Sequence record: PQ464628.1 | Length of the DNA: 40,547 bases | Strand: one strand, 5' to 3' | Source: Escherichia phage MirsaeidiM_Esher2 | Part shown: positions 1-40,547 of the stretch, piece after piece | How positions within the stretch are numbered: position 1 is the first letter of the stretch | Layout of the letters: every line of letters begins with the position of its first letter | Notes under the pieces: model-generated | The model's database searches: none | What the model saw: only the letters and a program-made list of their open reading frames with translations | Told to the model about the DNA's origin: nothing | Position numbers and translations under genes: made by a program

Positions 1-86
1 TCATTACTATATGTAGTGGCCTTTATGGTTAACACTAACTAGTGGAGGAGACTCTACGTGAAATCTGATAAACCGGGAGGGCAACT

Positions 87-536
87 ATGCTCGAATTTTT
101 AAAGAGAGCGGCTCCGTGGTTACTTGCAGCAGTGATGTTTGCTGGTGGATACCACACCGCTAACAATAAGTGGGAGGCTAAGGTAAATGAAGAATACACC
201 TCGAATCTTAAGGCATCGGAAGATACAAGGCTCGCTGTCCAAGCTGAAGTCAACAAAGTGTCCAAACGGTTTCAGGACGAAATGTCCTCGCTGGAAGGCA
301 GCACTGATAGGATTATTGCTGACCTTCAGTCTGACAATAAGCGGCTGCGCATCCGAGTCAAACCAACTAGTGGAACCACGCAAAGTGACGGTCGATGCGT
401 CATTGATGGTTACGCCGAACTTGACGAACGAGATGCTAAACGTCTTATCGCCGTCGGAGTGAAAGGAGACAAGTGGATTAAGGCCCTTCAGGACACTGTG
501 AGAGCCTTACAGCAAGAGAAGGAGGTGACGCATTGA
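87..536 (+). CDS. 18.5: Rz-like i-spanin (T7 gp18.5 homolog)
   Basis: 149-aa ORF; SD GGGAGGG upstream; N-terminal TM segment ([14 protein letters not shown]) then charged helical region; sits between small and large terminase as in T7. Confidence 0.8.
187..462 (+). CDS. 18.7: Rz1-like o-spanin lipoprotein embedded in Rz (+1 frame)
   Basis: ORF entirely inside 87..536 in another frame; lipobox-like LTISG-C followed by Pro-containing C-terminus; true start codon uncertain. Confidence 0.6.
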   Translation: MKNTPRILRHRKIQGSLSKLKSTKCPNGFRTKCPRWKAALIGLLLTFSLTISGCASESNQLVEPRKVTVDASLMVTPNLTNEMLNVLSPSE

Positions 537-2296
537 GTAAAGACTTAGTGGCGCGTCAGGCGCTAATGACTGCCCGTATGAAGGCAGACTTCGTGTTCTT
601 CCTGTTCGTCCTGTGGAAAGCTCTGTCACTCCCGGTCCCGACTCGCTGTCAGATTGACATGGCGAAGAAACTATCGGCTGGTGACAACAGGCGTTTCATC
701 CTACAGGCGTTCCGTGGTATCGGGAAGTCCTTCATTACGTGTGCATTCGTGGTCTGGAAACTATGGAACAACCCAGACTTGAAGTTCATGATTGTGTCGG
801 CCTCAAAGGAACGAGCCGATGCGAACTCCATCTTCATCAAGCGAATCATCGACCTCATGCCTCAGCTTCGGGAACTCAAACCTAAGCAGGGGCAGCGAGA
901 TGCGGTTATCAGCTTCGACGTTGGACCAGCCAAGCCAGACCACTCACCTTCGGTTAAGTCCGTTGGTATCACTGGTCAGTTGACTGGTAGTCGTGCTGAC
1001 ATCCTGATTGCCGATGACGTGGAGGTTCCGAACAACTCAGCGACTCAGGCTGCCCGAGACCGTCTGTCAGAGCTTGTGAAAGAGTTCGACGCTATCCTGA
1101 AGCCGGGAGGTACAATCATCTATCTGGGTACTCCTCAGAACGAGATGACCTTGTATCGTGAGCTGGAAGGCCGTGGGTACACCACTACTATCTGGCCTGC
1201 TCGTTATCCACGCGACAGGAAGGACTGGCAGTCTTACGGCGACCGTCTGGCTCCTATACTTCAGGCAGAGCTTGAAGAGGACCCTGAGTCCTTCTACTGG
1301 CGTCCGACCGACGAGGTACGCTTCGATGATACGGACCTGAAGGAACGTGAGTTGTCATATGGCAAGGCTGGCTTCGCTCTACAGTTCATGCTTAACCCGA
1401 ACCTGAGTGATGCTGAGAAGTACCCTCTGAAGCTACGTGACCTTATCGTAGCCGACTTGGACCCAGCGTCTAGCCCAATGGTATACCAATGGCTTCCTAA
1501 CCCTCAGAACAAGCGTGAGGACGTTCCTAACGTTGGACTCATGGGTGACTCATACCACACGTATCAGACTGTAGGTTCTGCCTTCAGTTCGTACACCCAG
1601 AAGATTCTGGTCATTGACCCTAGTGGTCGTGGTAAAGATGAAACTGGTTATGCGGTACTGTACCAGCTCAACGGCTACATCTTCGCTATGGAAGTTGGCG
1701 GTATGCGAGGTGGCTATGAAGACTCTACGCTGGAAGCCTTGGCTAAGATTGGTCGTAAGTGGAAGGTCAACGAATACGTCATTGAGGGTAACTTCGGTGA
1801 TGGTATGTACCTTGAGCTATTCAAGCCTGTAGCGGCCCGTATTCATCCTGCTGCTGTAACTGAAGTGAAGAGTAAGGGTCAGAAGGAACTCCGCATCTGT
1901 GACGTTCTGGAGCCTATCATGGGGTCTCACCGACTTATCGTTAACGCTGCTGCTATCGTCCAAGACTACCAGTCAGCCTCTGATAAGGATGGTGTGCGTA
2001 ACCCTATCTACTCTCTCTTCTACCAGATGACCCGTATCTCTCGTGAACGTGGAGCATTGGCACACGATGACCGACTTGATGCGCTGGCTATCGGTGTACA
2101 GTTCTTCGTTGAGTCTATGGCGAAGGATGCCAACAAAGGCGAACGTGAAGTCACTGAGGAGTGGCTGGAAGAACAGATGGAGAACCCACGGAAAGGCTTC
2201 GAGTCCATCCACACGGAGTTCTGGGACAATGGGGTCCGGGTAACTCACGATACGGACGACGAGCTGGGACTAGGGTCCTACGTTACGTTCCACTAG
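533..2296 (+). CDS. 19: terminase large subunit (T7 gp19 homolog)
   Basis: 587 aa; colinear with T7 gp19 as recalled ([32 protein letters not shown]); TTG start at 533 overlapping the Rz stop (TTGA), SD GGAGG 7 nt upstream. Confidence 0.95.
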
Positions 2297-2390
2297 CTGA
2301 ATGAATAACTATAGGCGAAAACTGAATTAATAAGCAGTTAGTAACCTATAGTTACTACCAGACTAACCTACTGTTTTATAAGGAGTTTGG

Positions 2391-2413
2391 ACTTAACTAT
2401 CACTATAGGGAAG
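2391..2413 (+). promoter_or_regulatory. phage-RNAP promoter, phiOR-like (ACTTAACTATCACTATAGGGAAG)
   Basis: Matches the recurring 23-bp motif found 11 times in the window; lies after gene 19 and before the gene 19.5-like ORF, as phiOR does in T7. Confidence 0.7.
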
Positions 2414-2592
2414 ACCCCCGGTTACTTATAGTATTACTGTAGTGAATATACATATGCAGACTTTATGCAAGACCTTAGGAGGCAGACTCCGAGTTCTTAC
2501 CTAAGGCTTGCACCGATGGAAGGAGGGCGATATTAATCATAATCCCTCCAATACAGATAGTAAAGACCATAGATACAGGAGGTATGTAGCAT

Positions 2593-2751
2593 ATGGCAAA
2601 GACCAAAGCTGTACTTAAAGCTCTGGCGACCAATCGAGCTACATACAGGTTTCTTGCTGCTGTTCTACTTACTGCTGGCGTTACTACTGGAAGTCAGTGG
2701 GTCGGGTGGGTCGAGACTCTCGTATGTTCTCTGGTGTCTGAGTGTCATTAA
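2593..2751 (+). CDS. 19.5: small protein, T7 gp19.5-like (52 aa)
   Basis: ATG with SD AGGAGG 10 nt upstream; hydrophobic 52-aa product with RxTYRFL motif resembling recalled T7 gp19.5; below the 60-aa cutoff of the ORF track. Confidence 0.5.
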   Translation: MAKTKAVLKALATNRATYRFLAAVLLTAGVTTGSQWVGWVETLVCSLVSECH

Positions 2752-2860
2752 CGCCGTAATGGTAACAATCAACGAAAGGAGGTAGGGATGGACGAGGAGT
2801 CTTATGGGTCGTTCTCTGACGAAGATTATCAGACGGAGTGGGAATACTCGCATTGAAGAC

Positions 2861-2901
2861 CTAAGGTCAGTTCATAGCTGACGCTACTCTACTGACCTTA
2901 G
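2861..2901. repeat. perfect 10-bp inverted repeat (CTAAGGTCAG / CTGACCTTAG) with 21-nt loop
   Basis: Arms at 2861..2870 and 2892..2901 are exact reverse complements; located in the right-end non-coding region. Confidence 0.6.
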
Positions 2902-2988
2902 CTACTGTAGTCAAGGACTTTAGGTAACACCTTAAGAGAAGCTCACTTAGGGTCATCCTACTTATTGGTCCATCCTAGTGTCGCCTGA

Positions 2989-3025
2989 CCTACGGTCCTT
3001 GACCTACAGTGGCTGTGGCCTACAG
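2989..3025. repeat. short repeats CCTAC(A/G)G x3, right-end side
   Basis: CCTACGG at 2989, CCTACAG at 3003 and 3019; same motif as the array at 3266..3367; analogous to the CCTAAAG-type repeats near T7 ends. Confidence 0.5.
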
Positions 3026-3064
3026 TAGTGACGATGAGTTTTGGACCAAAAGTTTGAGACCACA

Positions 3065-3265
3065 TCTCACAGTTCAAGAACCTCAAGTCTCCCCATAGGC
3101 CCTCTTTCAGTCCAGACCAAAGGCCCTACCCAAGTCTATCATAAGGTTAGACCGATGGTCAAGACTTCAGGTCAACGATAGGTCTAGGCTATGGCTTAGG
3201 GAAGGACGATAGGTGGTGACTATTGGTCTGTCTTTGAGTCTCTATCTGTATCAGACCTTGAGTCA
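3065..3265. repeat. candidate terminal-repeat region (collapsed single copy) with genome end near 3065
   Basis: Starts TCTCACAGT, as the T7 left end does (TCTCACAGTGTACGG, recalled); flanked on both sides by CCTACAGT repeat arrays; boundaries approximate. Confidence 0.3.
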
Positions 3266-3322
3266 CTACCTACAGTCTAACTACCTACAGTCTAACTACC
3301 TACAGTCTAACTACCTACAGTC
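3266..3322. repeat. tandem 15-bp repeat CTACCTACAGTCTAA (3 full copies + 12-nt partial)
   Basis: Read directly; two further CCTACAGT copies at 3344..3367; produces the artefactual SNYLQ-repeat ORF 3213..3410. Confidence 0.9.
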
Positions 3323-3478
3323 ATCGACCATCGGTAATGCTGCTACCTACAGTCTAAACCTACAGTTAATAGACACAATGGCTATAGACTTAAGGTCTAA
3401 GACATGTTAGTCAAAGACTATATCCTCTTACACCATGGGGCCGACGATAGCTTAATCAATATTATTTCAAATTACCTA

Positions 3479-3507
3479 TTGACTATAGGTCCAGACTATG
3501 GCCTAAT
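3479..3507 (+). promoter_or_regulatory. candidate sigma70 early promoter (A1-like)
   Basis: TTGACT at 3479..3484, 17-nt spacer, weak -10 CCTAAT at 3502..3507; resembles T7 A1 context (TTGACT...CCTATAGG) as recalled. Confidence 0.35.
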
Positions 3508-3789
3508 AGCTTCCGTCAACACGACACGGCAACAACCGGATAGTGAAGACGCCGGTGTCATCCCGGTTAAGTAGACAGCCTGATAAGTCATACGAACAAC
3601 AGGCAGATGACAATAAGGTAGTAAGGTCGCTGAGGGCTTCCACTTCAGCAGGTCGGAAAGGTCCTAAAACCTAACGAGAGTCTGACCAGCTCGCCAAGTC
3701 TGCCACTGAGGTGGATAACCAGAGGAGGCAACGTGTCGCCCACTGAGGGGCTACAGCTCACAGTTTAGGTTAACAGGCTAAACAAATGC

Positions 3790-3819
3790 TTGACAAGATG
3801 TAACGATAAGATGTAATAT
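3790..3819 (+). promoter_or_regulatory. sigma70 early promoter (A3-like): TTGACA-18-TAATAT
   Basis: -35 TTGACA 3790..3795, -10 TAATAT 3814..3819 preceded by TG; surrounding sequence resembles T7 A3 (TTGACAACATGAAGTAA...TACCACATG). Confidence 0.6.
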
Positions 3820-3942
3820 TTACCACATCGAAACAACGGTGATGACCAACACTGAAATGGTCTACCTGAAGTCCTCTGACTGAAGGGAATGCTCTTTAAC
3901 AATCTGGATAAACTCTTAATGTGCGCCGATAGCGACTAACTA

Positions 3943-3990
3943 CAGGGCCTTTGAGTCTACATCTGAAGGCCCTGACTGATAGCCACTAAC
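3943..3990 (+). promoter_or_regulatory. 9-bp-stem hairpin plus conserved box CCTGACTGATAGCCACTAAC (RNase III R0.3-like site candidate)
   Basis: Stem 3943..3951 / 3966..3974 is perfectly complementary; no T-tract follows; immediately upstream of the first early ORF. Confidence 0.5.
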
Positions 3991-3997
3991 TTAAAGG

Positions 3998-4252
3998 ATG
4001 GACACTATGAAACACTTAAGCACAATCACTAATCGCAATGAAGTATTCGTGAACACTAAAGGTTATGCGTGGATTCAGCTTAAAGAGATGAGAGGAGCGC
4101 GTCACCGTGTGGTAGTGCGCAAGGTATCAAGCAAGCAGTTCAGCAACTACAGCGTCGATACTGTGCGTATAGACAACGAGACATACCTGATAGACGCGCA
4201 GATAACCGTGAGTCCTACAGTGGGCGTCTCAGCTCCTTATTTCGCTAACTGA
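3998..4252 (+). CDS. hypothetical early protein (84 aa; basic)
   Basis: First ORF downstream of the sigma70 promoters; SD AAGGA favours the second ATG at 4007; no similarity to T7 proteins I can recall. Confidence 0.55.
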   Translation: MDTMKHLSTITNRNEVFVNTKGYAWIQLKEMRGARHRVVVRKVSSKQFSNYSVDTVRIDNETYLIDAQITVSPTVGVSAPYFAN

Positions 4253-4265
4253 GAGTGATTAACTA

Positions 4266-4307
4266 CAGGTCGTTAGAATCATAGCGGCCTGACTGATAGT
4301 CACTAAC
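4266..4307 (+). promoter_or_regulatory. hairpin plus second copy of box CCTGACTGATAGTCACTAAC
   Basis: 7-bp stem 4266..4272 / 4285..4291 (one G-U); box 4288..4307 is 19/20 identical to 3971..3990; directly upstream of the ocr-like gene. Confidence 0.45.
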
Positions 4308-4335
4308 ACATAATTAACTTTGAGAGGATATAACT

Positions 4336-4839
4336 ATGGAACGTAATGCTAACGCATACTATGAGCTGCTGGCTGCAACCGTTGAGGCATTTATCGAGCG
4401 TATTCAGTACGACCATCTGACTCAAGATGATGACTACAGCGATGCGCTGCATGAGGTCGTAGACGGTCAGGTTCCACACTATTACCACGAGATTTTTACG
4501 GTGATGGCTGCTGATGGTATAGACCACGAGTTCGAAGACTCTGGGCTGATGCCTGAAACCAAGGACGTAACGCGTATACTACAAGCTCGCATCTATGAGG
4601 CGCTTTATAACGATGTGTCTAATAGCTTGGATGTAGTCTGGTTTGAGGCTGAAGAGGCAGACGAAGAGGATGAATATTGGGTAGTTGACGCTAAAACAGG
4701 CGCAATAATTGTGCAAGCTGTAGCTCTTGAGGTCGCTACTGCATGTGCCAAGGTCAACTATGCAATAGGTCGCCACCTGAAGGTGGAAGACATCAATGAT
4801 AACGTAGTGTTCGACCCTGCGGCTGAGGACTGCGAGTGA
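4336..4839 (+). CDS. 0.3: Ocr-like DNA-mimic anti-restriction protein with C-terminal extension
   Basis: 167 aa; residues ~40-95 ([43 protein letters not shown]) match recalled T7 Ocr; acidic; about 50 aa longer than the 117-aa T7 Ocr. Confidence 0.8.
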
Positions 4840-4988
4840 TGGTAACTTATGGTCTCTGCCAGCACCACGTCGCCAACGCCCGGCTTATGGTCAAGACCGG
4901 GCGGTTAACCCATGATGAGACTATGCGTCTCCTGAAGGTGGTCTACAAGCGCCGCAAGCGTATTCACGACAGTTTGCACGCTGAGTGA
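4839..4988 (+). CDS. hypothetical small basic protein (49 aa)
   Basis: ATG overlaps the ocr stop (TGATGG); open 49 codons; below ORF-track cutoff; Cys/His-containing, basic C-terminus. Confidence 0.35.
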   Translation: MVTYGLCQHHVANARLMVKTGRLTHDETMRLLKVVYKRRKRIHDSLHAE

Positions 4989-4995
4989 TAAACGA

Positions 4996-5021
4996 GAGGT
5001 CATCGACTGATAGGTGGCCTC
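4996..5021 (+). promoter_or_regulatory. hairpin GAGGTCA / TGGCCTC with GACTGATAG in the loop
   Basis: 7-bp stem incl. one G-U pair; shares the AGGTCA/TGGCCT core with hairpins at 8711, 16060 and 40490. Confidence 0.4.
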
Positions 5022-5054
5022 AAAGATTACCACTTACATTAATAGGGGTTAACT

Positions 5055-5144
5055 ATGAGTGTGGGATATTGGGTATGCCTAGCGCCAGTTATCTGGATGA
5101 TAGGCTATGGGTTATACGACTGTATTAAACGGAAATCACTATGA
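5055..5144 (+). CDS. hypothetical 29-aa hydrophobic peptide
   Basis: ATG with SD AGGGG upstream; stop overlaps next ATG (ATGA); very short, so weak. Confidence 0.25.
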   Translation: MSVGYWVCLAPVIWMIGYGLYDCIKRKSL

Positions 5145-5338
5145 GTCTTGCACTATTGATAGCCATAGGCTATGGACTTATCGCCTACGTGCTGGTGAGA
5201 GACATCAACAAAGCGCGTAAAGTCTACAAATTCAACTATGTACGTCTGGGCCGCTGGACTGTACGTCAACCTAACGGACGATTCATGCGCAACTTAGCGA
5301 ACGTCTGGGATATAGCAACTATTGGGAGCAAACTGTAA
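5141..5338 (+). CDS. hypothetical small membrane protein (65 aa)
   Basis: N-terminal hydrophobic segment LALLIAIGYGLIAYVLV; start overlaps preceding stop, stop overlaps next start (TAATG). Confidence 0.45.
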   Translation: MSLALLIAIGYGLIAYVLVRDINKARKVYKFNYVRLGRWTVRQPNGRFMRNLANVWDIATIGSKL

Positions 5339-5598
5339 TGAAAACCGTATACATTAACAAACCATCTAGCCATAGCCGTGTAGAGCAAATAGAGCGTGAC
5401 ATGTTCTTACATCGCCGCATGAGGGCTGAGGGCCATAAGTACGAACTGATGAGTCTGGCGTTTGGTGGACGACCGATCACTGACGATGGTAAACTTTTAG
5501 TCTCAGGCTGGAAGGCGATAGACCAACGGTCAACCATCAAGCACACGACTCACGGTGACTTCAGCCATCTCCACGCTAACCAACTGATATGCAAGTGA
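5338..5598 (+). CDS. hypothetical early protein (86 aa)
   Basis: Translationally coupled to the upstream ORF; occupies the position where T7 has gene 0.7 but is far too short for a kinase. Confidence 0.5.
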   Translation: MKTVYINKPSSHSRVEQIERDMFLHRRMRAEGHKYELMSLAFGGRPITDDGKLLVSGWKAIDQRSTIKHTTHGDFSHLHANQLICK

Positions 5599-5603
5599 TT
5601 ATG

Positions 5604-5626
5604 ACTTAACTATCACTATAGGACTC
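5604..5626 (+). promoter_or_regulatory. phage-RNAP promoter-like sequence directly upstream of the RNAP gene
   Basis: ACTTAACTATCACTATAGGACTC; identical to the phiOR-like site over 20 nt (5603..5622 = 2390..2409). Confidence 0.55.
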
Positions 5627-5695
5627 AAGGTCTAAGACTCCAAGTGAAAGACCAAAGAGACTTTAAGTGAAAGACTAATAACAAGGACTTTAAGT

Positions 5696-8377
5696 ATGAG
5701 CATCATCTCTATTGATAAACACGACTTCTCTGATGTGTCTAACACCATTGAGCCGTTTAACCTGCTGGCTGACCACTACGGGCAAGACCTTGCAGTCAAG
5801 CAGCTTCAGCTTGAGCATGAGGCATACACTGAAGGCGAGCGACGTTTCATCAAGAACCTTGAGCGACAGACTGAGCGCGGGGAACTGGCAGACAATCAGG
5901 TCGCCAAGCCTTTGATGCAGACTCTTGTACCTAAGATTGCGCAAGCAGTCAAGGAGTGGCACGAAGGCCAAGACGGGAAGCTGTCAACCTCTCGTCCTAG
6001 CGTAGCGTTCACCATGTTGAGCACTGAAGAGAAGGCCGTCAAGGACCGCTCTATGCGCATCTCCTGTGAGTCCGCTGCGGTTATCATACTGAAGGTCATA
6101 CTCTCCAAGCTGGTCAAGCCCGAAGGGATACCGATTACACCTATGGCCTCCGCGATAGGTCGCACACTTGAGGACGAAATCCGCTTCGGTCGCATCCGTG
6201 ACAAAGAGAAAGAGCACTTCAAGAAGGCGATAGCTGATAACCTGAATAAGCGGGCCGGGGCGTCCTACAAGAAAGCCTACATGCAAGCGGTCGAGGCGTC
6301 CATGCTGGAGCAAGGCCAACTGGAAGATGCGTGGGGGACTTGGAGTCCTACAGAGGCTGTCCACGTTGGCATCAAGATGCTTGAGATTGTCATCCAGTCA
6401 ACACAACTGGTCGAGCTTAAGCGTTACGGTGCTGGCAATGCAGCGGCTGATGTCGAGATGGTCCACCTGTCAGACTTCTGGGTCAAGAAGATGGCACAAC
6501 GTGGATTCAGCCTTGCGGGTATCGCACCAGTCTATCAGCCTTGCGTCGTTCCACCTAAGCCGTGGACGGGTGTCGTAGGCGGTGGTTACTGGGCCAAAGG
6601 TCGCAGACCATTACCGCTGATTCGCTTAGGCTCTAAGTCTGCGGTAGCACGTTACGAAGACGTGTACATGCCTGAAGTCTATGAAGCTGTGAACATCATT
6701 CAGAATACACCTTGGAAAGTGAACAAGAAGGTTCTGGACGTGGTGAACATGGTCGAGAAGCTGAACAACACGCCTATTGATGACATCCCTCAGATGGAAC
6801 CGCTGAAGCCTGAGGACTATGCGGGTGAGACTGAGGAGGAACTCAAGGCATGGAAGAAAGCTGCTGCTGGTATCTATCGCCGCGAGAAGGCCAGACAGTC
6901 ACGCAGGTTGTCACTGAGCTTTATCGTTAACCAAGCGAACAAGTTCTCTCAGTTCAAGGCTATATGGTTCCCGTACAACATGGACTGGCGCGGTCGCGTC
7001 TACGCTGTGCCGATGTTCAACCCTCAGGGTAACGACATGCAGAAGGGTCTCCTGACTCTGGCAGTTGGCAAGCCTATTGGTGCTGACGGTTTCAAATGGC
7101 TAAAGGTACACGGTGCAAACTGCGCGGGTGTCGATAAAGTCACCTTCGAGGAGCGCATCAAGTGGGTGGAAGACAACCACGACAACATCATGGCTGCTGC
7201 TAAAGCACCTATGGACAGCATTGAGTGGTGGGGAAAGTTAGACTCTCCGTTCTGTTTCCTCGCGTTCTGCTTCGAGTATGCTGGCGTAATGCGCCATGGC
7301 CTGTCTTACTCCTGCTCGCTGCCGATAGCGTTCGATGGGTCCTGCTCTGGGATTCAGCACTTCAGCGCGATGCTTCGTGACCACATCGGTGGACATGCGG
7401 TAAACCTGACGCCTTCCGGTAAAGTCCAAGACATCTACCGCATCGTGTCCGACCGCATTGAGGAGGAGCTTAAAGTCCTGCTGGTTAACGGCACGGACAA
7501 CGAGATGGTAACTCACGAGGACAAGAAAACTGGTGAGATTACCGAGCGTCTCAAGCTGGGGACACGAGAGCTGGCCCGTCAGTGGCTGACCTACGGTATG
7601 TCACGCAAGGTTACTAAGCGCTCAGTCATGACTCTGGTCTACGGGTCGAAAGAGTACGGCTTCGCAGACCAAGTTTACGAGGACATCGTGATGCCCGCGA
7701 TTGACTCAGGGTCTGGCGCTATGTTCACCGAACCAAGCCAAGCGTCCCGCTTCATGGCTAAGATGATTTGGGAAGCTGTGAGCGTGACCGTAGTTGCTGC
7801 GGTAGACGCTATGAAGTGGCTTCAAGGTGCTGCCAAGCTGCTGGCTGCTGAAGTGAAAGACAAGAAGACTGGAGAAATCCTGAAGCCTTGCCTTCCGGTA
7901 CACTGGGTCACGCCTGATGGGTTCCCGGTCTGGCAGGAATACCGCAAGAAGGATACCACGCGTCTGAACCTGATGTTCTTAGGGTCATTCAACCTTCAGC
8001 CTACCGTCAACAAAGGCACGAAGAAAGAGCTGGATAAGCACAAGCAGGAGTCAGGCATTAGCCCGAACTTCGTCCACTCACAAGATGGTAGCCACCTCCG
8101 CAAGACTGTAGTCCATACTCACCGCAAGTATGGCGTGATGTCGTTCGCAGTGATTCACGATAGCTTCGGGACCATCCCGGCTGACGCTGAGTATCTGTTC
8201 CGTGGGGTCCGTGAGACTATGGTAGAGACCTACCGCGACAACGATGTGCTGCTTGACTTCTACGAGCAGTTTGAATACCAGCTTCACGAGAGCCAGCGCG
8301 ATAAGTTGCCAGAGCTTCCGAAGAAAGGTAAACTGAATATCGAAGACATCTTGTCTTCAGACTTTGCATTCGCCTAA
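5696..8377 (+). CDS. 1: single-subunit DNA-directed RNA polymerase (T7 gp1 homolog)
   Basis: 893 aa; colinear with recalled T7 RNAP (PFNLLADHYG, GRIRD, QPCVVPPKPWTG, DGSCSGIQHFSAM, HDSFGTIPADA, ending SDFAFA). Confidence 0.97.
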   Translation: MSIISIDKHDFSDVSNTIEPFNLLADHYGQDLAVKQLQLEHEAYTEGERRFIKNLERQTERGELADNQVAKPLMQTLVPKIAQAVKEWHEGQDGKLSTSRPSVAFTMLSTEEKAVKDRSMRISCESAAVIILKVILSKLVKPEGIPITPMASAIGRTLEDEIRFGRIRDKEKEHFKKAIADNLNKRAGASYKKAYMQAVEASMLEQGQLEDAWGTWSPTEAVHVGIKMLEIVIQSTQLVELKRYGAGNAAADVEMVHLSDFWVKKMAQRGFSLAGIAPVYQPCVVPPKPWTGVVGGGYWAKGRRPLPLIRLGSKSAVARYEDVYMPEVYEAVNIIQNTPWKVNKKVLDVVNMVEKLNNTPIDDIPQMEPLKPEDYAGETEEELKAWKKAAAGIYRREKARQSRRLSLSFIVNQANKFSQFKAIWFPYNMDWRGRVYAVPMFNPQGNDMQKGLLTLAVGKPIGADGFKWLKVHGANCAGVDKVTFEERIKWVEDNHDNIMAAAKAPMDSIEWWGKLDSPFCFLAFCFEYAGVMRHGLSYSCSLPIAFDGSCSGIQHFSAMLRDHIGGHAVNLTPSGKVQDIYRIVSDRIEEELKVLLVNGTDNEMVTHEDKKTGEITERLKLGTRELARQWLTYGMSRKVTKRSVMTLVYGSKEYGFADQVYEDIVMPAIDSGSGAMFTEPSQASRFMAKMIWEAVSVTVVAAVDAMKWLQGAAKLLAAEVKDKKTGEILKPCLPVHWVTPDGFPVWQEYRKKDTTRLNLMFLGSFNLQPTVNKGTKKELDKHKQESGISPNFVHSQDGSHLRKTVVHTHRKYGVMSFAVIHDSFGTIPADAEYLFRGVRETMVETYRDNDVLLDFYEQFEYQLHESQRDKLPELPKKGKLNIEDILSSDFAFA

Positions 8378-8391
8378 CAGGAGAGAGAGCT

Positions 8392-8607
8392 ATGAAATTT
8401 GCACACAAGCATACTGGCGTTAATGGTGGGACTCAAATCGTGACCGTAACAGAACACAACGGCAAGGGTCTGGTGAAGACCACGGTCATCCCTACCGAGA
8501 TGTCCAAGCAGCTTAACATCCCGTTCAAGACTCTTGTAGATCTGGTCGAGTCCAGCCATGAGAAGTACCTGAAGGACGCAGTGTCCAAGCTGGAGCAGGC
8601 CAAATGA
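8392..8607 (+). CDS. hypothetical protein (71 aa) between RNAP and promoter phi1.1
   Basis: Strong SD AGGAGA 8 nt upstream of ATG; no T7 counterpart recalled. Confidence 0.55.
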   Translation: MKFAHKHTGVNGGTQIVTVTEHNGKGLVKTTVIPTEMSKQLNIPFKTLVDLVESSHEKYLKDAVSKLEQAK

Positions 8608-8681
8608 CAGACCTACAGTTACTGGCCTTGTGGCTAGGAGCACTCGCAGTATTCACTTTAATCCAACGCAGAAGAGGTTAA

Positions 8682-8704
8682 CCTAAACTATCACTATAGG
8701 ATTA
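8682..8704 (+). promoter_or_regulatory. phage-RNAP promoter (CCTAAACTATCACTATAGGATTA)
   Basis: Consensus 23-mer; upstream of the gene 1.1-like ORF. Confidence 0.8.
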
Positions 8705-8747
8705 GACTCAAGGTCATGACTCAAAGTCGTGGCCTTCATGATTAACC
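8705..8747 (+). promoter_or_regulatory. RNase III-type hairpin candidate (R1.1-like)
   Basis: Upper stem AGGTCA 8711..8716 / TGGCCT 8730..8735 with 13-nt loop; motif TAGACTCAAGGTCAT...GTGGCCTTYATGRTTA shared with 16049.. and 40481.. Confidence 0.45.
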
Positions 8748-8777
8748 CTAAATAAACACTACTGGAGATTTAACCTT

Positions 8778-8957
8778 ATGTATCAGAATACTATCAACTT
8801 CGAGCGCATCCGTGAACGTCAGCAGACTGAAGGTTACATTCCGAAGGGTCGCAAGCTGAACAAGACTAAACGTGGTGGTGGCGTGAAGGGTGCTTTCCGT
8901 AATGCTGAAGGTAAAGACTCTCTGGTCAACCAAGAGAAATACTTCGTAGGAGCATAA
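8778..8957 (+). CDS. 1.1: small basic protein, T7 gp1.1-like (59 aa)
   Basis: ATG with GGAG upstream; contains KGRKLNKTKR as recalled for T7 gp1.1; below ORF-track cutoff. Confidence 0.6.
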   Translation: MYQNTINFERIRERQQTEGYIPKGRKLNKTKRGGGVKGAFRNAEGKDSLVNQEKYFVGA

Positions 8958-8961
8958 CCAA

Positions 8962-9225
8962 ATGGGCCGACTTTATAGTGGCAACCTCAACGCTTTCAAA
9001 GCGGCGTGTAACAGGCTCTATCAGTTAGACTTCGCTGTCATATCTCAAGAGTTTCAAGACTATACGTCACGCCAAGAGTGCATGAAACTCAGGGTGGAGG
9101 ACCGAGCTGGTAACATCTTCGCGCTTGAGACCTTCGCACACTACGATGAAGACGTGCTGTATAATACTGCAACAGACTACCTCAACGGTCTCGCTGACCA
9201 TCTCGACACATGGAGCAAAGCATAA
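8962..9225 (+). CDS. 1.2: gp1.2-like protein (dGTP triphosphohydrolase inhibitor in T7)
   Basis: 87 aa; MGRLYSGNL..AFKAA..YDEDVL matches recalled T7 gp1.2; SD AGGAG. Confidence 0.85.
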   Translation: MGRLYSGNLNAFKAACNRLYQLDFAVISQEFQDYTSRQECMKLRVEDRAGNIFALETFAHYDEDVLYNTATDYLNGLADHLDTWSKA

Positions 9226-10256
9226 TGACAACTATTAAAACCAACCCGCACCGCGCTGTAGATTACTCTGAGTATGGCATTAAGAAGGCACTGGAAGCAG
9301 CCGGGTCTCTGGAAGCTGAAGTGAAGTACGATGGTGTGCGGTTGAACCTTCCAGTCTTCCCATCAGGCGAGACCCAATGGTTGAGCCGTGAGTCTAAACC
9401 ACTTCCTTCCCTTAGCTGGATGAACACATCCGGTGAGGACATTGGGGCGACCAAGGCAAGCGACTGGCGGTGGTTCCTGAAGCAAGCTGGATATGAGGGG
9501 ACTGGCCTGATGATTGATGGTGAGGTCATGGTAAAGGGTGTAGACTTCAACACGTCTTCTGGCCTCATTCGCACGAAGTATGTCAAGTCTAAAAACTGCG
9601 CCCTCCACGATGGTGATTGGGACCTCAAGTCCAAGACTACTCAGTTCCGGCTGGACCGAGACCGTATCAAGGTGGTCGTCTATGGTATCGTGGACCTTAA
9701 CGTCATCCTCGACCCGAAAGCCGAAGGTCCTATCCATAGCGTCACCCGCCTGAAGGCCGAAGCTATCGTCCCTCTCCTTCAGAAATACTTCCCGGAAATC
9801 GACTGGGTTCTGTCTGAGAGTCATACAGTGTTCAACCTTGAGTATCTTCGTGATTTGTACGAGGAGAAGCGAGCAGATGGACATGAAGGTCTGGTAGTCA
9901 AGGACCCACTGGGCAAATACAAGCGTGGTAAGAAGTCTGGTATGTGGAAGATGAAGCCAAGTGAAGAGGCGGATGGTCACGTTGTTCGCCCGGTGTGGGG
10001 AACAGAAGGTCTAGCCAACGAAGGTACGGTCATCGGCTTCGACGTTATGCTCGAGAACGGGATGGAGGTCTCCGCAACTAACATTAGTCGCGCCCTTATG
10101 ACCGAGTTCACGGAGAACGTTAAGTCAGACCCTGACTACTACAAGGGGTGGGCTTGCCAGATTACCTACATGGAGGAGACACCAGATGGCTCATTGCGAC
10201 ACCCCTCGTTTGACCAGTGGCGCGGGACGGAAGATAACCCTACCATTAAGAGCTAA
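9225..10256 (+). CDS. 1.3: ATP-dependent DNA ligase (T7 gp1.3 homolog)
   Basis: KYDGVR adenylation motif, MVKGVDFNT, EGHEGLVVKDP, KSGMWKMKP, DGSLRHPSF; start set at the ATG overlapping the gp1.2 stop (GGAG 9 nt upstream); ORF track starts at 9210. Confidence 0.93.
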   Translation: MTTIKTNPHRAVDYSEYGIKKALEAAGSLEAEVKYDGVRLNLPVFPSGETQWLSRESKPLPSLSWMNTSGEDIGATKASDWRWFLKQAGYEGTGLMIDGEVMVKGVDFNTSSGLIRTKYVKSKNCALHDGDWDLKSKTTQFRLDRDRIKVVVYGIVDLNVILDPKAEGPIHSVTRLKAEAIVPLLQKYFPEIDWVLSESHTVFNLEYLRDLYEEKRADGHEGLVVKDPLGKYKRGKKSGMWKMKPSEEADGHVVRPVWGTEGLANEGTVIGFDVMLENGMEVSATNISRALMTEFTENVKSDPDYYKGWACQITYMEETPDGSLRHPSFDQWRGTEDNPTIKS

Positions 10257-10265
10257 CTAAATGTC

Positions 10266-10300
10266 AACCCAGTGGTCTTATGACTGCTGGGTTTCTTTGC
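10266..10300 (+). terminator. candidate intrinsic terminator after ligase (TE-like)
   Basis: Stem AACCCAG 10266..10272 / CTGGGTT 10287..10293 followed by TTCTTTG; same position as T7 early terminator TE. Confidence 0.45.
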
Positions 10301-10319
10301 GTCTAGGCCACAGATAGAC

Positions 10320-10342
10320 CCTAAGCTATCACTATAGGACAA
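10320..10342 (+). promoter_or_regulatory. phage-RNAP promoter (CCTAAGCTATCACTATAGGACAA)
   Basis: One mismatch from the window consensus. Confidence 0.7.
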
Positions 10343-10366
10343 CCAACAACAACCTAAGGAGACTCT

Positions 10367-10627
10367 ATGTCTAAGAACTTAATGTTCAACCGTTATTCCA
10401 ATACCTTCCACCTGTCTCACAACCCGTTCGCTTGCATTAAGCGCAACGAGAAGCTGGGATACTTCGGGAAGGCTGTTAAGTTATCACCTACAGTCTACGC
10501 TCTGATTACTCCGGGCAGAGCTGAAGAGGCGCGCCAGAAGCGTGAGACCAACGTACCTGTGGTCTACACTAAGTGGCCTCGCGTTCGTCTGTTCGTTGAG
10601 TTCGTGAAGGAGGTGATCAATGCTTAA
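10367..10627 (+). CDS. hypothetical class II small protein (T7 gp1.5/1.6 position)
   Basis: 86 aa; SD AAGGAG upstream; assigned by position only. Confidence 0.6.
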   Translation: MSKNLMFNRYSNTFHLSHNPFACIKRNEKLGYFGKAVKLSPTVYALITPGRAEEARQKRETNVPVVYTKWPRVRLFVEFVKEVINA

Positions 10628-11054
10628 GGTCGGGGATGTGGTGTGCTACGCTGGGACGCATAGTCAATTTATTGGCCGCTATGATGGTAAGGTTCTTAGC
10701 GTATGTAAATCAGGGGACTCAGTAGAGGTGAAATGGCCGGGGATTATTGAGCCAGTTAAACACGGTAAAGCCGCACTAATTATCACCAATAATGTTCGGG
10801 ACAAACCAGAAGTCAGTGACGACGGTGTACGCAAGCCGTCTCACTATAAGGTCTTTGATGGCGTGGAATCCATTGAGATTATCGCACGGTCAATGACTGT
10901 GAGTGAGTTCCGTGGGTTCTGCATGGGTAACGTCCTGAAGTATCGACTCCGGGCTGGTAAGAAGTCCGAGCTGGCTACTATGGAGAAGGACTTGAACAAG
11001 GCAGCCTTCTATCAGGAGCTATTCGACTTGCATAAAGGTAAGTGCTATGCTTAA
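10620..11054 (+). CDS. 1.7: gp1.7-like protein (nucleotide kinase C-terminal region)
   Basis: 144 aa; C-terminal half (KPSHYKVFDGVESIEIIARSMT...GNVLKYRLRAGKKSELA...KCYA) matches recalled T7 gp1.7; shorter N-terminus than T7; SD AAGGAGG. Confidence 0.8.
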   Translation: MLKVGDVVCYAGTHSQFIGRYDGKVLSVCKSGDSVEVKWPGIIEPVKHGKAALIITNNVRDKPEVSDDGVRKPSHYKVFDGVESIEIIARSMTVSEFRGFCMGNVLKYRLRAGKKSELATMEKDLNKAAFYQELFDLHKGKCYA

Positions 11055-11134
11055 TGATATTGTGTATTACTGTGTAGTATGCGCCGGAGTTGGAGCACTA
11101 ATCCTTTTAATATATTGGGCCATAGAGGTGTAAT

Positions 11135-11233
11135 ATGGAAAAGCCGAGTGAGTGGTGCGAGCGTAAATTTGAGGAGACAGGTAACGTCGATTACCTTCAG
11201 CTCTACAACTTATGGAAGGAGCGTGGTCTATGA
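11135..11233 (+). CDS. hypothetical 32-aa protein (gp1.8 position)
   Basis: ATG with GAGGTG upstream; stop overlaps the gp2 start (ATGA). Confidence 0.35.
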
Positions 11234-11388
11234 CTGACGTAGAGAAGAAATACATCGTTGAGCTTGAGGGTCGCGTTCAGTCCTTCGAGGTTCCGGTGTA
11301 CGCAAAGTCTCTTGAAGAGGCTACCCTGAAGTCCCAAGAGTATGAGGACGCTGGGTTTGTGGTAGGACGGATTCGTCCTGAGACCTAA
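11230..11388 (+). CDS. 2: gp2-like inhibitor of host RNA polymerase (52 aa)
   Basis: [14 protein letters not shown]...GF.V.RIRP resembles recalled T7 gp2; stop TAA lies inside the next promoter. Confidence 0.7.
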
Positions 11389-11406
11389 ACTATCACTGTA
11401 GGACAG
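11384..11406 (+). promoter_or_regulatory. phage-RNAP promoter (CCTAAACTATCACTGTAGGACAG)
   Basis: Consensus with G at -3; upstream of SSB gene. Confidence 0.65.
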
Positions 11407-11445
11407 ACGTCCAGTTCGTAACTTTAAATTAGGAGATTTACACCG

Positions 11446-12144
11446 ATGGCTAAAGAGCAACTGAAGACTTTCACCACTCCGGTAGCTGGTATCGTTGAGC
11501 CTTACGCATGGCTTAACAAAGCAGACACCAAGTTTAACGAGCGTGGTGAGCATAAGGTTAACCTGACTTTCAGTCTGGATGACCAGAAGGTCCGTAAGAT
11601 GATTGATGTCTTACAGAAGATTCACGACGATGCGTATGCGAAAGCACTCGCAGACCACGAGAAGAACCCACCTCAGGTTCAGCGTGGCAAGAAGCCTATC
11701 GAGCCGCGCGAAGGCGATATGCCGTGGATTGAGAATGGGGACGGTACTGTTACCCTGAAGTTTAAATGCTTTGCGTCTTACCTTAAAGACGGCAAGTCAG
11801 AGCCTATCGTATTACGGTTCTACGACACCGATGCTAAGTTAATCCGTGACGTCCCGAATATTGGCGCTGGCTCAAAGCTGAAGGTCAAGTTTAAAGTCCT
11901 GCCGTTCAAGTGGAACGCTGCGACTGGTGCAAGCGTTAAGCTCCAGCTTGAGTCCTGCCTTCTGGTAGAACTGAAGGAGTGGAAAGGTGATGGTGCGGGT
12001 GGCGATGGTGGCTGGGGTGATGATGAAGACCTCGGTACTGGCTACAAAGCGTCAGCCGATGGTGACTTCGGGTCTGATGACTTCGGTGACGATGGTTCCG
12101 AAGGTGGTTCCGAGTCCAACTCTGGTGGCGATTACGACTTCTAA
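11446..12144 (+). CDS. 2.5: single-stranded DNA-binding protein (T7 gp2.5 homolog)
   Basis: 232 aa; GSKLKVKFKVLPFKWNAATGASVKLQLES and acidic Gly/Asp-rich tail ending DYDF, as in T7 gp2.5. Confidence 0.95.
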   Translation: MAKEQLKTFTTPVAGIVEPYAWLNKADTKFNERGEHKVNLTFSLDDQKVRKMIDVLQKIHDDAYAKALADHEKNPPQVQRGKKPIEPREGDMPWIENGDGTVTLKFKCFASYLKDGKSEPIVLRFYDTDAKLIRDVPNIGAGSKLKVKFKVLPFKWNAATGASVKLQLESCLLVELKEWKGDGAGGDGGWGDDEDLGTGYKASADGDFGSDDFGDDGSEGGSESNSGGDYDF

Positions 12145-12599
12145 TGGCCCAATGGTCTGCAAAACGGGGGCACTCTGTGGGTGCCTACCGCTCTGGACTT
12201 GAAGCCAAGAACCAGCAGTGGCTGGAACAGAACGGCGTCAAAGCGGAGTACGAAAGCCATTATATCAACTATGTGATTCCGGCTTCCGACCACAAGTACA
12301 CACCAGATTTTATCCTTCCCAACGGTATCATCGTGGAGACCAAAGGTATCTTCGATAGTGATGACCGTAAGAAGCACCTTCTGGTACGAGAACAGCACCC
12401 AGAGTTAGACATCCGGTTCGTGTTCTCAAGTTCCCGCTCCAAGTTATACAAAGGGTCTCCGACCACGTATGGCGCATGGTGCGAAAAGAACGGCTTTAAA
12501 TTTGCCGATAAATTCATCCCGGTTGAGTGGCTGCGAGAGGCGACTGTACGTCTGCCTTCTGGTATACTCATTCCCAAGAAGAAAGGAGTTAAGTTATGA
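12144..12599 (+). CDS. 3: endonuclease I, Holliday-junction resolvase (T7 gp3 homolog)
   Basis: 151 aa; YVIPASDHKYTPDFILPNGIIVETKG...DDRKKHLLVREQHPELDIRFVFSS matches recalled T7 gp3. Confidence 0.95.
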   Translation: MAQWSAKRGHSVGAYRSGLEAKNQQWLEQNGVKAEYESHYINYVIPASDHKYTPDFILPNGIIVETKGIFDSDDRKKHLLVREQHPELDIRFVFSSSRSKLYKGSPTTYGAWCEKNGFKFADKFIPVEWLREATVRLPSGILIPKKKGVKL

Positions 12600-12820
12600 C
12601 TCAAGAAGTTAAGGTCGTTCGTAAGCGTCTGACCATTGATAAAATCCCGGTAGGCTATGCGTTTATCGTCCACGGTAAGCCTGGTGAAGTGTACGTGAAG
12701 ATTAGTAACTCTCACGTCTTCAACCATAAGTTGCTCCAGATGCACACCACGGATGCTAACCGCTTCCAACGTCATCTGAACCTCGTAGCTGTAGAGCTGG
12801 TGGTGTATGATGGTGAGTAA
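12596..12820 (+). CDS. hypothetical protein (74 aa)
   Basis: ATG overlaps gp3 stop (ATGA); lies between genes 3 and 3.5. Confidence 0.55.
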   Translation: MTQEVKVVRKRLTIDKIPVGYAFIVHGKPGEVYVKISNSHVFNHKLLQMHTTDANRFQRHLNLVAVELVVYDGE

Positions 12821-13274
12821 GGTTCAGTTCAACCCACGGTCCCGGACTGACGCTATCTTCGTTCACTGTTCGGCTACCAAGCCAGAGATGGACATCGGGG
12901 TAGAGACCATCCGTATGTGGCACAAGCAGCAAGGCTGGCTGGACGTAGGCTACCACTTTATCATCAAGCGCGATGGTACTGTGGAAGAGGGTCGCCCGGT
13001 CAATGTCGTAGGGTCACACGTTAAGGACTGGAACTCACGGTCTGTAGGCGTCTGCCTTGTAGGGGGAATTGACGCTAAGGGTCAGTTTGAAGCTAACTTC
13101 ACTCCAGCCCAGATGAACTCCCTGCGCAACAAGCTGGAGGAGCTTATGAGTAAGTACCCTAATGCAGAGCTAATGGCCCATCATTCAGTGGCAGCCAAAG
13201 CCTGTCCGAGTTTCGACGTGAAGCGATGGTGGACCAAGAATGAACTGGTTACATCTGACCGCGAATCAGTTTAG
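12807..13274 (+). CDS. 3.5: N-acetylmuramoyl-L-alanine amidase / lysozyme (T7 gp3.5 homolog)
   Basis: DAIFVHCSATKP, QGWLDVGYHFIIKRDGTVEEGR, AHHSVAAKACPSFDVKRWW match recalled T7 lysozyme. Confidence 0.95.
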   Translation: MMVSKVQFNPRSRTDAIFVHCSATKPEMDIGVETIRMWHKQQGWLDVGYHFIIKRDGTVEEGRPVNVVGSHVKDWNSRSVGVCLVGGIDAKGQFEANFTPAQMNSLRNKLEELMSKYPNAELMAHHSVAAKACPSFDVKRWWTKNELVTSDRESV

Positions 13275-13683
13275 TATCGACCCATCTAGTCCCTCAGGTC
13301 TATCCAGAAATGGTAAGCCTACTGGATGGGACGCTGGTAGATATTGGAGGACTAAGGTTAAAGGGAAGCCAGTAATGTGCCACGTCATAATCATGATGCT
13401 CAAAACTGGAGGTCCTCTACCAGATGGAATGGAAGTTGACCATATTGACCGTGACGGCCATAACAACAGGATTGACAACCTCAGGATTGTGACTAGGCAA
13501 GTCAACGTATGCAACACCAGCGTTAGGAAGGACTCAAAGTCTGGCATCAAGGGTGTAGCATACAGAGCTGGCAGAACTAAGCCTTATGTAGCACACAAGC
13601 AGCGCTTTGGAGAGAGGACGTCGAAGTCTTTCAAAACATCTAATGAAGCCATCGAATGGCTAGGAGAACAACCCAATGATTAA
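13240..13683 (+). CDS. 3.8: HNH endonuclease with AP2-like domain (T7 gp3.8 position)
   Basis: HNH motif EVDHIDRDGHNNRIDNLRIVTRQVN; downstream GIKGVAYRAGRTKPYVAHK (AP2-like); start overlaps the 3' end of the amidase gene by 35 nt. Confidence 0.8.
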   Translation: MNWLHLTANQFSIDPSSPSGLSRNGKPTGWDAGRYWRTKVKGKPVMCHVIIMMLKTGGPLPDGMEVDHIDRDGHNNRIDNLRIVTRQVNVCNTSVRKDSKSGIKGVAYRAGRTKPYVAHKQRFGERTSKSFKTSNEAIEWLGEQPND

Positions 13684-13891
13684 ACTTATCGAATTTCTTG
13701 GTCGTCTGGCGGTGCGTGGTTATCGTCGTGCTGCGGTACTGGAACGAAAGGTAGAAAAGAAGACTGCGGACGGTGCGGCTGATGCTGCTGCTCTGGCTGA
13801 CAAGCTGACCATCGCGTCACTGGAAGCTGGCATGAAGGCTCGTCAGGCTGATACCAAAGCTGACCAGTTGGCTCAGTTCTTCAAAGCCTAA
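13676..13891 (+). CDS. hypothetical Ala-rich helical protein (71 aa)
   Basis: ATG overlaps HNH stop; stop TAA lies inside the next promoter-like sequence. Confidence 0.5.
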   Translation: MIKLIEFLGRLAVRGYRRAAVLERKVEKKTADGAADAAALADKLTIASLEAGMKARQADTKADQLAQFFKA

Positions 13892-13909
13892 ACTATCACC
13901 TTAGGGATT
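13887..13909 (+). promoter_or_regulatory. divergent phage-RNAP promoter-like sequence (CCTAAACTATCACCTTAGGGATT)
   Basis: Matches consensus upstream half but has CTTA in place of TATA at -4..-1; activity uncertain. Confidence 0.4.
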
Positions 13910-13959
13910 GGACCATTAGTCCTGTCCCTTTGTTCGCATTATTGATTAAGGAGTGACCA

Positions 13960-14139
13960 ATGGTTACAGTTATTCTAGTTCTAACGCTGATCAGTGGTAG
14001 TGGGCAAACTATCAGCCAAGTACCTATAACAGCGCCAACATTACAGGACGCATTCACAATATGTGACCAGTCCGGCTCAAAGTGGGCCGATAAGTTTGGC
14101 GATGTATCAAACGTTGCAGCAGGGTATGAGTGTATTTAA
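13960..14139 (+). CDS. hypothetical small hydrophobic protein (59 aa)
   Basis: SD AAGGAG 8 nt upstream; N-terminal hydrophobic segment VTVILVLTLISG; its translation initiation region is duplicated at the gene 4 start. Confidence 0.4.
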   Translation: MVTVILVLTLISGSGQTISQVPITAPTLQDAFTICDQSGSKWADKFGDVSNVAAGYECI

Positions 14140-14146
14140 GGAGTGA

Positions 14147-15850
<1,704 letters not shown>

Positions 15851-15865
15851 TTACGAGAAGTATAA

Positions 15866-16048
15866 ATGGAGGGTTACATTCTAATGTTACGAAAACTTAA
15901 AGCTCGCTACCATCGGTTCATGTACAAATGGTGGAGTGACGAAGCAACCTGCCTGTCCAACATTCTGGGAGACCAAAGGTTCGACTCCGAGGCGTGGAAG
16001 AGAGCTAACCGGAAGTTTATGTATCACTTCTTGCGTACAGACTTCTAG
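15866..16048 (+). CDS. hypothetical protein (60 aa; may start at 15884)
   Basis: Second ATG at 15884 has GGAGGG 9 nt upstream; position corresponds to T7 genes 4.3/4.5. Confidence 0.45.
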
Positions 16049-16096
16049 GTCTAGACTCAAGGTCATTCATAGCGAGTGGCCTTTATGATTAGACTA
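16049..16096 (+). promoter_or_regulatory. RNase III-type hairpin candidate upstream of DNA polymerase gene
   Basis: Upper stem AGGTCA 16060..16065 / TGGCCT 16077..16082, 11-nt loop; shares the motif seen at 8705.. and 40481.. Confidence 0.45.
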
Positions 16097-16112
16097 AAGC
16101 GGAGGATTAACC

Positions 16113-18284
16113 ATGTTTGACATTAAGAGTATCTGGGGTTCTGACATCGAGACCAACGGTCTCCTTGATACAGTCTCCCAGTTTCACTGTGGGGTCCTGA
16201 TTAACGCCGAGTCGAATGAGACCCTTAAGTACGGGGTAGCTCCGATGGTCGGTATCGTCGGTGGCTTCAAAGAGTATGTTCATAAAGTGGAAGAGATTGC
16301 CGCATCACCTGATGGTATGCTGGTATTCCATAACGGTATCAACTATGACGTCCCGGCTATAGACAAGCTGAAGCGTTTGTACTTTGGGAAACGCTTTAAC
16401 TTCCCGAAACATAAGATGATTGATACCTTGGTGCTGGGACGCTTGATGTATCCAAACATTAAGTTCTCAGACATGGGCGCAGTGAAAGCTGGTCGTCTTC
16501 CACCTAAGATGATGGGACGCCAGTCTCTTGAGGCTTGGGGCTATCGTCTCGGTGAGATGAAAGGTGAGTACAAACACGATTACGTTGCCAAGTGCAAGGC
16601 TGAAGGCATCGAATATAAGGCTGGGGACGAATGGTTGTTCCCGTCTCAGGAGATGCTGGACTATAACGTTCAAGACGTTGTGGTCACACTGGCGTTGTTC
16701 AAGAAGTTCCTGACTGACAAGTATTACTTCCAGTCTGAACAGTTCGCTTTCGAACAGATTTATGCGTTGCGTCTGGAACACGATGCTGCGTGGACCTGTG
16801 CGAAGATGGAGCGTAACGGCTATCCGATGAACACCGAGATGGTCGAAGGCTTATATCGTGAACTCACCGTCAAACGTGCGGAGCTGCTGGACAAGCTGCG
16901 TTCGACTTTCGGCAGCTGGTACGCACCAAAGGGAGGAAAGGAGTTCTTCAAGCACCCACGGACAGGCAAGGACCTTCCGAAGTATCCGAGAGTCGTGTAT
17001 CCTAAGGTCGGTGTCATCTTTAAGAAGCCGAAGAACAAAGCTCAACGCTTAGGTCTTGAACCTTGTGAACTCGATACGCGAGACACGATGGAGGGAGCAC
17101 CATTCACGCCAATCACTTACGTTGAGTTTAATCCGGGAAGCGGAGACCACTTAGCGAAAGTATTGATGGAGCGTGGCTGGGAGCCTGTGGACTTCACTGA
17201 CACAGGGAAACCTGTAGTCGATGACGAGACGTTGGAACACGTTAAGTTACCAGACGCAGAGGCTCAGGCTTGCGTAGAGCTGGTCCGTGAGTATCTGGTA
17301 GTCCAGAAGCGAATCGGTCAGGCGGCTGAAGGTAAGAACGCATGGTTGAAACTTGTAGGTCCAGACGGACGTATGCACGGTTCAATCAACCCTTGTGGAG
17401 CAGTAACCGGACGTGCGACCCATAGTTCACCAAACATGGCTCAGGTCCCGGCTAACGGTGCTCCGTATGGTGAGACTTGCCGTGGTGCTTTCGGTGCAGC
17501 GTGGAACAAGAAGGATGGCAAGCCAGACCCTTGGATTCAAGTAGGTGTGGATGCTTCAGGTCTTGAGCTTCGTTGTCTGGGGAACCGAGCGGCTCCGTTT
17601 GATGGTGGCGACTATGCGAAGACTGTGGTCGAAGGTGACATCCACTGGGCCAACGCAGTCAACGCTGGGTTAGCACCTAACGTCCCACGCGACAAGTCCA
17701 GCCACGACCACGATGCTTTCCGTAACAACGCCAAGACGTTCATCTATGCGTTTCTGTATGGTGCAGGTGCCGCTAAGATTGGACTGATTGTAGGCGGTGG
17801 TAAGAAGGAAGGCGCGGCCCTGATGAAGAAATTTATTGAGGGTACACCAGCTATCAAGGACCTGCGAGAGGCTGTCCAGAACACGCTCATCTCCGAGTCC
17901 AAGTGGGTAGATGGTGAGAACATCGTGAAGTGGAAACGCCGCTGGCTTAAAGGTCTGGACGGTCGACGCATTCACATCCGGTCTCCACACTCAGCACTTA
18001 ACGCCTTGCTTCAAGGTGATGGTGCGGTGGTCTGCAAGCACTGGATAGTCGAGACCGAGCGTATGCTCGAAGAGGCCGGGTATGTCCACGGCTGGGAAGG
18101 AGACTTCGCGTACATGGCTTGGGTCCACGATGAGCTACAGATTGCGTGTCGCACTCAGGAGATTGCCGAAGAAGTCGTCAAGATTGCTCAACTTGCTATG
18201 CGTAAGGTGGGCGAGTTCTATAACTTTAAATGTGTGTTAGACACGGAGGGTAAAATTGGACCAACGTGGAAAGAATGCCATTGA
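16113..18284 (+). CDS. 5: DNA polymerase (T7 gp5 homolog, family A)
   Basis: 723 aa; FHNGINYDVPA, AVTGRATHSSPNMAQ, NAKTFIYAFLYGAG, AYMAWVHDELQ, C-terminal GKIGPTWKECH match recalled T7 gp5. Confidence 0.97.
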   Translation: MFDIKSIWGSDIETNGLLDTVSQFHCGVLINAESNETLKYGVAPMVGIVGGFKEYVHKVEEIAASPDGMLVFHNGINYDVPAIDKLKRLYFGKRFNFPKHKMIDTLVLGRLMYPNIKFSDMGAVKAGRLPPKMMGRQSLEAWGYRLGEMKGEYKHDYVAKCKAEGIEYKAGDEWLFPSQEMLDYNVQDVVVTLALFKKFLTDKYYFQSEQFAFEQIYALRLEHDAAWTCAKMERNGYPMNTEMVEGLYRELTVKRAELLDKLRSTFGSWYAPKGGKEFFKHPRTGKDLPKYPRVVYPKVGVIFKKPKNKAQRLGLEPCELDTRDTMEGAPFTPITYVEFNPGSGDHLAKVLMERGWEPVDFTDTGKPVVDDETLEHVKLPDAEAQACVELVREYLVVQKRIGQAAEGKNAWLKLVGPDGRMHGSINPCGAVTGRATHSSPNMAQVPANGAPYGETCRGAFGAAWNKKDGKPDPWIQVGVDASGLELRCLGNRAAPFDGGDYAKTVVEGDIHWANAVNAGLAPNVPRDKSSHDHDAFRNNAKTFIYAFLYGAGAAKIGLIVGGGKKEGAALMKKFIEGTPAIKDLREAVQNTLISESKWVDGENIVKWKRRWLKGLDGRRIHIRSPHSALNALLQGDGAVVCKHWIVETERMLEEAGYVHGWEGDFAYMAWVHDELQIACRTQEIAEEVVKIAQLAMRKVGEFYNFKCVLDTEGKIGPTWKECH

Positions 18285-18654
18285 CGGAAAGTCCCTGCAT
18301 TTTACAGGCGCTGCGAGCGAGCTGTATGCAAGTTACCGACTGACATCTATTGGACACCAAGTCTTCCTACCAGCGTTCACCCAGTCCAAAGCGGACTTAG
18401 TGGTGGATATTAACGGGACCCTTAAGAGGGTTCAGGTGAAGACTGGGACCAAGCTGAAGAACTGCAATAGCATTCAGGTCCGACTCGGTGGGTGCGGAAA
18501 GCCCACCTACAGCCCGGGAGAGATTGACCTACTGGCTGTGGTCTATCAGGATAACTTCTGGCTGATTCCGTTCGTGGAAGAAGTGAGGCTTAAAACCTCC
18601 ATGTGTATAAACCTAACGTCCGACAAGAAGTACGGACACTTTAAACAGGAGTAA
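18256..18654 (+). CDS. hypothetical protein (132 aa), possible PD-(D/E)xK-like nuclease fold
   Basis: TTG start with GGAGGG 5 nt upstream, overlapping the end of gene 5; contains D-x(n)-QVK arrangement (ADLVVDINGTLKRVQVK); function is inference only. Confidence 0.5.
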   Translation: MDQRGKNAIDGKSLHFTGAASELYASYRLTSIGHQVFLPAFTQSKADLVVDINGTLKRVQVKTGTKLKNCNSIQVRLGGCGKPTYSPGEIDLLAVVYQDNFWLIPFVEEVRLKTSMCINLTSDKKYGHFKQE

Positions 18655-18659
18655 CCACA

Positions 18660-18950
18660 ATGGCTATGACCAAACGTATGCGAGTATCGTTCTCGATGGG
18701 TGCTGTACTGTCTACTGGAGACGTTGAGCACATCAAGAAGTCTCTCTGTGATTTGAGCCGTAAGGTTCTCAATGGTGAGAAGACCACTGGCTTCGAGCGT
18801 AAGATGGTCGAGGTAGGCGTTACAGAGGGTCTGGAAGCTGTGGTAGAGCTTGTCTTTGAGAAAGGCATTGTTGATGGCCTGAAAGAAGACCTGAGTCGTT
18901 ACGTTGACCAGCCCAGCTTCGGAGGCTTCCGAGTGGAGTTCAAACGATGA
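18660..18950 (+). CDS. 5.5: gp5.5-like protein
   Basis: 96 aa; N-terminus MAMTKR..VSF resembles recalled T7 gp5.5; SD AGGAG. Confidence 0.65.
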   Translation: MAMTKRMRVSFSMGAVLSTGDVEHIKKSLCDLSRKVLNGEKTTGFERKMVEVGVTEGLEAVVELVFEKGIVDGLKEDLSRYVDQPSFGGFRVEFKR

Positions 18951-19156
18951 GTGAATACTTACGGGTCCTAGCGGCCCTTAAGTCCTGCCCGAAGACCTTT
19001 CAGTCCAACTATGTGCGCAACAATGCAGCACTGGTGGCTGAGGCTGCGAGTCGTGGACATCTAAGCTGCCTGTCTATGGACGGGCGTAACAACGGTGCGT
19101 GGGAGATTACCGCCGAAGGCGTTAAGTTCCTGAACCAACACGGAGGCTGTCTATGA
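18947..19156 (+). CDS. 5.7: gp5.7-like protein
   Basis: 69 aa; LKSCPKTFQSNYVRNNAALVAEAASRGH..GAWEIT matches recalled T7 gp5.7; start overlaps previous stop. Confidence 0.75.
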   Translation: MSEYLRVLAALKSCPKTFQSNYVRNNAALVAEAASRGHLSCLSMDGRNNGAWEITAEGVKFLNQHGGCL

Positions 19157-19602
19157 AGATACCTGAAAGTCTGAAAGAGCTGGTCCTTGAAATGGGTGAG
19201 TGCGAGATGACGCACCGTAAGTATGCTGAGTTCTACGCATCTTGGTCTTACACCCTGACCGAGAAGGACGTTGAGTCCTACACCGAGTCTCCTTCTGAGG
19301 CTTATGAGTGGAGTCCGTTCATCGGACTGACCATCGTAGCTAGCGGTATGTGGGATGACAGCTACGGCTCAGAGGTAAACGACTGGGACGTGTACCGCCA
19401 AGTTGAGAAGGAGACCGAAATGTCGTCCAACTTCTGGAGCCTGATGTCCCACCTCAACTCAGATGACAACGACATGGCCCATGAGTTCGCCAACAAATGG
19501 CTGAAGCCTGAGGTGACTCTGGAACGTATTGAGGAGCCTAAAGTTCCCTTGATGCCATATGCAGTCGCTATGGCTACAGGAGGTCTGGACGATGGGTGCT
19601 GA
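19153..19602 (+). CDS. hypothetical highly acidic protein (149 aa) at the gp5.9 position
   Basis: SD GGAGG 6 nt upstream; strongly acidic composition; lies between gene 5.7 and the exonuclease gene. Confidence 0.6.
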   Translation: MKIPESLKELVLEMGECEMTHRKYAEFYASWSYTLTEKDVESYTESPSEAYEWSPFIGLTIVASGMWDDSYGSEVNDWDVYRQVEKETEMSSNFWSLMSHLNSDDNDMAHEFANKWLKPEVTLERIEEPKVPLMPYAVAMATGGLDDGC

Positions 19603-20461
19603 GAAGAAGATAGCTCTTGTTCTTGATGGCGATTACCTAGTATTCTCTTCTATGGCTGCTGCCGAGGAAGAGACAGACTGGGGTGATGACATCTGGACCC
19701 TTATCTGCGACCACGAGAAGGCTCGCCGTATCCTTGAGAACACCATCGCTGAAATCGTTAAGAAGCGCAAGGCGTGGAAAGACGCTAAGATTGTGATGTG
19801 CTTTACTGATGATAACAACTGGCGTAAGGACGTTTTGCCTACCTATAAGGCTAACCGTAAGGGTTCTCGCAAGCCTGTAGGTTACAAGAAGTTCGTAGCC
19901 GAAGTGATGGCTGACCCACGGTTCAACAGCTTCCTGCGTCCAACGCTTGAGGGTGACGATTGTATGGGTATCATCGGGACCAGACCTCAGATTGTCGGAT
20001 GCGACCATGCGGTGCTGGTGTCCTGCGATAAGGACTTCAAGACCATCCCGAACTGTGAGTTCTTCTGGTTAACCACTGGTGAAATCCTGAGTCATACGAC
20101 TTCCGAGGCAGACTACTGGCACATGGAGCAGACCATCAAGGGTGACACTACAGATGGCTATGGCGGTATTCCGGGGATGGGTGAGGACACCACTCGTGCA
20201 TTCCTTGACAAACCGTATTACTTCGTGCAGGAGAGCCGCGAGCTTAAGACTGGCAAGAACAAAGGCCAGATTAAGACTGAGTGGAAGAAGTATCCGAAGC
20301 GTGAAGACATGACGCTGTGGGACTGCATGGTTACACTGGCTGCTAAGGCTGGCATGACCGAGGAGGAACTTCTGGTCCAAGCTCAGGTCGCTCGTATTTG
20401 TCGAGCATCTGACTATGACCCTAAGTCCAAGGAGGTCATCCTATGGACACCATCCATGTAA
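19592..20461 (+). CDS. 6: 5'-3' exonuclease (T7 gp6 homolog)
   Basis: LVLDGDYLVF, VLVSCDKDFKTIPNC, WHMEQTIKGDTTDGYGGIPG, TLWDC as recalled for T7 gp6; start set at ATG 19592 (AGGAGG upstream); ORF track starts at 19559. Confidence 0.93.
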   Translation: MGAEKKIALVLDGDYLVFSSMAAAEEETDWGDDIWTLICDHEKARRILENTIAEIVKKRKAWKDAKIVMCFTDDNNWRKDVLPTYKANRKGSRKPVGYKKFVAEVMADPRFNSFLRPTLEGDDCMGIIGTRPQIVGCDHAVLVSCDKDFKTIPNCEFFWLTTGEILSHTTSEADYWHMEQTIKGDTTDGYGGIPGMGEDTTRAFLDKPYYFVQESRELKTGKNKGQIKTEWKKYPKREDMTLWDCMVTLAAKAGMTEEELLVQAQVARICRASDYDPKSKEVILWTPSM

Positions 20462-20535
20462 TTTACTGGGTCGGACTTCTTGCCCTTTACTGCATGTACA
20501 AGTGGTTCGGGTCGAACAACCGCCCTAAACACTGA
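20443..20535 (+). CDS. hypothetical 30-aa hydrophobic peptide (gp6.3 position)
   Basis: SD AAGGAGG 7 nt upstream of ATG; overlaps the 3' end of gene 6 in another frame. Confidence 0.4.
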   Translation: MDTIHVIYWVGLLALYCMYKWFGSNNRPKH

Positions 20536-20587
20536 GTCTAGCCGATAGTCATATCCTATCAATCCAACAGTCATCCATAGGTGAAAT

Positions 20588-20610
20588 ACTAAACTATCAC
20601 TATAGGGACT
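20588..20610 (+). promoter_or_regulatory. phage-RNAP promoter (ACTAAACTATCACTATAGGGACT)
   Basis: Consensus; upstream of gene 6.5-like ORF. Confidence 0.8.
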
Positions 20611-20671
20611 TTAGGACCTAAGATATGACTATAAGATAGACTTTAGTCTTAACTTAAAGAGGAGATTCAAG

Positions 20672-20944
20672 ATGGCTATTAATGCTATTGAAAACGTTGT
20701 TAAGCAGTTACAGGAAGAAAGACTTGATGTCCCGAACATCTCCCAGTCTGCCATCCAGTTCCTGCACGTACTGTTCAACGCAAGCTACGCTGAGAAGATG
20801 GGAGCTATCAGTCTCCTCAAGCAGCAGGGCTACAGCGATGCGTTCATTGCTGGGTTCATCAAGGGTCTCCAGTATTGTTCTGACACTCTCGACTCTGCGA
20901 TTGCTATGCGTCGTGAGCTGAAAGATACCGTTCAGTTCGATTAA
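20672..20944 (+). CDS. hypothetical protein (gp6.5 position)
   Basis: 90 aa; SD GAGGAG; assigned by position after the promoter. Confidence 0.6.
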   Translation: MAINAIENVVKQLQEERLDVPNISQSAIQFLHVLFNASYAEKMGAISLLKQQGYSDAFIAGFIKGLQYCSDTLDSAIAMRRELKDTVQFD

Positions 20945-20958
20945 CTGTAGGAGGGACT

Positions 20959-21183
20959 ATGTGTTTCAGTCCAAAGATTAGCACTCCGAAGCCTTCGGTC
21001 CAAGCACCTGAACCAGCACCTCTGAGTGAGGAAGTTGCGTCAGTTGACATCGGGGCTGAATCGGATGTTGACACCAACGAGACCAAAGGTATCAAGGACC
21101 TGAAGGTCAAGAAGGAGTCTGCACCTAAAGATAAATCGTCAGTTAGCCGCGCCATGCGAGCCTCTGGCGTCAACATGGGGTAA
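20959..21183 (+). CDS. 6.7: gp6.7-like virion protein
   Basis: 74 aa; N-terminus MCFSPKI.TPK as recalled for T7 gp6.7; SD AGGAGGG. Confidence 0.75.
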   Translation: MCFSPKISTPKPSVQAPEPAPLSEEVASVDIGAESDVDTNETKGIKDLKVKKESAPKDKSSVSRAMRASGVNMG

Positions 21184-21187
21184 GACA

Positions 21188-21610
21188 ATGCTACCATATC
21201 TCAACTCACGCGAAGGTCGCCACATGTGCGCTTGTCGCCTCTGGGAAGACGGGCAGTCTAACTTCAAGTCATTTGAGGACTTCAAAGCTCATACTTACCG
21301 TATGGCTGACGAGTTCGATGGTGAAGAGTACACAATCTACGATGTCTCAGGTCAACCAGTAGCGTATCTCTACATGCTGGCTACCGCATCTTGGCACCGA
21401 CCGACTCCCGGTCTTGACCTTTCAATAGTCGCTATTCGTCGTGACTCGCAGTCCTCCCGCAAGGTTCTTGAGACTGTCAGACACATCATAGACGAAGAGT
21501 GCAAGCGTTGGGGTCTTGGCTGGTATTCTCGTGTCAAGCATGTTTCCGGGTCGGTAGACATCGTAACAACCAAGTGCGTTAGCACGAACAAGGAGATTAA
21601 CCGTGGGTAA
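21188..21610 (+). CDS. gp7-like protein (by position)
   Basis: 140 aa; follows gp6.7 and precedes gp7.3 as in T7; no sequence motif verified. Confidence 0.55.
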   Translation: MLPYLNSREGRHMCACRLWEDGQSNFKSFEDFKAHTYRMADEFDGEEYTIYDVSGQPVAYLYMLATASWHRPTPGLDLSIVAIRRDSQSSRKVLETVRHIIDEECKRWGLGWYSRVKHVSGSVDIVTTKCVSTNKEINRG

Positions 21611-21851
21611 ATCAATCAGTAAGGCTTTCAAGAAAGTGGTGAAAAGTACGTTAGGGACAGTGGGTCTTGGCTCTGACGATGCACCTAAGGTTGTTGCGGC
21701 TCAGACCCCAGCAGCGCCAGTGGAAGTACCGAACGATAAAGTGGAAGATGTGGATACCGAAGCAACAGCATCTGACGAGAAGAAAGTGAAGCGTTCCGGT
21801 AAGCGTAGCCTTCAGGTCTCTCGTACCTCTGGTGGCGGTATTTCTATTTAA
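21603..21851 (+). CDS. 7.3: gp7.3-like tail-associated protein
   Basis: 82 aa; GTG start with AGGAG 7 nt upstream; basic N-terminus and C-terminal SGGGISI resemble recalled T7 gp7.3. Confidence 0.7.
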   Translation: MGKSISKAFKKVVKSTLGTVGLGSDDAPKVVAAQTPAAPVEVPNDKVEDVDTEATASDEKKVKRSGKRSLQVSRTSGGGISI

Positions 21852-21862
21852 GGAGGTGACGA

Positions 21863-23431
21863 ATGGCTGAACGTGAAGGGTTCGCTGCTGAAGGAGCCAA
21901 AGCGGTCTATGACCGACTGAAGAACGGTAGACAGCCATATGAGACACGCGCTCAGAACTGTGCTGCTGTCACTATCCCGTCACTGTTTCCTAAGGAGTCC
22001 GACAACTCGTCTACTGAGTACACCACTCCGTGGCAAGCTGTGGGTGCTCGCTGCTTGAACAACTTGGCTGCAAAGCTGATGTTGGCATTATTCCCTCAGT
22101 CACCGTGGATGCGACTGACAGTCTCCGAATATGAGGCAAAGACCTTGAGTCAGGACTCAGAGGCGGCTGCTCGTGTTGATGAAGGGCTGGCTATGGTCGA
22201 GCGTGTGTTGATGGCTTACATGGAGACTAACAGTTTCCGTGTCCCATTATTCGAGGCGCTGAAGCAGCTTATCGTCTCAGGTAACTGCCTGCTCTACATC
22301 CCTCCTCCAGAACAAGGAACCTACAGTCCTATGCGAATGTACCGCTTAGTGTCCTACGTTGTTCAACGTGATGCTTTCGGTAACATCTTACAGATTGTGA
22401 CTCTCGACAAGGTAGCGTTTAGTGCTCTACCGGAAGACGTGAAGTCTCAACTCAACGCAGACGACTATGAGCCTGACACCGAGCTTGAAGTGTATACGCA
22501 CATCTACCGTCAGGACGACGAGTATCTGCGCTACGAGGAAGTGGAAGGCATTGAGGTGACAGGGACCGATGGTTCCTACCCGCTGACTGCATGTCCATAC
22601 ATCCCGGTACGAATGGTTCGACTGGATGGTGAAGACTACGGTCGTTCTTACTGCGAGGAGTATCTGGGAGACCTGAACTCGCTGGAGACGATTACAGAAG
22701 CTATCACTAAAATGGCTAAGGTAGCCTCTAAGGTGATTGGCCTCGTTAACCCGAACGGTATCACGCAACCTAGACGTCTGAACAAGGCGGCTACAGGTGA
22801 GTTCGTGGCTGGTCGCGTTGAGGACATCAACTTCCTGCAACTGACGAAAGGTCAGGACTTTACGATTGCCAAGTCGGTGGCTGATGCTATCGAGCAACGT
22901 TTAGGCTGGGCCTTCCTTCTTAATAGTGCTGTTCAGCGTAATGCCGAGCGAGTCACTGCTGAAGAGATTCGTTATGTTGCTGGCGAACTGGAGGCGACCT
23001 TAGGTGGCGTGTACTCAGTACAATCCCAAGAGCTTCAGTTACCTATCGTCCGTGTGCTGATGAACCAACTTCAGTCTGCTGGCATGATTCCTGACCTTCC
23101 GAAAGAAGCGGTAGAGCCTACTGTCTCCACTGGTCTGGAAGCGTTAGGTCGTGGTCAGGACTTGGAGAAGCTAACTCAGGCGGTTAACATGATGACTGGT
23201 CTTCAGCCGCTATCTCAGGACCCGGACATCAACTTGCCGACCCTTAAGCTACGACTCCTGAACGCTCTGGGTATCGACACCGCTGGCCTACTCCTGACGC
23301 AAGACGAGAAGATTCAGCGCATGGCTGAGCAGTCGTCTCAACAGGCAGTTGTCCAAGGTGCTAGTGCTGCTGGTGCTAACATGGGTGCTGCTGTAGGTCA
23401 GGGAGCTGGTGAGGACATGGCTCAAGCCTAA
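21863..23431 (+). CDS. 8: head-to-tail connector / portal protein (T7 gp8 homolog)
   Basis: 522 aa; SD AAGGAGG; size and position as T7 gp8; stop TAA lies inside the next promoter. Confidence 0.95.
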   Translation: MAEREGFAAEGAKAVYDRLKNGRQPYETRAQNCAAVTIPSLFPKESDNSSTEYTTPWQAVGARCLNNLAAKLMLALFPQSPWMRLTVSEYEAKTLSQDSEAAARVDEGLAMVERVLMAYMETNSFRVPLFEALKQLIVSGNCLLYIPPPEQGTYSPMRMYRLVSYVVQRDAFGNILQIVTLDKVAFSALPEDVKSQLNADDYEPDTELEVYTHIYRQDDEYLRYEEVEGIEVTGTDGSYPLTACPYIPVRMVRLDGEDYGRSYCEEYLGDLNSLETITEAITKMAKVASKVIGLVNPNGITQPRRLNKAATGEFVAGRVEDINFLQLTKGQDFTIAKSVADAIEQRLGWAFLLNSAVQRNAERVTAEEIRYVAGELEATLGGVYSVQSQELQLPIVRVLMNQLQSAGMIPDLPKEAVEPTVSTGLEALGRGQDLEKLTQAVNMMTGLQPLSQDPDINLPTLKLRLLNALGIDTAGLLLTQDEKIQRMAEQSSQQAVVQGASAAGANMGAAVGQGAGEDMAQA

Positions 23432-23449
23432 ACTATCACTATAGGAACA
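23427..23449 (+). promoter_or_regulatory. phage-RNAP promoter (CCTAAACTATCACTATAGGAACA)
   Basis: Consensus; upstream of scaffold gene. Confidence 0.8.
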
Positions 23450-23539
23450 ACACAACTTGAGTGAGTGAACGCATAGCCAGCCGTAACGGGAGGGCAGGTT
23501 GTTGTGTTTCCTATTAACGACTTAAAGGAGAACGACTTA

Positions 23540-24424
23540 ATGTCTCAATCAGTTTATGCCGAGTTCGGCGTTAGCTCTAATGCAATCACTGGTTCCGTTG
23601 AGGACCTGAACGAACACCAGAAGTCTATGCTTGAACAGGACGTAGCTGTTCGTGATGGCGATGACGCTATTACCTTCAAGCAACTGGAAGCCGAAAACGA
23701 AGAGGCGACCGAAGAAGACGAGAACGTCGAAGAGACTGAGGGTGCTGAAGACAACGAGTCCGATGACGAAGAGTCTGAGACCGATGGTGAGCAGCCTGAG
23801 TTCATCGAACTAGGTGATGCACCGAAAGAGCTGACTGAAAGTGTCACCGCTCTGGATGAAAACGAAGCTGCATTTGACGACATGGTGTCTTCTGCTGTAG
23901 AAGCTGGCAAGGTCACTGCTGATGAAATTACCGCTATCAAGGCTGAATACGCCAAGGACGGTAAGCTGTCTGACGCATCCTACGCTAAGTTGCAGGAAGC
24001 AGGTTACACCAAGCGTTTCGTAGATTCGTTTGTCCGTGGTCAGGAAGCTCTTGCTGAACAGTATGCTGCTGGTGTGGTTCGCTACGCTGGTGGTGCTGAA
24101 CAGTTTAATCGCATCCTGTCACACCTTGAGTCAAACGACCCGTCAACTCGTGAAGCGCTTGAAGCTGCTATCGTTCGTAAGGACATTGCGACTACCAAAG
24201 CTCTGCTGAATCTGGCTGGCAAGACACTTGGCAAAGCTGTAGGCGTTAAACCTCAGCGTACCATCACCACTCAGGCTAAACCTGTGGTCGCACCTAAGGC
24301 TCCTCAGACCGAAGCATTCAGCTCCAAGGCTGACATGATTAAGGCCATGAGTGACCCGCGATACCTGCGTGACGCTAAGTACACGATGGAAGTTCGCGCT
24401 AAGGTAGCTGCCTCAAGCCTGTAG
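23540..24424 (+). CDS. 9: capsid assembly scaffolding protein (T7 gp9 homolog)
   Basis: Acidic; MSQSVYAEFGV.., SYAKL.EAGYTK.F.DS..RGQEAL.EQY, C-terminal KAMSDPRY match recalled T7 gp9; first ATG with SD AAGGAG (track start 23504 is a GTG). Confidence 0.93.
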   Translation: MSQSVYAEFGVSSNAITGSVEDLNEHQKSMLEQDVAVRDGDDAITFKQLEAENEEATEEDENVEETEGAEDNESDDEESETDGEQPEFIELGDAPKELTESVTALDENEAAFDDMVSSAVEAGKVTADEITAIKAEYAKDGKLSDASYAKLQEAGYTKRFVDSFVRGQEALAEQYAAGVVRYAGGAEQFNRILSHLESNDPSTREALEAAIVRKDIATTKALLNLAGKTLGKAVGVKPQRTITTQAKPVVAPKAPQTEAFSSKADMIKAMSDPRYLRDAKYTMEVRAKVAASSL

Positions 24425-24425
24425 G

Positions 24426-24448
24426 ACTAAACTATCACTATAGGGAGA
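24426..24448 (+). promoter_or_regulatory. phage-RNAP promoter, best consensus (ACTAAACTATCACTATAGGGAGA)
   Basis: +1..+6 GGGAGA; transcript 5' end can form an 8-bp stem; upstream of the major capsid gene. Confidence 0.85.
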
Positions 24449-24550
24449 CCAAGAGACAGACTCAAGGTTTCCCTATTACTTCAGTCCATACGGATTGGGC
24501 GCACAGTAAGTAATATACTTTATCTTTCAATTGAATAGGAGAATTATCAT

Positions 24551-25600
24551 ATGGCAAAAGTTCCGGGTCAGAAAGTTGGTACAGACCAAGGTAAAGGCAA
24601 CTCTGGTTCCGACGCTCTTGCGTTGTTCCTGAAGGTCTTTGCTGGCGAAGTCCTGACCGCATTCACTCGCCGCTCTGTAACTGCTGACAAGCATATTGTC
24701 CGTACCATTCAGAACGGTAAGTCTGCTCAGTTCCCGGTCATGGGTCGCACCTCTGGTGTGTATCTGGCTCCGGGTGAGCGACTGTCCGATAAGCGTAAAG
24801 GTATCAAACATACCGAGAAAGTGATTACCATTGATGGTCTGCTGACTGCCGATGTGATGATTTTCGACATTGAAGACGCGATGAACCACTATGACGTGGC
24901 TGGCGAGTACTCCAACCAGTTGGGCGAAGCTCTGGCTATCGCTGCCGATGGTGCGGTACTGGCTGAGATGGCTATTCTGTGTAACCTACCGGCTGCATCT
25001 GATGAAAACATAGCTGGTCTTGGCAAAGCGTCCGTACTTGAAGTTGGTACTAAAGCCGACCTGAACACTCCGGCTAAGCTGGGTGAAGCAATCATCGGTC
25101 AACTGACCATTGCTCGTGCGAAGCTGACCTCCAACTACGTTCCTGCTGGCGACCGTTACTTCTACACCACGCCGGACAACTACTCTGCAATCCTCGCGGC
25201 TCTGATGCCTAACGCTGCTAACTATGCTGCTCTGATTGACCCAGAGACTGGTAACATCCGTAACGTGATGGGCTTCGTTGTTGTTGAAGTCCCACATCTG
25301 GTACAGGGTGGCGCTGGTGAGACTCGTGGTGACGATGGCATCTCTATCGCTTCCGGTCAGAAACACGCATTCCCGGCAACTGCTACTGGCGACGTTAAAG
25401 TTGCTATGGACAACGTTGTGGGTCTGTTCTCTCACCGTTCTGCTGTGGGTACTGTGAAGCTGCGTGACTTGGCGCTGGAACGTGACCGTGACGTCGATGC
25501 TCAGGGCGACCTGATTGTTGGTAAGTACGCTATGGGTCACGGCGGCCTGCGTCCAGAAGCGGCAGGCGCACTGGTTTTCACAGCGGCGCTGGGGGGTTAA
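24551..25600 (+). CDS. 10: major capsid protein 10A (T7 gp10 homolog)
   Basis: 349 aa; LALFLKVFAGEVLTAF, KHTEKVITIDGLLTADV, AILAALMPNAANYAALIDPE, HRSAVGTVKLRDLALER, AMGHGGLRPEAAGA match recalled T7 gp10A. Confidence 0.97.
   Translation: MAKVPGQKVGTDQGKGNSGSDALALFLKVFAGEVLTAFTRRSVTADKHIVRTIQNGKSAQFPVMGRTSGVYLAPGERLSDKRKGIKHTEKVITIDGLLTADVMIFDIEDAMNHYDVAGEYSNQLGEALAIAADGAVLAEMAILCNLPAASDENIAGLGKASVLEVGTKADLNTPAKLGEAIIGQLTIARAKLTSNYVPAGDRYFYTTPDNYSAILAALMPNAANYAALIDPETGNIRNVMGFVVVEVPHLVQGGAGETRGDDGISIASGQKHAFPATATGDVKVAMDNVVGLFSHRSAVGTVKLRDLALERDRDVDAQGDLIVGKYAMGHGGLRPEAAGALVFTAALGG
25573..25579 (+). promoter_or_regulatory. candidate -1 ribosomal frameshift heptamer G GTT TTC
   Basis: Same heptamer and same position (last ~8 codons of 10A) as recalled for the T7 10A/10B frameshift. 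Confidence 0.55.
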
Positions 25601-25863
25601 CGACCTTTAAGGCCCTCTCTACAGAGGGTCCTACCTTAGAGACGTACAGTTCTACGGTGGGGACCAGCCTGAAGGTTGACTTCCCTGAGCTTTCAGATGT
25701 GACCGATTGGTCGCTGCTTGAGGTGACTACGCCTGATGGTGTTAGCTACTCCCGTAGAACCAACAGTCTCTACTTCAAGGCCACCTCTGGCGTGGAAGGT
25801 CTGGTGATTGTTGGGTATGACGGTTCGCCTGTGCGTTCCTTCAACGTATCTTTCACAAACTAA
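25579..25863 (+). CDS. capsid protein 10B C-terminal extension (reached by -1 frameshift)
   Basis: -1 frame open from 25525 to stop at 25861..25863; adds ~94 aa after Phe343; ORF-track entry 25657..25863 is the tail of this frame. Confidence 0.45.
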   Translation, partial: HSGAGGLTTFKALSTEGPTLETYSSTVGTSLKVDFPELSDVTDWSLLEVTTPDGVSYSRRTNSLYFKATSGVEGLVIVGYDGSPVRSFNVSFTN

Positions 25864-25866
25864 TTG

Positions 25867-25906
25867 AAACCCCTTGGGTGCCTTCGGGTGCTTGAGGGGT
25901 TTTTTG
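25867..25906 (+). terminator. intrinsic terminator after capsid gene (Tphi-like)
   Basis: Long GC/GU stem around a C(UUCG)G tetraloop (25882..25887) followed by TTTTTTG (25900..25906). Confidence 0.8.
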
Positions 25907-25920
25907 CTTAAGGAGGGACT

Positions 25921-26010
25921 ATGGTCCTTATTTACACATGGTTAGTACTATTCGTCTTATTCTGGGCGTACCTGCTGCCAAGCTCACCGTCTAGCCCCTA
26001 TGACTGTTAA
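25921..26010 (+). CDS. hypothetical 29-aa hydrophobic peptide
   Basis: Strong SD AGGAGGG 5 nt upstream; stop TAA overlaps the SD of gene 11; very short. Confidence 0.25.
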   Translation: MVLIYTWLVLFVLFWAYLLPSSPSSPYDC

Positions 26011-26021
26011 GGAGTAAACCT

Positions 26022-26588
26022 ATGTCTCAATACATTCCACTGAATGCTAACGATGACTTAGACGCCATCAACGATATGTTAGCTGCTATCGGTGAACCGG
26101 CAGTCCTACAGCTTGACGAAGGCAATGCTGACGTCTCGAATGCTCAACGCATCCTGCATCGTGTCAATCGTCAGGTCCAAGCTAAGGGATGGAACTTTAA
26201 CATTAATGAAGCTGCTGTCCTGACACCTGATGTCCAAGACAACAGGATTCGATTCCTGCCGTCATACCTTCGTGTAATGACTGCCGGGGCCACCAGCTAC
26301 TACAGCAACATGGGTGGATACCTGTACGACCTGTCCACTCAGTCAACCACTTTCACCGACCCTATAACGGTAGAGCTTGTTGAGATGAAACCGTTCTCTG
26401 AGATGCCTGTGGTATTCAGGGATTACATCGTTACCAAGGCCAGCCGTGAGTTCAACGCTAAGTTCTTCGGTAGCCCAGAGTCTGAGCTGTACCTTCGTGA
26501 GCAGGAAGCAGAACTCTATCAGCAGGTCATGGAATACGAGATGGACACTGGTCGCTACAACATGATGTCCGACATCGGGAGGGACTAA
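26022..26588 (+). CDS. 11: tail tubular protein A (T7 gp11 homolog)
   Basis: 188 aa; AINDMLAAIGEP, YIVTKASREFNAKFFG, MEYEMD..YNM match recalled T7 gp11. Confidence 0.95.
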   Translation: MSQYIPLNANDDLDAINDMLAAIGEPAVLQLDEGNADVSNAQRILHRVNRQVQAKGWNFNINEAAVLTPDVQDNRIRFLPSYLRVMTAGATSYYSNMGGYLYDLSTQSTTFTDPITVELVEMKPFSEMPVVFRDYIVTKASREFNAKFFGSPESELYLREQEAELYQQVMEYEMDTGRYNMMSDIGRD

Positions 26589-28945
26589 TGCCGCTTATTA
26601 CTCAGTCAATCAAGAACCTTAAAGGTGGCATTAGCCAACAGCCTGATATACTTAGGTTCTCAGACCAAGGCGAGGCACAGGTTAACTGCTGGTCATCCGA
26701 GAGTGATGGACTCCAGAAGCGTCCACCTACAGTCTTCAAGCGACGTCTTAACATCGACGTTGGAAGCAGCCCTAAGTTCCACCTGATTAACCGTGATGAG
26801 CAGGAGCAGTATTACATCGTGTTCAACGGGTCCAACATTCAGGTAGTCGACTTGAGCGGTAATCAATACTCAGTTTCAGGTGCGGTAGACTACGTTAAGT
26901 CGTCCAACCCGCGAGATGACATCCGTGTCGTTACCGTTGCAGACTATACGTTCATCGTGAACCGTAAGGTTGTCGTTAACGGTGGAAGCGAGAAGTCACA
27001 CTCTGGTTATAATCGTAAAGCTCGTGCTTTAATTAACCTGCGTGGTGGACAGTATGGTCGCACCCTTAAGGTAGGAATCAACGGAGGCGTTAAGGTTTCG
27101 CATAAGCTGCCAGCAGGTAATGATGCCGAGAATGACCCACCTAAGGTGGATGCTCAGGCCATCGGTGCAGCTCTGAGAGACCTTCTTGTTGCTGCTTACC
27201 CTACCTTCACTTTCGACCTTGGGTCTGGATTCCTGCTAATCACAGCTCCTTCAGGGACCGATATTAACTCAGTGGAGACGGAGGATGGCTACGCTAACCA
27301 GCTAATAAGCCCAGTCCTAGACACTGTGCAGACAATCTCTAAACTACCTCTTGCCGCTCCTAATGGGTATATCATTAAGATTCAAGGTGAGACAAACAGT
27401 AGCGCCGATGAATACTACGTGATGTATGACTCCAACACTAAGACGTGGAAGGAGACAGTGGAGCCGGGAGTTGTCACTGGGTTCGATAACACCACAATGC
27501 CACACGCCCTGGTACGACAATCTGATGGCTCCTTTGAGTTCAAGGCTCTGGACTGGTCTAAGCGTGGTGCTGGTAATGATGACACAAACCCTATGCCTAG
27601 CTTCGTGGATGCTACGATTAACGATGTGTTCTTCTACAGGAACAGGCTAGGGTTCTTGTCAGGCGAGAACGTAATCATGAGCCGTTCAGCCAGCTACTTT
27701 GCGTTCTTCCCTAAGAGTGTGGCGACACTGAGTGATGATGACCCTATTGATGTAGCTGTAAGTCACCCTCGAATCTCAATCCTTAAGTATGCCGTTCCGT
27801 TTAGCGAGCAGCTACTACTTTGGTCGGATGAGGTTCAGTTCGTGATGACAAGCTCTGGTGTCCTTACCTCGAAGTCTATCCAGCTTGATGTAGGCTCAGA
27901 GTTTGCCCTAGGTGACAATGCCAGACCGTTCGCTGTAGGACGCTCAGTCTTCTTCTCAGCTCCTCGTGGGTCATTCACCAGCATTAAGCGATACTTCGCT
28001 GTAGCTGATGTGTCTGATGTGAAGGATGCAGATGATACAACTGGTCACGTACTGTCCTACATCCCTAACGGGGTGTTTGATATTCAAGGTACAGGGACTG
28101 AGAACTACATCTGCGTCAACTCTACAGGTGCATACAACCGTATCTACATCTACAAGTTCTTGTTTAAGGACGGCGTACAGCTTCAAGCCTCTTGGTCACA
28201 CTGGGAGTTCCCTAAAGATGATAAGATTCTTGCGTCTGCTTCTATTGGCTCTACCATGTTCATCGTTCGTCAGCACCAAGGAGGGGTAGACATTGAGCAC
28301 CTTAAGTTCATCAAGGAGGCAACTGACTTTCCGTCAGAGCCATATAGACTCCATGTTGACTCCAAGGTGTCTATGGTCATCCCAATTGGCTCGTTTAATG
28401 CTGACACATATAAGACTACGGTTGACATTGGTGCTGCTTATAGCGGTAACGCTCCGTCTCCCGGTCGGTACTATCTGATTGACAGTCAGGGTGCTTATTT
28501 AGACCTTGGGGAATTAACCAGTATCTCTACTGTGATTACCCTCAACGGCGATTGGTCAGGACGTACAGTGTTCATCGGACGGTCCTATCTGATGTCCTAC
28601 AAGTTCTCACGGTTCCTGATTAAGATTGAAGATGATAGTGGCACTCAGTCTGAAGACACTGGTCGTCTACAGCTTCGTCGGGCTTGGGTCAACTACAAGG
28701 ACACTGGCGCTCTGAGACTCATTGTCAGAAACGGTGAGCGAGAGTTCGTTAACACCTTTAATGGGTACACCCTTGGTCAGCAAACCATAGGGACTACTAA
28801 CATTGGTGACGGGCAGTATCGCTTCGCTATGAATGGTAACGCATTAACCACGAGTCTAACCTTAGAGTCCGACTATCCTACCCCAGTGTCAATCGTTGGA
28901 TGTGGCTGGGAGGCGTCATACGCTAAGAAAGCTCGTTCCGTCTAA
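26588..28945 (+). CDS. 12: tail tubular protein B (T7 gp12 homolog)
   Basis: 785 aa; ATG overlaps gp11 stop (TAATG); size and position as T7 gp12. Confidence 0.93.
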   Translation: MPLITQSIKNLKGGISQQPDILRFSDQGEAQVNCWSSESDGLQKRPPTVFKRRLNIDVGSSPKFHLINRDEQEQYYIVFNGSNIQVVDLSGNQYSVSGAVDYVKSSNPRDDIRVVTVADYTFIVNRKVVVNGGSEKSHSGYNRKARALINLRGGQYGRTLKVGINGGVKVSHKLPAGNDAENDPPKVDAQAIGAALRDLLVAAYPTFTFDLGSGFLLITAPSGTDINSVETEDGYANQLISPVLDTVQTISKLPLAAPNGYIIKIQGETNSSADEYYVMYDSNTKTWKETVEPGVVTGFDNTTMPHALVRQSDGSFEFKALDWSKRGAGNDDTNPMPSFVDATINDVFFYRNRLGFLSGENVIMSRSASYFAFFPKSVATLSDDDPIDVAVSHPRISILKYAVPFSEQLLLWSDEVQFVMTSSGVLTSKSIQLDVGSEFALGDNARPFAVGRSVFFSAPRGSFTSIKRYFAVADVSDVKDADDTTGHVLSYIPNGVFDIQGTGTENYICVNSTGAYNRIYIYKFLFKDGVQLQASWSHWEFPKDDKILASASIGSTMFIVRQHQGGVDIEHLKFIKEATDFPSEPYRLHVDSKVSMVIPIGSFNADTYKTTVDIGAAYSGNAPSPGRYYLIDSQGAYLDLGELTSISTVITLNGDWSGRTVFIGRSYLMSYKFSRFLIKIEDDSGTQSEDTGRLQLRRAWVNYKDTGALRLIVRNGEREFVNTFNGYTLGQQTIGTTNIGDGQYRFAMNGNALTTSLTLESDYPTPVSIVGCGWEASYAKKARSV

Positions 28946-28952
28946 CTTATTG

Positions 28953-29002
28953 AAGGGCCTATAGATTTACCTTAACTATCACTATAGGGACTATAGGCCC
29001 TT
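28953..29002. repeat. perfect 12-bp inverted repeat (AAGGGCCTATAG / CTATAGGCCCTT) enclosing the phi13 promoter
   Basis: Arms 28953..28964 and 28991..29002 are exact reverse complements; in read-through RNA this forms an RNase III-type hairpin (R13-like). Confidence 0.6.
28970..28992 (+). promoter_or_regulatory. phage-RNAP promoter (CCTTAACTATCACTATAGGGACT)
   Basis: Consensus; upstream of gene 13. Confidence 0.8.
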
Positions 29003-29021
29003 AAGGTTATAAGGAGACTTT

Positions 29022-29483
29022 ATGTATATTCGCAAGGCTACGGATGTAGACGTTTGGTACGCTGCTGCACAACTTACAGATGACGACTTAGAGGAGTGTA
29101 AAGCCAACTACGGGACCACTGAAGGTCTCGCTGAAAGGATGCAAGCACACCTAACGTCTTCATCTGTGGTTTTGACTAACGCTACTGGGGACATTTACGC
29201 CTATGGAGGCAACCAAGGTGACAACGTTTGGTTCCTGACAACCAGAATGACCGAGCGTCTCCCACCTAAAGGTAAGCGAGAGTTCCGTGAGAGAGTAATG
29301 GAGTATCGTGACAAGATGCTGGAGGACTACCCGGTACTATGGAACTACGTCTGGGAAGGCAATGCGTCCCACATCCGGTTTCTCAAGTCAATAGGCGCTA
29401 AGTTCCACGACGATAAGTGGACCAGAAGTCCAGTGACTGGAGAAGTATTCATTCTATTCACAATCACCAAGGAGGACACGTGA
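29022..29483 (+). CDS. gp13-like internal virion/assembly protein (by position)
   Basis: 153 aa; SD AAGGAG; first gene after the phi13-like promoter. Confidence 0.65.
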
Positions 29484-29866
29484 CTAAGGTCTGTACCGTC
29501 TGTAAAATTGAAAAGCCACTAGAAGCGTTCTCTCCACGGAAAGACTCTAAGTGTGGTGTACGCTCTGCCTGTAAGCTGTGTCATAATGGACGGAGCCACA
29601 AGAACAAGGGATACGAGAAGTATCACATTACGCAGATAGAATATGATTCCATCCTAAAAGAGCAGGGCGGGGTCTGCGCAATCTGCAAGACATTAGGAAC
29701 TAGCCGAGGATTATGTGTTGACCACTGTCACACCTCCGGGAAAGTCCGAGGAATCCTATGTCATACCTGCAACCTAAAGCTGACCCGTAGAAACTACCAC
29801 TCTACATGCGAAGATTTCGATGGTAAGGCTGCTGAGTATCTGGCTACAAGCCGGAAGGGGGATTAG
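29480..29866 (+). CDS. endonuclease VII-like His-Me finger (HNH superfamily) nuclease
   Basis: Motif C-x2-C...[21 protein letters not shown] (endo VII signature) plus an N-terminal Cys cluster; no ATG in frame, GTG at 29480 with AAGGAGG 4 nt upstream overlaps the gp13 stop (GTGA); ORF track gives 29417. Confidence 0.7.
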
Positions 29867-29902
29867 GAAATTTGCGAACCAATTTCAATCGGTTTAGGTA
29901 TT

Positions 29903-30457
29903 ATGTCTGTAGCTGGTGCCACTATGTCCGCATCCCAACAGGCCAAGGCTGAAGGTGCAGCAATTGACGCTCAGAACCGACAGGCTCAGGAAATGGTTAA
30001 GCAGATGAACTACTCTGACGCCAACCTGAGGATGCAGGAGAGGGACCTGAAGGAACAGCAGATGGCTGAACTGACAGAGACCACTCTCAACGGTATCCGC
30101 AATCAGGGTATGGTACGAGCTGCGGTAGCTGAGTCAGGTCTGGAAGGTAACTCTATGGACAGGATTGAACGTCAGGTCAAAGGAGATACAGTCAAGGAGC
30201 GAGCAGGGATTACCGAAAGCTACAACCGTGACTATGCGGCTATCTTCGGGAACCGTATCGCCAACATTGAGAACACCAAGTCTGCTATCCACGGTCAAGG
30301 TAAAATCATCAAGACCAGCCCACTGGCTCATGCACTTAATGTTGCAAGCGCAGGGATGCAGGGGTACGCTGCTGGTAAGTCAATCTCTGGGGCATCAAGC
30401 TCTGGTGGTGCTGCACCGATTAGTGCTGCTAAAGGTACACCTACAGGTCATAGCTAA
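29903..30457 (+). CDS. 14: internal virion protein (T7 gp14 homolog)
   Basis: 184 aa; ...GLEGNSMDRIERQ..., NRDYAAIFG resemble recalled T7 gp14. Confidence 0.85.
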   Translation: MSVAGATMSASQQAKAEGAAIDAQNRQAQEMVKQMNYSDANLRMQERDLKEQQMAELTETTLNGIRNQGMVRAAVAESGLEGNSMDRIERQVKGDTVKERAGITESYNRDYAAIFGNRIANIENTKSAIHGQGKIIKTSPLAHALNVASAGMQGYAAGKSISGASSSGGAAPISAAKGTPTGHS

Positions 30458-30468
30458 GAGGAGGACTA

Positions 30469-32751
30469 ATGGCTAGTAATATTGAATCAGCTCTGGCTAA
30501 TCGGACTATGGGTCGTGGCAGAGCGCCGGGTAAAACTATCGCCGTCAACTATCAAGCAGCCAGCGTTCAGGCTCCAACTGGTGACTCCGGTCTGGCTCGG
30601 GCGTTAACCAACTTCGTTGAGTCTGGGACTGGATTATACAAGCAGTTCAAAGACGAGGAGAAGACACGGGCCGACGAGCGGTCTAACGAGATTATCCGTA
30701 AGCTGACACCTCAACAAAGACGTGAGGCTATCCAGAACGGCACATTGCTGTATCAGGATGACCCTTACGCTATGGAAGCACTTCGAGTCAAGACTGGTCG
30801 TAATGCTGCCTTTGCTGTAGACGACGAGATTAACGTTAAGATTCAGAACGGTGAGTTCCGTACACGTCAGGACATGGAAGAGTATCGCCACCAGCGACTT
30901 CAGGACGCAGCTAAGTCCTATGCTGAAGAGGCGGGTATTAACCCTACGGACGAGTTCTTCCAGCGTGGGTTCAACGATAACATCACAGACCGCAACATCG
31001 CTATCTATGGGTCTTTCAATAAGTATTTCAGCAAGCAGTCTGAAGAGACAGCAATGTTGAACACTCGTATTGAGATGAACTCATTCCTGAACGATGGCGA
31101 CCTGATGCGTTCACCTGAGTCTGGCAAGACATTCATGGCCTACCTTCGTGATGGACTGACTACTGCTGCTATCCCCTCGGACCAGCGAGCGCGGGAGGTC
31201 ATTACCCAGACGGTCCGTGACGCAATCCAGAAGTCAGGCGGCTCAAACTTCCTACAGCAAGTACGAGGCGAGCGCATCACCCTTAACGGCGTGGATGCTA
31301 CAGTCGAAGAGATTGTAGGACCTGATGTCTTCAACGCTGCTATTGTTGAGTCACAGGGAACTGAGTACAAGCTGGTGGCTAAGTATCAGGAAGACTTAGC
31401 GTTAGGCGTTCAGTCTGCGATTCTTCAGGACGACCCAACCATCGGTCTTGCCCAGATTCAGAAACTCAAGGAGCAGAACAACCTGCTTCAGCCGGGTGAA
31501 GAACTTACGCCTCAGCGTCAGATGCTTATTAATGCCGAAGCCAGCTTACTGGAAGCGGTCAAGCGTAAGTCTGCTGAACAGGCGAAGGAGAACACTAAGT
31601 TAATCCAGACCCAGAACAAGCAACTTGTCATCGACCAAGTATATCAGCGACGTCTGGCTGGAGACAACGTGTCCACCAACTATGAGGACCTTCCGGTCTC
31701 TGAATCCACAGGAGAGTTCAAGCGTTCAGACATGAACAACTATGCGTCTGCTAAGCTACAGCAGATTGACCAGATGGACATCCCTGAGGCTGCTAAAGAC
31801 GCACAGAAGGTGGCATTGTTAAGGGCTGACACTAACAATGGTCCGTTCCGTAATGCCTTCCAGACGCTGACTCAGGACGCTGCTGGTGAGTGGCAAGCTG
31901 CGGTCATCCGTGGGCAGTACGACCCAGACAAGATGAAACGCTTCGAGTCTCTTCGTCGTGCCTACACTCAGGACCCTTCAAGTTTTGCTGCTCTGTATCC
32001 TGACCAAGCTCAGTTGTTCTCTACGTTCGACCAGATGGACAAGATGGGTCTGGACCCTCAGACGATGATTGAAGCTGATAAGCAAGCTGCAAGTCAAAGC
32101 CGTGAGATGCGAATGGAGTCAGACAAGGCGTGGCAGGAGTTGAAGAACGACTCTCGGAATAAGGACCTTTCGCGTCTTCCTACGTCTCTGGACGCAAGTG
32201 CTCGTAAGGTCTGGGACTCATGGTACTATCGTACAGGTAACGCTGACGCTGCAACTCAGCAGACTCAACGCTGGCTTAATGAGAACACCGTAACGTTCCA
32301 GTCTGAGGGTTCTGATGGTAAGTCCATCGGCATGGTGTCCAAACACCAGCTTATGGTCGGGGATAACCCAGAGTCGTGGCAGGTTGGTCGAGACATTATC
32401 GACACCGCTCGTAAGCAGCTCATTAAGGCCAACCCTTGGGTAGTGAACTCTCAGTTGTCCGTTGTTGAACAGAACGGCTCTATCTTCCTCCAAGACGCTA
32501 CAGGTACTATTCGTATTCGCTACGATAAAGAACTTGTAGGTAAACTCTACCGTGAACAACAGCAGAAGGCACAAGATGCCGCATATGCTCAGGCAGAACG
32601 TGACGCTAACAAGCGAGCGCGTATCGTCGGGACTAAAGCTGCTGGTGACAAACGTCGAGCTGACCGAGAGGCCAACATCGAGAAGCGCGGTGGGATGTAC
32701 AATGACGTCTCACTGGAGGGTATCGCAAACACCTTAATCGGTAAGGAGTAA
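30469..32751 (+). CDS. 15: internal core protein (T7 gp15 homolog)
   Basis: 760 aa; SD GAGGAGG; size and position as T7 gp15. Confidence 0.93.
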   Translation: MASNIESALANRTMGRGRAPGKTIAVNYQAASVQAPTGDSGLARALTNFVESGTGLYKQFKDEEKTRADERSNEIIRKLTPQQRREAIQNGTLLYQDDPYAMEALRVKTGRNAAFAVDDEINVKIQNGEFRTRQDMEEYRHQRLQDAAKSYAEEAGINPTDEFFQRGFNDNITDRNIAIYGSFNKYFSKQSEETAMLNTRIEMNSFLNDGDLMRSPESGKTFMAYLRDGLTTAAIPSDQRAREVITQTVRDAIQKSGGSNFLQQVRGERITLNGVDATVEEIVGPDVFNAAIVESQGTEYKLVAKYQEDLALGVQSAILQDDPTIGLAQIQKLKEQNNLLQPGEELTPQRQMLINAEASLLEAVKRKSAEQAKENTKLIQTQNKQLVIDQVYQRRLAGDNVSTNYEDLPVSESTGEFKRSDMNNYASAKLQQIDQMDIPEAAKDAQKVALLRADTNNGPFRNAFQTLTQDAAGEWQAAVIRGQYDPDKMKRFESLRRAYTQDPSSFAALYPDQAQLFSTFDQMDKMGLDPQTMIEADKQAASQSREMRMESDKAWQELKNDSRNKDLSRLPTSLDASARKVWDSWYYRTGNADAATQQTQRWLNENTVTFQSEGSDGKSIGMVSKHQLMVGDNPESWQVGRDIIDTARKQLIKANPWVVNSQLSVVEQNGSIFLQDATGTIRIRYDKELVGKLYREQQQKAQDAAYAQAERDANKRARIVGTKAAGDKRRADREANIEKRGGMYNDVSLEGIANTLIGKE

Positions 32752-32756
32752 TAATA

Positions 32757-35700
32757 ATGGCGACTCGTGGTATTCGCAACAATAACATCGGGAACATTCG
32801 TGTTTCCAAAGACCAGTGGGAAGGAGCTACAGGAGACGATGGGTCTTTCGTAACGTTCGACAGCCCTGAATCCGGGGTCCGAGCCTTAGCGAAAAACCTT
32901 CAAAGCTACGGTCGCCAAGGCTATGACTCAATCGAGAAGATTATCAACCGATGGGCGCCCCCCAGCGAGAATGCAACTCAGTCTTATATCGACTCGGTTG
33001 TGGCTGCTACTGGCATTCCAGCGACCCAAAGTATCGACTTGACGAACCCTGATGTCCTCGCCTCTCTGTCTGAGGCTATCGGCTACCACGAGACTGGTTC
33101 CCGGTATGACCATGAGGTCTACAAGACTGGCGTCTCTCGTGCCTTAAGTGGTGCGGGAGGCATAACCCCAAAGACTCCACCAGTAAGCGCTAACGTATTT
33201 GACGCACTCACGGAAGGACTCAAGGCTAAACCTAAAGTAGCTCTGGGCGAGAACCTTCCGACCGCTGCTGGTCTAAACATTGAGGGTCAAGCACCTGAAG
33301 CTCCCAACGAATCGTTCGGTGAGATGTTCTATAAGTCTACTGGCGAGACCATGCAGGAACGAGAGGATCGCTCTACGTGGTTCGGTTTCGGCTCGGCTAC
33401 AGAAGCTGAAGTGAAGAACTCTATGGTCGGCGTGGCTATCCGCGCTGGTCAGACCGAGGACTCACTTGATGTCATTGGCGATGTGTTCAACCCTACCCGC
33501 TGGAACAACCATAAGTGGACTCGTGAAGAGCTTGACCAGATTCGTAACGCTGGGGTTCTGCCTCAGTATTACGGAGTAATTACTGGCGGTTCTCCTCAGA
33601 ATCTGACAGAGCTGATCAACTTGGCGTTGGATAACCAGAAGTTGGACCAAGAGAAGGCCAAGGCTGGGACTGGTGCTCAGTTAGCTGCTGGTGTGATTGG
33701 CGCTGGTGTGGACCCTCTGACCTACGTTCCTATCGCTGGACAGATTGGTAAGGGTGGCAAGCTGGTCAACAAGATGTTCACCGTGGCTGCTCAATCTGGA
33801 GCACTTGCTGGTGTATCAGAGATGGCCCGTACCTCAGTGGCCGGTGGTGATGCTCATGTGGCTGAGGCTATCCTTGGCGGTGCTCTCTTCGGCGGAGGTA
33901 TGACTGCTATCGCTGATGGTTTAGGCAGAGCCTTAGGTCGTAACACTAACGAGTTCGCTGGACCAGCCACACGTCTGGAAGCTCGTGAGACATCCCGTAA
34001 CGTTGATGGTCAGGACCTGTCTCGTCTACCTATTCAAGAAGGTGAGGAGACCTTTAGTCATCAAGGCGTTAAGTTCGCTGACGTTCCGAATGAGCCGGGT
34101 AGTGTACGACTGGAAGATGGTTCAATCCTGATTGGTGAAAACCCTCTGAACCCTAAGACACGTCAAGTCTTTGACGAAGTGATTGAGCCAGAACGTGCCG
34201 CTGCTGGTGTGAACCTTGGTGGACTTACCGAGATTGGCCTGAAGCTGCTTCGGTCTGAGAACCCTGAGATTCGTGGAGTCGCTGCTGACTTAGTGCGTTC
34301 ACCAACCGGTATGCAGTCAGGGGCCTCAGGTAAAATCGGGACCACTGCGTCAGACGTATTCGAGAGACTTCGTGCTGTGGACCATCGGTTCTACAACGAC
34401 ATCGACGACGCGGTTACTGAGGCGCTCAAGGACCCATACTTCCAGACAGCATTCTGGCGAGACTCTGGCGCATTCCGTCAGGACATCTACCAGCGTGTGT
34501 CTATGGCTATTGAAGACGGTAGCGGAAACCTGAAGGCTGAACTGACTCCGGGAGAACTGAAGGTCTATGACCTGCTGAAGAACCAGTTTGACGCCAAGCG
34601 TGAGATGATGGAGAACCCGGCGATGTTTGGTCGTCCAGACGCTCAGTCTATCTTTCCGGGCAGCCGCTTCAAGGGAACCTACGTCCCGCATGTGTATAGC
34701 AACCAGATGAAGGAGCTGTACATCAAGGAGCTTGGGAGTACAGAGGCACTACAGGAGGCCATCAAGAAGTCATGGTTGACCAGCTATGCGTCTCGACCTG
34801 AGGTCAAGAAACGTGTGGACGAGGCACTCTTAGAGGCTGACCCTACGTTGACTCCAGAAGGACTTGCGGCTGCGGTCGATAAGTACGCCAACGATAAGGC
34901 TTATGGTATCTCTCACACCGAGCAGTTCGAGCGTTCATCCGTAATGGAAGAGAACATCAATGGCCTGGTGGGTCTGGAGAACAACAGCTTCCTTGAGGCT
35001 CGTAACCTGTTCGATAGCGATATGTCAATCGTCCTACCTAACGGTCAGACCTTCAGTGTCAACAACCTGCGTGAGTGGGACATGGACAAGATTGTCCCGG
35101 CCTACAACCGTCGAGTTAATGGCGATATTGCTATCATGGCTGGTACAGGCAAGACCACGAAGGACATGAAGGACTTGGTTGAGACCATGATGAACAAGGC
35201 TGGGGATGACGGTAAGTTGAAAGGTGAAGTATCTACCTTACGTGACACCTTGAAGATTCTAACTGGTCGTTCTCGACGCGATGGTGCTGATGATGCAGCC
35301 TTCGCTACCGTGATGCGCACAATGACAGACCTATCGTTCTTCGCTAAGAATGCCTACATGGGTGTTCAGAACTTAACGGAGATTGGTGGTATGCTGGCTC
35401 GTGGCAACGTTCGTGCAATGCTGCATGGAGTCCCAATTTTCCGTGACCTAGCCTTCCGTAACAAGAAGGTTGGGGCCTCAGAGATTAAGGACCTGCACAA
35501 TGTTATCTTCGGTAAGGAACTGGATGACTCAATCCGTCCGTCTAAACAGGATGTCATTGACCGTCTGCGATCTTACAGTGACCTCGGTCGTGGTACAGCT
35601 ACAGCTCTGGGGACTGCCAAGTATTACACTGGCGAACTTGCAGTACGCTCTCCGTTCACTAAAGTCCTCAACGGTACGACCAACTACCTGTTAGATGCTG

Positions 35701-36653
35701 GACGTCAAGGCTTCCTGTCTGACATCGTGGAGCATAGCCTGACTGGTAGTAAGCGTAAGTTCGATGACCGCTGGCTTAAGACCGCTGGTATCTCTGACGA
35801 GCAGTGGAAGGGCATTAAGTCCCTCATCCGTGAGTCAGTGACTCGTGGTCCAGACGGGAAGTACACCATCAAGGATAAGAAGGCGTTCAGTCAGGACCCA
35901 AGGGCTATGGACCTGTGGCGTATGGGTGACACCATCGCTGATGAAACGTTACTCCGTCCTCATAAGCTGTCCAACATGGACGCCAAGGCTTATGGTCCTA
36001 TCGCTAAGACTGTCCTTCAGTTTAAGAACTTCGTCATCAAGTCCATCAATGGGCGAACCATGCGTACCTTCTATAACGCCACGAAGAACAACCGAGCGAT
36101 TGACGCTGCACTATCGACCGTGATGTCTATGGGTCTGGCTGGTATCTACTACATGGCTCAGGCGCACGTCAAGGCTTATGCTATGCAGGATGGTCGAGAC
36201 CGTGACTACCTTAAGCAAGCTCTGGACCCGACGATGATTGGTTATGCGGCTCTGTCCCGTAGTTCACATCTGGGTGGCCCACTTGGGGTAGCTAACATTC
36301 TAGGTGGCATCGCTGGGTATGAGGACACTAAGATGCTCCGTTCGTCTATCCTACCTCGTTCGCCTACAGAGAAGCCTGAACGTGCCATCACGTTTGGTGC
36401 AGCTACAAGTGACCCTGTGATGAATGTTGTTGGTAACTTCTTGGAGCAGGTTCCAGCTTTCGGATATGCTGCTAACGTTGGCGTTTCTGCTTACAACTTG
36501 GCTGGCTACCTGAAGGCCGACACTCGGGTAAACGAGCGAGACTACATGACCGGGATGTATAACACCTTCCGTGAACTGGTTCCGAACGACCCGATTACTC
36601 AGAAGTTGCTACTGGGAACGTTTGAGGAGCAAGGTATCCACATCAAGGACTAA
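32757..36653 (+). CDS. 16: internal core protein (T7 gp16 homolog) with divergent N-terminal domain
   Basis: 1298 aa; central/C-terminal regions colinear with recalled T7 gp16 (NPAMFG, GTYVPHVYS, EARNLFDSD, RVNGDIAIM, MDLWR, AALSRSS); N-terminal ~120 aa lack the T7 SLT motif. Confidence 0.95.
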   Translation: MATRGIRNNNIGNIRVSKDQWEGATGDDGSFVTFDSPESGVRALAKNLQSYGRQGYDSIEKIINRWAPPSENATQSYIDSVVAATGIPATQSIDLTNPDVLASLSEAIGYHETGSRYDHEVYKTGVSRALSGAGGITPKTPPVSANVFDALTEGLKAKPKVALGENLPTAAGLNIEGQAPEAPNESFGEMFYKSTGETMQEREDRSTWFGFGSATEAEVKNSMVGVAIRAGQTEDSLDVIGDVFNPTRWNNHKWTREELDQIRNAGVLPQYYGVITGGSPQNLTELINLALDNQKLDQEKAKAGTGAQLAAGVIGAGVDPLTYVPIAGQIGKGGKLVNKMFTVAAQSGALAGVSEMARTSVAGGDAHVAEAILGGALFGGGMTAIADGLGRALGRNTNEFAGPATRLEARETSRNVDGQDLSRLPIQEGEETFSHQGVKFADVPNEPGSVRLEDGSILIGENPLNPKTRQVFDEVIEPERAAAGVNLGGLTEIGLKLLRSENPEIRGVAADLVRSPTGMQSGASGKIGTTASDVFERLRAVDHRFYNDIDDAVTEALKDPYFQTAFWRDSGAFRQDIYQRVSMAIEDGSGNLKAELTPGELKVYDLLKNQFDAKREMMENPAMFGRPDAQSIFPGSRFKGTYVPHVYSNQMKELYIKELGSTEALQEAIKKSWLTSYASRPEVKKRVDEALLEADPTLTPEGLAAAVDKYANDKAYGISHTEQFERSSVMEENINGLVGLENNSFLEARNLFDSDMSIVLPNGQTFSVNNLREWDMDKIVPAYNRRVNGDIAIMAGTGKTTKDMKDLVETMMNKAGDDGKLKGEVSTLRDTLKILTGRSRRDGADDAAFATVMRTMTDLSFFAKNAYMGVQNLTEIGGMLARGNVRAMLHGVPIFRDLAFRNKKVGASEIKDLHNVIFGKELDDSIRPSKQDVIDRLRSYSDLGRGTATALGTAKYYTGELAVRSPFTKVLNGTTNYLLDAGRQGFLSDIVEHSLTGSKRKFDDRWLKTAGISDEQWKGIKSLIRESVTRGPDGKYTIKDKKAFSQDPRAMDLWRMGDTIADETLLRPHKLSNMDAKAYGPIAKTVLQFKNFVIKSINGRTMRTFYNATKNNRAIDAALSTVMSMGLAGIYYMAQAHVKAYAMQDGRDRDYLKQALDPTMIGYAALSRSSHLGGPLGVANILGGIAGYEDTKMLRSSILPRSPTEKPERAITFGAATSDPVMNVVGNFLEQVPAFGYAANVGVSAYNLAGYLKADTRVNERDYMTGMYNTFRELVPNDPITQKLLLGTFEEQGIHIKD

Positions 36654-36671
36654 ACTATCACTATAGGAAAC
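36649..36671 (+). promoter_or_regulatory. phage-RNAP promoter (ACTAAACTATCACTATAGGAAAC)
   Basis: Consensus; gp16 stop TAA lies inside it; upstream of tailspike gene. Confidence 0.8.
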
Positions 36672-36717
36672 TGGAGGCGCTACCATAGGTCTCCGTTTAA
36701 ATAACAAAGGAGGCATA

Positions 36718-39700
36718 ATGTCCACGATTACACAATTCCCTTCAGGAAACACTCAGTACAGGATTGAGTTCGACTACCTAGCCAGAACGTTTGTTGTTGT
36801 TACGCTGGTGAATAGCTCTAACCCTACCCTGAACCGTGTACTGGAAGTTGGTCGAGATTACCGATTCCTTAATCCAACGATGATTGAGATGTTGGTTGAC
36901 CAATCAGGTTTCGACATCGTTCGTATTCACCGTCAGACTGGAACTGACTTAGTGGTAGACTTCAGGAATGGCTCAGTGTTGACAGCTAGTGACCTGACAA
37001 ATTCAGAGCTTCAGGCTATCCATATTGCAGAAGAAGGTCGAGACCAAACGGTTGACTTAGCGAAGGAATATGCCGATGCTGCTGGTAGCTCTGCTGGCAA
37101 CGCTAAGGATAGCGAGGACGAAGCACGCCGAATCGCTGAGAGTATCAGGGCAGCTGGTCTAATTGGCTATATGACCCGTCGCTCCTTCGAGAAAGGCTAC
37201 AACGTTACAACATGGAGCGAGGTCCTTCTATGGGAAGAGGATGGTGATTATTACCGCTGGGATGGTACGCTTCCAAAGAACGTTCCTGCTGGTTCAACTC
37301 CTGAAACTTCCGGTGGGATTGGATTAGGTGCGTGGGTTAGTGTTGGTGATGCTGCTTTAAGAAGTCAGATTTCAAACCCGGAAGGGGCAATACTCTACCC
37401 TGAATTACATAGAGCACGCTGGCTTGATGAAAAAGATGTTCGTGGTTGGGGTGCTAAAGGGGATGGTGTCACTGATGATACAGCAGCGTTAACGAGCGCA
37501 TTAAACGACACACCGGTTGGACAAAAGATTAATGGCAATGGGGGAACATATAAGGTCACATCCCTGCCTGACATTAGTAGATTCGTCAATACTCGTTTTG
37601 TATATGAACGTATTCCAGGTCAGCCGCTTTATTATGTCTCTGAAGAATTTGTTCAAGGTGAACTGTTTAAAATAACGGACACCCCTTATTACAATGCGTG
37701 GCCACAGGATAAAGCGTTCGTTTACGATGATGTTATTTACTGCCCGTTCATGGCTGGTGATAGACATGGGGTCAGTCGTCTGCATGTATCATGGGTTAAG
37801 TCTGGTGATGACGGTCAAACATGGTCTACTCCAGAGTGGTTAACTGATCTGCATCCAGATTACCCTACAGTGAACTATCATTGTATGAGTATGGGTGTAT
37901 GTCGCAACCGTCTGTTTGCCATGATTGAAACACGTACTTTAGCCAATAACGCATTAACCAATTGTGCATTGTGGGATCGCCCCATGTCTCGTAGCCTGCA
38001 TCTTACTGGTGGTATCACTAAAGCTGCAAATCAGCGATATGCAACAATACATGTACCAGACCACGGACTATTCGTGGGTGATTTTGTTAACTTCTCTAAT
38101 TCTGCGGTAACAGGTGTATCCGGTGATATGAATGTTGCAACCGTAATAGATAAGGACAACTTCACGGTTCTTACACCCAACCAGCAGACTTCAGATTTGA
38201 ATAACGCTGGAAAGAATTGGCACATGGGTACTTCTTTCCATAAGTCTCCATGGCGTAAGACAGACCTTGGGCTAATCCCTCGTGTCACAGAGGTGCATAG
38301 CTTTGCTACTATTGATAACAATGGCTTTGTTATGGGTTATCATCAAGGCGATGTAGCCCCACGCGAAGTTGGGCTTTTCTACTTCCCTGATGCTTTCAAT
38401 AGCCCATCTAGTTATGTTCGTCGTCAGATACCATCTGAGTATGAACCAGATGCGTCAGAGCCATGCATCAAGTACTATGACGGTGTATTATACCTTATCA
38501 CTCGTGGCACTCGTGGGGATAGACTAGGTAGCTCTTTGCATCGTAGTAGAGACATAGGTCAGACTTGGGAGTCACTGAGATTTCCACATAATGTTCATCA
38601 TACTACATTACCTTTTGCTAAAGTAGGGGATGACCTTATTATGTTTGGTTCAGAACGTGCAGAAAATGAATGGGAAGCAGGTGCACCCGATGATCGTTAC
38701 AAGGCATCTTATCCTCGCACCTTCTATGCACGCTTGAATGTAAACAATTGGAATGCAGATGATATTGAATGGGTTAACATCACTGACCAGATTTATCAGG
38801 GCGGAATAGTTAACTCAGGTGTAGGTGTTGGTTCGGTAGTTGTGAAGGATAATTACATCTACTACATGTTTGGTGGAGAGGACCATTTTAACCCATGGAC
38901 ATATGGAGATAACTCAGCGAAGGATCCCTTCAAATCAGATGGTCATCCCTCAGATTTGTATTGCTACAAAATGAAGATTGGCCCAAGCAATCATGTTTCC
39001 CGTGATTTCAGGTATGGTGCTGTACCTAACAGAGCTGTTCCCGTGTTTTTTGATACGAATGGGATTCGCACTGTTCCTGCGCCAATGGAATTTACAGGGG
39101 ATTTGGGTTTAGGGCATGTGACCATTAGAGCCAGCACCAGTAGTAACATTCGCTCTGAAGTTTTAATGGAAGGTGAATATGGGTTTATCGGGAAATCTAT
39201 ACCGACTGATAACCCGGCAGGGCAGCGCACCATATTTTGCGGGGGTGAAGGCACCAGTTCAACGACTGGCGCACAGATTACGCTTTATGGTGCAAATAAC
39301 ACCGACTCAAGGCGAATAGTTTACAATGGTGCTGAGCATCTGTTCCAGAACGCTGACGTTAAGCCTTATCTCGATAACGTGATTGCGCTTGGTGGACCAA
39401 GTAACCGTTTCACAACTGCATATCTCGGAAGCAACCCTATTGTTACTTCTAATGGGGAGAAGAAAACAGAGCCGGTAGTTTTTGATGATGCTTTCCTAGA
39501 TGCCTGGGGTGACGTTCACTACATCATGTATCAATGGTTAGATGCTGTTCAACTGAAAGGCAATGATGCTCGTATTCACTTCGGGGTTATTGCTCAGCAA
39601 ATTCGTGATGTATTCATTGCACACGGTCTGATGGATGAAAACAGTACGAATTGTCGTTATGCCGTTCTGTGCTATGACAAGTATCCACGGTTGACCGATA

Positions 39701-39912
39701 CGGTATTTTCGCACAATGAAATCATTGAACACACTGACGAGGAGGGTAATGTCACTACTACGGAAGAGCCTGTATTCACTGAGGTGGTTATCCATGAAGA
39801 GGGTGAGGAGTGGGGTGTTCGGCCTGACGGAATTTTCTTTGCTGAAGCCGCTTATCAGAGAAGAAAACTGGAAAGAATCGAAGCCAGACTTTCTGCTCTT
39901 GAACAGAAGTAA
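36718..39912 (+). CDS. 17: tailspike: gp17-type N-terminal adaptor + endosialidase catalytic domain + C-terminal intramolecular chaperone domain
   Basis: 1064 aa; N-terminus EFDYLARTFVVVTL like T7 gp17; Asp-boxes SGDDGQTW (37801..37824) and SRDIGQTW (38545..38568); overall matches recalled K1F endosialidase; AT-richer than flanking genes. Confidence 0.93.
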   Translation: MSTITQFPSGNTQYRIEFDYLARTFVVVTLVNSSNPTLNRVLEVGRDYRFLNPTMIEMLVDQSGFDIVRIHRQTGTDLVVDFRNGSVLTASDLTNSELQAIHIAEEGRDQTVDLAKEYADAAGSSAGNAKDSEDEARRIAESIRAAGLIGYMTRRSFEKGYNVTTWSEVLLWEEDGDYYRWDGTLPKNVPAGSTPETSGGIGLGAWVSVGDAALRSQISNPEGAILYPELHRARWLDEKDVRGWGAKGDGVTDDTAALTSALNDTPVGQKINGNGGTYKVTSLPDISRFVNTRFVYERIPGQPLYYVSEEFVQGELFKITDTPYYNAWPQDKAFVYDDVIYCPFMAGDRHGVSRLHVSWVKSGDDGQTWSTPEWLTDLHPDYPTVNYHCMSMGVCRNRLFAMIETRTLANNALTNCALWDRPMSRSLHLTGGITKAANQRYATIHVPDHGLFVGDFVNFSNSAVTGVSGDMNVATVIDKDNFTVLTPNQQTSDLNNAGKNWHMGTSFHKSPWRKTDLGLIPRVTEVHSFATIDNNGFVMGYHQGDVAPREVGLFYFPDAFNSPSSYVRRQIPSEYEPDASEPCIKYYDGVLYLITRGTRGDRLGSSLHRSRDIGQTWESLRFPHNVHHTTLPFAKVGDDLIMFGSERAENEWEAGAPDDRYKASYPRTFYARLNVNNWNADDIEWVNITDQIYQGGIVNSGVGVGSVVVKDNYIYYMFGGEDHFNPWTYGDNSAKDPFKSDGHPSDLYCYKMKIGPSNHVSRDFRYGAVPNRAVPVFFDTNGIRTVPAPMEFTGDLGLGHVTIRASTSSNIRSEVLMEGEYGFIGKSIPTDNPAGQRTIFCGGEGTSSTTGAQITLYGANNTDSRRIVYNGAEHLFQNADVKPYLDNVIALGGPSNRFTTAYLGSNPIVTSNGEKKTEPVVFDDAFLDAWGDVHYIMYQWLDAVQLKGNDARIHFGVIAQQIRDVFIAHGLMDENSTNCRYAVLCYDKYPRLTDTVFSHNEIIEHTDEEGNVTTTEEPVFTEVVIHEEGEEWGVRPDGIFFAEAAYQRRKLERIEARLSALEQK

Positions 39913-40022
39913 TAAACAAAACCCTTTGCCATTAAGTTGTGGAGGTAGAGGATAACTACACGCTAACCAACGTATGGTAACAACTTTGGGTCACGGACGA
40001 CCCGCTTTAAACTGGAGGTTTT

Positions 40023-40217
40023 ATGATTGAGTTAGACTTCAAGAATGAGGTCCTTAAAGCCTCTCCTATCGTCGGGACCGCTGCGGCTGATGGTGCCAGT
40101 CGGTTCTTCTTCGGACTTACACTGAACGAATGGTTCTACGTTGCAGCTATAGCGTACACCGTTGTCCAGATTGGTGTGCTAGTCTACAAAACGATTAAAG
40201 GAGGTGGTAAAACATGA
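40023..40217 (+). CDS. 17.5: class II holin (T7 gp17.5 homolog)
   Basis: 64 aa; APIVGTAAADGASRFFFGLTLNEWFYVAAIAYTVVQIG matches recalled T7 holin; SD GGAGG. Confidence 0.85.
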   Translation: MIELDFKNEVLKASPIVGTAAADGASRFFFGLTLNEWFYVAAIAYTVVQIGVLVYKTIKGGGKT

Positions 40218-40477
40218 CGCAGATGGACTTAGAGAAGTTCCTCTTAATTCTGGATACTGAACGTGCTCGACTCATGCTGCAAGACCTGCGGGATGACACT
40301 AAGCGTTCACCTCAGCTTTACAACGCCATCGAGAAGCTACTGGCTCGTCACAACTTTGTGCTAAGCAAGGTGTCAGTTGACGAGAAGACGCTCGCTGATA
40401 TGGAGGCCCTGAACGCAGAGTATGATAAGGTGCTTTCAGCGACTGAGGATAATGACACAGGGTATGGTGTTCAATAA
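40214..40477 (+). CDS. 18: terminase small subunit / DNA maturation protein (T7 gp18 homolog)
   Basis: 87 aa; RSPQLYNAIEKLLARH matches recalled T7 gp18; ATG overlaps holin stop; SD AGGAGG. Confidence 0.85.
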   Translation: MTQMDLEKFLLILDTERARLMLQDLRDDTKRSPQLYNAIEKLLARHNFVLSKVSVDEKTLADMEALNAEYDKVLSATEDNDTGYGVQ

Positions 40478-40528
40478 GTGTTAGACTCAAGGTCATTACT
40501 ATATGTAGTGGCCTTTATGGTTAACACT
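40477..40528 (+). promoter_or_regulatory. RNase III-type hairpin candidate upstream of Rz (R18.5-like)
   Basis: Lower stem AGTGTTA 40477..40483 / TAACACT 40522..40528; upper stem AGGTCA 40490..40495 / TGGCCT 40509..40514; 13-nt loop. Confidence 0.5.
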
Positions 40529-40547
40529 AACTAGTGGAGGAGACTCT
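40493..40547. repeat. 55-nt duplicate of window positions 1..55 (circular assembly overlap)
   Basis: Exact identity read directly. Confidence 0.95.

Follow-up and report, generated by a model that had tools for sequence, protein, structure and literature searches.

End repeats of contigs peak at lengths of 55, 77 and 99 bp, which match assembler k-mers (CheckV, Nayfach et al. 2020, PMC8116208, Extended Data Fig. 3). According to the authors of CheckV, the assembler opens a cyclic path at some random point, so that the same k-mer stands at either end of the contig (PMC8116208). When T7-like przondoviruses were assembled from short reads, the contigs were linearised mid-genome, with the direct terminal repeat (DTR) in the middle and one copy of it deleted (Elek et al. 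2023, PMC10438801). Phage K1F (NC_007456), Vec13, Peacock, SH3 and EPr2 have linear genomes with direct terminal repeats of ~179-183 bp. For K1F, a repeat of 179 bp is reported, and run-off Sanger sequencing from phage DNA yielded a 183-bp repeat for the K1F-like phage SH3 (PMC4925675).

The window, that is, the whole stretch of 40,547 nucleotides analysed here (Escherichia phage MirsaeidiM_Esher2, PQ464628.1), combines features of these systems. It is very likely a short-read de Bruijn assembly of a K1F-like phage with linear virion DNA, fixed ends and a 179-bp DTR, and the edges of the window are an artefact of the assembly. The collapse of a T7-type genome into a circle is an already known phenomenon, here in a well-populated genus.

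Gene content and relatives

The window is the complete genome of a lytic Kayfunavirus (K1F-like, T7-type; Autographiviridae, Studiervirinae). In megablast, PhiNW-B1, LNA3 and vB_EcoP_F shared ~95% identity over ~96% of an 8-kb segment of the window. Pipis, Zappy, HC13 and vB_EcoP_F shared ~94-95% identity over 90-92% of a 25-kb segment. The + strand carries all substantial ORFs. Of the 26 ORFs tested, 25 gave a PHROG match; they lie on the + strand throughout and follow the order of K1F. The early and replication genes comprise ocr, a single-subunit RNA polymerase (RNAP), ligase, the gp2.5 SSB, endonuclease I, amidase, primase/helicase, DNA polymerase and exonuclease. Virion genes code for portal, scaffold, capsid, tail tube A and B, internal virion proteins and tailspike. 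Lysis and packaging are represented by holin, the small (TerS) and large (TerL) terminase subunits, both spanins and gene 19.5. Once rotated, the window has the gene order of the K1F gene table, and the T7-type set is complete. This collinearity is based on anchor alignments and gene tables. Complete E. coli genomes and PLSDB plasmids gave no match for a prophage or plasmid counterpart.

The genes next to the window edges and to the genome ends are:

40023..40217, + strand: holin (gene 17.5); phrog_920, E 1.4e-26
40214..40477, + strand: terminase small subunit TerS (gene 18); phrog_1351, E 6.7e-34
87..536, + strand: Rz-like i-spanin (gene 18.5); phrog_1327, E 7.6e-61
187..462, + strand: o-spanin ORF embedded within gene 18.5; phrog_4306, E 2.8e-36
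533..2296, + strand: terminase large subunit TerL (gene 19), the concatemer-cutting enzyme; phrog_38, E 1.8e-131
2593..2751, + strand: gene 19.5 homologue, last gene before the right end; phrog_2193, E 7.9e-24
3998..4252, + strand: small early ORF, the first early ORF, preceding the ocr-like gene; phrog_10124
4336..4839, + strand: Ocr-like anti-restriction gene (gene 0.3), a left-end early gene; phrog_2568, E 4.1e-54

TerL is identical in 584 of 587 positions (99%) to the TerL of Peacock, a phage whose DTR was mapped with PhageTerm. The phrog_38 match and the identity with Peacock assign it to the short-DTR type. The gene 19.5 homologue shares 47 of 52 positions with the last CDS of Peacock and is weakly similar to T7 gp19.5 (E 1e-4).

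The tailspike (36718..39912) is 97% identical to the K1F endosialidase (1035 of 1064 positions); a K1-capsulated E. coli is thus very probably the host. An ORF for an HNH endonuclease of 147 aa (13240..13683; phrog_99, E 3e-35) is located between the amidase (12807..13274), the end of which it overlaps, and the primase/helicase (14150..15850). It probably represents a free-standing homing endonuclease. Between amidase and primase/helicase, the annotation of K1F shows no HNH endonuclease gene. The DNA polymerase gene (16113..18284, 723 aa) is uninterrupted; in the K1F reference, the annotation gives gene 5 as a join of two pieces that encloses an HNH endonuclease ORF. The window thus differs from K1F in both the free-standing HNH gene and the uninterrupted polymerase gene.

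The 55-nt end overlap

Positions 1..55 and 40493..40547 of the window are identical over 55 bases with 0 mismatches (TCATTACTATATGTAGTGGCCTTTATGGTTAACACTAACTAGTGGAGGAGACTCT). Prefix and suffix of the 40,547-nt window agree at lengths of 1 and 55 only, and the 55-nt match has no extension on either side. With up to 3 mismatches, the window holds exactly 2 copies of the 55-mer, and 100 shuffles held 0. In self-BLAST, the 55-mer was the sole long exact repeat. The unique unit has 40,547 - 55 = 40,492 bp. The two copies are:

1..55, unstranded (.): end overlap copy 1, assembly k-mer remnant in the intergenic spacer between gene 18 and gene 18.5
40493..40547, unstranded (.): end overlap copy 2, redundant; to be trimmed, leaving 40,492 unique bp

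Terminus-resolved relatives give the natural context of this segment. K1F, Vec13 and Peacock each have a single, internal copy of the 55-mer. It is located in the gene 18 / gene 18.5 spacer, ~3.2 kb inward of the right end. The alignment of all three is collinear and uninterrupted across the join between the end and the start of the window. The contig was thus opened at an arbitrary point, and its duplication is no property of the phage. On this sequence comparison, the 55-mer is a k-mer remnant of the assembler and not a biological terminal repeat. Its length equals a commonly used k, the segment is single-copy in the relatives, and the breakpoint is arbitrary. For short reads, the largest default k of SPAdes and metaSPAdes is 55, and the contig presumably stems from an assembler run with k = 55.

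The preliminary description of the window had reported the same overlap and the unit of 40,492 bp, and both were borne out by the prefix/suffix check and the self-alignment. Its wrapping gene order, with lysis and terminase genes at the start and holin and small terminase at the end, agrees with the PHROG matches and with the K1F order after rotation. It had also held that the window edges are not physical ends, in accordance with the three relatives that read through the join. The k-mer origin of the overlap is not mentioned in it, but is compatible with it.

The overlap does not differ from the k-mer-length 'DTRs' described by CheckV: it is an exact end repeat, has the named peak length of 55 and sits at an arbitrary internal breakpoint. 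The underlying molecule here, however, appears to be linear with a short DTR, not circular.

The contig breakpoint falls within a predicted RNA hairpin. Three paralogous hairpins with the core AAGGTCAT...GTGGCCTT are located at 40478..40526, which overlaps the 55-mer and contains the breakpoint, at 8696..8765 and at 16046..16112. Their folding energies are -19 to -25 kcal/mol (dG), with z about -3.1 to -3.5. The hairpin at 8696 begins inside a phage promoter (8684..8702); the other two occupy spacers directly before genes. In position, the three hairpins resemble the T7 RNase III processing sites R18.5, R1.1/1.3 and R4.7.

The physical ends and the terminal repeat

By homology, the true ends are assigned to a 179-bp direct terminal repeat inside the window. 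Base-level homology to relatives placed them exactly on the left and to -1/+4 nt on the right.

3065..3243, + strand: direct terminal repeat (DTR), 179 bp, one collapsed copy; left end 3065, right end 3243 (-1/+4)
2752..3064, + strand: right-end unique non-coding DNA, ending ...AAAAGTTTGAGACCACA at the left cut site; in K1F, Vec13 and Peacock, the last unique bases align here

Window positions 3040..3270 were searched against the phage collection. The records of Peacock, Vec13 and PR_Kaz2018 start at query base 26, corresponding to window 3065, and those of K1F and KM02 end at query base 203, corresponding to window 3242. Nine terminus-determined records begin at TCTCACAG, window 3065; left ends that coincide with this base include those of K1F, Vec13, Peacock, PR_Kaz2018 and four IMG/VR isolate records. 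Alignment placed the first bases of K1F, Vec13 and Peacock (TCTCACAGTTCAAGAACC...) at the same base. Right ends stop at ...GAGTCTCT, window 3243, with offsets of -1 to +4 across records: K1F, KM02, Vec13 and three further IMG/VR isolate records have their right ends at window 3242-3247. In the alignment, the K1F record ends at 3242 and that of Vec13 at 3243. The Peacock record contains only one repeat copy, and its last base corresponds to 3064. In IMG/VR, a scan with the first 35 bases detected the motif at positions 1-3 of six contigs from isolates and, in the same contigs, a second time ~179-196 nt from the right end. In five Kayfunavirus contigs assembled from metagenomes, the junction occurs once and internally, as in the window. 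An exact-match search of IMG/VR with the window's own DTR variant gave no match.

The DTR is annotated with 179 nt in Peacock (by PhageTerm), Vec13 and EPr2. Public records disagree on the repeat length (178 nt in the K1F record, 179 in Vec13, Peacock and EPr2, 183 in SH3), and the right boundary is therefore known to -1/+4 nt. The length differences among relatives result from indels inside the repeat; the right boundary ...GAGTCTCT is a fixed landmark. In the window, motif search and self-BLAST found both the repeat 3065..3243 and the motif at 3065 in a single copy. Right-end unique DNA up to 3064, one repeat and left-end unique DNA from 3244 onwards form the arrangement of a concatemer junction. 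The surrounding stretch is low in coding sequence, with gene 19.5 ending at 2751 and the first early ORF starting at 3998.

These results support what the preliminary description had proposed for the ends, with some refinements. It had recognised 2752..3997 as the non-coding genome-end region, had located the termini inside the window near 3065, where the left ends of the relatives coincide at exactly 3065, and had described the terminal repeat as a single collapsed copy. For the extent of the repeat, its left boundary of 3065 stands; its right boundary of about 3265 has to be moved to 3243 (-1/+4), and 3265..3322 is a separate tandem array outside the repeat. The genome is complete, as had been stated. 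The attribute 'circularly permuted' applies to the record only: judged by the coinciding ends of its relatives, the phage has fixed, non-permuted ends.

Two relatives have an unusual layout. The record of EPr2 (OM256482) contains the 179-nt DTR four times (1-179, 501-679, 40583-40761 and 41083-41261), with a ~500-bp repeat-containing block duplicated at each end. The record of 216Ecol046PP (PP328844) has nearly the same length and four matching places too. The four-copy layout is either an artefact of record building or a real duplication of the junction region. The repeat at ~476-501 of these two records was considered as a conflicting boundary and was rejected as a record oddity, the EPr2 record carrying the repeat four times. 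Among the relatives listed, most (LNA3, vB_EcoP_F, the MZ2340xx and the OZ0357xx/OZ0358xx series) hold the junction once in mid-record, that is, in arbitrary permutation and with a collapsed DTR. Several OZ records begin ~280-320 bp before the base that corresponds to window position 1. Since most of the listed close relatives are arbitrarily permuted, comparisons of ends within the genus need a re-orientation first.

A linear genome would turn into a circular contig as follows. As the two DTR copies are identical, the assembler would merge them. Reads from the right-end unique DNA into the repeat and reads from the repeat into the left-end unique DNA would then join the genome ends, and the graph would become a cycle. 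Reads from replicative concatemers, with one repeat per junction, would give an identical cycle. The cycle would be printed from an arbitrary node in the gene 18 / gene 18.5 spacer, with one k-mer (k = 55) duplicated at the contig ends. The stretch 3065..3243 would thus be the concatemer-junction form of the true termini. The packaged genome would run from 3065 around the circle to 3243, and the predicted virion genome has 40,492 + 179 = 40,671 bp. In the MirsaeidiM_Esher2 isolate, the repeat is presumably present as a physical duplication, as in its terminus-resolved relatives.

The 55-nt repeat could instead be a real, very short DTR, with the window edges as the true ends of a linear genome. 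End-repeat detectors (CheckV, with a threshold of at least 20 bp) would call the overlap a DTR, and the match is exact. This explanation can hardly be given any credence: three terminus-resolved relatives read through the join and hold the 55-mer in a single, internal copy, and ends at the window edges would place TerS apart from the spanins and TerL. All of the canonical T7-type termini, i.e., terminal sequence, 179-nt repeat and flanking landmarks, are internal at 3065..3243. TerL shares 99% identity with the TerL of a phage whose ends were mapped by PhageTerm to this internal site, and the overlap length of 55 is a standard k-mer. A truly circular genome, or one packaged by the headful mechanism and thus permuted and terminally redundant, would have no fixed ends, and a circular contig would be correct. 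The assembly does close into a circle, and the GenBank records of many close relatives come in arbitrary permutations, but these permutations are explained by the same assembly behaviour (PMC10438801). TerL is of the T7-type family, and one study assigns the TerL proteins of K1F and its close relative, phage F, to the short-DTR clade (PMC5582158). Contrary to headful (pac) packaging, independent records of different laboratories agree exactly in their first and last bases, including run-off Sanger sequencing of SH3 (PMC4925675) and PhageTerm. A circular or headful genome is highly improbable.

A third explanation concerns the origin of the reads and not the map. The circle may owe its closure mainly to reads from replicative concatemers inside cells, for example where a metagenome includes infected cells, and the junction would then be a real molecule. 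T7-type concatemers have one repeat per junction (PMC10438801), the five metagenome-derived Kayfunavirus contigs share the same internal junction, and both routes lead to an identical sequence. Collapse of identical repeats, however, suffices alone and occurs with purified virion DNA (PMC10438801), so that a major contribution of concatemers is considered unlikely. It would leave map, termini and genome length unchanged.

Collapse of the 179-bp DTR of a linear genome, the preferred explanation, has consequences for the record. Automated pipelines would label the contig 'complete, DTR 55 bp' or 'circular'. Such a label misstates the repeat length, the packaging type and the genome length (40,547 or 40,492 instead of the predicted 40,671 bp). 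A correct record would start at 3065, continue round the join minus one 55-mer and finish with a second copy of 3065..3243. The value of the end-overlap finding is practical, not biological; by itself it brings no new biology.

Junction landmarks in comparison with T7, T3 and K1F

The class II pause signal of T7 is the seven-base motif ATCTGTT in the non-template strand. It is preceded by A, C or T, has a phage promoter upstream of it and is located where the junction repeat ends on the right. Any base change in the signal was reported to abolish termination by T7 RNAP, and roles of the junction signal in pausing and packaging were shown for T7 only. The terminal repeat of T7 spans 1..160 and is followed by ATCTGTT at 161..167; the annotated terminal repeat of T3 spans 1..231, with ATCTGTT at 232..238. 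The window has the following landmarks around its junction:

3244..3250, + strand: ATCTGTA, directly adjoining the repeat; by position the counterpart of ATCTGTT, the class II RNAP pause signal at the T7/T3 concatemer junction
2393..2411, + strand: phage-RNAP promoter in phiOR-like position, a perfect match to the window's 9-copy consensus TTAACTATCACTATAGGGA; reads rightward into the junction
3790..3819, + strand: candidate for a strong early promoter of the sigma-70 type, TTGACA-18-TAATAT, 10/12 consensus; in the left-end non-coding region 3244..3997
3003..3366, + strand: CCTACAGT repeats bracketing the DTR; starts at 3003 and 3019 on the left and at 3269, 3284, 3299, 3314, 3346 and 3359 on the right

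In T7, in T3 and in every Kayfunavirus end examined, ATCTGT follows the repeat without a gap, with repeat interiors that are unalignable. The ATCTGTA at 3244 is preceded by T, as is the signal of T7 and T3; the seventh base is A in Kayfunavirus and T in T7 and T3. ATCTGTAT is kept in every Kayfunavirus left end aligned. In the window, ATCTGTW is not enriched (11 found, 11.7 expected), so only the position of the motif is informative. The window is a further example of this positional pattern and not its discovery. By analogy, ATCTGTA may have the role of the T7 signal. That it acts as the K1F-type form of the class II pause signal at the concatemer junction is a tentative assignment, to which we give somewhat less than even chances. 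If ATCTGTA is functional, RNAP pausing may mark the right repeat boundary across Studiervirinae, with a seventh base that co-varies with polymerase specificity.

The promoter at 2393..2411 is placed like phiOR of T7, ~100 bp after gene 19. On the T7 model, the phage RNAP would start at this phiOR-like promoter and transcribe across the junction to ATCTGT at 3244. TerS/TerL would cut between 3064 and 3065, and the repeat would be duplicated during packaging. The arrangement of the junction suggests that this model, i.e., transcription into the junction, cutting at the repeat and repeat duplication, fits the phage. Between the repeat and the first gene, no phage promoter with up to 3 mismatches was found. 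Host promoters A1-A3 of T7 and T3 occupy the same left-end region as the sigma-70-type candidate at 3790..3819.

CCTACAGT occurs 17 times in the window, with 1.6 expected. Eight of these lie around the DTR, all on the + strand, and 0 inside it. To the right of the DTR, a perfect 15-nt tandem array of ACTACCTACAGTCTA (x3.9, TRF score 116) covers 3265..3322 and belongs to this cluster of eight copies; it is present in Vec13 and missing in K1F. The CCTACAGT cluster around the DTR is analogous to the CCTAAAG arrays of T7.

Left of the junction, a hairpin (arms 2910-2925 / 2988-3003) was considered as a parallel to the T7 right-end hairpin. It was rejected with z = -1.8 and 11 of 200 shuffles folding as well. 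Between gene 19.5 and the right end, a 22-codon ATG ORF (MDEESYGSFSDEDYQTEWEYSH) with an upstream AGGAGG is located at 2789..2857, in a stretch conserved in K1F.

In summary of the comparisons, the window resembles the przondovirus assemblies of the HYPPA workflow (Elek et al. 2023) in being opened mid-genome, with a central DTR that has lost one copy and with ends that can be recovered by coverage or from relatives. Those phages belong to the genus Przondovirus and have DTRs of 180-183 bp, and the termini in the window were placed by homology only. With the K1F group, the window shares the gene order, the first bases TCTCACAGTTCAAGAACC..., the last bases ...GAGTCTCT and the sequences that flank the repeat on either side. 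The alignment of the repeat covers its full length and contains few mismatches; TerL is 99% identical (Peacock) and the endosialidase 97% (K1F). In contrast to the K1F group, the window is in another permutation, has one repeat copy instead of two and carries the 55-nt assembler overlap. With a predicted 40,671 bp, the genome is ~1 kb longer than that of K1F (39,704 bp), and the nearest records are only ~94-95% identical to the window over ~90% of its length.

The window also shares features with the T7/T3 junction. The left end starts with TCTCA(C/T)AG, AAAA-T-TGAG...A is located directly before it, and ATCTGT directly follows the repeat. Before the left cut, T7 has ...AAAAATCTGAGTGACTA and the window ...AAAAGTTTGAGACCACA, both continuing with TCTCAC. 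A phage promoter ~100 bp after gene 19 reads into the junction, and short direct repeats flank the terminal repeat. The flanking unit is CCTAAAG in T7 and CCTACAGT in the window. The terminal repeats of T7 and T3 differ in length (160 and 231 bp), their interior is not alignable with the window, and the seventh base of the signal is T versus A in the window. As a further difference, no phiOL-like promoter was found in the window between the repeat and the first gene.

Follow-up and report, generated by a model that had tools for sequence, protein, structure and literature searches.

The 40,547-nucleotide DNA of Escherichia phage MirsaeidiM_Esher2 (PQ464628.1), analysed here in full and called the window, begins with an Rz-like i-spanin gene (gp18.5; 87..536, + strand) whose stop codon overlaps the start of the next gene. 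Bases 533-536 read TTGA, and the TTG at 533-535 overlaps the Rz stop TGA at 534-536. The Rz-like ORF was taken from the ORF list; its Pfam Phage_lysis match falls just under the curated cut-off (23.6 bits vs 25.4), and 18.5 or an i-spanin is annotated at the equivalent place in phages K1F and Pipis. From the TTG, the terminase large subunit gene (TerL, gp19) runs over 533..2296 on the + strand and encodes 587 aa with Pfam matches PF22530 and PF03237. Three further genes of the window carry non-ATG starts, namely gp7.3 (GTG), an endonuclease VII-like gene (GTG) and a 132-aa ORF (TTG). The initial annotation had described these four as essential genes with good Shine-Dalgarno (SD) sequences, whose starts are often misplaced by automated callers.

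Comparing bases 1-3000 with public genomes, we found 97.5% identity over 3 kb to both GenBank K1F records and 96-97% identity to numerous further genomes of Kayfunavirus. The window has the usual T7-type ORF map, circularly permuted with Rz as the first gene, and this layout agrees with the annotations of K1F and Pipis. The long ORFs all lie on the + strand, and the tailspike ORF (1064 aa) equals K1F gp17 in length. By identity and gene order, the window is a Kayfunavirus genome, that is, a K1F-like member of the Studiervirinae and a T7-family coliphage.

Upstream of the TerL start lies an extended SD, AAGGAGGTGA (519..528, + strand), 4 nt from the TTG. Ten consecutive bases of this SD pair with the 16S rRNA tail, giving a duplex energy of -17.4 kcal/mol. 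We calculated the SD pairing energy against the 16S tail for all 499 TTG and 723 GTG triplets on the + strand as the background. A simple SD-based gene caller mis-set several long genes (RNA polymerase, ligase) and was used only for the SD background statistics. The TerL SD was the strongest at any TTG in the window, since only 1 of the 499 TTG triplets (0.2%) reached -17. The reading frame of TerL is closed by a stop at 479-481 and opens at 482; TTG 533 is its first ATG, GTG or TTG codon and the only start codon ahead of the conserved N-terminal region. The SD energies at the in-frame alternatives were -2.2 (GTG 548), -2.8 (ATG 566) and -2.0 (ATG 578). When the protein is initiated at the TTG, its residues 1-579 align to residues 1-579 of a solved large terminase (PDB 8dgc chain E, E = 2.9e-246). 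Its domain content and full-length collinearity identify the protein as a T7-type terminase large subunit (gp19). SD duplex energies near -17 are common to four genes in the window, TerL, the 144-aa ORF at 10620, the portal gene (21863) and the small terminase gene (40214), of which only TerL starts with a non-ATG codon. Analysing RNA folding around 533 and SD/start accessibility for 24 starts, we saw no structure-gated coupling device; the predicted fold was ordinary (z = -1.24) and speaks neither for nor against coupling, and the accessibility was within the range seen for genes starting with ATG.

The TTG and the strong SD are kept in every Kayfunavirus TerL locus examined (80 IMG/VR relatives plus GenBank records), and the frame from the TTG runs without an indel or a stop in every one of these relatives. 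K1F (AM084414) has the identical sequence around the TerL start (caagagaaggaggtgacgcaTTGagtaaagac), where the gp19 TTG is annotated and overlaps the 18.5 stop. The TTG is thus invariant within the genus, and in sister clades an ATG or GTG is found no more than one codon away from 533. Two sister loci (L007 and L009) have the TerL ATG one codon upstream with a product beginning MSKK-, and the product of a T7-like locus (L018) begins MSKQ-. In T7, gene 19 likewise starts at a codon other than ATG, a GTG in the NC_001604 annotation, and this codon follows a strong SD (TAAGGAGG). The T7 gp19 N-terminus, VSTQSNRNALVVAQLKGDF, is collinear with that of the window TerL, and therefore the residues upstream of ATG 566 are homologous to T7 coding residues. 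The T7 start differs in being GTG and not TTG, and in lying 22 nt after the 18.5 stop without an overlap. This GTG start of T7 gene 19 is said to have been described by Dunn & Studier in 1983. Non-ATG TerL starts recur in several separate Autographiviridae clades.

The gp7.3 gene encodes an 82-aa tail/virion assembly protein (21603..21851, + strand; Pfam PF11653). Its GTG at 21603 follows the SD AAGGAG (21590..21595, + strand), which has an energy of -8.5 kcal/mol, a value reached by 4.8% of the + strand GTG triplets of the window. There is no ATG in the first 60 codons of this ORF. In 24 close relatives the SD is kept and the next codons are unchanged, while the start site itself is GTG in most, ATG in one (L114) and TTG in another (L123). 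Only the first base of the NTG varies, and the site thus behaves as a start codon, unlike a valine codon. The more distant relatives start with ATG and begin MG-, and the N-terminus reads MGKK in T7 and (f)MGKS in the window. K1F AM084414 has the GTG annotated for gp7.3, and the K1F and window products are 94% identical. According to the NC_001604 annotation note, gp7.3 is needed for infectivity in T7.

The endonuclease VII-like gene (gene 13.5-type, 128 aa; 29480..29866, + strand; Pfam PF02945) is an insertion of about 390 bp that separates gp13 from gp14. Its SD, AAGGAGG (29469..29475, + strand), lies inside the end of gp13 and has an energy of -11.4 kcal/mol, which 0.7% of the + strand GTG triplets reach. 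The start GTG at 29480 overlaps the gp13 stop TGA at 29481-29483 (GTGA). We also considered the mechanical ORF start, GTG 29417, and rejected it, since its SD energy is only -0.8 and the relatives begin at MTKVC. All the relatives compared share the MTKVC- N-terminus, with GTG in ZCEC02, U8 and pO91, and ATG in EcoDS1, Penshu1 and ST21. Gene 13.5 of EcoDS1 and Penshu1 further shares the insertion site between genes 13 and 14 and the PF02945 family; where the start is ATG, a separate gp13 stop comes first, whereas the window GTG overlaps this stop. The gene occurs in 13 of 215 related records sharing its flanks, the others joining gp13 to gp14 directly, and K1F AM084414 differs from the window in having no such gene between genes 13 and 14. 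This sporadic presence makes the gene look like a dispensable, homing-endonuclease-type insert.

Grouping the proteins into clusters at 90% identity, we found usable start variants only in the cluster of the 132-aa nuclease described below. Length variants that might have been mis-called gp7.3 or endonuclease VII-like starts were discarded, as the members of 122-140 aa (gp7-like) and of 156 aa (gp13) are unrelated neighbour products.

The 132-aa ORF (18256..18654, + strand; Pfam PF11645) is a PD-(D/E)XK nuclease gene homologous to T7 gene 5.3. It is 46% identical to T7 gp5.3, follows the DNA polymerase gene as gene 5.3 does in T7, and falls in the same Pfam family (PD-(D/E)XK_5). Its TTG at 18256 lies within the DNA polymerase gene (16113-18284), 29 nt from the 3′ end of the latter, whereas gene 5.3 of T7, Kvp1 and 64795_ec1 starts after the polymerase stop with its own SD and with ATG or GTG. 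The SD GGAGGG (18245..18250, + strand) is spelled by the polymerase codons for Thr-Glu-Gly, and the SD and TTG together by ACG GAG GGT AAA ATT GGA (T-E-G-K-I-G). The SD energy is -10.0 kcal/mol, and 2% of the + strand TTG triplets reach -10. The Pfam match begins at residue 17, the TGAASE motif being residues 17-22, and the next ATG, GTG or TTG is codon 49. No canonical start other than TTG 18256 would therefore leave the PD-(D/E)XK domain intact. The same TTG is annotated for this gene in SAKp10309 and phage 6925. The same SD and TTG are also present in K1F and Pipis, neither of which has the PD-(D/E)XK gene. The TTG is invariant at this site, and it is also fixed by the polymerase coding; its presence alone is thus no evidence of its use, and the argument is one of elimination. 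Since other nuclease genes occupy this spot in K1F and Pipis, the PD-(D/E)XK gene, too, looks like a dispensable insert of the homing-endonuclease type.

The same region varies in other ways among the relatives. In K1F AM084414 (L084, 12917-15686), the DNA polymerase gene is split, gene 5 being joined from two pieces around an unrelated 131-aa gp5.3 ORF that looks HNH-like by sequence inspection. In the window, the polymerase gene is uninterrupted with the same C-terminus (…KIGPTWKECH), and the PD-(D/E)XK gene lies downstream. In Pipis, the same +1 frame, followed from that TTG, runs past the polymerase stop without interruption for at least 28 further codons, and it passes an ATG (MPTGC...) upstream of the annotated HNH gene start. 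The junction right after '...gccattga' (window 18238-18290 region) seems to be a site at which nuclease cassettes are repeatedly exchanged.

At all four sites, an NTG lies 4-10 nt downstream of a motif complementary to the anti-SD, at the 5′ limit of a conserved protein. Few TTG or GTG triplets reach the SD energies seen here, and so the SDs at these starts are not due to chance. ATG, GTG and TTG interchange at the start position of gp7.3 (all three) and of the endonuclease VII-like gene (GTG and ATG). The starts named by the initial annotation are thereby borne out, as are the good SDs at all of them. We conclude, with a probability of about 0.9, that these are four ordinary bacterial-type starts at near-cognate codons in a K1F-like T7-family phage, a reading drawn from sequence comparison. 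The description of the genes as essential stands for TerL, the packaging ATPase/nuclease, and for gp7.3. It does not stand for the two nuclease genes, one found in only 13 of 215 records and the other absent from K1F and Pipis; both predicted nuclease ORFs show the sporadic presence of free-standing homing endonuclease genes.

Non-ATG starts are not in excess in this genome. About 4 of the 50 genes in the window have one, compared with 6 of 57 (all GTG) in the T7 reference annotation and 8 of 58 in K1F AM084414. Well-annotated bacterial genomes have 13.8% GTG and 4.35% TTG starts, about 18% together (bioRxiv 10.1101/063800), and the frequency in the window is at or below this baseline. A fifth candidate, GTG 23504 for the gp9 scaffold gene, was rejected, because T7 gp9 and the 294-aa K1F protein align with ATG 23540. 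Pipis annotates gp9 at this GTG (306 aa; SD energy -10.8, about 10-nt spacing), apparently a case in which a curated record extends the gene too far upstream, to a non-ATG codon. Elsewhere in the window, the exonuclease gene probably starts at ATG 19592, which has an SD (-11.5) and fits the K1F and Pipis lengths, and not at the mechanical ORF start ATG 19559. This gene is preceded, after gp5.7, by a 149-aa ORF (19153-19602) without a Pfam match, which is hypothetical in Pipis too.

Initiation at GUG and UUG, compensation by the SD and stop/start overlap are textbook features of bacterial translation. The initiator fMet-tRNA reads an SD-positioned GUG or UUG less efficiently than AUG, and the product starts with Met. 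At each of the four starts, the strong SD 4-7 nt upstream would position the 30S subunit, and the initiator fMet-tRNA would read the UUG or GUG, giving a protein that begins with (f)Met and not with Leu or Val. The weaker codon would lower the output relative to AUG. Because a stop and a start overlap at TerL (TTGA 533-536) and at the endonuclease VII-like gene (GTGA 29480-29483), ribosomes ending Rz or gp13 could re-initiate there. The 132-aa nuclease gene would rely for both its SD and its TTG on the codons of the conserved polymerase C-terminus (DTEGKIG). We infer that the four codons are used in vivo, that TerL and the endonuclease VII-like gene are translationally coupled to their upstream genes, and that the weak codons may hold expression down. 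Literature searches yielded nothing direct on N-termini determined experimentally for TerL proteins of the T7 family, nor on homing endonucleases that use non-AUG starts.

Weak start codons might also have been selected to throttle toxic or low-need proteins, here the packaging nuclease and the two selfish nucleases, which a strong SD or an overlap would tie to the upstream gene. We regard such selection as possible but doubtful. It fits with the stop/start overlap (TTGA or GTGA) seen at two of the four genes and with T7, whose GTG genes include gene 19 as well as 2.8 and 7.7, both named endonucleases in the record (7.7 HNH). However, gp7.3 is not a nuclease. We surveyed the TerL start contexts in related Autographiviridae loci (L004-L083, IMG/VR) using one crude calling rule, with controls that include doubtful ORFs. 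GTG or TTG occurred in 21 of 44 distinct TerL start contexts versus 40 of 145 neighbouring ORFs, an enrichment (Fisher p = 0.017) whose test ignores phylogeny and rests on the crude caller. Moreover, close relatives swap GTG, ATG and TTG freely at gp7.3 and the endonuclease VII-like gene, and sister clades have an ATG at TerL; the pattern thus looks like weak or no selection on the codon identity. Four ordinary near-cognate starts remain our preferred reading.

For the 132-aa gene, the single conceivable alternative start is a near-cognate ATT (18280-18282) that overlaps the polymerase stop (ATTGA) and would be reached by re-initiation; otherwise, the ORF could be an untranslated, decaying pseudogene. 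ATT is a very poor initiator in E. coli. Both the SD and the TTG can be seen as by-products of the polymerase codons and occur in K1F and Pipis as well, and in Zappy the SD before the TTG is weakened to GAGGG (-6.1). A start at the ATT would leave 7 residues before TGAASE, compared with 5 in T7 gp5.3, bringing the N-terminus closer in length to that of T7. However, no SD lies ahead of the ATT, and this codon appears only among the rarely annotated start codons (bioRxiv 10.1101/063800). The ORF also retains an intact Pfam domain, and more than 20 phage records keep all its 132 codons open, codons 1-9 included, at 88-98% identity. We therefore consider both the ATT start and the decaying pseudogene unlikely and retain the TTG at 18256 as the start of the PD-(D/E)XK gene.

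Checking how TerL is annotated in public records, we found the TTG in 10 of 12 sampled annotations, comprising K1F AM084414, the manually curated Pipis and eight further records. The second K1F record, DQ111067, places the start at an SD-less ATG 33 nt downstream of the TTG. A published table for Citrobacter phage SH3 likewise gives TerL 577 aa from the downstream ATG, with an "SD" of TCAGGCGCT and a best match of 587 aa (PMC4925675). This rival in-frame ATG lies at 566..568 on the + strand and would yield a 576-aa product. Counting substitutions over TerL codons 2-11 (537-565), we found that the first, second and third codon positions had 7, 7 and 8 variable columns, compared with 6, 6 and 18 over the next 25 codons. 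Such an even spread in the codon-position substitution test fits a weakly constrained coding tail as well as a spacer, and since codons 2-11 lack a third-position bias, our start call relies on the SD strength, homology and frame conservation.

A TerL start at ATG 566 or ATG 578, with 537-565 as an untranslated spacer and the upstream TTG and SD incidental or only ribosome-holding, agrees with DQ111067, with the SH3 entry ('TCAGGCGCTtATG'), with the missing third-position bias and with the Met at 566 retained in the Kayfunavirus and L007/L009 sequences, but it is very improbable given the feeble SD energies at 566 and 578 against that at 533, the frame open from 533 without indels in every relative, the alignment of the residues upstream of 566 (RQAL) with T7 gp19 coding residues (RNAL) and with PDB 8dgc residues 1-11, the Val or Ile that T7-group TerL proteins have in place of the Met encoded at 566, and a 15-billion-protein collection that holds the exact 587-aa TerL and not the 576-aa version. 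The TTG at 533 is thus kept as the TerL start.

The earlier statement that automated callers often misplace these starts is accordingly only partly right: for TerL the TTG is mostly used and DQ111067 and SH3 are the exceptions, while the PD-(D/E)XK start is the most often mis-annotated of the four. In ST53 and ST66, the latter gene is called from an internal ATG and cut to 101 aa, and in Zappy and YZ1 no gene is annotated under the PD-(D/E)XK match. The value of the four starts is mainly for annotation, and it is minor, as the best-curated K1F record already has those of TerL and gp7.3. Still, DQ111067 and SH3 shorten TerL by 11 residues, and having the right start matters to those who express or engineer terminases of the K1F type; several deposited genomes have a shortened 5.3-type nuclease gene or omit it.

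In summary, all four starts are ordinary, public annotations of the same family (K1F and T7) already record such starts, and no new biology is implied by their presence. More speculatively, the 5.3-type nuclease gene may have lost its own ribosome-binding site and may now borrow the SD and start from the invariant C-terminal codons of the polymerase. Equally tentatively, TerL and the selfish nucleases may be held at a low dosage through the pairing of a weak start codon with a near-maximal SD or a stop/start overlap.

Follow-up and report, generated by a model that had tools for sequence, protein, structure and literature searches.

Introduction

At which bases does the virion DNA of Escherichia phage MirsaeidiM_Esher2 begin and end, and what are the short direct repeats that crowd around one locus of its sequence? 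By the window we mean the whole stretch analysed here, the 40,547 nucleotides of record PQ464628.1 read on one strand, 5' to 3'. An earlier reading of the letters without database searches (the sequence-only reading) had taken a segment beginning at 3065 for a candidate terminal repeat flanked by heptamer arrays and, by analogy with T7, had placed the genome ends and the concatemer-processing region there. That proposal is supported by the record ends of related phages, by the mapped ends of phages SH3 and SH4 and by the gene order. We conclude, with a probability of roughly 0.93, that a Kayfunavirus (a K1F-like podophage of the T7 group) has its concatemer junction here. The junction was captured inside the contig because assembly fused the two repeat copies into one and closed the genome into a circle.

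Results

The window is a circularised assembly of a K1F-like phage

Judged by its sequence, the window represents a Kayfunavirus genome (K1F-like, T7 group) whose assembly collapsed into a circle. A 25-kb query shared ~94–95% identity over ~90% of its length with Pipis, vB_EcoP_F, SR04 and other Kayfunavirus phages, and this high nucleotide similarity is joined by synteny with K1F-like phages. A 291-bp query across the junction matched 229 phage records, nearly all of them T7-group phages of enterobacteria; Kayfunavirus records dominate the junction matches, and many of the 229 are named Kayfunavirus. At the junction itself, window positions 2541–3242 are 96% identical to the right end of K1F, and from 3065 onward the window matches the left ends of K1F, Peacock and Vec13 at 90–95% identity.

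Positions 1–55 duplicate 40493–40547 exactly (55 nt, 100% identity, spacing 40,492; repeat family D7), indicating that the contig is a circularised assembly of a 40,492-bp unit and that its ends are not a physical genome end. The duplicate has the small terminase gene on one side and the Rz-like gene on the other, amid the late genes, and looks like an assembler circularisation overlap, being of typical assembler k-mer length. We considered this 55-bp end repeat as a candidate terminus and rejected it as an assembler overlap. The genes around the circularised joint and the junction are as follows.

36718–39912, tail spike
40023–40217, holin
40214–40477, + strand, small terminase subunit, gp18 homologue (PHROG 1351, E = 6.7e-34)
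87–536, Rz-like spanin
533–2296, + strand, large terminase subunit, gp19 homologue (PHROG 38, E = 1.8e-131)
2593–2751, gp19.5-like small protein
4336–4839, ocr-like gene
5696–8377, single-subunit RNA polymerase

As in T7, late genes (gp19 and gp19.5) lie to the left of the junction and the early region (the ocr-like gene and RNA polymerase) to its right, an order that marks the end-to-start junction of a T7-group genome. The large terminase encoded at 533–2296 is the enzyme expected to make the junction cuts. Between the gp19.5-like ORF and the ocr-like gene there is ~1.2 kb without a convincing gene. Mechanically called + strand ORFs at 3041–3181, 3213–3410 and 3404–3574 overlap the terminal repeat and the arrays, and many related GenBank records annotate "hypothetical proteins" over DNA homologous to the junction; ORF calls across 3041–3410 and up to 3574 are probably spurious, lying within a cis-acting region. 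Farther to the right, a ~167-bp non-coding segment of the early region (3622–3790) is present in the window, Vec13 and 216Ecol046PP and missing from K1F, Peacock and EPr2, whose alignments jump from 3622 to 3790. This segment ends at the best sigma-70-like promoter, TTGACA-18-TAATAT, at 3790–3819.

Homologous record ends delimit a 179-bp terminal repeat

The terminal repeat is present only once in the contig because assembly collapsed its two copies; the K1F, T7 and T3 records each carry both.

3065–3243, + strand, direct terminal repeat of 179 bp (left terminus 3065; right end 3243, uncertain over 3242–3248)

The nine nucleotides that the sequence-only reading had recognised as the start of T7 are indeed shared: window 3065–3073 reads TCTCACAGT, and T7 (NC_001604) begins TCTCACAGTGTACGG. 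T3 begins TCTCATAGT, so that all three conform to TCTCAYAGT. Comparison with the terminal repeats of related phages, which that reading had named as a check, places both ends. The base aligned to 3065 is base 1 in six records (K1F, Peacock, Vec13, SH3, LS2 and PR_Kaz2018), and other records end, in window coordinates, at 3242 (K1F and KM02), 3243 (SH4) and 3244 (CR44b). The proposed repeat of 3065–3265 thus keeps its start and loses ~22 bp at its right end, which homology sets at 3243.

The annotated repeats of relatives agree closely on this right boundary, with a spread among records of ~5 bp. The repeat is annotated as 1–179 in Peacock ("predicted by PhageTerm") and in Vec13 and is 179 bp long in EPr2, and all three end ...GAGTCTCT. 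The K1F record carries a 178-bp repeat at both ends, one base short of window 3243, and the K1F repeat is given as 179 bp where PMC4925675 cites Scholl and Merril 2005. The repeat end of CR44b lies one base past window 3243 and that of SH3 five bases past. The repeats of SH3 and SH4 are annotated as 184 and 191 bp in their records and reported as 183 and 190 bp in the study that mapped these ends with run-off Sanger reads from phage DNA (PMC4925675). GA2A, with a 165-bp repeat, is clearly shorter than the others, while the remaining records deviate by −1 to +5 bases; the annotated right-end lengths of relatives accordingly disagree by only a few bases (178, 179, 183 and 184), with 165 in one record. 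Because most of these repeats end at ...GAGTCTCT, that is, at window 3243, we place the repeat of this phage, its termini inferred solely from homologues, at 3065–3243. The sequence-only reading had held that the repeat length cannot be read from a collapsed assembly; the collapse is real, yet homology delimits 179 bp with a right end uncertain by ~5 bp.

We compared twelve Kayfunavirus junctions: those of the window, K1F, TH20, PDP351P4, R1, PhiNW-B1, SR04, Monomax, ZH4, PDP21P1, EcL30g and GW1. Every one of the twelve contains a single TCTCAYAGT, with ATCTGT 179–205 bp downstream and abutting the repeat end, and the same TCTCAYAGT/ATCTGT arrangement is found in T7, with its 160-bp repeat, and in T3, with its 231-bp repeat.

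Two side observations concern the repeat. Its right half (3175–3230) holds degenerate heptamer-like elements in reverse orientation, including GATAGGT twice (ACCTATC on the other strand), and similar opposite-strand elements, CCCAAAG/CTCAAGG-like, occur in the T7 repeat. Separately, the terminal region matches three or four places each in the records of EPr2 (OM256482.1, positions 1–679) and 216Ecol046PP (PP328844.1, positions 1–901), where the 179-bp repeat is followed by 321 bp that belong at another place near the ends and then by the repeat again at 501–679. These duplicated starts look like deposition or pipeline artefacts and not biology.

Near-invariant blocks abut both repeat boundaries

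The twelve-junction column profile is near-invariant across the left cut site (3035–3094) and again at 3235–3254, which comprises the right end of the repeat and ATCTGTAT. Two blocks lie immediately to the left of the repeat.

2855–3032 (210 bp if run to 3064), + strand, conserved non-coding block left of the junction, identity 0.78–1.00
3033–3064, + strand, near-invariant block directly adjoining the left cut site (CGATGAGTTTTGGACCAAAAGTTTGAGACCACA), column identity 0.97–1.00 across 12 junctions

The block at 3033–3064 contains a 13-bp palindrome, TTTTGG-A-CCAAAA (3040–3052), and is recognisably similar to the corresponding T7 sequence, ...ACCATAAAAATCTGAGTGACTA|TCTCACAG, making it a candidate recognition sequence for end cleavage. 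The invariant blocks at 3033–3094 and 3235–3250 are more likely than the heptamer arrays to be the cleavage signals. Farther left, identity of 0.78–1.00 over 2855–3064 compares with 0.23–0.66 in the stretch just upstream (2765–2854). Conservation so much higher than that of the adjoining DNA suggests a cis-acting element, and the block at 2855–3032 is a candidate packaging region of the pacB type.

This block also contains a hairpin at 2861–2901, formed by a perfect 11-bp inverted repeat (RNA fold −20.5 kcal/mol, z = −3.2), and the non-coding block around it is ~95–100% conserved across the 12 Kayfunavirus genomes. With no U-tract, the hairpin does not qualify as a classical terminator; an RNase III site or a component of a packaging signal would be possible roles. 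A scan of 2300–4400 for intrinsic terminators found none, and an Rfam scan of the same interval at E ≤ 1 gave zero matches.

At the right boundary, an imperfect 26-nt inverted repeat (3205–3230/3252–3277) brackets the repeat end and ATCTGT (DNA fold −13.9 kcal/mol, z = −3.1). K1F, TH20, Monomax and ZH4 have it too, and a change in Monomax (TTTTGAC/GTCAAAA) is apparently compensatory. A hairpin or cruciform at the right cut site was rejected as a general feature of these junctions, being missing in PDP351P4, R1, EcL30g, GW1 and T7.

A predicted promoter reads into the junction toward a conserved ATCTGTA

Two elements suggest how transcription may meet the junction.

2392–2411, + strand, predicted phage RNA polymerase promoter, counterpart of T7 phiOR (CTTAACTATCACTATAGGGA), one mismatch to the 11-copy consensus
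3244–3250, + strand, ATCTGTA adjoining the repeat, at the position occupied in T7 and T3 by the class II pause signal ATCTGTT

The promoter-like 20-mer, with consensus CTAAACTATCACTATAGGGA, occurs in 11 + strand copies in the window against 0.01 expected by chance. The copy predicted at 2392–2411, between genes 19 and 19.5, lies upstream of the junction and reads into it. Just to the right of the repeat, over 3244–5604, no phage promoter was found within 3 mismatches of the consensus; the first promoter past the junction is at 5605–5624, just upstream of the RNA polymerase gene. In this respect the window differs from T7 and T3, whose phiOL promoters lie at about 405 and at 366–388, respectively, whereas the window is without a counterpart beside the right array (≤3 mismatches).

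ATCTGT stands immediately 3' of the repeat in all twelve Kayfunavirus junctions, in T7 and in T3. In bioRxiv 10.64898/2026.02.12.705533, which cites He et al. 1998, the class II signal is described as a heptanucleotide, ATCTGTT, that is strictly conserved and must follow A, C or T. The window's T-ATCTGTA (3243–3250) matches six of these seven bases, and the seventh is A, not T, throughout the twelve Kayfunavirus junctions, which makes ATCTGTA a positional analogue of the T7 motif and not a strict member of its class. YATCTGTW is not enriched genome-wide (7 found against 5.5 expected); positional conservation is the only evidence for this candidate pause motif. Given a position equivalent to that in T7 and T3, ATCTGTA may act as a pause signal with a K1F-type polymerase.

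Same-strand heptamer arrays flank the repeat

Of the flanking CCTAC(A/G)G(T) copies, put at nine or more in the sequence-only reading, nine were recovered, all on the + strand, three to the left of the repeat (2989, 3003 and 3019) and six to the right (3269, 3284, 3299, 3314, 3346 and 3359), each CCTACRG being followed by T. They fall into three groups.

2989–3026, + strand, left array of three (A/G)CCTAC(A/G)GT copies at 2989, 3003 and 3019
3265–3322, + strand, tandem array of unit ACTACCTACAGTCTA containing four CCTACAGT heptamers (Tandem Repeats Finder: period 15, 3.9 copies, 100% matches)
3346–3366, + strand, two distal heptamers (CCTACAGTCTAAACCTACAGT) closing the right array, column identity 1.00 and 0.87

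The 15-bp tandem array had been given as 3266–3322; it is perfect, at 3.9 copies, and Tandem Repeats Finder starts it one base earlier, at 3265. The clustering far exceeds chance: the + strand density elsewhere in the window predicts ~0.14 copies per 377 bp (Poisson P(≥9) = 5e-14), and counting the tandem array as a single event still leaves P(≥6) = 1e-8. In 300 Markov simulations the largest heptamer cluster was 3. The whole window contains 33 CCTACRG matches, compared with 9.6 ± 3.1 in dinucleotide-preserving shuffles.

Heptamers were present on both flanks in all relatives examined, in one orientation and at 13–16-bp spacing. The three left copies are nearly fixed, their offsets of −76, −62 and −46 recurring in K1F and most Kayfunavirus junctions, and their T7 counterpart is the set of CCTAAAG repeats to the left of its right-end terminal repeat. 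On the right, CCATA(A/G)G is mixed with CCTACAG in K1F, PDP351P4 and Monomax, and in the other relatives 15- or 16-bp units are repeated in short tandem arrays. Of the unit ACTACCTACAGTCTA, 216Ecol046PP has 3.9 copies, Vec13 2.9 and TH20 ~2, Peacock shows no exact tandem, and GA2A has 4.6 copies of a 16-bp unit. At equivalent positions T7 has CCTAAAG arrays, and T3 has CCTAAAG together with CCTGTAG. Taken together, this survey defines a conserved architectural feature with fast turnover of sequence and copy number: heptamers closest to the candidate pause site are replaced quickly and homogenised, whereas the outermost stay fixed. The turnover probably proceeds via slippage or unequal exchange.

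Heptamer type varies between groups (CCTAAAG in T7 and T3, CCTACAG or CCATAAG in Kayfunavirus) while the strand is constant. One promoter variant in the window, CTAAACTATCACTGTAGGAC at 11385–11404, has a complement that contains the junction heptamer CCTACAGT, which prompted the idea that the heptamer is a partial reverse promoter (CCTACAGT is one base off the complement of the core ACTATAGG). We rejected this idea because heptamer type and promoter core do not covary: the T3 core, CACTAAAGG, differs, yet T3 uses CCTAAAG as T7 does, and K1F-type phages share the T7 core CACTATAGG and use CCTACAG.

Discussion

A model for end formation

The analysis establishes the identity of the region, its left boundary, its right boundary to within ~5 bp, the pattern of conservation and the gene context; pausing, the order of the cuts and any role of the arrays are modelled on T7 and T3. 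According to this model, the virion DNA would be linear, starting at 3065 (TCTCACAGT...), running round the contig and ending at ~3243, with 3065–3243 present at both ends. As in T7 and T3, replication would yield head-to-tail concatemers whose junctions each contain a single repeat copy. RNA polymerase initiating at the phiOR-like promoter (2392) would transcribe into the junction and pause at ATCTGTA (3244), just past the repeat. Terminase (gp18, 40214–40477; gp19, 533–2296) and the prohead would then engage at the paused junction. Cuts would fall at both repeat boundaries, and the repeat would be duplicated by synthesis, so that each genome leaves with two copies.

The model draws on the published picture of T7-like phages, in which each concatemer junction has a single repeat copy, maturation includes synthesis of the other (PMC10438801), and PacB is recognised by gp18 and PacC cleaved by gp19 (PMC9860248). 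Counterparts of this T7/T3 machinery are all found in the window: the phiOR-like promoter, the repeat, T-ATCTGTA and both terminase genes.

What the arrays may do

To our knowledge, no role has ever been assigned to the heptamer arrays, even in T7, and our search of the literature found no experiment assigning them a function. We favour the view, by analogy with T7 and T3, that the CCTACAGT arrays correspond to the CCTAAAG arrays bracketing the repeat in those phages and are accessory cis elements, protein-binding or structural, and not cleavage signals.

The strongest competitor, reasonable but less likely than not in our estimation, is that the arrays have no sequence-specific function and are satellites prone to slippage or recombination that the non-coding DNA beside the repeat tolerates, processing requiring only the boundary blocks, the promoter and the pause site. 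The proximal right array (3255–3294) is the least conserved stretch in the twelve Kayfunavirus junctions (0.29–0.53), as neutral DNA would be. Among close relatives the 15-bp unit ranges from one copy, with no exact tandem, in Peacock to 3.9 copies, heptamer type shifts between CCTACAG and CCATAAG, and the perfect tandem copies indicate recent expansion. Some constraint is indicated, however, by arrays kept on both flanks of every junction examined, across three genera, with orientation and the 13–16-bp spacing preserved. The conservation of the three left and two distal right copies at 0.78–1.00 points the same way, as does the persistence of a CC(T/A)A(N)AG heptamer family since the divergence of T7 and K1F.

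If the arrays are accessory cis elements, as we favour, the heptamers might be binding sites for a co-evolving phage-encoded packaging or processing protein, with array dosage tuning concatemer cutting and repeat duplication. We regard this specific proposal as speculative and more doubtful than the satellite reading. Were it true, the natural variants, with one to four 15-bp copies in near-identical phages, would form an allelic series for tests of function.

A far less probable reading takes the arrays as replication-origin iterons or as sites for an early-transcription regulator, their position at the genome end being incidental. The right array does lie upstream of an early promoter region with the sigma-70-like site at 3790–3819, and iterons typically are short direct repeats spaced at roughly helical intervals. 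We consider this reading very unlikely because the copies, flanking the repeat, end up at opposite ends of the packaged linear genome and because T7 and T3 have their repeat bracketed in the same way. In addition, no initiator-like gene adjoins the arrays, and the primary origin of T7 lies elsewhere, downstream of gene 1.

Finally, short-read assembly is known to collapse terminal repeats (PMC10438801) and the two contig ends are identical over 55 bp, but an artefact in which those ends are the true termini and the tandem array is a mis-assembly at the collapsed repeat is effectively excluded, because the junction with its 3.9-copy array recurs at 99% identity in the independent record PP328844.1 and because the 55-bp overlap, whose length points to an assembler k-mer, falls between the small terminase and Rz-like genes; the same architecture is moreover seen in at least 12 independent assemblies.

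Significance

The feature itself is already known: genome-end architecture of this kind has been described for T7, T3 and K1F, and near-identical sequences with annotated repeats are in GenBank. Biologically, the window adds one further instance of a well-known architecture. The practical consequence is that the contig should be opened at 3065 and a second 179-bp copy appended after base 3064, which brings the virion genome to ~40,671 bp. Copy-number variation among close relatives could help address the role of the flanking heptamer arrays.

Comparison with known systems

T3 (NC_003298) starts TCTCATAGTTCAAGAACC; of its first 18 bases, 17 agree with the window repeat. Its repeat ends ...GTGTCCCT, is followed by ATCTGTT and is flanked by CCTAAAG and CCTGTAG heptamers. 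It differs in the greater length of its repeat (231 bp) and in a heptamer set that is not the window's.

With T7 the window shares the first nine bases and, inside the repeat, a heptamer at offset 16 and CCATAGG at offset 28. Also common to both are ATCTGT right after the repeat, same-strand arrays on both flanks at ~13–16-bp spacing, a phage promoter between genes 19 and 19.5, and the gene order. In contrast, the T7 repeat is 160 bp long against 179 in the window, its heptamer is CCTAAAG and not CCTACAG, base seven of the pause motif is T and not A, and the repeat interior can barely be aligned with the window.

K1F (NC_007456) stands much closer. It shares the first bases, TCTCACAGTTCAAGAACCTCAAGT, and the distance of 179 bp from TCTCACAGT to ATCTGT. 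A few substitutions apart, the 130 bp on the left side match exactly, the three left heptamers among them, and the same two distal heptamers close the right array. The differences are that the right array of K1F mixes CCATAAG and CCTACAG with no exact tandem, whereas the window has a homogenised four-copy 15-bp array, and that K1F is without the ~167-bp early segment (3622–3790) that the window carries.

The nearest junctions are those of Peacock (MK903279), Vec13 (MH400309) and 216Ecol046PP (PP328844), which are 95–99% identical to that of the window and all carry ACTACCTACAGTCTA. They differ from it only in the copy number of the 15-bp unit: none in tandem in Peacock, 2.9 in Vec13 and 3.9 in 216Ecol046PP, against 3.9 in the window.

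Follow-up and report, generated by a model that had tools for sequence, protein, structure and literature searches.

Predicted T7-type RNase III processing signals between the early genes of a K1F-like Escherichia phage

Introduction

The early region of the phage genome PQ464628.1 carries three hairpins, situated ahead of, between and behind its first early genes, which raises the question of whether these structures end, regulate or process the early transcript. The window (the whole stretch of DNA that was analysed, 40,547 nt) is that of a Kayfunavirus, a K1F-like phage of the T7 subfamily, with 99% identity to Escherichia phage Pipis and 94% to K1F. K1F-like phages are in use for phage therapy and engineering. 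At the RNase III sites of T7, the host enzyme cuts the long early mRNA into separate messages. The early signals R0.3, R0.5, R1, R1.1 and R1.3 of this phage were reportedly described by Dunn and Studier in 1983, and R1.1 is said to be the model substrate of the Nicholson laboratory. The literature searched yielded no transcript-end data for Kayfunavirus and no link of K1F or Kayfunavirus to RNase III sites.

Results

Early genes and promoter

The features that frame the hairpins are the following.

3790..3819, + strand: candidate sigma-70-type early promoter (TTGACA, 18-nt spacer, TAATAT; 10/12 consensus matches)
3998..4252, + strand: first early gene, 84 aa, K1F gp0.2-like (phrog_10124)
4336..4839, + strand: Ocr-like anti-restriction gene, 167 aa, analogue of gene 0.3 (phrog_2568, E 4e-54)
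4836..4988: 50-aa ORF, followed by site 3 (see below)

The promoter candidate obtained the top score in a scan of 3000..10800 and is proposed from its consensus match only, the promoter-like sites in this region (7, as compared to 7.4 in shuffles) being not above shuffles. Its place is equivalent to that of the A promoters upstream of R0.3 in T7 and T3. The adjoining leader (3520-3790), checked for structured RNA, is unremarkable with a z-score of -1.2. The gene for the phage RNA polymerase starts at 5696. Compared to T7, the window contains an extra gp0.2-like gene and possesses neither a 0.7 kinase nor an R1-type site directly before gene 1. For a T7 gp0.7-type kinase, a booster of RNase III in T7 (PMC4858673), no ORF of sufficient size is present in the ORF list of the window.

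Three hairpins as parts of two-helix elements

In a preliminary description, hairpins had been placed at 3943..3974, 4266..4291 and 4996..5021. These positions are borne out by the sequence, above chance, and upon RNA folding all three hairpins adopt the predicted stems, namely CAGGGCCTTT/GAAGGCCCTG, CAGGTCGTTA/TAGCGGCCTG (G.U pairs included) and GAGGTCATC/GGTGGCCTC, respectively. However, each of them represents merely the upper stem of a two-helix element of about 60 nt (3928-3994, 4251-4311 and 4981-5041). The common architecture consists of an 8-bp lower stem, an A.A mismatch with a conserved C-G pair and an asymmetric internal loop of 2 nt (5' strand) and 3 nt (3' strand), above which an upper stem of 9-10 bp is closed by a variable apical loop.

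3928..3994, + strand: site 1, predicted RNase III-type signal in the leader ahead of the first early gene; lower stem 3931-3938 / 3980-3987, interrupted by a C.A and an A.C mismatch; internal loop 3939-3942 / 3975-3979; upper stem 3943-3952 / 3965-3974; apical loop 3953-3964; predicted cut U3977 / G3978
4251..4311, + strand: site 2, predicted RNase III-type signal in the interval that separates ocr from the gp0.2-like gene; lower stem 4254-4261 / 4297-4304; internal loop 4262-4265 / 4292-4296; upper stem 4266-4275 / 4282-4291; apical loop 4276-4281; predicted cut U4294 / G4295
4981..5041, + strand: site 3, predicted RNase III-type signal after the 50-aa ORF 4836..4988; lower stem 4984-4991 / 5027-5034, interrupted by a single A.C mismatch; internal loop 4992-4995 / 5022-5026; upper stem 4996-5004 / 5013-5021; apical loop 5005-5012; predicted cut A5024 / G5025

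Fold z-scores amount to -1.8 for site 1 (86 nt), -3.5 for site 2 (86 nt) and -3.8 for site 3 (71 nt). Both helices of site 2 are present in the minimum-free-energy fold, while the lower stem of site 1 is visible but weakly and that of site 3 loses to competing pairing in its 101-nt context.

The repeated sequences within the elements

Each hairpin had further been associated with the 9-mer GACTGATAG, which occurs exactly four times in the window, at 3974, 4291 and 5005 (+) and at 20805 (-). Shuffles contained a mean of 0.39 copies and reached four in 1/100 cases. The presence of the 9-mer at all three hairpins is thus confirmed, but in hairpin 3 the copy (5005..5013) is not positionally equivalent to the others, as it is spelled by the apical loop 5005-5012 together with G5013. 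Taken as a stand-alone motif the 9-mer was rejected, its 1-mismatch copies being scattered over both strands without pattern; at the copy at 20805 (-) neither of the covariance models introduced below reports a site.

The 20-bp box CCTGACTGATAGYCACTAAC lies exactly where it had been described, with 19/20 identical positions between its two copies:

3971..3990, + strand: copy 1, CCTGACTGATAGCCACTAAC, the C variant
4288..4307, + strand: copy 2, CCTGACTGATAGTCACTAAC

A third copy of this 20-mer is absent from the window even at 3 mismatches (shuffles, 0.00). Whereas the location beside the hairpins holds, the box is not a separate motif: it forms the 3' strand of the two-helix element. Copy 1 begins 4 nt before the end of the upper stem, runs through the 3' side of the internal loop, where the predicted scissile bond lies, and continues over the 3' strand of the lower stem to 3 nt beyond it. 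The box thereby constitutes the 3' half of sites 1 and 2, with the predicted cut GACU^GAUAG inside, and its true counterpart in site 3 is CCTCAAAGATTACCACTTAC (5018..5037). The gp0.2-like gene is flanked by one box on each side. The motif search in relatives that had been proposed for the box gave 22 copies in the window and 15 IMG/VR contigs, 21 of which carry T at the variable position, and only copy 1 carries C.

Similarity to the RNase III sites of T7 and T3

The window sites align column for column with R0.3, R0.5, R1, R1.1 and R1.3 of T7. Shared features comprise the two-helix architecture, the upper-stem core AGG(U/G)C...G(G/C)CCU, the A.A mismatch with the C-G pair, the lower-stem consensus AGUGAUNA/UNAUCACU and an invariant GAU 3' of the predicted cut. 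In T7 and in the window alike, the sites lie between early cistrons of host-polymerase transcripts, and the leader site ahead of the first gene is the counterpart of T7 R0.3. The lower stem of site 2 (AGUGAUUA/UAGUCACU) comes closest to that of T7 R0.5, as can be seen from GAGTGATAGACTCAAGGTCGCTC..GAGTGGCCTTTATGATTATCACTTTAC in T7 and GAGTGATTAACTACAGGTCGTTA..TAGCGGCCTGACTGATAGTCACTAAC in site 2, and the upper stem GGUCAUC/GGUGGCC of site 3 is the same in R1 of T7 and T3. The upper-stem base CAGG/CCUG is likewise shared by both R1 elements. Differences are seen in the internal loop. Sites 1 and 2 display UA / ACU with a C-G closing pair (CUACAGG...CCUGACUGAU) and site 3 displays GA / AAA with a G-C closing pair, whereas most T7 sites carry UC / UAU with an A-U closing pair (CUCAAGG...CCUUUAUGAU). 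R0.3, R0.5 and R1.1 of T3 keep the UUAUGAU-type loop, and GACUGAUAG is found in none of the T3 sites.

The predicted cuts in the window were transferred by alignment from the T7 cut coordinates 890, 1468, 3138, 5887 and 6448, which are reportedly those of Dunn and Studier (1983) and are self-consistent with the T7 site sequences.

Membership of the sites was assessed with two covariance models, R1, trained on the five T7 early sites and the three window sites with T3 left out, and R2, trained on T7 and T3 sites only with the window candidates left out. Site 1 obtained 56.8 bits with R1 and 33.7 bits with R2 (E 1.2e-5), site 2 66.6 and 46.2 bits (E 9e-9), and site 3 60.8 and 35.4 bits (E 4.5e-6), the R2 E-values being rough because calibration was shortened. 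Applied to the window, R2 detected six sites, all on the + strand, at 60.4 to 33.7 bits, the lower part of this range being occupied by sites 1 and 3; the next match reached 19.8 bits, and beyond the six sites the window gave no match at E below 0.01. R1 recovered the held-out T7 sites at 13852-13909, 18500-18580 and 36815-36873. The T7 records NC_001604 and V01146 list no RNase III features, and the annotated control was the T3 record AJ318471 with its stem_loop features R0.3, R0.5, R1, R1.1 and R1.3; here R1 matched these five features, all annotated 'RNase III recognition site', and no extra. A permissive Rfam 15 scan of 2500..9500 (E up to 1) placed no model at the sites, the one sub-threshold match elsewhere in this region being RAGATH-32 (18.7 bits, gathering score 41.8 bits). 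The stretch 5621-5660 upstream of gene 1 was considered as a degenerate R1-type site and rejected: only the 5' half (GGACTCAAGGTCT) is found, the fold does not surpass shuffles (z-score -0.3), and it is detected by neither covariance model.

The three further sites are of the canonical T7 type.

8695..8756, + strand: site 4, ACTCAAGGTC...GGCCTTCATGAT; R2 51.3 bits; predicted cut 8739/8740
16044..16103, + strand: site 5; R2 46.3 bits; predicted cut 16086/16087
40474..40535, + strand: site 6; R2 60.4 bits; predicted cut 40518/40519

Site 4 is located directly 3' of a phage promoter (8687-8700), the two together being the counterpart of phi1.1A/R1.1 in T7. Site 5 is situated upstream of the DNA polymerase gene (16113..18284), and site 6, which follows the small terminase gene (40214..40477), is the counterpart of T7 R18.5. 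All six sites lie on the + strand between ORFs, downstream of the sigma-70-like promoter or of phage promoters. The canonical T7 loop is kept in sites 4 to 6, whereas sites 1 to 3 deviate from it.

Covariation and recognition positions

Covariation was examined in 67 distinct sequences from the window, T7 and the early regions of 43 relatives. Cells expected to pair do so in 95.3% of cases, as compared to 28-52% with the partners slid, pairing being 91.9% in the lower and 98.1% in the upper stem. Double changes occur at 14/18 pairs, and the observed values were reached in 0/500 shuffles. An independent alignment with MAFFT and RNAalifold returned the same two helices and the loop C-G pair (C-G in 28/30 and U-A in 2/30 sequences), with 11/18 pairs compensatory. 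At two positions U.G pairs are found in 46/67 and 33/67 sequences, respectively, which are workable in plus-strand RNA only. These strand-specific G.U pairs, together with the compensatory changes, show selection on the RNA fold.

E. coli RNase III recognizes a proximal box with G-C at position 1 and A-U or U-A at position 2, where G-C or C-G blocks binding, while position 4 is not G-C or C-G (PMC1540722). In sites 1 to 3, position 1 is G-C, position 2 is A-U and position 4 is an A.A mismatch; in the whole set position 1 is G-C in 66/67 sequences and position 2 is A-U in 60/67, U-A in 7/67 and never G-C. In the internal-loop core, all three sites share a 5' AC and a 3' GAU. At position 3, where A-U is optimal, sites 1 and 2 carry C-G, like R1 of T7 and T3, and site 3 carries G-C. 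Site 2 has a canonical distal box (U-A, U.G), as opposed to U-A/U-A for site 1 and C-G/U.G for site 3, the latter being that of T7 R1. Such departures at position 3 and in the distal box are tolerated in known sites and may lower reactivity.

Discussion

Alignment with T7 and T3, matches of R2, covariation and the recognition positions all support the proposal of the preliminary description that the hairpins are analogues of the RNase III sites R0.3/R0.5 and not terminators. Judged from sequence, the hairpins are very probably the upper stems of three T7-type RNase III signals in the polycistronic early transcript which the host polymerase makes from this K1F-like phage. The finding is genuine yet ordinary, the sites being in all probability the phage's own versions of well-known T7 processing sites.

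Internal loops restrict cleavage to one strand, leaving a protective 3' hairpin (PMC1540722, PMC3867540). A transcript from the promoter candidate 3790..3819 would carry sites 1 to 3, which would be read on plus-strand RNA, with host RNase III binding the upper stem and cutting a single phosphodiester in the 3' strand of the internal loop. Cleavage would fall within GACU^GAUAG at 3977/3978 and 4294/4295 and within CAAA^GAU at 5024/5025. The upstream RNA would be left with a protective 3' hairpin, and the downstream mRNA would begin with GAUAG(Y)CACUAAC, about 20-40 nt ahead of the ribosome-binding site. Processing would thus trim a leader of ~150 nt and release a first message of ~317 nt (gp0.2-like), a second of ~730 nt (ocr and the 50-aa ORF) and a third of ~3.7 kb (small ORFs and the RNA polymerase). 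Cleavage as such, the exact cut position and any effect on mRNA stability or translation are predictions by analogy to T7.

Homologous hairpins in the GenBank record of the relative vB_EcoA_ASO2B are annotated as rho-independent terminators predicted with WebGeSTer; these features fall within matches of the covariance model, and the stems are G+C-rich and intergenic, as in terminators. A role as intrinsic (rho-independent) terminators or attenuators that limit early read-through is nevertheless rejected as extremely improbable, because a U-tract is missing: in agreement with the preliminary description no T-tract was found, the bases after the stems being ACUGAUAGCC, ACUGAUAGUC and AAAGAUUACC, with 2-3 U per 10 nt. 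Moreover, a terminator scan of 3000..10800 called none of the three hairpins, termination there would halt the host polymerase short of 5696, where the needed phage RNA polymerase gene starts, a terminator has no use for the conserved lower stem and internal loop, and the equivalent T3 elements are annotated as RNase III sites. Alternatively, the structures could bind RNase III or another double-strand RNA-binding factor and stay uncut, or act as folded barriers or translational regulators. Binding would then be uncoupled from cleavage by the variant loop UA/ACU (UC/UAU in T7) and the C-G pair at position 3. Pairs near the scissile bond can indeed suppress catalysis with binding unaffected (PMC1540722), and the noncanonical loop of sites 1 to 3 stands against the canonical one in sites 4 to 6 of the same phage. 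However, the known catalytic antideterminant is G-C or C-G at position 4 of the proximal box, a position taken here by the A.A mismatch, and R1 of T7 and T3 carries the same CAGG/CCUG upper-stem base, which renders uncut binding improbable. A regulatory role is also suggested by a helix that 4226-4232 forms with the ocr ribosome-binding site in the minimum-free-energy fold. The corresponding idea of an occlusion relieved by cleavage was dropped because the helix is not retained in relatives whose upstream gene is different and which lack the complementary segment.

It could also be argued that the box is primarily a DNA-level linker for recombination, by which early-gene cassettes are swapped, and that RNA structure is secondary. 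Homology breakpoints in comparison with 43 relatives are about 3x enriched in the sites (45/146, 16 expected), and relatives without the gp0.2-like gene possess exactly one hybrid site, as if the box-to-box interval had been deleted. Yet breakpoints are expected in any intergenic DNA, sites 4-6 and the T7/T3 sites have the same fold without being cassette borders, and the G.U pairs and compensatory changes described above indicate selection at the level of RNA. A DNA-level linker as the primary function is thus very unlikely, and recombination is best understood as a by-product of the RNA element that does not compete with it.

With RNase III signals as the preferred reading, correct labels alter the predicted early map, which would comprise three processed mRNAs with defined 5' ends instead of attenuated transcription. 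Among the inspected records, the designation RNase III site is given to these hairpins in none, and in at least one they appear as terminators. In addition, the variant loops UA/ACU and GA/AAA, compared with UC/UAU of T7, could serve as a natural series for the study of loop-directed single-strand cleavage by RNase III.

In relatives, RNase III-type sites mark the borders of variable early-gene cassettes. Five related IMG/VR contigs have a single hybrid site with exactly the box-to-box interval missing, one other relative has three boxes around two cassettes, and the box stands before at least 7 different first genes. Tentatively, and with more doubt than confidence, the RNase III signals may at the same time serve as joints for recombination in the hypervariable early region, as the T7-family counterpart of the PeSL cassettes of T4. 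Box-to-box recombination would then insert, delete or swap early anti-host genes, and its repetition would account for the near-identity of the 20-bp boxes; such exchanges between sites could have left their mark in the repeated appearance of GACUGAUAG in apical loops. If real, this pattern would help to explain how early anti-defence genes such as ocr are exchanged within the T7 family.

In T4-type phages, early-gene cassettes are flanked and shuffled by PeSL (promoter-early stem-loops; PMC2839356, PMC4122927). The likeness lies in short conserved regulatory repeats, positioned between early genes at the borders of insertions, deletions and replacements among close relatives. However, PeSL combine a promoter with terminator-like stem-loops and occur in myoviruses, whereas the window elements are promoterless RNase III-type signals of a podovirus; the resemblance is one of evolutionary behaviour only and not of membership.

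RNase III-type sites in the window

The three early hairpins belong to homologues of the T7 RNase III processing signals, a textbook system, and have a variant internal loop. The covariance model R2, built from T7 and T3 sites alone and unbiased toward the window, detects six sites, all on the plus strand, before the next score falls to 19.8 bits.

RNase III-type sites detected by model R2
3928-3994, +, site 1, 33.7 bits
4251-4311, +, site 2, 46.2 bits
4981-5041, +, site 3, 35.4 bits
8695-8756, +, site 4, 51.3 bits
16044-16103, +, site 5, 46.3 bits
40474-40535, +, site 6, 60.4 bits

The three additional sites (8695-8756, 16044-16103, 40474-40535) carry the canonical T7 wording ACTCAAGGTC...GGCCTTTATGAT. 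Their positions match those of T7 R1.1 (site 4, following a phage promoter), of a T7 site that precedes the DNA polymerase region (site 5) and of T7 R18.5 (site 6). The phage promoter core ACTATCACTATAGG has 11 plus-strand matches with at most two mismatches (0.3 expected; positions 2396 to 36654), one of which abuts site 4, as phi1.1A abuts R1.1 in T7.

A second covariance model, R1, combined five early sites of T7 with the three early window sites. Applied to T7, it recovered three sites on which it had not been trained: 13852-13909, 18500-18580 (whose loop contains the phi6.5 promoter) and 36815-36873, corresponding to R4.7, R6.5 and R18.5. It missed T7 R3.8 and R13, so that window analogues of those two could go undetected. 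The first 7.5 kb of T3 gave exactly five R1 matches, all coinciding with 'RNase III recognition site' features of AJ318471.

Architecture of the early sites

RNA folding reproduced the three previously described stems at 3943-3974, 4266-4291 and 4996-5021. The window sites align with the T7 sequence around known early RNase III sites, and the hairpins are therefore the upper stems of larger elements.

Alignment of early sites
T7 R0.5: GAGTGATAGACTCAAGGTCGCTC-CTAGC-GAGTGGCCTTTATGATTATCACTTTAC
Window site 2: GAGTGATTAACTACAGGTCGTTA-GAATCA-TAGCGGCCTGACTGATAGTCACTAAC
Window site 3: GAGTGATAAACGAGAGGTCATCG-ACTGAT-AGGTGGCCTCAAAGATTACCACTTAC
T7 R1: TTACAGGTCATC-TGC-GGGTGGCCTGAATAGG

The 5' flank (AGTGATTA, AGCGACTA, AGTGATAA) pairs with the distal box portion (TAGTCACT, TAGCCACT, TTACCACT) to give the lower stem. 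Within the repeated 9-mer GACTGATAG, the initial G closes the upper stem, ACU lines the internal loop on its 3' side, the second G pairs with a conserved C, the A following it lies in an A.A mismatch, and the lower stem has UAG at its top.

The reported repetition is real: exact GACTGATAG occurs four times in the window against 0.39 expected from shuffles, with three plus-strand copies inside a 1.04-kb stretch, and the 20-bp box occurs twice (3971-3990 and 4288-4307) against 0.00, with no third copy in the window even allowing three mismatches. The preliminary description had placed the 9-mer at each hairpin, which holds for sites 1 and 2, where it is part of the box; the third copy (5005-5013) is the apical loop of site 3, neither internal loop nor lower stem, and the true box counterpart there is CCTCAAAGATTACCACTTAC. 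The box segment CTGACTGATAGYCACTAAC (3973-3989, 4290-4306) has stop codons in each of the three frames (TGA, TGA/TAG, TAA), immediately ahead of the following ribosome-binding site; the canonical T7 wording contains a single stop codon, and the difference may be coincidental.

Covariation and recognition rules

Covariation was evaluated in 68 model matches from the window, T7 and the early regions of 43 relatives, 67 of them distinct. Standard pairs occupy 95.3% of cells; sliding the 3' partners by 1-3 columns lowers this to 28-52%. Changes on both sides occur in 14 of 18 pairs across the 67 distinct sequences, and none of 500 shuffles reached the observed covariation values. Because this alignment was model-fitted, the test was repeated with MAFFT and RNAalifold on 30 sequences, which returned the same two helices, compensatory changes in 11 of 18 pairs and an extra pair inside the loop (C-G in 28/30, U-A in 2/30). 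Two upper-stem positions are U.G in 46/67 and 33/67 sequences, pairs compatible with plus-strand RNA only.

The epitopes of E. coli RNase III are a 4-bp proximal and a 2-bp distal box (Pertzev & Nicholson, PMC1540722), whose positions were transferred to the alignment via the minimal R1.1 substrate numbering of that study.

Recognition rules (PMC1540722) and observed pairs (67 sequences, unless sites are named)
Proximal box 1: G-C; observed G-C in 66/67
Proximal box 2: A-U or U-A, G-C or C-G strongly inhibiting binding; observed A-U 60, U-A 7, G-C never
Proximal box 3: A-U; observed free variation, C-G 27, A-U 20, G-C 17
Proximal box 4: A-U or U-A, G-C or C-G suppressing catalysis; observed A.A mismatch in window sites 1-3
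Distal box: U-A, U.G; observed canonical in site 2, same as T7 R1 in site 3

This conservation is the pattern expected of real E. coli RNase III substrates. It is possible that the sites bind the enzyme without being cleaved, a reading against which stands that the known catalytic antideterminant is missing from the window sites. The hairpins have also been read as rho-independent terminators: at least one GenBank record, that of a relative (MZ726794, phage ASO2B), labels the homologous hairpins as such, and an RNase III label is found on none of the public Kayfunavirus records inspected. However, the ASO2B features (1060-1095, 1860-1892, 2298-2333) are without U-tracts and all lie inside RNase III-site model matches (1045-1105, 1845-1902, 2283-2343). 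The terminator reading fails since, as the preliminary description had noted, no U-tract follows any of the three window stems, and since the RNA polymerase gene lies downstream. Based on the T7/T3 model matches, the covariation and the fit to the RNase III rules, the original interpretation as RNase III-type sites is correct. Occlusion of a ribosome-binding site around site 2 was dropped as its helix is not conserved.

Predicted processing

According to Dunn and Studier in 1983, T7 RNA is reportedly cut at positions 890, 1468, 3138, 5887 and 6448. At these coordinates, each cut falls after the fifth nucleotide past the upper-stem GGCC/GCCC (CCUUUAU^GAU). By alignment to the T7 cuts, cleavage is predicted at U3977^G3978 in site 1, U4294^G4295 in site 2 and A5024^G5025 in site 3, and at 8739/8740, 16086/16087 and 40518/40519 in sites 4, 5 and 6. 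Processing at the early sites would yield mRNAs of about 317 nt, 730 nt and 3.7 kb, along with a leader of about 150 nt that is discarded. In T7, five co-transcriptional cuts divide the early RNA into mono- and dicistronic mRNAs, with a single phosphodiester cut in R1.1 (PMC4858673). Internal loops confine cleavage to one strand, and the 3' hairpin left on the RNA shields it from 3'-5' exonucleases (PMC1540722; PMC3867540).

Genomic context

The window is a circularly permuted genome of roughly 40.5 kb, with the conventional left end placed near 3370 from the match coordinates of Escherichia phage Pipis. Positions 3400-5700 are 99% identical to Pipis and ~94% to phage K1F, and match 394 phage records, the majority Kayfunavirus and other T7-subfamily phages.

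Early-region features
3790-3819, sigma-70-like promoter
3998-4252, gp0.2-like gene
4336-4839, ocr-like gene
Between the ocr-like and RNA polymerase genes, several small ORFs
5696-8377, phage RNA polymerase gene

Solely small ORFs (50, about 29, 65 and 86 aa) occupy 4836-5598, none big enough for a protein kinase of the T7 gp0.7 type, the factor stimulating RNase III during T7 infection (PMC4858673). A phage promoter ACTATCACTATAGG is located at 5609-5622, and the transcript directly after it starts with GGACTCAAGGTCT, which is the 5' half-site of a canonical RNase III signal. Within 5609-5660 the matching 3' half is absent, folding does not outperform shuffled sequence, and R1 and R2 both call no site; the segment may be a decayed R1-type site preceding gene 1. 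Close to the inferred left end, a 15-bp unit repeated perfectly in tandem (ACTACCTACAGTCTA, 3.9 copies, 3265-3322) is probably the T7-type short-repeat region adjoining the terminal repeat; the unit is similar to the 5' strand in sites 1 and 2 (CTAACTACAGG).

Distribution and possible cassette boundaries

The motif search in relatives found the exact 20-bp box 20 times in 15 IMG/VR contigs (39-40.5 kb), with one to three copies each. Together with the two window copies, the variable position is T in 21 of 22; the sole C variant, in window site 1, brings a second lower-stem mismatch. K1F (AM084414) has the three sites (706-772, 1029-1089, 1765-1825), and site-3-type elements of relatives keep ACTGAT-type loops. 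One relative's site-2-type element (contig L010, 1204-1264; the same contig as L054 1241) reads GTTAGACTGATAGCGGCCTGACTGATAG, in which the 9-mer occurs twice, 15 nt apart, once in the apical region and once in the box. The simplest explanation of the apical-loop 9-mer would be common descent of paralogous sites, or exchange between them.

Of 146 homology endpoints between window 3700-5700 and 43 relatives, 45 lie in the three sites against 16 expected; counting distinct endpoints, 23 of 66 do so against about 7, an enrichment of about threefold. The preference of breakpoints for RNase III-type sites is suggestive only, because the endpoints are not phylogenetically independent and intergenic DNA is expected to hold breakpoints. 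The box-to-box patterns are more specific. The two boxes are direct repeats on either side of the gp0.2-like gene, and five related IMG/VR contigs without this gene miss exactly the box-to-box interval, each having one hybrid site in which the site 1 upper stem and the box are joined to the ocr leader. In one further relative, three boxes surround two cassettes, and at least seven different first genes are preceded by the box (box-to-box examples: L005 859-925; L007 819-908; L016 714-803; L010 849-1581). This cassette-boundary pattern resembles the role of the PeSL elements of T4-type phages (PMC2839356, PMC4122927).

Follow-up and report, generated by a model that had tools for sequence, protein, structure and literature searches.

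Gene 0.2 of a K1F-like Escherichia phage: a conserved, accessory immediate-early gene in an RNase III-delimited cassette next to ocr

Layout of the early region

The window considered here is the whole 40,547-nucleotide stretch of DNA recorded for Escherichia phage MirsaeidiM_Esher2 (PQ464628.1). It belongs to a Kayfunavirus, a K1F-like podovirus of the T7 type. Over the 1.2 kb around gene 0.2 it has 99.1% DNA identity to Escherichia phage Pipis and about 92% to coliphage K1F, and matches to this region were found in 216 phage records, most of them from Kayfunavirus. The sequence of the window is a circular permutation, in which the large terminase ORF (533-2296) and a phage promoter (2396) are followed by a repeat-rich genome end and then by the early region. 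The physical ends of the genome should therefore lie somewhere in about 2400-3400. The non-coding left end contains a perfect 15-nt tandem repeat, ACTACCTACAGTCTA, present 3.9 times (the coordinates given are 3265-3322 and 2945-2977), and CTACAG motifs are scattered across it. These left-end repeats resemble the short repeat arrays that adjoin the terminal repeat of T7.

Behind the left end the early order is an A3-like sigma70 promoter, an rrn-type boxA, an RNase III-type site, gene 0.2, another RNase III-type site and ocr, all on the plus strand. Gene 0.2 (4007..4252) is the first conserved ORF in this phage. ORFs have been annotated 5' of it in Pipis (window 3404-3574, corresponding to Pipis CDS 35-205) and in K1F ('gp0.1', 352-567), and the two do not correspond to each other. 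At 3481 there is an A1-like TTGACT promoter element with which the Pipis-type ORF overlaps, and the similarity of the window to most relatives begins only at about 3790. These upstream ORFs are probably not genes.

The sigma70 promoter, TTGACA-18-TAATAT at 3790..3819 (+), matches at 10 of 12 positions, is the best match in 2300-5800 and is the positional homologue of T7 A3. Transcription would start at about 3827, and the downstream sequence TACCACATCGAAAC aligns with the A3 start region. The boxA, (T)GCTCTTTAACAA at 3891..3902 (+), is the single exact match in the window and lies between the sigma70 promoter and the first RNase III site; the T7 leader has a boxA, CGCTCTTTAACAA, at the same place (about 803-815 in locus L003). 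This leader element suggests Nus-dependent antitermination of early transcription. Promoter cores for the phage RNA polymerase (RNAP) were found 11 times, all on the plus strand, compared with 0.3 expected, and none occurs between 2409 and 5609. The first core downstream of gene 0.2, ACTATCACTATAGG at 5609..5622 (+), marks the end of the region transcribed by host RNAP only. It is about 75 nt upstream of the RNAP gene (5696-8377), so that the phage RNAP could transcribe its own gene. A scan for intrinsic terminators found none, and for this reason the hairpin 3' of gene 0.2 is not taken to be a terminator. With a sigma70 promoter upstream, no phage promoter in 2409-5609 and no terminator-like site, gene 0.2 is assigned to class I, the genes transcribed by host RNAP.

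Two hairpins flank the gene. For the one at its 5' side (3930..3990, +) the earlier note had described a 9-bp stem, and the upper stem is indeed perfect over 9 bp, with CAGGGCCTT at 3943-3951 pairing with AAGGCCCTG at 3966-3974 above an internal loop and a lower stem. The 71-nt fold (3925-3995) has an energy of -20.5 kcal/mol (z -3.3). The hairpin between gene 0.2 and ocr (4253..4307, +) has a 10-bp upper stem (4266-4275/4282-4291) and a lower stem at about 4255-4262/4297-4304; its fold (4250-4320) of -23.6 kcal/mol (z -5.2) was matched by none of 200 shuffled sequences. A third RNase III-type site was located after gene 0.35 by alignment and pattern scan (4984..5037, +; -17.4 kcal/mol and z -3.5 for 4985-5045). 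All three early-region hairpins align with the experimentally mapped T7 sites R0.5, R1, R1.1 and R1.3, with which they have the core AGTGAT.AAC..AGGTC-loop-GGCCT...GAT..CACT.AC in common, and 5 of the 10 upper-stem pairs in this alignment show compensatory double changes. A search of window positions 2300-9000 with Rfam matched no family. Judged from their sequence and fold, the hairpins on either side of gene 0.2 are T7-type RNase III processing sites of the kind that is ordinary for T7-like phages. The earlier note had also pointed to a near-identical hairpin and box after the gene. A similar hairpin with a 20-nt shared box is there, but it is not specific to this gene: a combined pattern and fold scan gave at least six canonical sites in the window, all intercistronic and on the plus strand (3944, 4267, 4997, 8711, 16060 and 40490).

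Dunn and Studier reportedly described in 1983 how cleavage at the early T7 sites (R0.3, R0.5, R1, R1.1 and R1.3) turns the polycistronic transcript into stable mRNAs that carry 3' hairpins. The T7 leader is laid out in the same way as that of the window phage, with an A3-type promoter, boxA and then an RNase III site. In T7, gene 0.3 comes directly after this post-boxA site, whereas in the window phage an extra gene and an extra site are interposed. By analogy, we infer that host RNase III would cut both sites flanking gene 0.2. The gene would then have a monocistronic mRNA of its own, with some 30 nt of leader and a hairpin protecting the 3' end.

Gene 0.2, its product and its neighbors

The ORF at 3998..4252 (+) is 84 aa long, or 81 aa if translation starts at the second ATG at 4007. 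The earlier note had favored this second start for its better Shine-Dalgarno sequence, and the choice is borne out. The sole Shine-Dalgarno-like sequence, AAGGA at 3994..3998 (+), read directly from the DNA, lies 8 nt before ATG 4007 and overlaps the first ATG. The second ATG is also the start in the PHROG profile, in all homologues and in the GenBank annotations of K1F and Pipis.

The ORF matches PHROG 10124 with an E-value of 3.5e-39, residues 4-84 of the 84-aa ORF aligning with profile positions 1-77 of 77. Its orthologue in K1F, gp0.2 (CAJ29341; AM084414 785..1030), has 94% amino acid identity and is 81 aa in both phages; its gene likewise stands between the RNase III site of the leader and gene 0.3, and there is no substantive difference between the two. 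The description of the gene as unrecognized was thus mistaken. It is annotated as gene 0.2 in K1F, is labeled a hypothetical protein in most related records and is covered by PHROG 10124. The K1F gp0.2 family is an already annotated hypothetical family and the founding type of that PHROG.

Other resources gave little on this protein. Pfam, NCBIfam and PADLOC had no meaningful match for gp0.2, a PDB sequence search with the family profile returned one junk match (E 0.72), Foldseek against BFVD with the gp0.2 model found uncharacterized podophage proteins only, and literature searches found no paper on gp0.2 in the library they covered. A Pfam hit to DUF2113 (E 0.013; 15 bits, where the cutoff is 27) was dismissed as noise. 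A local HMM match to the SH3_5 domain recurred, but with an hhalign probability of 17% it was not accepted as homology. Some database entries for this region are in error. The gp0.2/ocr region is called 'similar to N4-like RNA polymerase' in OR594184 and OR594182, the ocr gene of IME177 (MZ398247) is named 'protein kinase', and in LT594300 (LM33_P1) a 'Phage protein kinase' feature listed within the matching region was likewise noted as an annotation error.

Gene 0.2 could in principle be a chance ORF in a structured leader where the RNA is conserved and not the protein; conserved RNA structure is abundant here. The pattern of substitution argues against this. Among eight Kayfunavirus sequences the variable columns of gene 0.2 are distributed 13/13/26 over the three codon positions. 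In six of eight close comparisons dN/dS is 0.13-0.40; the other two, both with phage LS3, give 0.77 and 0.94 because of a cluster of N-terminal changes. In comparisons with the Phapecoctavirus homologues dS has reached saturation but dN is only 0.17-0.28, with an excess of third-position changes. Amino acid conservation of 36-70% persists in unrelated phage families where DNA similarity is gone, the Shine-Dalgarno spacing is good, and the hairpins lie outside the ORF. With the remote amino acid homologues, the clusters found by profile search and the codon-position and dN/dS patterns, the chance-ORF reading was refuted, and it is given next to no credence. Gene 0.2 has the sequence signature of a genuine protein-coding gene.

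The product is a 9.2-kDa protein that is basic, as the earlier note had stated, with a pI of 9.9 and a net charge of +5. This is a property of the family, in which the pI is 8-10 in 37 of 40 members. AlphaFold2 (AF2) models built with 19 and then 28 sequences (mean pLDDT 65, then 72) give an all-beta meander of six strands, with the highest confidence at residues 41-60 and low confidence in the C-terminal tail. Eight residues are invariant in 28 diverse members (R38, S42, S46, N47, S49, Y60, L61 and D63), and the window protein has all of them, as well as the core motif R[KRV][VI]xS[KR]xFSN[YWFH]S[VI]DTV....YL[IV]D. One subfamily, which includes the window protein and the N4-like members, also has a conserved APY[F] C-terminal tail. 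The protein is predicted to be soluble, basic and all-beta. A role in the membrane or in superinfection exclusion has been hinted at in the Pipis record (PV714130), where a note reads 'region of a membrane-bound protein predicted to be embedded in the membrane'; that note is the one point in favor of such a role. Against it, the maximum 19-residue Kyte-Doolittle mean is 0.89 and the GRAVY is -0.31, with no hydrophobic or transmembrane segment, and the model is that of an all-beta soluble domain. A membrane-associated protein is very improbable, and an integral membrane or holin-like protein was rejected for want of a hydrophobic segment.

Downstream, the ORF at 4336..4839 (+) encodes an ocr homologue (gene 0.3) of 167 aa that matches PF08684 over residues 8-94 (E 3.6e-30) and PHROG 2568; the ORF under study does precede ocr, as had been claimed. 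After an acidic stretch the ocr homologue has a C-terminal extension of about 70 aa with no family match. The extension is present in IME177 and absent in Vec13 (110 aa, L010 1610-1942) and in T7 (117 aa). No homologue of the T7 gp0.7 kinase is encoded in the stretch from ocr to gene 1 (4839-5696); the ORFs of 50, 65 and 86 aa found there belong to PHROGs 5058, 2385 and 7066, all families without an assigned function. A T7-type kinase is present in a distant relative, the metagenomic phage L008.

Distribution of the family and the 317-bp cassette

Homologues of gp0.2 are found by tblastn in 118 phage records, down to 36% identity. The earlier note had looked to conservation and synteny in relatives, and both are seen, in the early regions of five groups of virulent phages. 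Identity is at least 80% in Kayfunavirus, about 70% in the 150-kb myoviruses of Phapecoctavirus, about 67% in Klebsiella Przondovirus, about 59% in Ermolevavirus (phiKT and PGT2) and 36-48% in N4-like Gamaleyavirus. The value of about 70% for podoviruses compared with 150-kb myoviruses implies that the gene was transferred horizontally not long ago. When 1.84 billion representative proteins were searched with the family profile, only 16 clusters were returned, all of small proteins except for one 189-aa fusion and one spurious SH3_5-repeat amidase. No relative was detected by tblastn in 72,556 plasmids, and 185,579 genomes of bacteria and archaea were scanned with the same outcome. This is a small family, found only in phage and phage-like contigs in the searches run.

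In Przondovirus the homologue is the first gene, immediately 5' of Ocr (L021) or of SAM lyase (L015). In three distant metagenomic autographiviruses (L006-L008) it is the first ORF after a non-coding left end of about 1.2 kb, upstream of the RNAP gene; a boxA lies upstream of it in L006 and L007, where it follows directly, and in L008 it comes after an RNase III-type site. In the Gamaleyavirus St11Ph5 the homologue has RNAP1 subunit genes on either side, within the leftmost 7 kb, and the Phapecoctavirus copies are placed between promoter-like TTGAC elements and GC-rich stem-loops. The L008 member (P0049, 189 aa, 5001-5570) is the fusion, a gp0.2 domain followed at its C terminus by an extension of some 115 aa. 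Its gene comes first, at the place taken by gene 0.3 in T7, and no PF08684 match was recorded in the L008 locus. The extension had no PHROG match and only a sub-threshold one to DUF7447, so it offers no domain-fusion ('Rosetta-stone') hint to function.

Within Kayfunavirus, gene 0.2 comes and goes as a unit. The 20-nt box has two copies in the window, compared with none expected by chance. The left copy (CCTGACTGATAGYCACTAAC / CCTGACTGATAGCCACTAAC, 3971..3990, +) is in the 3' arm of the RNase III site and forms the left boundary of the cassette; the right copy (CCTGACTGATAGYCACTAAC / CCTGACTGATAGTCACTAAC, 4288..4307, +) lies 317 nt from it. Gene 0.2 and its downstream hairpin thus form a 317-bp cassette bounded by a 20-nt direct repeat. 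In alignments with the window and K1F, the relatives IME177, PDP351P4 and Pkp-1 lack exactly the segment from repeat to repeat. These gene-0.2-minus relatives have a single hybrid RNase III site with one repeat copy, and the ocr ribosome-binding site comes directly after it. By a rough count, about 70 of the 216 records that share the region carry a gp0.2 at least 80% identical. Many Kayfunaviruses lack the gene, which is therefore dispensable on at least some hosts.

Other small genes are inserted and reordered at the same place. Vec13 has a cassette with a 92-aa ORF upstream of gene 0.2 (L010 930-1208), and in LS3 that ORF lies between gene 0.2 and ocr (L018 1095-1373). This ORF (MRLNKATAEAFRKELE...) is a second shuffled early cassette, with no Pfam match. 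Enterobacter and Cronobacter relatives have yet another gene 3' of gene 0.2. The claim that gene 0.2 is the first early gene needs qualifying in this light: it describes the usual position, and the gene is the first conserved ORF in the window phage, but in Vec13 another cassette stands ahead of it.

The boundaries of these insertions and deletions suggest that the repeated RNase III sites could act as recombination joints for the gain, loss and shuffling of early cassettes. A comparable arrangement is said to have been described by Arbiol et al. in 2010 for T4-type phages, in which small early ORFs flanked by a promoter-early stem-loop (PeSL) make up mobile regulatory cassettes. The principle is shared, in that a repeated regulatory element flanking small early ORFs permits them to be gained, lost or reordered. 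The Phapecoctavirus copies of gp0.2 have exactly this PeSL-like look of promoter and stem-loop. The Kayfunavirus and Przondovirus systems differ from it, however, since their repeat is an RNase III processing site and not a promoter stem-loop. Taken together, gene 0.2 is shown to be a conserved, immediate-early, accessory and horizontally moving gene in an RNase III-delimited cassette that adjoins the anti-restriction locus.

Possible functions of gp0.2

The distribution of gp0.2, with five phage groups, presence/absence polymorphism and a location 5' of Ocr or SAM lyase, is in keeping with a host-directed accessory factor, and the protein most probably acts on a component of the host. It has its neighborhood and its immediate-early timing in common with Ocr (T7 gp0.3) and SAM lyase (T3 gp0.3). 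There the likeness ends. Ocr is a strongly acidic DNA mimic, while gp0.2 has no resemblance to Ocr or SAM lyase in sequence or charge and matches neither PF08684 nor PF23780. An Ocr-type DNA mimic was rejected for gp0.2 on the missing PF08684 match and the basic pI and net charge.

Two kinds of host target come into question. Our tentative preference, at somewhat short of even odds, is that gp0.2 is an accessory immediate-early counter-defence factor, a role suggested by position and distribution. It is favored because the gene adjoins Ocr or SAM lyase, is patchy within the genus and is spread across unrelated virulent phages; adjacency, patchiness and spread are features used elsewhere to nominate anti-defence genes. 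The leading regions of Autographiviridae have been described as variable, with abundant anti-defence genes (PMC12455610). Position and patchy distribution would suit a host-takeover protein equally well, and host takeover is the main rival. On that account gp0.2 would act on a housekeeping component that is conserved in the Enterobacteriaceae, inhibiting or redirecting it; examples would be a nucleoid-associated protein, RNA polymerase, or part of the division, cytoskeleton or RNA-decay machinery. Small early inhibitors of this kind are familiar from T7, where gp0.4 acts on FtsZ, gp0.6 on MreB and gp2 on RNAP. The class I inhibitors of T7 have 50-90 aa, early expression, dispensability and patchy distribution in common with gp0.2, and its timing, size and position are theirs. 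The conserved basic charge would suit a nucleic acid or an acidic partner, and since the sequence is highly conserved in phages of E. coli, Klebsiella, Enterobacter and Cronobacter, the target may well be conserved too. Moreover, with no gp0.7 kinase encoded between ocr and gene 1, the window phage must leave the work of takeover to other early proteins. On the other hand, takeover functions are usually genus-wide, whereas gene 0.2 is absent from many close relatives. It adjoins Ocr or SAM lyase and not replication or transcription genes, and gp0.2 has no similarity to any known takeover protein; it has no detectable homology to the T7 class I inhibitors, which are in separate PHROGs and have no Pfam family in common with it. 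Host takeover is regarded as possible, if doubtful.

A different suggestion is that gp0.2 binds nucleic acid and regulates the early expression of the phage itself, for instance as an RNA chaperone, a modulator of RNase III processing or boxA antitermination, or a protector of the entering DNA end. A small basic beta protein encoded right after boxA and between RNase III sites would be well placed for this. Such a role is weakened because the family also occurs in Phapecoctavirus and the N4-like group, where neither a boxA nor a T7-type RNase III site was seen in the flanks of the gp0.2 gene. Moreover, there are relatives that share this leader and these sites and function without gene 0.2. 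Such a regulatory role is considered improbable.

If gp0.2 is a counter-defence factor, its partner would be a host component dangerous to the phage during DNA entry or immediately afterwards, which gp0.2 would bind and neutralize. The contact would probably be made via the conserved basic, hydroxyl-rich strand-loop motif RK[VI]xS[KR]xFSN[YWFH]S[VI]DTV...YL[IV]D. A bolder form of the counter-defence proposal, which is speculative and rather unlikely as it stands, is that gp0.2 founds a new, structurally unassigned counter-defence family that disarms a widespread enterobacterial defence directed at the genome as it enters, earlier than type I restriction or together with it. Its gene would be a self-contained early cassette moving between podoviruses, N4-like phages and large myoviruses, and the RNase III sites of T7-like phages would have a second role, as the recombination joints of an 'anti-defence cassette array'.

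Seen as the outcome of a genome scan, gene 0.2 is an annotated hypothetical gene between ordinary RNase III sites. The suggestion of the earlier note that its product is directed at the host is reasonable, and is better motivated now by the distribution, the cassette behavior and the neighborhood of the gene. The first proteins made by a T7-type phage decide the survival of the incoming DNA, with Ocr as the textbook case. Transcribed ahead of ocr, present in five lineages and exchanged as a cassette, gp0.2 is a reasonable candidate for anti-defence and host-takeover screens. Kayfunaviruses that naturally have or lack gene 0.2, some of which are used in therapy work, provide a ready comparison.

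Follow-up and report, generated by a model that had tools for sequence, protein, structure and literature searches.

Two groups of overlapping small genes in the early region of a K1F-like Escherichia phage, including a predicted diverged relative of T7 gene 0.4

Gene organization of the early region

The window analysed in this study is the whole 40,547-nt stretch of Escherichia phage MirsaeidiM_Esher2 DNA (PQ464628.1), which, as judged from its sequence, is a K1F-like genome of the T7 group in circularly permuted form. The region from 4250 to 5700 was 99% identical to that of phage Pipis and ~93% identical to that of phage K1F, and it matched 206 phage records, most of them from Kayfunavirus. 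On the + strand, the features of this region follow each other in the order of R0.3 hairpin, ocr, 49-aa gene, R0.5 hairpin, 29-aa gene, 65-aa gene, 86-aa gene, phage promoter, and gene 1. The ocr gene (gene 0.3, 4336..4839, + strand) encodes a 167-aa protein with 50% identity to T7 ocr, the DNA-mimic anti-restriction protein, and was matched by PF08684 (3.6e-30) and phrog_2568 (4e-54). Gene 1 (5696..8377, + strand), which was taken from the ORF list and from the annotation of K1F and Pipis, encodes the single-subunit RNA polymerase of 893 aa. Between these two genes, the four small ORFs named in the preliminary description were present at 4839-4988 (49 aa), 5055-5144 (29 aa), 5141-5338 (65 aa), and 5338-5598 (86 aa), and the last of them was indeed the largest ORF of the interval. 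The length of 49 aa is counted from the ATG at 4839, while the ORF list gives 50 aa from the GTG at 4836.

The three stop/start overlaps that had been described were also found in the sequence as TGATG (4837-4841), ATGA (5141-5144), and TAATG (5336-5340), but the four ORFs do not form one chain as had been proposed. The first overlap joins ocr to the 49-aa ORF, with the ATG of the 49-aa gene sharing its A with the TGA of ocr, and 66 nt (4989-5054) separate the 49-aa ORF from the 29-aa ORF, so that the genes fall into two groups, ocr to 49 aa and 29 aa to 65 aa to 86 aa. Within the second group, the ATG of the 65-aa gene overlaps the stop codon of the 29-aa gene (ATGA), and the ATG of the 86-aa gene overlaps the stop codon of the 65-aa gene (TAATG). 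The comparative check suggested earlier showed that the overlaps were conserved across ~20 related genomes and were not accidental. The 49-aa gene was overlapped by the preceding gene by 1 or 7 nt at each of the 18 loci with a scorable start (18/18), and this held with ocr or with another 0.3-slot gene upstream. The overlap between the 29-aa and 65-aa genes was 4 or 1 nt (ATGA or TAATG) and was kept wherever the 29-aa ORF existed. The gene after the 65-aa ORF started on its stop codon with an overlap of 1 nt at 20 of 20 scorable loci; the gene itself varied among the 86-aa form, 108- or 130-aa variants, and an inserted endonuclease VII, while the overlap was constant. Such overlaps are common in these genomes, since in Pipis an overlap of any kind is seen at ~19 of the ~50 junctions between adjacent genes, and at 12 of them it is 1 or 4 nt long, and T7 has like overlaps at 0.3/0.4 (1 nt) and 0.5/0.6 (4 nt). 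Homology and the geometry of the junctions point to translational coupling at the overlaps.

The exact core motif of a phage-RNAP promoter, AACTATCACTATAGG, was located on the + strand at 2395..2409, upstream of the early region and at a position analogous to that of T7 phiOL, and again on the + strand at 5608..5622, where it delimits the block on its downstream side. The second core lies 89 nt upstream of the start codon of the RNAP gene, with the same motif and distance in 16 of the 17 relatives. The motif occurred exactly 8 times on the + strand of the window, against 1.05 occurrences expected by chance. The motif scan detected no phage promoter between 2395 and 5608, and the assignment of the small genes to an early class I position, upstream of the RNAP gene, was borne out. 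A terminator scan of 2300-5800 gave no hit, an Rfam scan of 2300-9300 gave nothing relevant, and PADLOC returned zero matches among the small proteins of the block.

Selection was analysed in a sample consisting of the window, 15 IMG/VR relatives, K1F, and Pipis. All four small ORFs were under purifying selection in their own frame only, and the remaining two frames showed pN/pS values of 0.75-1.96. The ratio in frame was 0.32 for the 49-aa ORF (0.8-2.0 out of frame), 0.39 for the 65-aa ORF, and 0.36 for the 86-aa ORF; the values of the 29-aa ORF are given below.

Hairpins at predicted RNase III sites

An interrupted hairpin homologous to R0.5 of T7 and T3 was found at 4982..5036 on the + strand (MFE -22.4 kcal/mol). 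It sits in the 66-nt gap and also includes the final codons of the 49-aa gene together with the stop. The hairpin aligned with the stretch of T7 between genes 0.4 and 0.5 (1430-1490) and with the T3 stem-loop annotated as R0.5; in this alignment the flanks were conserved and the apical sequence was different, and the T7 and T3 segments folded alike, with z scores of -3.0 for the window, -3.05 for T7, and -3.5 for T3. It was at least 90% conserved in 17 of 17 relatives and always lay ahead of whichever gene opened the second group.

A second interrupted hairpin, at 4250..4308 on the + strand just upstream of ocr, is a candidate RNase III site at the R0.3 position. Its MFE was -24.7 kcal/mol (z = -3.6), none of the shuffles folded as well (0/200), and R0.3 is annotated at the equivalent place in the T3 record. 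The 5' UTR of gene 1 (5590-5700) folded no better than shuffled sequences (z = -0.7), and an R1-type site is therefore not claimed. The two groups of genes, each apparently coupled, would naturally be read as two messages processed by RNase III. The hairpins were too conserved within the genus for covariation evidence. In phage ASO2B, the annotators called the equivalent hairpins terminators.

The 49-aa gene and the T7 gp0.4 family

The 49-aa gene (4839..4988, + strand) corresponds to K1F gp0.35, with 92% identity, and its product appears to be a divergent protein of the T7 gp0.4 family according to profile matches, a common Pfam accession, and synteny. The protein falls in phrog_5058, which T7 gp0.4 matches at 9e-5, and phrog_25044 was matched by both proteins. 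Comparison of the two family alignments using hhalign gave a Prob of 91% and an E of 1.2e-6; a second run with larger alignments gave a Prob of 56% and an E of 1.2e-4, and all of the column-shuffled controls were lower (20/20, at most 5%). Reciprocal HMM searches between the 49-aa and gp0.4 families detected 42/42 and 52/52 members, and the precomputed Pfam accession PF26807.1 was common to 52/52 relatives of the 49-aa protein and 43/43 relatives of T7 gp0.4. The relationship is remote, with ~30-34% identity over 41 residues. The 49-aa gene and T7 gene 0.4 both begin on the stop codon of gene 0.3 (the T7 start coordinate is 1278), and both proteins end in "AE-stop" within the R0.5 stem. This homology implied that gene 0.4 was retained in the window and not replaced.

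The AlphaFold model of the 49-aa protein (pLDDT 92) showed a two-helix hairpin formed by helices 8-20 and 25-47. The nearest structural neighbours of this model in BFVD beyond its own family were T7-group phage proteins of 43-54 aa, with weak E values of 0.015-0.1, and a sequence search of the PDB gave nothing significant.

T7 gp0.4 is described by Kiro et al. (2013) as an inhibitor of FtsZ that blocks host cell division. Infection with K1F produces filaments with ~four Z-rings and mislocalised FtsZ, according to a study that describes K1F as a phage that "lacks the 0.4 genes", reports no BLAST similarity, and leaves the responsible peptide unknown (PMC9372555, 2022). The published statement rests on BLAST only and is contradicted by the profile methods. 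Owing to the 92% identity of K1F gp0.35 and the homology to gp0.4, the 49-aa protein, or gp0.35 in K1F itself, is the obvious candidate for the peptide that mislocalises FtsZ. By homology with T7 gp0.4, its helical hairpin would bind FtsZ and block host division, and such binding, if it occurs, would explain the multi-Z-ring filaments of K1F infection. The gene thereby offers a direct candidate that makes the small open question of K1F and FtsZ testable.

Only about a dozen positions are common to the 49-aa and gp0.4 families, the early proteins of T7-group phages diverge fast, and the K1F authors saw no BLAST similarity to gp0.4, which leaves some room for a 49-aa protein that shares the ancestry of gp0.4 and acts on another target, with the FtsZ effect of K1F arising from, for example, the 65-aa or 86-aa protein. 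We consider this rather unlikely, because the family accession and the genomic position are the same as those of gp0.4, the 49-aa model predicts a helical hairpin, and the filamentation phenotype of T7 is also seen with K1F (PMC9372555).

The 65-aa and 86-aa genes

The 65-aa gene (5141..5338, + strand) belongs to the family of K1F gp0.37 and T3 gp0.6, and its product is a predicted single-pass membrane protein. The protein was 98% identical to K1F gp0.37, and T3 gp0.6 matched it by blastp at 1e-9 with 40% identity. Both matched phrog_2385 over the full length, at 5e-32 for the 65-aa protein and 9e-30 for T3 gp0.6. Residues 1-19 had a hydropathy of 2.32, corresponding to an N-terminal transmembrane helix, and the net charge of the protein was +9. 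The length, the N-terminal transmembrane helix, the basic tail, and the position downstream of R0.5 are shared with T3 gp0.6, of which the 65-aa protein is, on these comparisons, a homologue. The two regions differ in that gene 0.6 of T3 lies directly after R0.5 and is followed by gene 0.65 and the kinase, whereas in the window the 29-aa gene stands before the 65-aa gene and the 86-aa gene after it. The gp0.6 of the T7 type, which belongs to a different PHROG from that of T3, is missing from the window. The 65-aa gene was present in 222 phage records. It is labelled "0.6" in record DQ111067, and the annotators of Pipis noted a BLAST match to T3 gene 0.6.

The 86-aa gene (5338..5598, + strand) corresponds to K1F gp0.38 (87% identity) and to phrog_7066, and it was present in 218 phage records. 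The protein is basic and His-rich, with a net charge of +5 and 7 His, and its C-terminal half is conserved with the motif GDFSHLHANPLICK. The family comprised 121 clusters, all from contigs of ~40 kb or fragments and none with a Pfam domain. A profile search among 1.84 billion proteins gave 14 representatives, eight of which were inspected; seven were small and unannotated, and one was a protein of 1574 aa built of a repeated unit, which was taken as an assembly artefact. The AlphaFold model, based on an alignment of 47 sequences, had a pLDDT of 55 and was unreliable, and the PDB sequence search gave nothing significant. No homologue of the 86-aa protein was found in T7 or T3, and it had no similarity to gp0.7. 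The protein belongs to a narrow orphan family specific to the clade.

Absence of the gp0.7-type kinase

The absence of a gp0.7-type kinase, which had been claimed for the interval between ocr and the RNAP gene, was established for the whole window. The best E of tblastn with T7 and T3 gp0.7 on the window was ~0.5 (0.47-0.74), and the best E of a three-kinase HMM and phmmer over all 669 six-frame segments was 0.47, while the positive control, phage IMM-002, was detected at 1.3e-35. In this genus the kinase represents an optional cassette: 44 phage records had it at 60% identity or more, compared with 218 for the 86-aa gene. In Kayfunavirus IMM-002 and GW1, the kinase is encoded alongside the 65-aa and 86-aa proteins, which implied that neither of these two proteins substitutes for it. 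In T7 itself, gp0.7 is non-essential. A gp2-type inhibitor of host RNA polymerase was found in the window at 11212..11388 on the + strand (PF16857 RNA_pol_inhib, 2.7e-20). The loss of gp0.7 may be tolerated because gp2 would shut off the host RNA polymerase and ocr would give defence evasion, both genes being present here. The published kinase JSS1_004 of Escherichia phage JSS1, a full-length homologue of gp0.7, was not found in the early region of KX689784, in which no kinase was detected, and this lead was dropped.

Four phages, IMM-002, Dev2, GW1, and B1, share with the window the RNAP, the genes of the 65-aa and 86-aa families with their 1-nt overlap, and R0.5-like hairpins. They differ in having a SAMase in place of ocr, in the missing gp0.4 homologue, and in a 244-aa kinase-only relative of gp0.7 upstream of the 65-aa gene.

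The preliminary description held that the four ORFs replace the 0.4-0.7 block of T7, which was wrong as the 49-aa protein is, by the evidence above, a diverged gp0.4, the 65-aa protein a homologue of T3 gp0.6, and R0.5 is kept. The stronger version of this reading, in which a novel cassette took the place of the whole block and brought new shut-off functions to compensate for the loss of the kinase, would be in keeping with the absence of the kinase, with the lack of T7 and T3 homologues for the 86-aa and 29-aa proteins, and with the basic character of the 86-aa protein, as the shut-off domain of gp0.7 is said to be basic as well; nevertheless, it is largely refuted by the two homologies and the retained hairpin, and the 65-aa and 86-aa proteins adjoin the kinase in IMM-002 and GW1 and the 86-aa protein does not resemble gp0.7 in sequence, which makes it very improbable.

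A paper on the T7 kinase (Nature 2026) tied the depletion of Ser/Thr/Tyr in early proteins to carriage of the kinase. Between the window and T7/T3, the small early proteins showed no clear difference in this depletion, and the values of the RNAP were 0.134 vs 0.123.

The 29-aa micro-protein gene

The 29-aa gene (5055..5144, + strand) encodes a hydrophobic micro-protein with the basic C-terminus KRKSL and a best 19-residue hydropathy of 1.47, and a conserved Shine-Dalgarno-like GGGG/GGAG lies upstream of it. Profile checks had been proposed for the small ORFs; they yielded matches for the 49-aa protein (gp0.4 family) and the 65-aa protein (T3 gp0.6 family), while PHROG and Pfam searches with the 29-aa protein gave none. 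A homologue of the peptide was not found in T7, T3, or K1F. It had no blastp match to T7 gp0.5, which belongs to phrog_16572 and is like the 29-aa peptide only in its slot, size, hydrophobicity, and ATGA junction.

Our tblastn results showed that the peptide was present in 93 phage records, with identity down to ~60% and with its length kept. In frame, the ORF had a pS of 0.48 and a pN of 0.13, giving a ratio of 0.27, compared with ~1.1-1.2 out of frame, and this purifying selection in its own frame only indicated that the ORF is a real gene. The Pipis annotation misses the ORF, and two more records have no annotated gene there; the gene therefore represents a conserved and selected micro-protein missed by several annotations. 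That some of the small ORFs, and above all this one, are chance frames in a leader or spacer with incidental overlaps is scarcely credible, since the gaps in annotation, the want of a family match, and the K1F slot, in which gp0.36 stands and the 29-aa ORF is lacking, are outweighed by the selection in frame, the conservation of the peptide and its length, and the conserved Shine-Dalgarno-like sequence with the ATGA/TAATG junction.

Comparison with K1F, Pipis, and T7

The closest annotated systems were K1F (AM084414) and Pipis (PV714130). In K1F, genes 0.3, 0.35, 0.36, 0.37, 0.38, and 1 are annotated in the same order as in the window. Like the window, both phages have the overlaps at ocr/0.35 and 0.37/0.38 and the phage promoter 89 nt ahead of gene 1, and both lack a kinase. 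Pipis, with the same gene order, is near-identical to the window. The difference from K1F lies in the slot after R0.5, which in K1F is occupied by gp0.36, a two-helix membrane protein of 55 aa unrelated to the 29-aa peptide. The DNA in this slot was replaced between K1F and the window, and some relatives carry both gp0.36 and the 29-aa gene.

The window shares with T7 the ocr gene, a gene of the gp0.4 family starting on the ocr stop codon, the R0.5 hairpin, and, after this hairpin, a gene for a small hydrophobic peptide with an ATGA overlap with the next gene. It differs from T7 in lacking the gp0.7 kinase/shut-off protein and in having the additional 86-aa gene. Before gene 1, there is a phage promoter in the window, whereas the T7 record has the E. 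coli promoter C.

Taken with the retention of gene 0.4 and R0.5, these comparisons make it highly probable that the block, which is collinear with its T7 and T3 counterparts except for the missing kinase, is the standard class I (early) region of a Kayfunavirus of the K1F type. The arrangement is typical of the genus and mosaic, and it was already annotated in K1F as gp0.35 to gp0.38. As a known, genus-typical, and mosaic block, it is ordinary and of low interest; as a genome feature it is minor, since this is how the early region normally looks in a well-sampled genus, and the K1F annotation shows that the kinase is absent. On the practical side, phages of the K1F type serve as agents against E. 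coli K1, which gives knowledge of their host-takeover genes some value.

Proposed expression of the block and the first slot of the second group

In the proposed working of this standard early region, the host RNA polymerase would transcribe the region as a single early RNA, and RNase III would cut it at the R0.3-like and R0.5 hairpins, giving one message with ocr and the 49-aa gene and another with the 29-aa, 65-aa, and 86-aa genes. The first cistron of each message would have its own Shine-Dalgarno site. At the downstream cistrons, ribosomes would terminate and restart at the stop/start overlaps, leading to co-expression of the products, and the 29-aa and 65-aa products would insert into the inner membrane.

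A more speculative suggestion, which we regard as doubtful, is that the trio of the second group is a group-specific, membrane-anchored module for host takeover or anti-defence whose members are made in a fixed ratio. Such a module would consist of the 29-aa membrane micro-peptide, the 65-aa single-pass membrane protein, and the 86-aa basic soluble protein, and the swapping of non-homologous membrane peptides in its first slot would tune it to the host. The first slot after R0.5 was occupied by gp0.5 in T7, by gp0.36 in K1F, by the 29-aa peptide, or, in the relative L010, by a peptide of 34 aa.

Cassette organization of the early region

Small cassettes, with conserved hairpins as their boundaries, make up a mosaic early region. 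In the early loci of eight related phages (L012-L018 and L020), optional additional cassettes were found after the 49-aa gene and before the R0.5 hairpin, and the ORFs carried in this interval among these loci included a conserved one of 41 aa (beginning MYQITYSSEQ), one of 115 aa with weak helix-turn-helix matches, and one of 66 aa.

At the junction after the 65-aa gene, an endonuclease VII gene (PF02945), which probably encodes a homing endonuclease, separated the 65-aa family gene from the 86-aa family gene in two relatives (L018, 2510-2932; L038, phage IMM-002, 2720-3142), an insertion that left the 1-nt overlap of the 65-aa stop codon with the following start codon intact. The 86-aa family itself was represented by three N-terminal length variants, of 130 aa in L009, L011 and L013, of 108 aa in L012 and L014-L020, and of 86 aa in the window (5338-5598). 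The C-terminal ~70 residues were common to all of them, and every variant started on the stop codon that ends the 65-aa gene.

Altered forms of the smaller genes were also observed among the relatives. In L016 (2600-2743), a deletion joined the 29-aa ORF in frame to the last 20 residues of the 65-aa protein, and in L014 the start codon of the 49-aa gene, near 1325, was replaced by ATA.

Promoter and leader of gene 1

The start codon of the RNAP gene was preceded, at a distance of 89 nt, by an exact phage-RNAP promoter core, AACTATCACTATAGG (window 5608-5622), and the same core occurred in the window at 2395, 8686, 20592, 23431, 24430, 28974 and 36653. Of 17 relatives, 16 kept the core before the RNAP gene with unchanged spacing; phage GW1 (L019), whose RNAP N-terminus was only 76% identical, had AACCCTCACTATAGG at this position. 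In the records of T7 and T3, no phage promoter is listed immediately ahead of gene 1. A promoter placed here may let RNAP stimulate its own synthesis by positive feedback. Within the gene 1 leader, the 5' untranslated region at window 5636-5695 contained the short repeated motifs AAGTGAAAGAC and GGACTTTAAGT, each twice, and no significant structure was predicted in it.

Annotation of related records and the left-end repeat

In phage ASO2B (L039), the annotators of the record called three early hairpins rho-independent terminators, at 317-352 (the R0.3 position, immediately upstream of ocr), 1117-1149 and 1555-1590. Since the window hairpins are homologous to the RNase III sites of T7 and T3, sequence comparison suggests that these would be RNase III processing sites instead. 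In phage LM33_P1 (LT594300.1, 1624-1770), the 49-aa gp0.4-like homologue was annotated, almost certainly in error, as "Phage protein kinase".

At about 3213-3410 of the window, in the non-coding left-end region that precedes the early genes, one ORF translation contained YLQSN four times (...YLQSNYLQSNYLQSNYLQS), which implies that the DNA here carries a short tandem repeat.

Follow-up and report, generated by a model that had tools for sequence, protein, structure and literature searches.

A probable phage RNA polymerase promoter directly before the polymerase gene of K1F-like podophages

In the textbook scheme of T7 infection, the phage RNA polymerase (RNAP) is made only from transcripts of the host RNAP. 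The locus considered here, from a K1F-like podophage (genus Kayfunavirus, Studiervirinae; T7-family), raises the question of whether the phage enzyme can also transcribe its own gene: a 23-bp sequence with the form of a phage-RNAP promoter lies at 5604..5626, directly before the polymerase gene. We consider it quite probable, from comparative sequence analysis, that this element, hereafter phi1, is a functional promoter of the phage RNAP, which would result in autogenous transcription of gene 1 and positive feedback. The element is not novel, since it has been annotated in related GenBank records (CR8, CR44b, PE3-1); what is added here is its clade-wide conservation, a three-way co-variation with the RNAP, its reciprocity with phiOL, and a tentative dual-coding hairpin.

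The whole stretch of DNA that was analyzed (the window; 40,547 bp) is a complete, circularly permuted genome; over its segment 4800-6800, the nucleotide identity is 97% with Escherichia phage Pipis and about 96% with K1F. Position 1 of K1F, its left end, aligns to window position 3065; hence, the window opens in the late region, with the end of gene 19 at 2296, and runs across the genome ends into the early genes. These include ocr (4336-4839) and a gp0.38-like early ORF (5338..5598, + strand; taken from the ORF list, with a homologue annotated gp0.38 in the K1F record AM084414), followed by gene 1 (5696..8377, + strand), which codes for a single-subunit RNAP of 893 aa (Pfam RNA_pol, E = 2e-107; RPOL_N, E = 3e-14). 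Beyond the ligase ORF (9210-10256), a TE-like hairpin with a U-tract can be read directly from the sequence 3' of the ligase gene (10267..10298, + strand), and host-RNAP early transcription probably ends there. Further downstream on the same strand are a gp2-like inhibitor of the host RNAP (11212..11388; Pfam RNA_pol_inhib, E = 2.7e-20) and a gp3.5-like amidase/lysozyme (12807..13274; Pfam Amidase_2, E = 5e-17). About 200 nt inside the K1F-left-end equivalent, the window also has a perfect 15-nt tandem array (ACTACCTACAGTCTA x3.9; 3265-3322), just before which lies CTATCTGT (3243-3250), a sequence annotated as 'concatemeric junction' in the PE3-1 record; an analogous array, (acctacagtcaac)3, is annotated in CR8. 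The array and CTATCTGT probably correspond to the short-repeat arrays that T7 has beside its terminal repeat.

The element before gene 1 and the promoter family of the genome

The candidate cognate promoter phi1 (-17..+6) is intergenic and on the + strand like the genes, its 5' edge lying 5 nt past the stop codon of the gp0.38-like ORF and its predicted +1 at G5621. From this +1 to the gene 1 ATG at 5696 there is a leader of 75 nt; the 70 nt to the RNAP start given in the first-pass annotation is correct when counted from the end of the 23-mer. The 19-mer ACTTAACTATCACTATAGG has two exact copies in the window, at 5604-5622 and 2391-2409, and the exact-match search bore out the earlier claim of a 20-nt identity (GACTTAACTATCACTATAGG) between 5603-5622 and 2390-2409. 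When up to three mismatches to the 19-mer are allowed (<=3), ten sites are found, all on the + strand, as against 0.00 expected from 100 shuffles. In addition to phi1 and the copy with its +1 at 2408, these are the promoters with +1 at 8699, 10337, 11401, 20605, 23444, 24443, 28987, and 36666.

A position weight matrix (PWM) was built from these eight other promoters over -22..+6, with phi1 and the 2408 site held out. With this matrix the held-out phi1 scores 34.0 bits, compared with 34.9-42.1 bits for the eight training sites and 35.7 bits for the 2408 site, so that the ten strong sites together span 34-42 bits. In a scan of both strands, the only further site is that with +1 at 13904 (27 bits), all others scoring <16. 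This eleventh, weaker promoter-like site (CCTAAACTATCACCTTAGGGATT; 13887-13909, + strand) has changes at -4 and -3 and is located upstream of the primase/helicase region. The score of phi1 is thus of full quality, and the sequence lends no support to the suggestion that it might be a weak secondary promoter.

More specifically, phi1 fits the format of Studiervirinae RNAP promoters: 23 bp in length, agreement with the consensus of its own genome, a CACTATAGG core, and a G at +1. When aligned on +1 with the consensus [A/C]CTAAACTATCACTATAGG, its sole departure is a T for A at -14, which is also present in the 28970 promoter, while the A at -17 recurs in three of the eight other promoters. A previously described difference spanning -17 to -13 (ACTTA vs CTAAA) resulted from an error of register. 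The predicted initially transcribed sequence, GGACTC, resembles those of the middle-gene promoters (GGATTA, GGACAA, GGACAG), unlike the late-promoter starts GGGAGA and GGGACT.

The site sharing 20 nt with phi1 (2391..2413, + strand) lies downstream of gene 19, about 660 nt before the K1F-left-end equivalent at 3065, which is the end-associated setting typical of phiOL and phiOR; the label 'phiOR-like' initially given to it was therefore apt. In contrast, phi1 is ~2.56 kb from the left-end equivalent and falls outside that setting. The first promoter 3' of gene 1 (8682..8704, + strand; +1 = 8699) is phi1.1-like and stands at the T7 origin position. Between the gene 19 stop, which it directly follows, and the phiOR-like promoter, which begins 36 nt further on, there is also a perfect 10-nt inverted repeat (TAACTATAGG / CCTATAGTTA; 2306-2315 / 2345-2354) with a 29-nt spacer, both arms of which contain the promoter-core-like ACTATAGG.

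The predicted leader of the phi1 transcript (5621..5695, + strand) carries repeated GACT/ACTTTAAGT motifs, with five copies of GACT against 0.5 expected, and a Shine-Dalgarno sequence, AAGGA, at 5683-5687, 8 nt before the ATG of gene 1. Common GACT-rich motifs (GACTCAAGG, ACTTTAAGT) are found in the leaders after 5621, 8699, 20605, and 24443, and ACTTTAAG also occurs in that of T7 gene 10. A simple scan for intrinsic terminators found none in 2200-9000 and so none between the phi1 +1 and the gene 1 ATG, an interval that likewise has no ATCTGTT class II pause signal. The arrangement is hence that of an autogenous RNAP gene, with a phage-type promoter directly 5' of the RNAP ORF and no terminator between them.

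Distribution among relatives and co-variation with the polymerase

The comparison covered 80 loci around RNAP homologues from IMG/VR and a dozen GenBank relatives. The K1F-clade loci counted were those with a derivable consensus, and their RNAPs are >=78% identical, that is, at least 78%. In all 20 of these 20 loci, gene 1 is preceded at a distance of 75-102 nt by a cognate promoter. In contrast, none of the 47 loci of the T7/T3/K11-type clades (RNAP 58-63% identical) has a phage promoter within 300 nt of gene 1; in 42 of the 47, cognate promoters are instead found 1-4 kb upstream, nearly all of them at 2-4 kb. These distant promoters are phiOL, plus phiOR in permuted contigs, and phiOL is absent from those contigs of the K1F clade that start at the genome end. 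With phi1 confined to the K1F clade and phiOL to the T7/T3/K11 clades, the arrangements of the clades are complementary. With 5585-5700 as the query, every one of the 218 matching phage records (218/218) spans at least 80% of it. As judged from these comparisons, a phage promoter before gene 1 is a trait of the clade uniting Kayfunavirus and Caroctavirus, which is without phiOL.

The first-pass annotation had contrasted this locus with T7, whose gene 1 was said not to be preceded by a T7-RNAP promoter. This is true of the immediate upstream region but not beyond it, since phiOL is present 2-3 kb upstream, on the same strand, in T7-, T3-, and K11-type phages. The T7 phiOL and phiOR belong to the same promoter family and have the same format as phi1, and phiOL too is upstream of gene 1 in the same orientation; however, the T7 phiOL adjoins the terminal repeat, and the K1F clade shows the reverse arrangement.

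Several side observations were made in the course of these comparisons. At ~3473-3492 of the window, about 410 nt from the left end and at the position of the T7 phiOL, there is a degenerate promoter-like sequence, CCTATTGACTATAGGTCC; with a PWM score of <8 bits, it may be a decayed phiOL. In K11-type loci (e.g., L057, at -2711 from gene 1), ACTATCACTATAGGTCTA, which is an exact K1F-type -12..+2 core, follows their own phiOL at a distance of about 57 nt. Relatives with problem annotations include L088 (OP272492, 2728-5388) and H7 and H8 (PV615263, PV615262). In some deposited relatives the RNAP gene is split into several CDS, and sequencing frameshifts are likely; some host labels also look doubtful for Kayfunavirus, namely Acinetobacter phage for one near-identical genome and Enterococcus or Providencia phage for others.

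The RNAP specificity loop provides a second line of comparison, and the strongest one. Taking the recognition loop as the equivalent of T7 residues 746-758 and the promoter core as -12..-8, we found three loop/core pairs. In the window, the loop TRLNLMFLGSFNLQ is paired with the core ACTAT and the promoter GACTTAACTATCACTATAGG before gene 1; in the GW1/Ro103C3lw lineage (loci L017, L036, L087-L089), the loop TRLDLMFLGTFRLQ is paired with the core ACCCT and the promoter GATTAAACCCTCACTATAGG; and in Citrobacter phage CR8 (Caroctavirus), the loop TRIKLMFMG-VQYR is paired with the core AGGTA and the promoter GAAGGAAGGTACACTATAGG. In short, the pairs are N..N/ACTAT, D..R/ACCCT, and K..Y/AGGTA, and the gene 1 promoter is of the cognate type in each lineage. 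In the GW1-type lineage, the 3' end of gp0.38 and the leader, which flank the switched promoter, are almost unchanged. That phi1 tracks three RNAP specificities argues for its use by the phage polymerase, as an unused sequence would not be expected to do so; this co-variation thus constitutes strong comparative evidence that the promoter before gene 1 is one the phage RNAP would use. Together, the PWM score, the conservation across the clade, and the co-variation with the loop favor the initial proposal of a genuine phage-RNAP promoter with possible positive feedback.

Competing readings and an overlapping RNA hairpin

Even as a real promoter, phi1 might serve mainly in a DNA transaction such as replication or packaging, as a relocated phiOL or an origin-promoter analogue, in the manner of T7 phi1.1A/B, phiOL, and phiOR, where replication is primed or activated through transcription by the phage RNAP. 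Consistent with such a role are the match of phi1 to the phiOR-like site over 20 nt, including the rare T at -14, and the complementary distribution whereby the K1F clade has no phiOL and the clades without phi1 have one. The leader is moderately A+T-rich (62% AT, with a best 40-nt window of 72%) and rich in GAC, which on the other strand reads GTC, the core of T7 primase sites. However, the best 40-nt windows downstream of the other promoters reach 68-80% AT, so that the 72% of phi1 is not distinctive; phi1 is 2.5 kb from the genome end and not beside the terminal repeat; and the T7 origin position after gene 1 is already occupied by the phi1.1-like promoter (8682-8704). We accordingly regard a primary role in replication as unlikely. 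In any event, every phi1 transcript would carry the Shine-Dalgarno sequence and the ORF of gene 1, and hence expression of gene 1 would follow regardless.

A second reading concerns the RNA. In T7, the region upstream of gene 1 contains the minor Escherichia coli promoter C and the RNase III site R1, which is formed by the hairpin before gene 1. An irregular RNA hairpin can be drawn at 5610..5673 (+ strand) in the window, its 5' arm being the promoter from -8 onward and its 3' arm +45..+53 of the leader. The segment spanning -13 to +60 (73 nt) folds with dG = -17.4 kcal/mol and z = -2.4, and the corresponding hairpin in two other lineages has z = -2.1 and -2.6. In an RNAalifold analysis of ten sequences, 16 pairs were recovered, one of them compensatory, whereby the promoter -2 position is T in the K1F type and A in the Dev2/IME278 type, with A and T, respectively, in the leader. 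A hairpin directly before gene 1 is also seen in T7- and K11-type genomes. Since the full hairpin would form only in read-through transcripts from upstream, it may be the counterpart of the T7 R1 site, and we treat 5610-5673 as a candidate for this role; with one covariation event and modest z-scores, it is put forward as a hypothesis. An Rfam scan of 5300-5900 gave no family match, the single snoRNA match being at chance level (E = 0.75).

Could the conserved sequence then be primarily the 5' arm of an R1-like RNase III hairpin in read-through RNA, with its resemblance to a promoter secondary or non-functional? The z-scores, the compensatory pair joining -2 and the leader, and the hairpin at the same location in T7- and K11-type genomes speak for such a reading. 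However, positions -17 to -9 are unpaired and yet are conserved, switching to the cognate core in the GW1-type lineage and in CR8; the covariation is a single event with a weak energy term (-0.74); and z rises above zero in other folding contexts, being +0.27 for the wider 5540-5700 and +0.57 for the leader alone (5621-5710), neither of which indicates a strongly structured leader. Moreover, the promoter and hairpin functions can coexist. A hairpin in place of a promoter is, therefore, very unlikely in our estimation. Part of the conservation of phi1 could still reflect the overlapping RNA hairpin, although the specificity-matched changes at -11 to -8 are not explained by it.

The coexistence of the two functions leads to a more speculative proposal, which we advance tentatively and with the odds against it: a 60-nt element might be dual-coded, acting at the DNA level as phi1 and at the RNA level (-8 to ~+20) as the 5' arm of an R1-like site, with the -2 position and the leader having changed together. 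If so, the T:A to A:T change linking -2 and the leader would preserve both the promoter and hairpin functions. Taken with the phiOL loss, this would mean that the clade of K1F and CR8 had rewired its early-to-middle switch into a natural, self-limiting autogene.

Finally, a host-RNAP promoter, as the homologous 23 bp are labelled in PE3-1 (NC_024379), or a non-functional recombination copy of the phiOR-like site, for which gene conversion could supply the 20-nt identity with the 2391 site, can be set aside as extremely improbable: the feature has the exact 23-bp length of a phage promoter, the CR8 and CR44b records list theirs as 'predicted promoter' alongside their other phage promoters, and a dead copy is excluded by its retention in 20/20 loci and its tracking of three RNAP specificities. 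A host promoter at 5604-5626 was also rejected in the sigma-70 scan of 2200-9000, which gave no -35/-10 match there.

The element homologous to phi1 is annotated as a 'predicted promoter' in the Citrobacter phages CR44b (Kayfunavirus; HG818823, 1814-1836) and CR8 (Caroctavirus; HG818824, 3356-3378), and as a 23-bp 'promoter' with the note 'host RNAP promoter' in Escherichia phage PE3-1 (2874-2896). Like phi1, all three lie between gp0.38 and gene 1 and have the same 23-bp format; they are record annotations made without experimental support. The other 23-bp promoters of the PE3-1 record are named phi6.5, phi9, etc., and the 'host RNAP promoter' label is probably an annotation error. In the K1F genome, the identical AACTATCACTATAGG is found 74 nt before gene 1.0; many other records, however, do not annotate the element, among them the K1F records DQ111067 and AM084414 and that of ASO2B.

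A possible autogenous loop and its known counterparts

With phi1 as a cognate promoter, we envisage the following course of events. The host RNAP would initiate close to the left end, at early sigma-70 promoters, and read through into gene 1, which it can reach because the first terminator-like site on its way is the TE-like hairpin 3' of ligase. Sigma-70-like sites are present (e.g., 3790-3819, with 10/12 matches) but are no commoner than in shuffled sequence. The first polymerase molecules would then start at G5621 and produce an mRNA with a 75-nt leader and a good Shine-Dalgarno sequence, encoding the polymerase and downstream genes, so that a polymerase transcribing its own gene would establish positive feedback, in effect a natural 'autogene'. 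By analogy with T7, phi1 would keep gene 1 transcribed after gp2 has shut off the host RNAP. In T7, class II-type promoters are the most sensitive to inhibition of the phage RNAP by the gp3.5 lysozyme; by the same analogy, the gp3.5 lysozyme here would later damp the loop, acting preferentially on class II-type promoters, and phi1, with its class II-like GGACTC start, would be a candidate for such damping. Autogene constructs of T7 (Dubendorff & Studier 1991) were reportedly hard to maintain, and this weighs against the proposal, since an unrestrained phi1 loop could be costly. Initiation at 5621, the strength of phi1, the feedback, and its damping are what we infer for this locus. Literature searches for Kayfunavirus transcriptomes or maps of transcription start sites found nothing relevant, and the JG068 and Kvp1 genome papers hold no useful statement on promoters before gene 1.

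The proposed circuit has both natural and synthetic parallels. In the Pseudomonas phage LUZ100, ONT-cappable-seq mapped a phage-specific promoter, likewise called phi1, directly 5' of the RNAP gene, and in the model proposed for that phage, the first enzyme comes from host-RNAP read-through and thereafter boosts the transcription of its own gene (Putzeys et al. 2023, PMC10134795). LUZ100 is, however, a distant T7-like phage that is putatively temperate. Its transcription start has been located by experiment, whereas that of phi1 in the window is predicted from sequence, and a MarR-like repressor together with an integrase cassette has been proposed as the gate on its loop; nothing comparable is found beside gene 1 here. 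The same arrangement has also been predicted in the vibriophage phiA318 (PMC4099482). The synthetic T7 autogene, in which T7 gene 1 is placed under a T7 promoter, shares the autocatalytic circuit logic of the pairing of phi1 with gene 1. As described by Dubendorff & Studier in 1991, that autogene is an engineered one whose maintenance is said to need lac repression and lysozyme; the phi1-gene 1 unit differs in being natural, confined to lytic infection, and conserved across a clade.

These considerations have some practical bearing. Synthetic biology draws on K1F RNAP/promoter pairs as orthogonal parts, and phages of the K1F type are engineered for use in therapy; given the toxicity of autogenes, the presence of a promoter of its own before gene 1 matters for cloning, as it does for the modelling of expression. 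The element itself was already in public records, and its clade-wide co-variation with the polymerase now offers useful comparative support for it. More generally, K1F-type phages appear, from the sequence relationships described above, to add an autocatalytic step to the T7 scheme, and this step may alter the early-to-middle switch, both in its kinetics and in how well it withstands the shut-off of the host RNAP.

Follow-up and report, generated by a model that had tools for sequence, protein, structure and literature searches.

The window analysed here is the whole 40,547-nucleotide sequence of Escherichia phage MirsaeidiM_Esher2 (PQ464628.1), a complete, circularly assembled genome of the T7 group that is K1F-like (Kayfunavirus). 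A 15-kb stretch of it is 93-95% identical to Kayfunavirus coliphages, including Pipis, vB_EcoP_F and K1F. All large open reading frames (ORFs) are carried by the + strand, and the phage promoter consensus, ..ctaaACTATCACTATAGG, is present in ten copies. Bases 1-55 are an exact duplicate of bases 40493-40547, that is, a 55-bp assembly overlap of the circular contig, so that the unit length is 40,492 bp. Non-coding DNA separates gene 19 from the early promoters, and in it lie two perfect short inverted repeats, TAACTATAGG/CCTATAGTTA at 2306-2354 and CTAAGGTCAGT/ACTGACCTTAG at 2861-2901, which may be linked to the genome ends or to the concatemer junction.

Three short intergenic segments of this genome contain related hairpins, which are numbered here as sites 1 to 3. 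Site 1 is located between a phage promoter and a homologue of gene 1.1 (ORF 8778-8957), whose product has a KGRKLNKTKR block in common with T7 gp1.1. The start of this promoter, placed at G8699 by the T7 promoter convention, falls within the 5' arm of the lower stem of site 1. Site 2 is located directly before gene 5 (DNA polymerase, ATG at 16113), 26 nt ahead of its start, and the stop codon of an upstream 60-aa ORF (16046-16048) abuts its stem, as in T3 R4.7. Site 3 is located between gene 18 (stop codon 40475-40477) and the Rz-like gene 18.5 (87-536, past the circular junction), and its first base is the last base of the gene 18 stop codon; gp18.5 of the window is 52% identical to that of T7. 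The features are as follows.

8678..8700, + strand: phage RNA polymerase promoter (..ctaaACTATCACTATAGG), from the consensus copies, with the T3 annotation as a parallel
8697..8750, + strand: site 1, predicted R1.1-type RNase III processing hairpin (motif, fold, alignment to R1.1 of T7 and T3, covariance model 62.0 bits, E 3e-12)
8697-8705/8742-8750, + strand: lower stem of site 1, with one A.C mismatch
8706-8709/8737-8741, + strand: internal loop of site 1, ACUC opposite CAUGA
8710-8720/8726-8736, + strand: upper stem of site 1, with the apical loop at 8721-8725
U8739/G8740, + strand: predicted cut in site 1, from the alignment with T7 (CCUUUAU↓GAUU)
16048..16095, + strand: site 2, predicted R4.7-type hairpin (motif, fold, covariance model 61.1 bits)
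16048-16054/16089-16095 and 16059-16068/16074-16083, + strand: lower and upper stems of site 2
ACUC opposite UAUGA, + strand: internal loop of site 2
U16086/G16087, + strand: predicted cut in site 2, from the alignment with T7
40477..40528, + strand: site 3, predicted R18.5-type hairpin (motif, fold, covariance model 65.8 bits, E 4e-13)
40477-40484/40521-40528 and 40489-40499/40505-40515, + strand: lower and upper stems of site 3
ACUC opposite UAUGG, + strand: internal loop of site 3
U40518/G40519, + strand: predicted cut in site 3, from the alignment with T7

An earlier, sequence-only reading of this DNA had equated the three positions with those of R1.1, R4.7 and R18.5 of T7, and this correspondence holds. 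On the transcribed strand, each hairpin follows a stop codon and precedes gene 1.1, 5 or 18.5, and the three are syntenic with T3 R1.1, R4.7 and R18.5; in T7, gene 4.7 intervenes before gene 5.

The repeated motif on which that reading was based is borne out as well. The block TAGACTCAAGGTCAT has exactly three exact matches in the window (8703-8717, 16052-16066 and 40482-40496), all on the + strand, which is the gene strand, and the bipartite pattern AAGGTCAT-N(9-11)-GTGGCCTT occurs in three copies against an expectation of 0.00 in 100 shuffles. The shorter string ACTYAAGG occurs in 20 copies on both strands of the whole window, against 2.8 expected, which far exceeds the number of hairpin copies. 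As to the extents of the elements, the full hairpin spans read from the sequence are 8697-8750, 16048-16095 and 40477-40528; the previously given limits 8705..8747 are about 2 nt off, and the other two pairs include flanks. The third hairpin had also been described as continuing into positions 1..36. There is no such continuation: positions 1-36 duplicate the 3' part of site 3 in the 55-bp overlap, and because 1-55 repeats 40493-40547 the third hairpin is complete at the end of the window. The break point of the contig is inside this hairpin.

The predicted RNA folds of sites 1, 2 and 3 have free energies of -20.2, -19.4 and -23.4 kcal/mol; the corresponding z-scores are -4.65, -2.82 (a modest value) and -5.30. 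All three sites share one fold, with 7-9 bp in the lower stem, 10-11 bp in the upper stem, an internal loop between them and an apical loop of 5 nt. The internal loop, read from the sequence, is asymmetric in all three, with 4 nt (ACUC) opposite 5 nt ((C/U)AUG(A/G)), and it is the place where the scissile bond is predicted. The upper and lower stems together form two coaxial helices of about 20 bp, as in R1.1-type signals, in both the minimum free energy and the centroid folds, and the covariation described below agrees with them. A U-G wobble had been noted in every upper stem; in fact each upper stem contains two U.G pairs, at the fifth and eighth pairs, and the fifth-pair U.G is kept in 15 of the 17 T7, T3 and window sites aligned below. 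In addition, one G.U pair tops the lower stem in sites 1-3.

Stable intergenic hairpins immediately after stop codons might also act on the RNA polymerase of the host or the phage, as terminators or attenuators of transcription. This interpretation is hardly credible here: the sites lack the U-tract that follows the GC-rich hairpin of an intrinsic terminator, their tails being UUAACCC, UUAGACU and UUAACAC, a terminator scan gives no match at any of the three, and the homologous elements of T7 and T3 are processing sites, not terminators. Moreover, a separate terminator-like hairpin with a U-rich tail is present elsewhere, after the ligase gene. This element (about 10266-10300) is a GC-rich 12-bp hairpin followed by UUUCUUUG, which the simple terminator scan misses; it probably represents the early terminator TE, annotated at the equivalent place in EcoDS1.

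For comparison with characterized sites, we use the genomes of T7 and T3. The core CUCAAGGUC…GUGGCCUUUAUGAUU is common to the window sites, to T7 and to the annotated stem-loops of T3. In the T3 record (AJ318471), ten stem-loops are labelled "RNase III recognition site", and the motif is found in seven of them. In T7, AAGGTC...GTGGCCTT is found at 1441, 5861, 6421 and 13867, and these matches end 3 nt before what we take to be the cleavage coordinates of R0.5, R1.1, R1.3 and R4.7. Since no RNase III features are listed in the T7 GenBank records examined, the T7 coordinates used are those reportedly given in the 1983 work of Dunn and Studier, and the T3 annotation is consistent with them. An Rfam scan of the whole window at the gathering threshold matches no family.

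We aligned 17 sites (three from the window, seven from T7 and seven from T3), which gives the consensus AGTGnTAnACTCAAGGTCAT..GTGGCCTTTATGATTAnCATT; in both this alignment and the model scores below, the window sites share the conserved core of the experimentally defined T7 and T3 sites. In their internal loop and in the first eight pairs of the upper stem, the hairpins are identical to T7 R1.1. The resemblance is closest for site 2, whose complete 10-bp upper stem (AAGGUCAUUC/GAGUGGCCUU) and internal-loop strands (ACUC/UAUGA) are identical to those of T7 R1.1, so that the differences are confined to the apical loop and the lower stem. T7 R1.1 is the standard test substrate of Escherichia coli RNase III. 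According to a published description, this RNA of 60 nt lies between genes 1 and 1.1, contains an asymmetric 4/5 internal loop and is cleaved at its primary site both in vivo and in vitro (PMC6121014).

The covariance and fold analysis that the sequence-only reading had proposed as a check supports RNA hairpins on both counts. Across the 17 sites, 93.2% of the cells are paired in the two-helix structure, a figure that falls to 30-48% if the 3' partners are shifted by 1-3 columns; 11 of the 19 pairs change on both sides, and the covariation score is reached by no shuffle. The lower stems of the window sites covary with each other (GGAUUAG/UUAACCC, GGUCUAG/UUAGACU and GUGUUAG/UUAACAC). A covariance model built from this alignment gives the three window sites the scores listed above, compared with 42-70 bits for the T7 and T3 training sites, and recovers the held-out R6.5 sites of T7 and T3 at 42.8 and 41.1 bits, respectively. 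When the T7 and T3 genomes are searched with the model at E<1, there is no match outside the reported (T7) or annotated (T3) site positions. On the reverse strand, the window sites score at most 12 bits, against 61-66 bits for the + strand, as is expected if G.U pairs, and hence the RNA, matter.

The same elements are found in related phages. A scan of IMG/VR with the motif only (AAGGTC-N8-20-GTGGCCTT) yields mostly chance matches (among the matches listed, 5 of 80 loci are confirmed by the model), and therefore loci anchored on the RNA polymerase gene are used instead. The resulting 21 IMG/VR loci, whose RNA polymerases are 78-99% identical, contain 87 sites, every one of which is on the gene (+) strand. 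Pairing in these 87 sites is again 93%, in an alignment that is fitted to the model and so leans towards the structure; over the two alignments, 11-12 pairs covary. In blastn searches, the site 3 hairpin matches 769 phage records, mainly of Klebsiella, Escherichia, Salmonella and Yersinia phages of the T7 subfamily. The site 2 orthologue of CR44b (11784-11839) is separated from gene 5 by an inserted HNH endonuclease gene, 7.7B (11851-12252).

These data also bear on the question of whether the repeats act as DNA, for example as points of recombination or module exchange, as targets of homing endonucleases or as replication signals, with the RNA fold being incidental. With an identical 15-nt block at each of three loci, homologous exchange is conceivable, and the position of the CR44b endonuclease gene would fit such a role. 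However, pairing relies on conserved G.U pairs, each of which would be an A.C mismatch in the opposite strand, the model scores are strongly asymmetric between the strands, the stems covary with pairing kept, and the related matches are all on the transcribed strand. Given this G.U dependence, strand asymmetry and covariation, a DNA-level role is unlikely, and we assign it very little weight.

The three hairpins described so far are real, but the family is larger than the three members originally proposed, with at least six in the window. When the covariance model is run with its filters off, it detects three further members on the + strand, all of them in the early region, that the sequence-only reading had missed (E1 to E3). 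They have a core like that of T7/T3 R1 (ACAGGUC...GGCCUGA) and the same fold architecture, with z-scores of -3.3 to -4.6, and each has an orthologue in K1F.

3929..3991, + strand: E1, the weakest member (26.9 bits, E 9e-4; dG -20.5, z -3.34)
U3977/G3978, + strand: predicted cut in E1
4252..4308, + strand: E2, R0.3/R1-like, core ACAGGUC...GGCCUGACUGAU (43.2 bits, E 1e-7; dG -23.8, z -4.63)
U4294/G4295, + strand: predicted cut in E2
4982..5038, + strand: E3, at an R0.5-like position (37.4 bits, E 3e-6; dG -20.8, z -3.50)
A5024/G5025, + strand: predicted cut in E3

E1 has a sigma-70-like promoter (3790-3819) on one side and the first early ORF (3998) on the other, E2 is located between an 84-aa ORF (stop codon 4250-4252) and the ocr-like gene 0.3 (4336-4839), and E3 starts at the stop codon of ORF 4836-4988. 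The K1F orthologues of E1, E2 and E3 are at 707-769, 1030-1086 and 1766-1822, respectively. K1F has the same six sites, the three originally reported ones being nearly unchanged.

A possible seventh site is a hairpin of another type before gene 13.

28940..29018, + strand: possible R13-like site (dG -27.6, z -3.28)

Here, a perfect 12-bp stem (AAGGGCCUAUAG/CUAUAGGCCCUU, 28953-28964/28991-29002) encloses the phage promoter before gene 13; at the DNA level it is a perfect 12-nt inverted repeat (AAGGGCCTATAG/CTATAGGCCCTT), the only perfect short-range one of this length in the window. The lower stems, CUUAU/AUAAG and GUCU/AGAC, overlap the ribosome-binding site (Shine-Dalgarno) of gene 13. The hairpin is conserved in K1F and CR44b, and its position is like that of R13 in T7 and T3. 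However, the covariance model scan of the window does not detect it, and its membership in the family is therefore tentative. Note that, because the hairpin encloses the promoter, only read-through transcripts would contain both arms.

Counterparts of R1, R1.3, R3.8 and R6.5 were not found in the window by the model, by folding or by a half-motif scan. Directly upstream of the RNA polymerase gene there is a phage-type promoter followed by the half-motif ACTCAAGGTC (5596-5640), at the position where T7 has its RNase III site R1. The segment 5610-5700, which contains this half-motif after the promoter and before gene 1, was rejected as a site, with a z-score of -1.31 and no model score. No canonical 3' half-motif occurs elsewhere in the window, and around the promoter before gene 6.5 no hairpin is formed (z -0.50). 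Another hairpin, GGGAGACC..GGUUUCCC at 24443-24473, is located at the inferred +1 of the capsid-gene promoter, where a 58-nt stretch has a dG of -24.2 and a z-score of -4.5; it presumably resembles the T7 phi10 leader and the R3.8 stem.

Taken with the core sequence and the synteny, which are consistent with the earlier view of a T7-type family at T7 positions, these results indicate that the hairpins are very probably processing signals for the host RNase III, orthologous to R1.1, R4.7 and R18.5 of T7 and T3, and accompanied by three weaker signals in the early region. That transcripts of this phage are cleaved, at exactly which bonds, and with what consequence for mRNA stability, we infer by homology.

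RNase III engages double-stranded RNA over about two turns of the helix. Two sets of pairs have been described as recognition elements: a proximal box of 4 bp (G-C, A-U/U-A, A-U, A-U/U-A) and a distal box of 2 bp (U-A and U.G), in which the U.G is stringently required (PMC1540722). We place the distal box at pairs 9 and 8 of the upper stem, as inferred from the text of that paper and the sequence of the 28-nt product. Under this mapping, the wobble noticed in the sequence-only reading would be a known recognition determinant. With the boxes so placed, sites 2 and 3 would match T7 R1.1 at all mapped positions, including the distal U-A/U.G, and site 1 would have G-C/U.G, that is, G-C in place of U-A at pair 1. 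In a minimal substrate, a change of distal-box pair 1 to G-C weakens binding (PMC1540722).

The proposed mechanism is as follows. In polycistronic + strand transcripts, each element would fold into a quasi-continuous double helix of about 20 bp, consisting of the lower stem, the 4-nt/5-nt asymmetric internal loop and the upper stem of 10-11 bp. The upper stem would supply the proximal-box and distal-box pairs, including the U.G, for recognition by E. coli RNase III, and the internal loop would allow only a single phosphodiester on the 3' side to be cut, its predicted location being CCUU(U/C)AU↓G(A/G)UU. The upstream mRNA would then end in the upper-stem hairpin, which would protect it from 3' exonucleases, and the downstream mRNA would begin with a 5'-monophosphate at a defined point 26-60 nt ahead of the start codon. 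This is in line with the properties known for such substrates, in which internal loops limit RNase III to a single phosphodiester and the 3' hairpin of the product shields it from 3'-to-5' exonucleases (PMC1540722). T7, which has ten such sites, can grow without RNase III (PMC6938266), so that the sites may be dispensable and probably tune mRNA stability and expression.

A related possibility is that the hairpins are bound but not cut, and serve as internal mRNA stabilisers, polymerase pause sites or uncoupled RNase III binding sites. Binding without cleavage is known from engineered R1.1 variants with a bulge-helix-bulge or with G-C at proximal-box position 4 (PMC1540722). We consider this very improbable in the present case, since none of these known uncoupling changes is present in the hairpins, and their internal loop and first eight upper-stem pairs are those of the cleaved T7 R1.1.

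The observation is real, but elements of this type are textbook material, already known and ordinary, and the new content is at the level of annotation only, with nothing new biologically. RNase III sites are not annotated in the records of K1F (two records), CR44b or EcoDS1. In the literature searched on K1F or Kayfunavirus and RNase III, nothing was found that discusses such sites or gives transcript-end or cleavage data. The practical value is correct annotation of RNase III sites for K1F-like therapeutic phages; the predicted transcript boundaries for genes 1.1, 5 and 18.5 are useful for engineering such phages. The T7 processing signal, with what would be the distal-box U.G, is conserved across the subfamily.

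One further idea, which rests on folds and position only and which we regard as improbable, is that phages of the K1F group run a processing map that is re-wired relative to that of T7. Such a map would contain only six or seven sites, with gene 1 preceded not by a site but by a phage promoter and a decayed half-motif. The gene 13 hairpin, which encloses a promoter and pairs with the ribosome-binding site, would cause read-through transcripts to be cut or translationally masked, and the promoter-proximal ones would be translated freely.

Among known systems, the cellular and lambda substrates of RNase III (rRNA precursor stems, the lambda N leader and the rnc leader) are likewise irregular double helices of about two turns acted on by the same enzyme (PMC1540722). 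In contrast to the present hairpins, they share no sequence with the family, and several of them are cut on both strands. R1.1 of T7, and also R0.5, R1.3, R4.7 and R18.5, have the same core (CUCAAGGUC..GUGGCCUU(U/C)AUG(A/G)UU), both stems and the 4/5 internal loop, and the intergenic placing relative to genes 1.1 and 18.5 is the same. Differences, through compensatory changes, are seen in the apical loops and the lower stems; against the ten sites of T7, six or seven are detectable in this phage; and T7 R4.7 precedes gene 4.7, which is absent here. The promoter-enclosing hairpins R13, R6.5 and R3.8 of T7 and T3 resemble the hairpin at 28940-29018, which encloses a promoter just upstream of gene 13, but the stem sequence of R13 is unrelated, and the likeness is positional and architectural only. 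In T3 (AJ318471), the sites before genes 1, 1.3, 3.8 (as named in the T3 record) and 6.5 have no detectable counterpart in this phage. On the other hand, R1.1, R4.7 and R18.5 of T3 have the same motif, and stop codons overlap their lower stems; R4.7 is directly ahead of gene 5 and R18.5 is between genes 18 and 18.5; and the phage promoter phi1.1 (5984-6006) overlaps the 5' foot of R1.1 (6003-6053), just as the promoter does at site 1.
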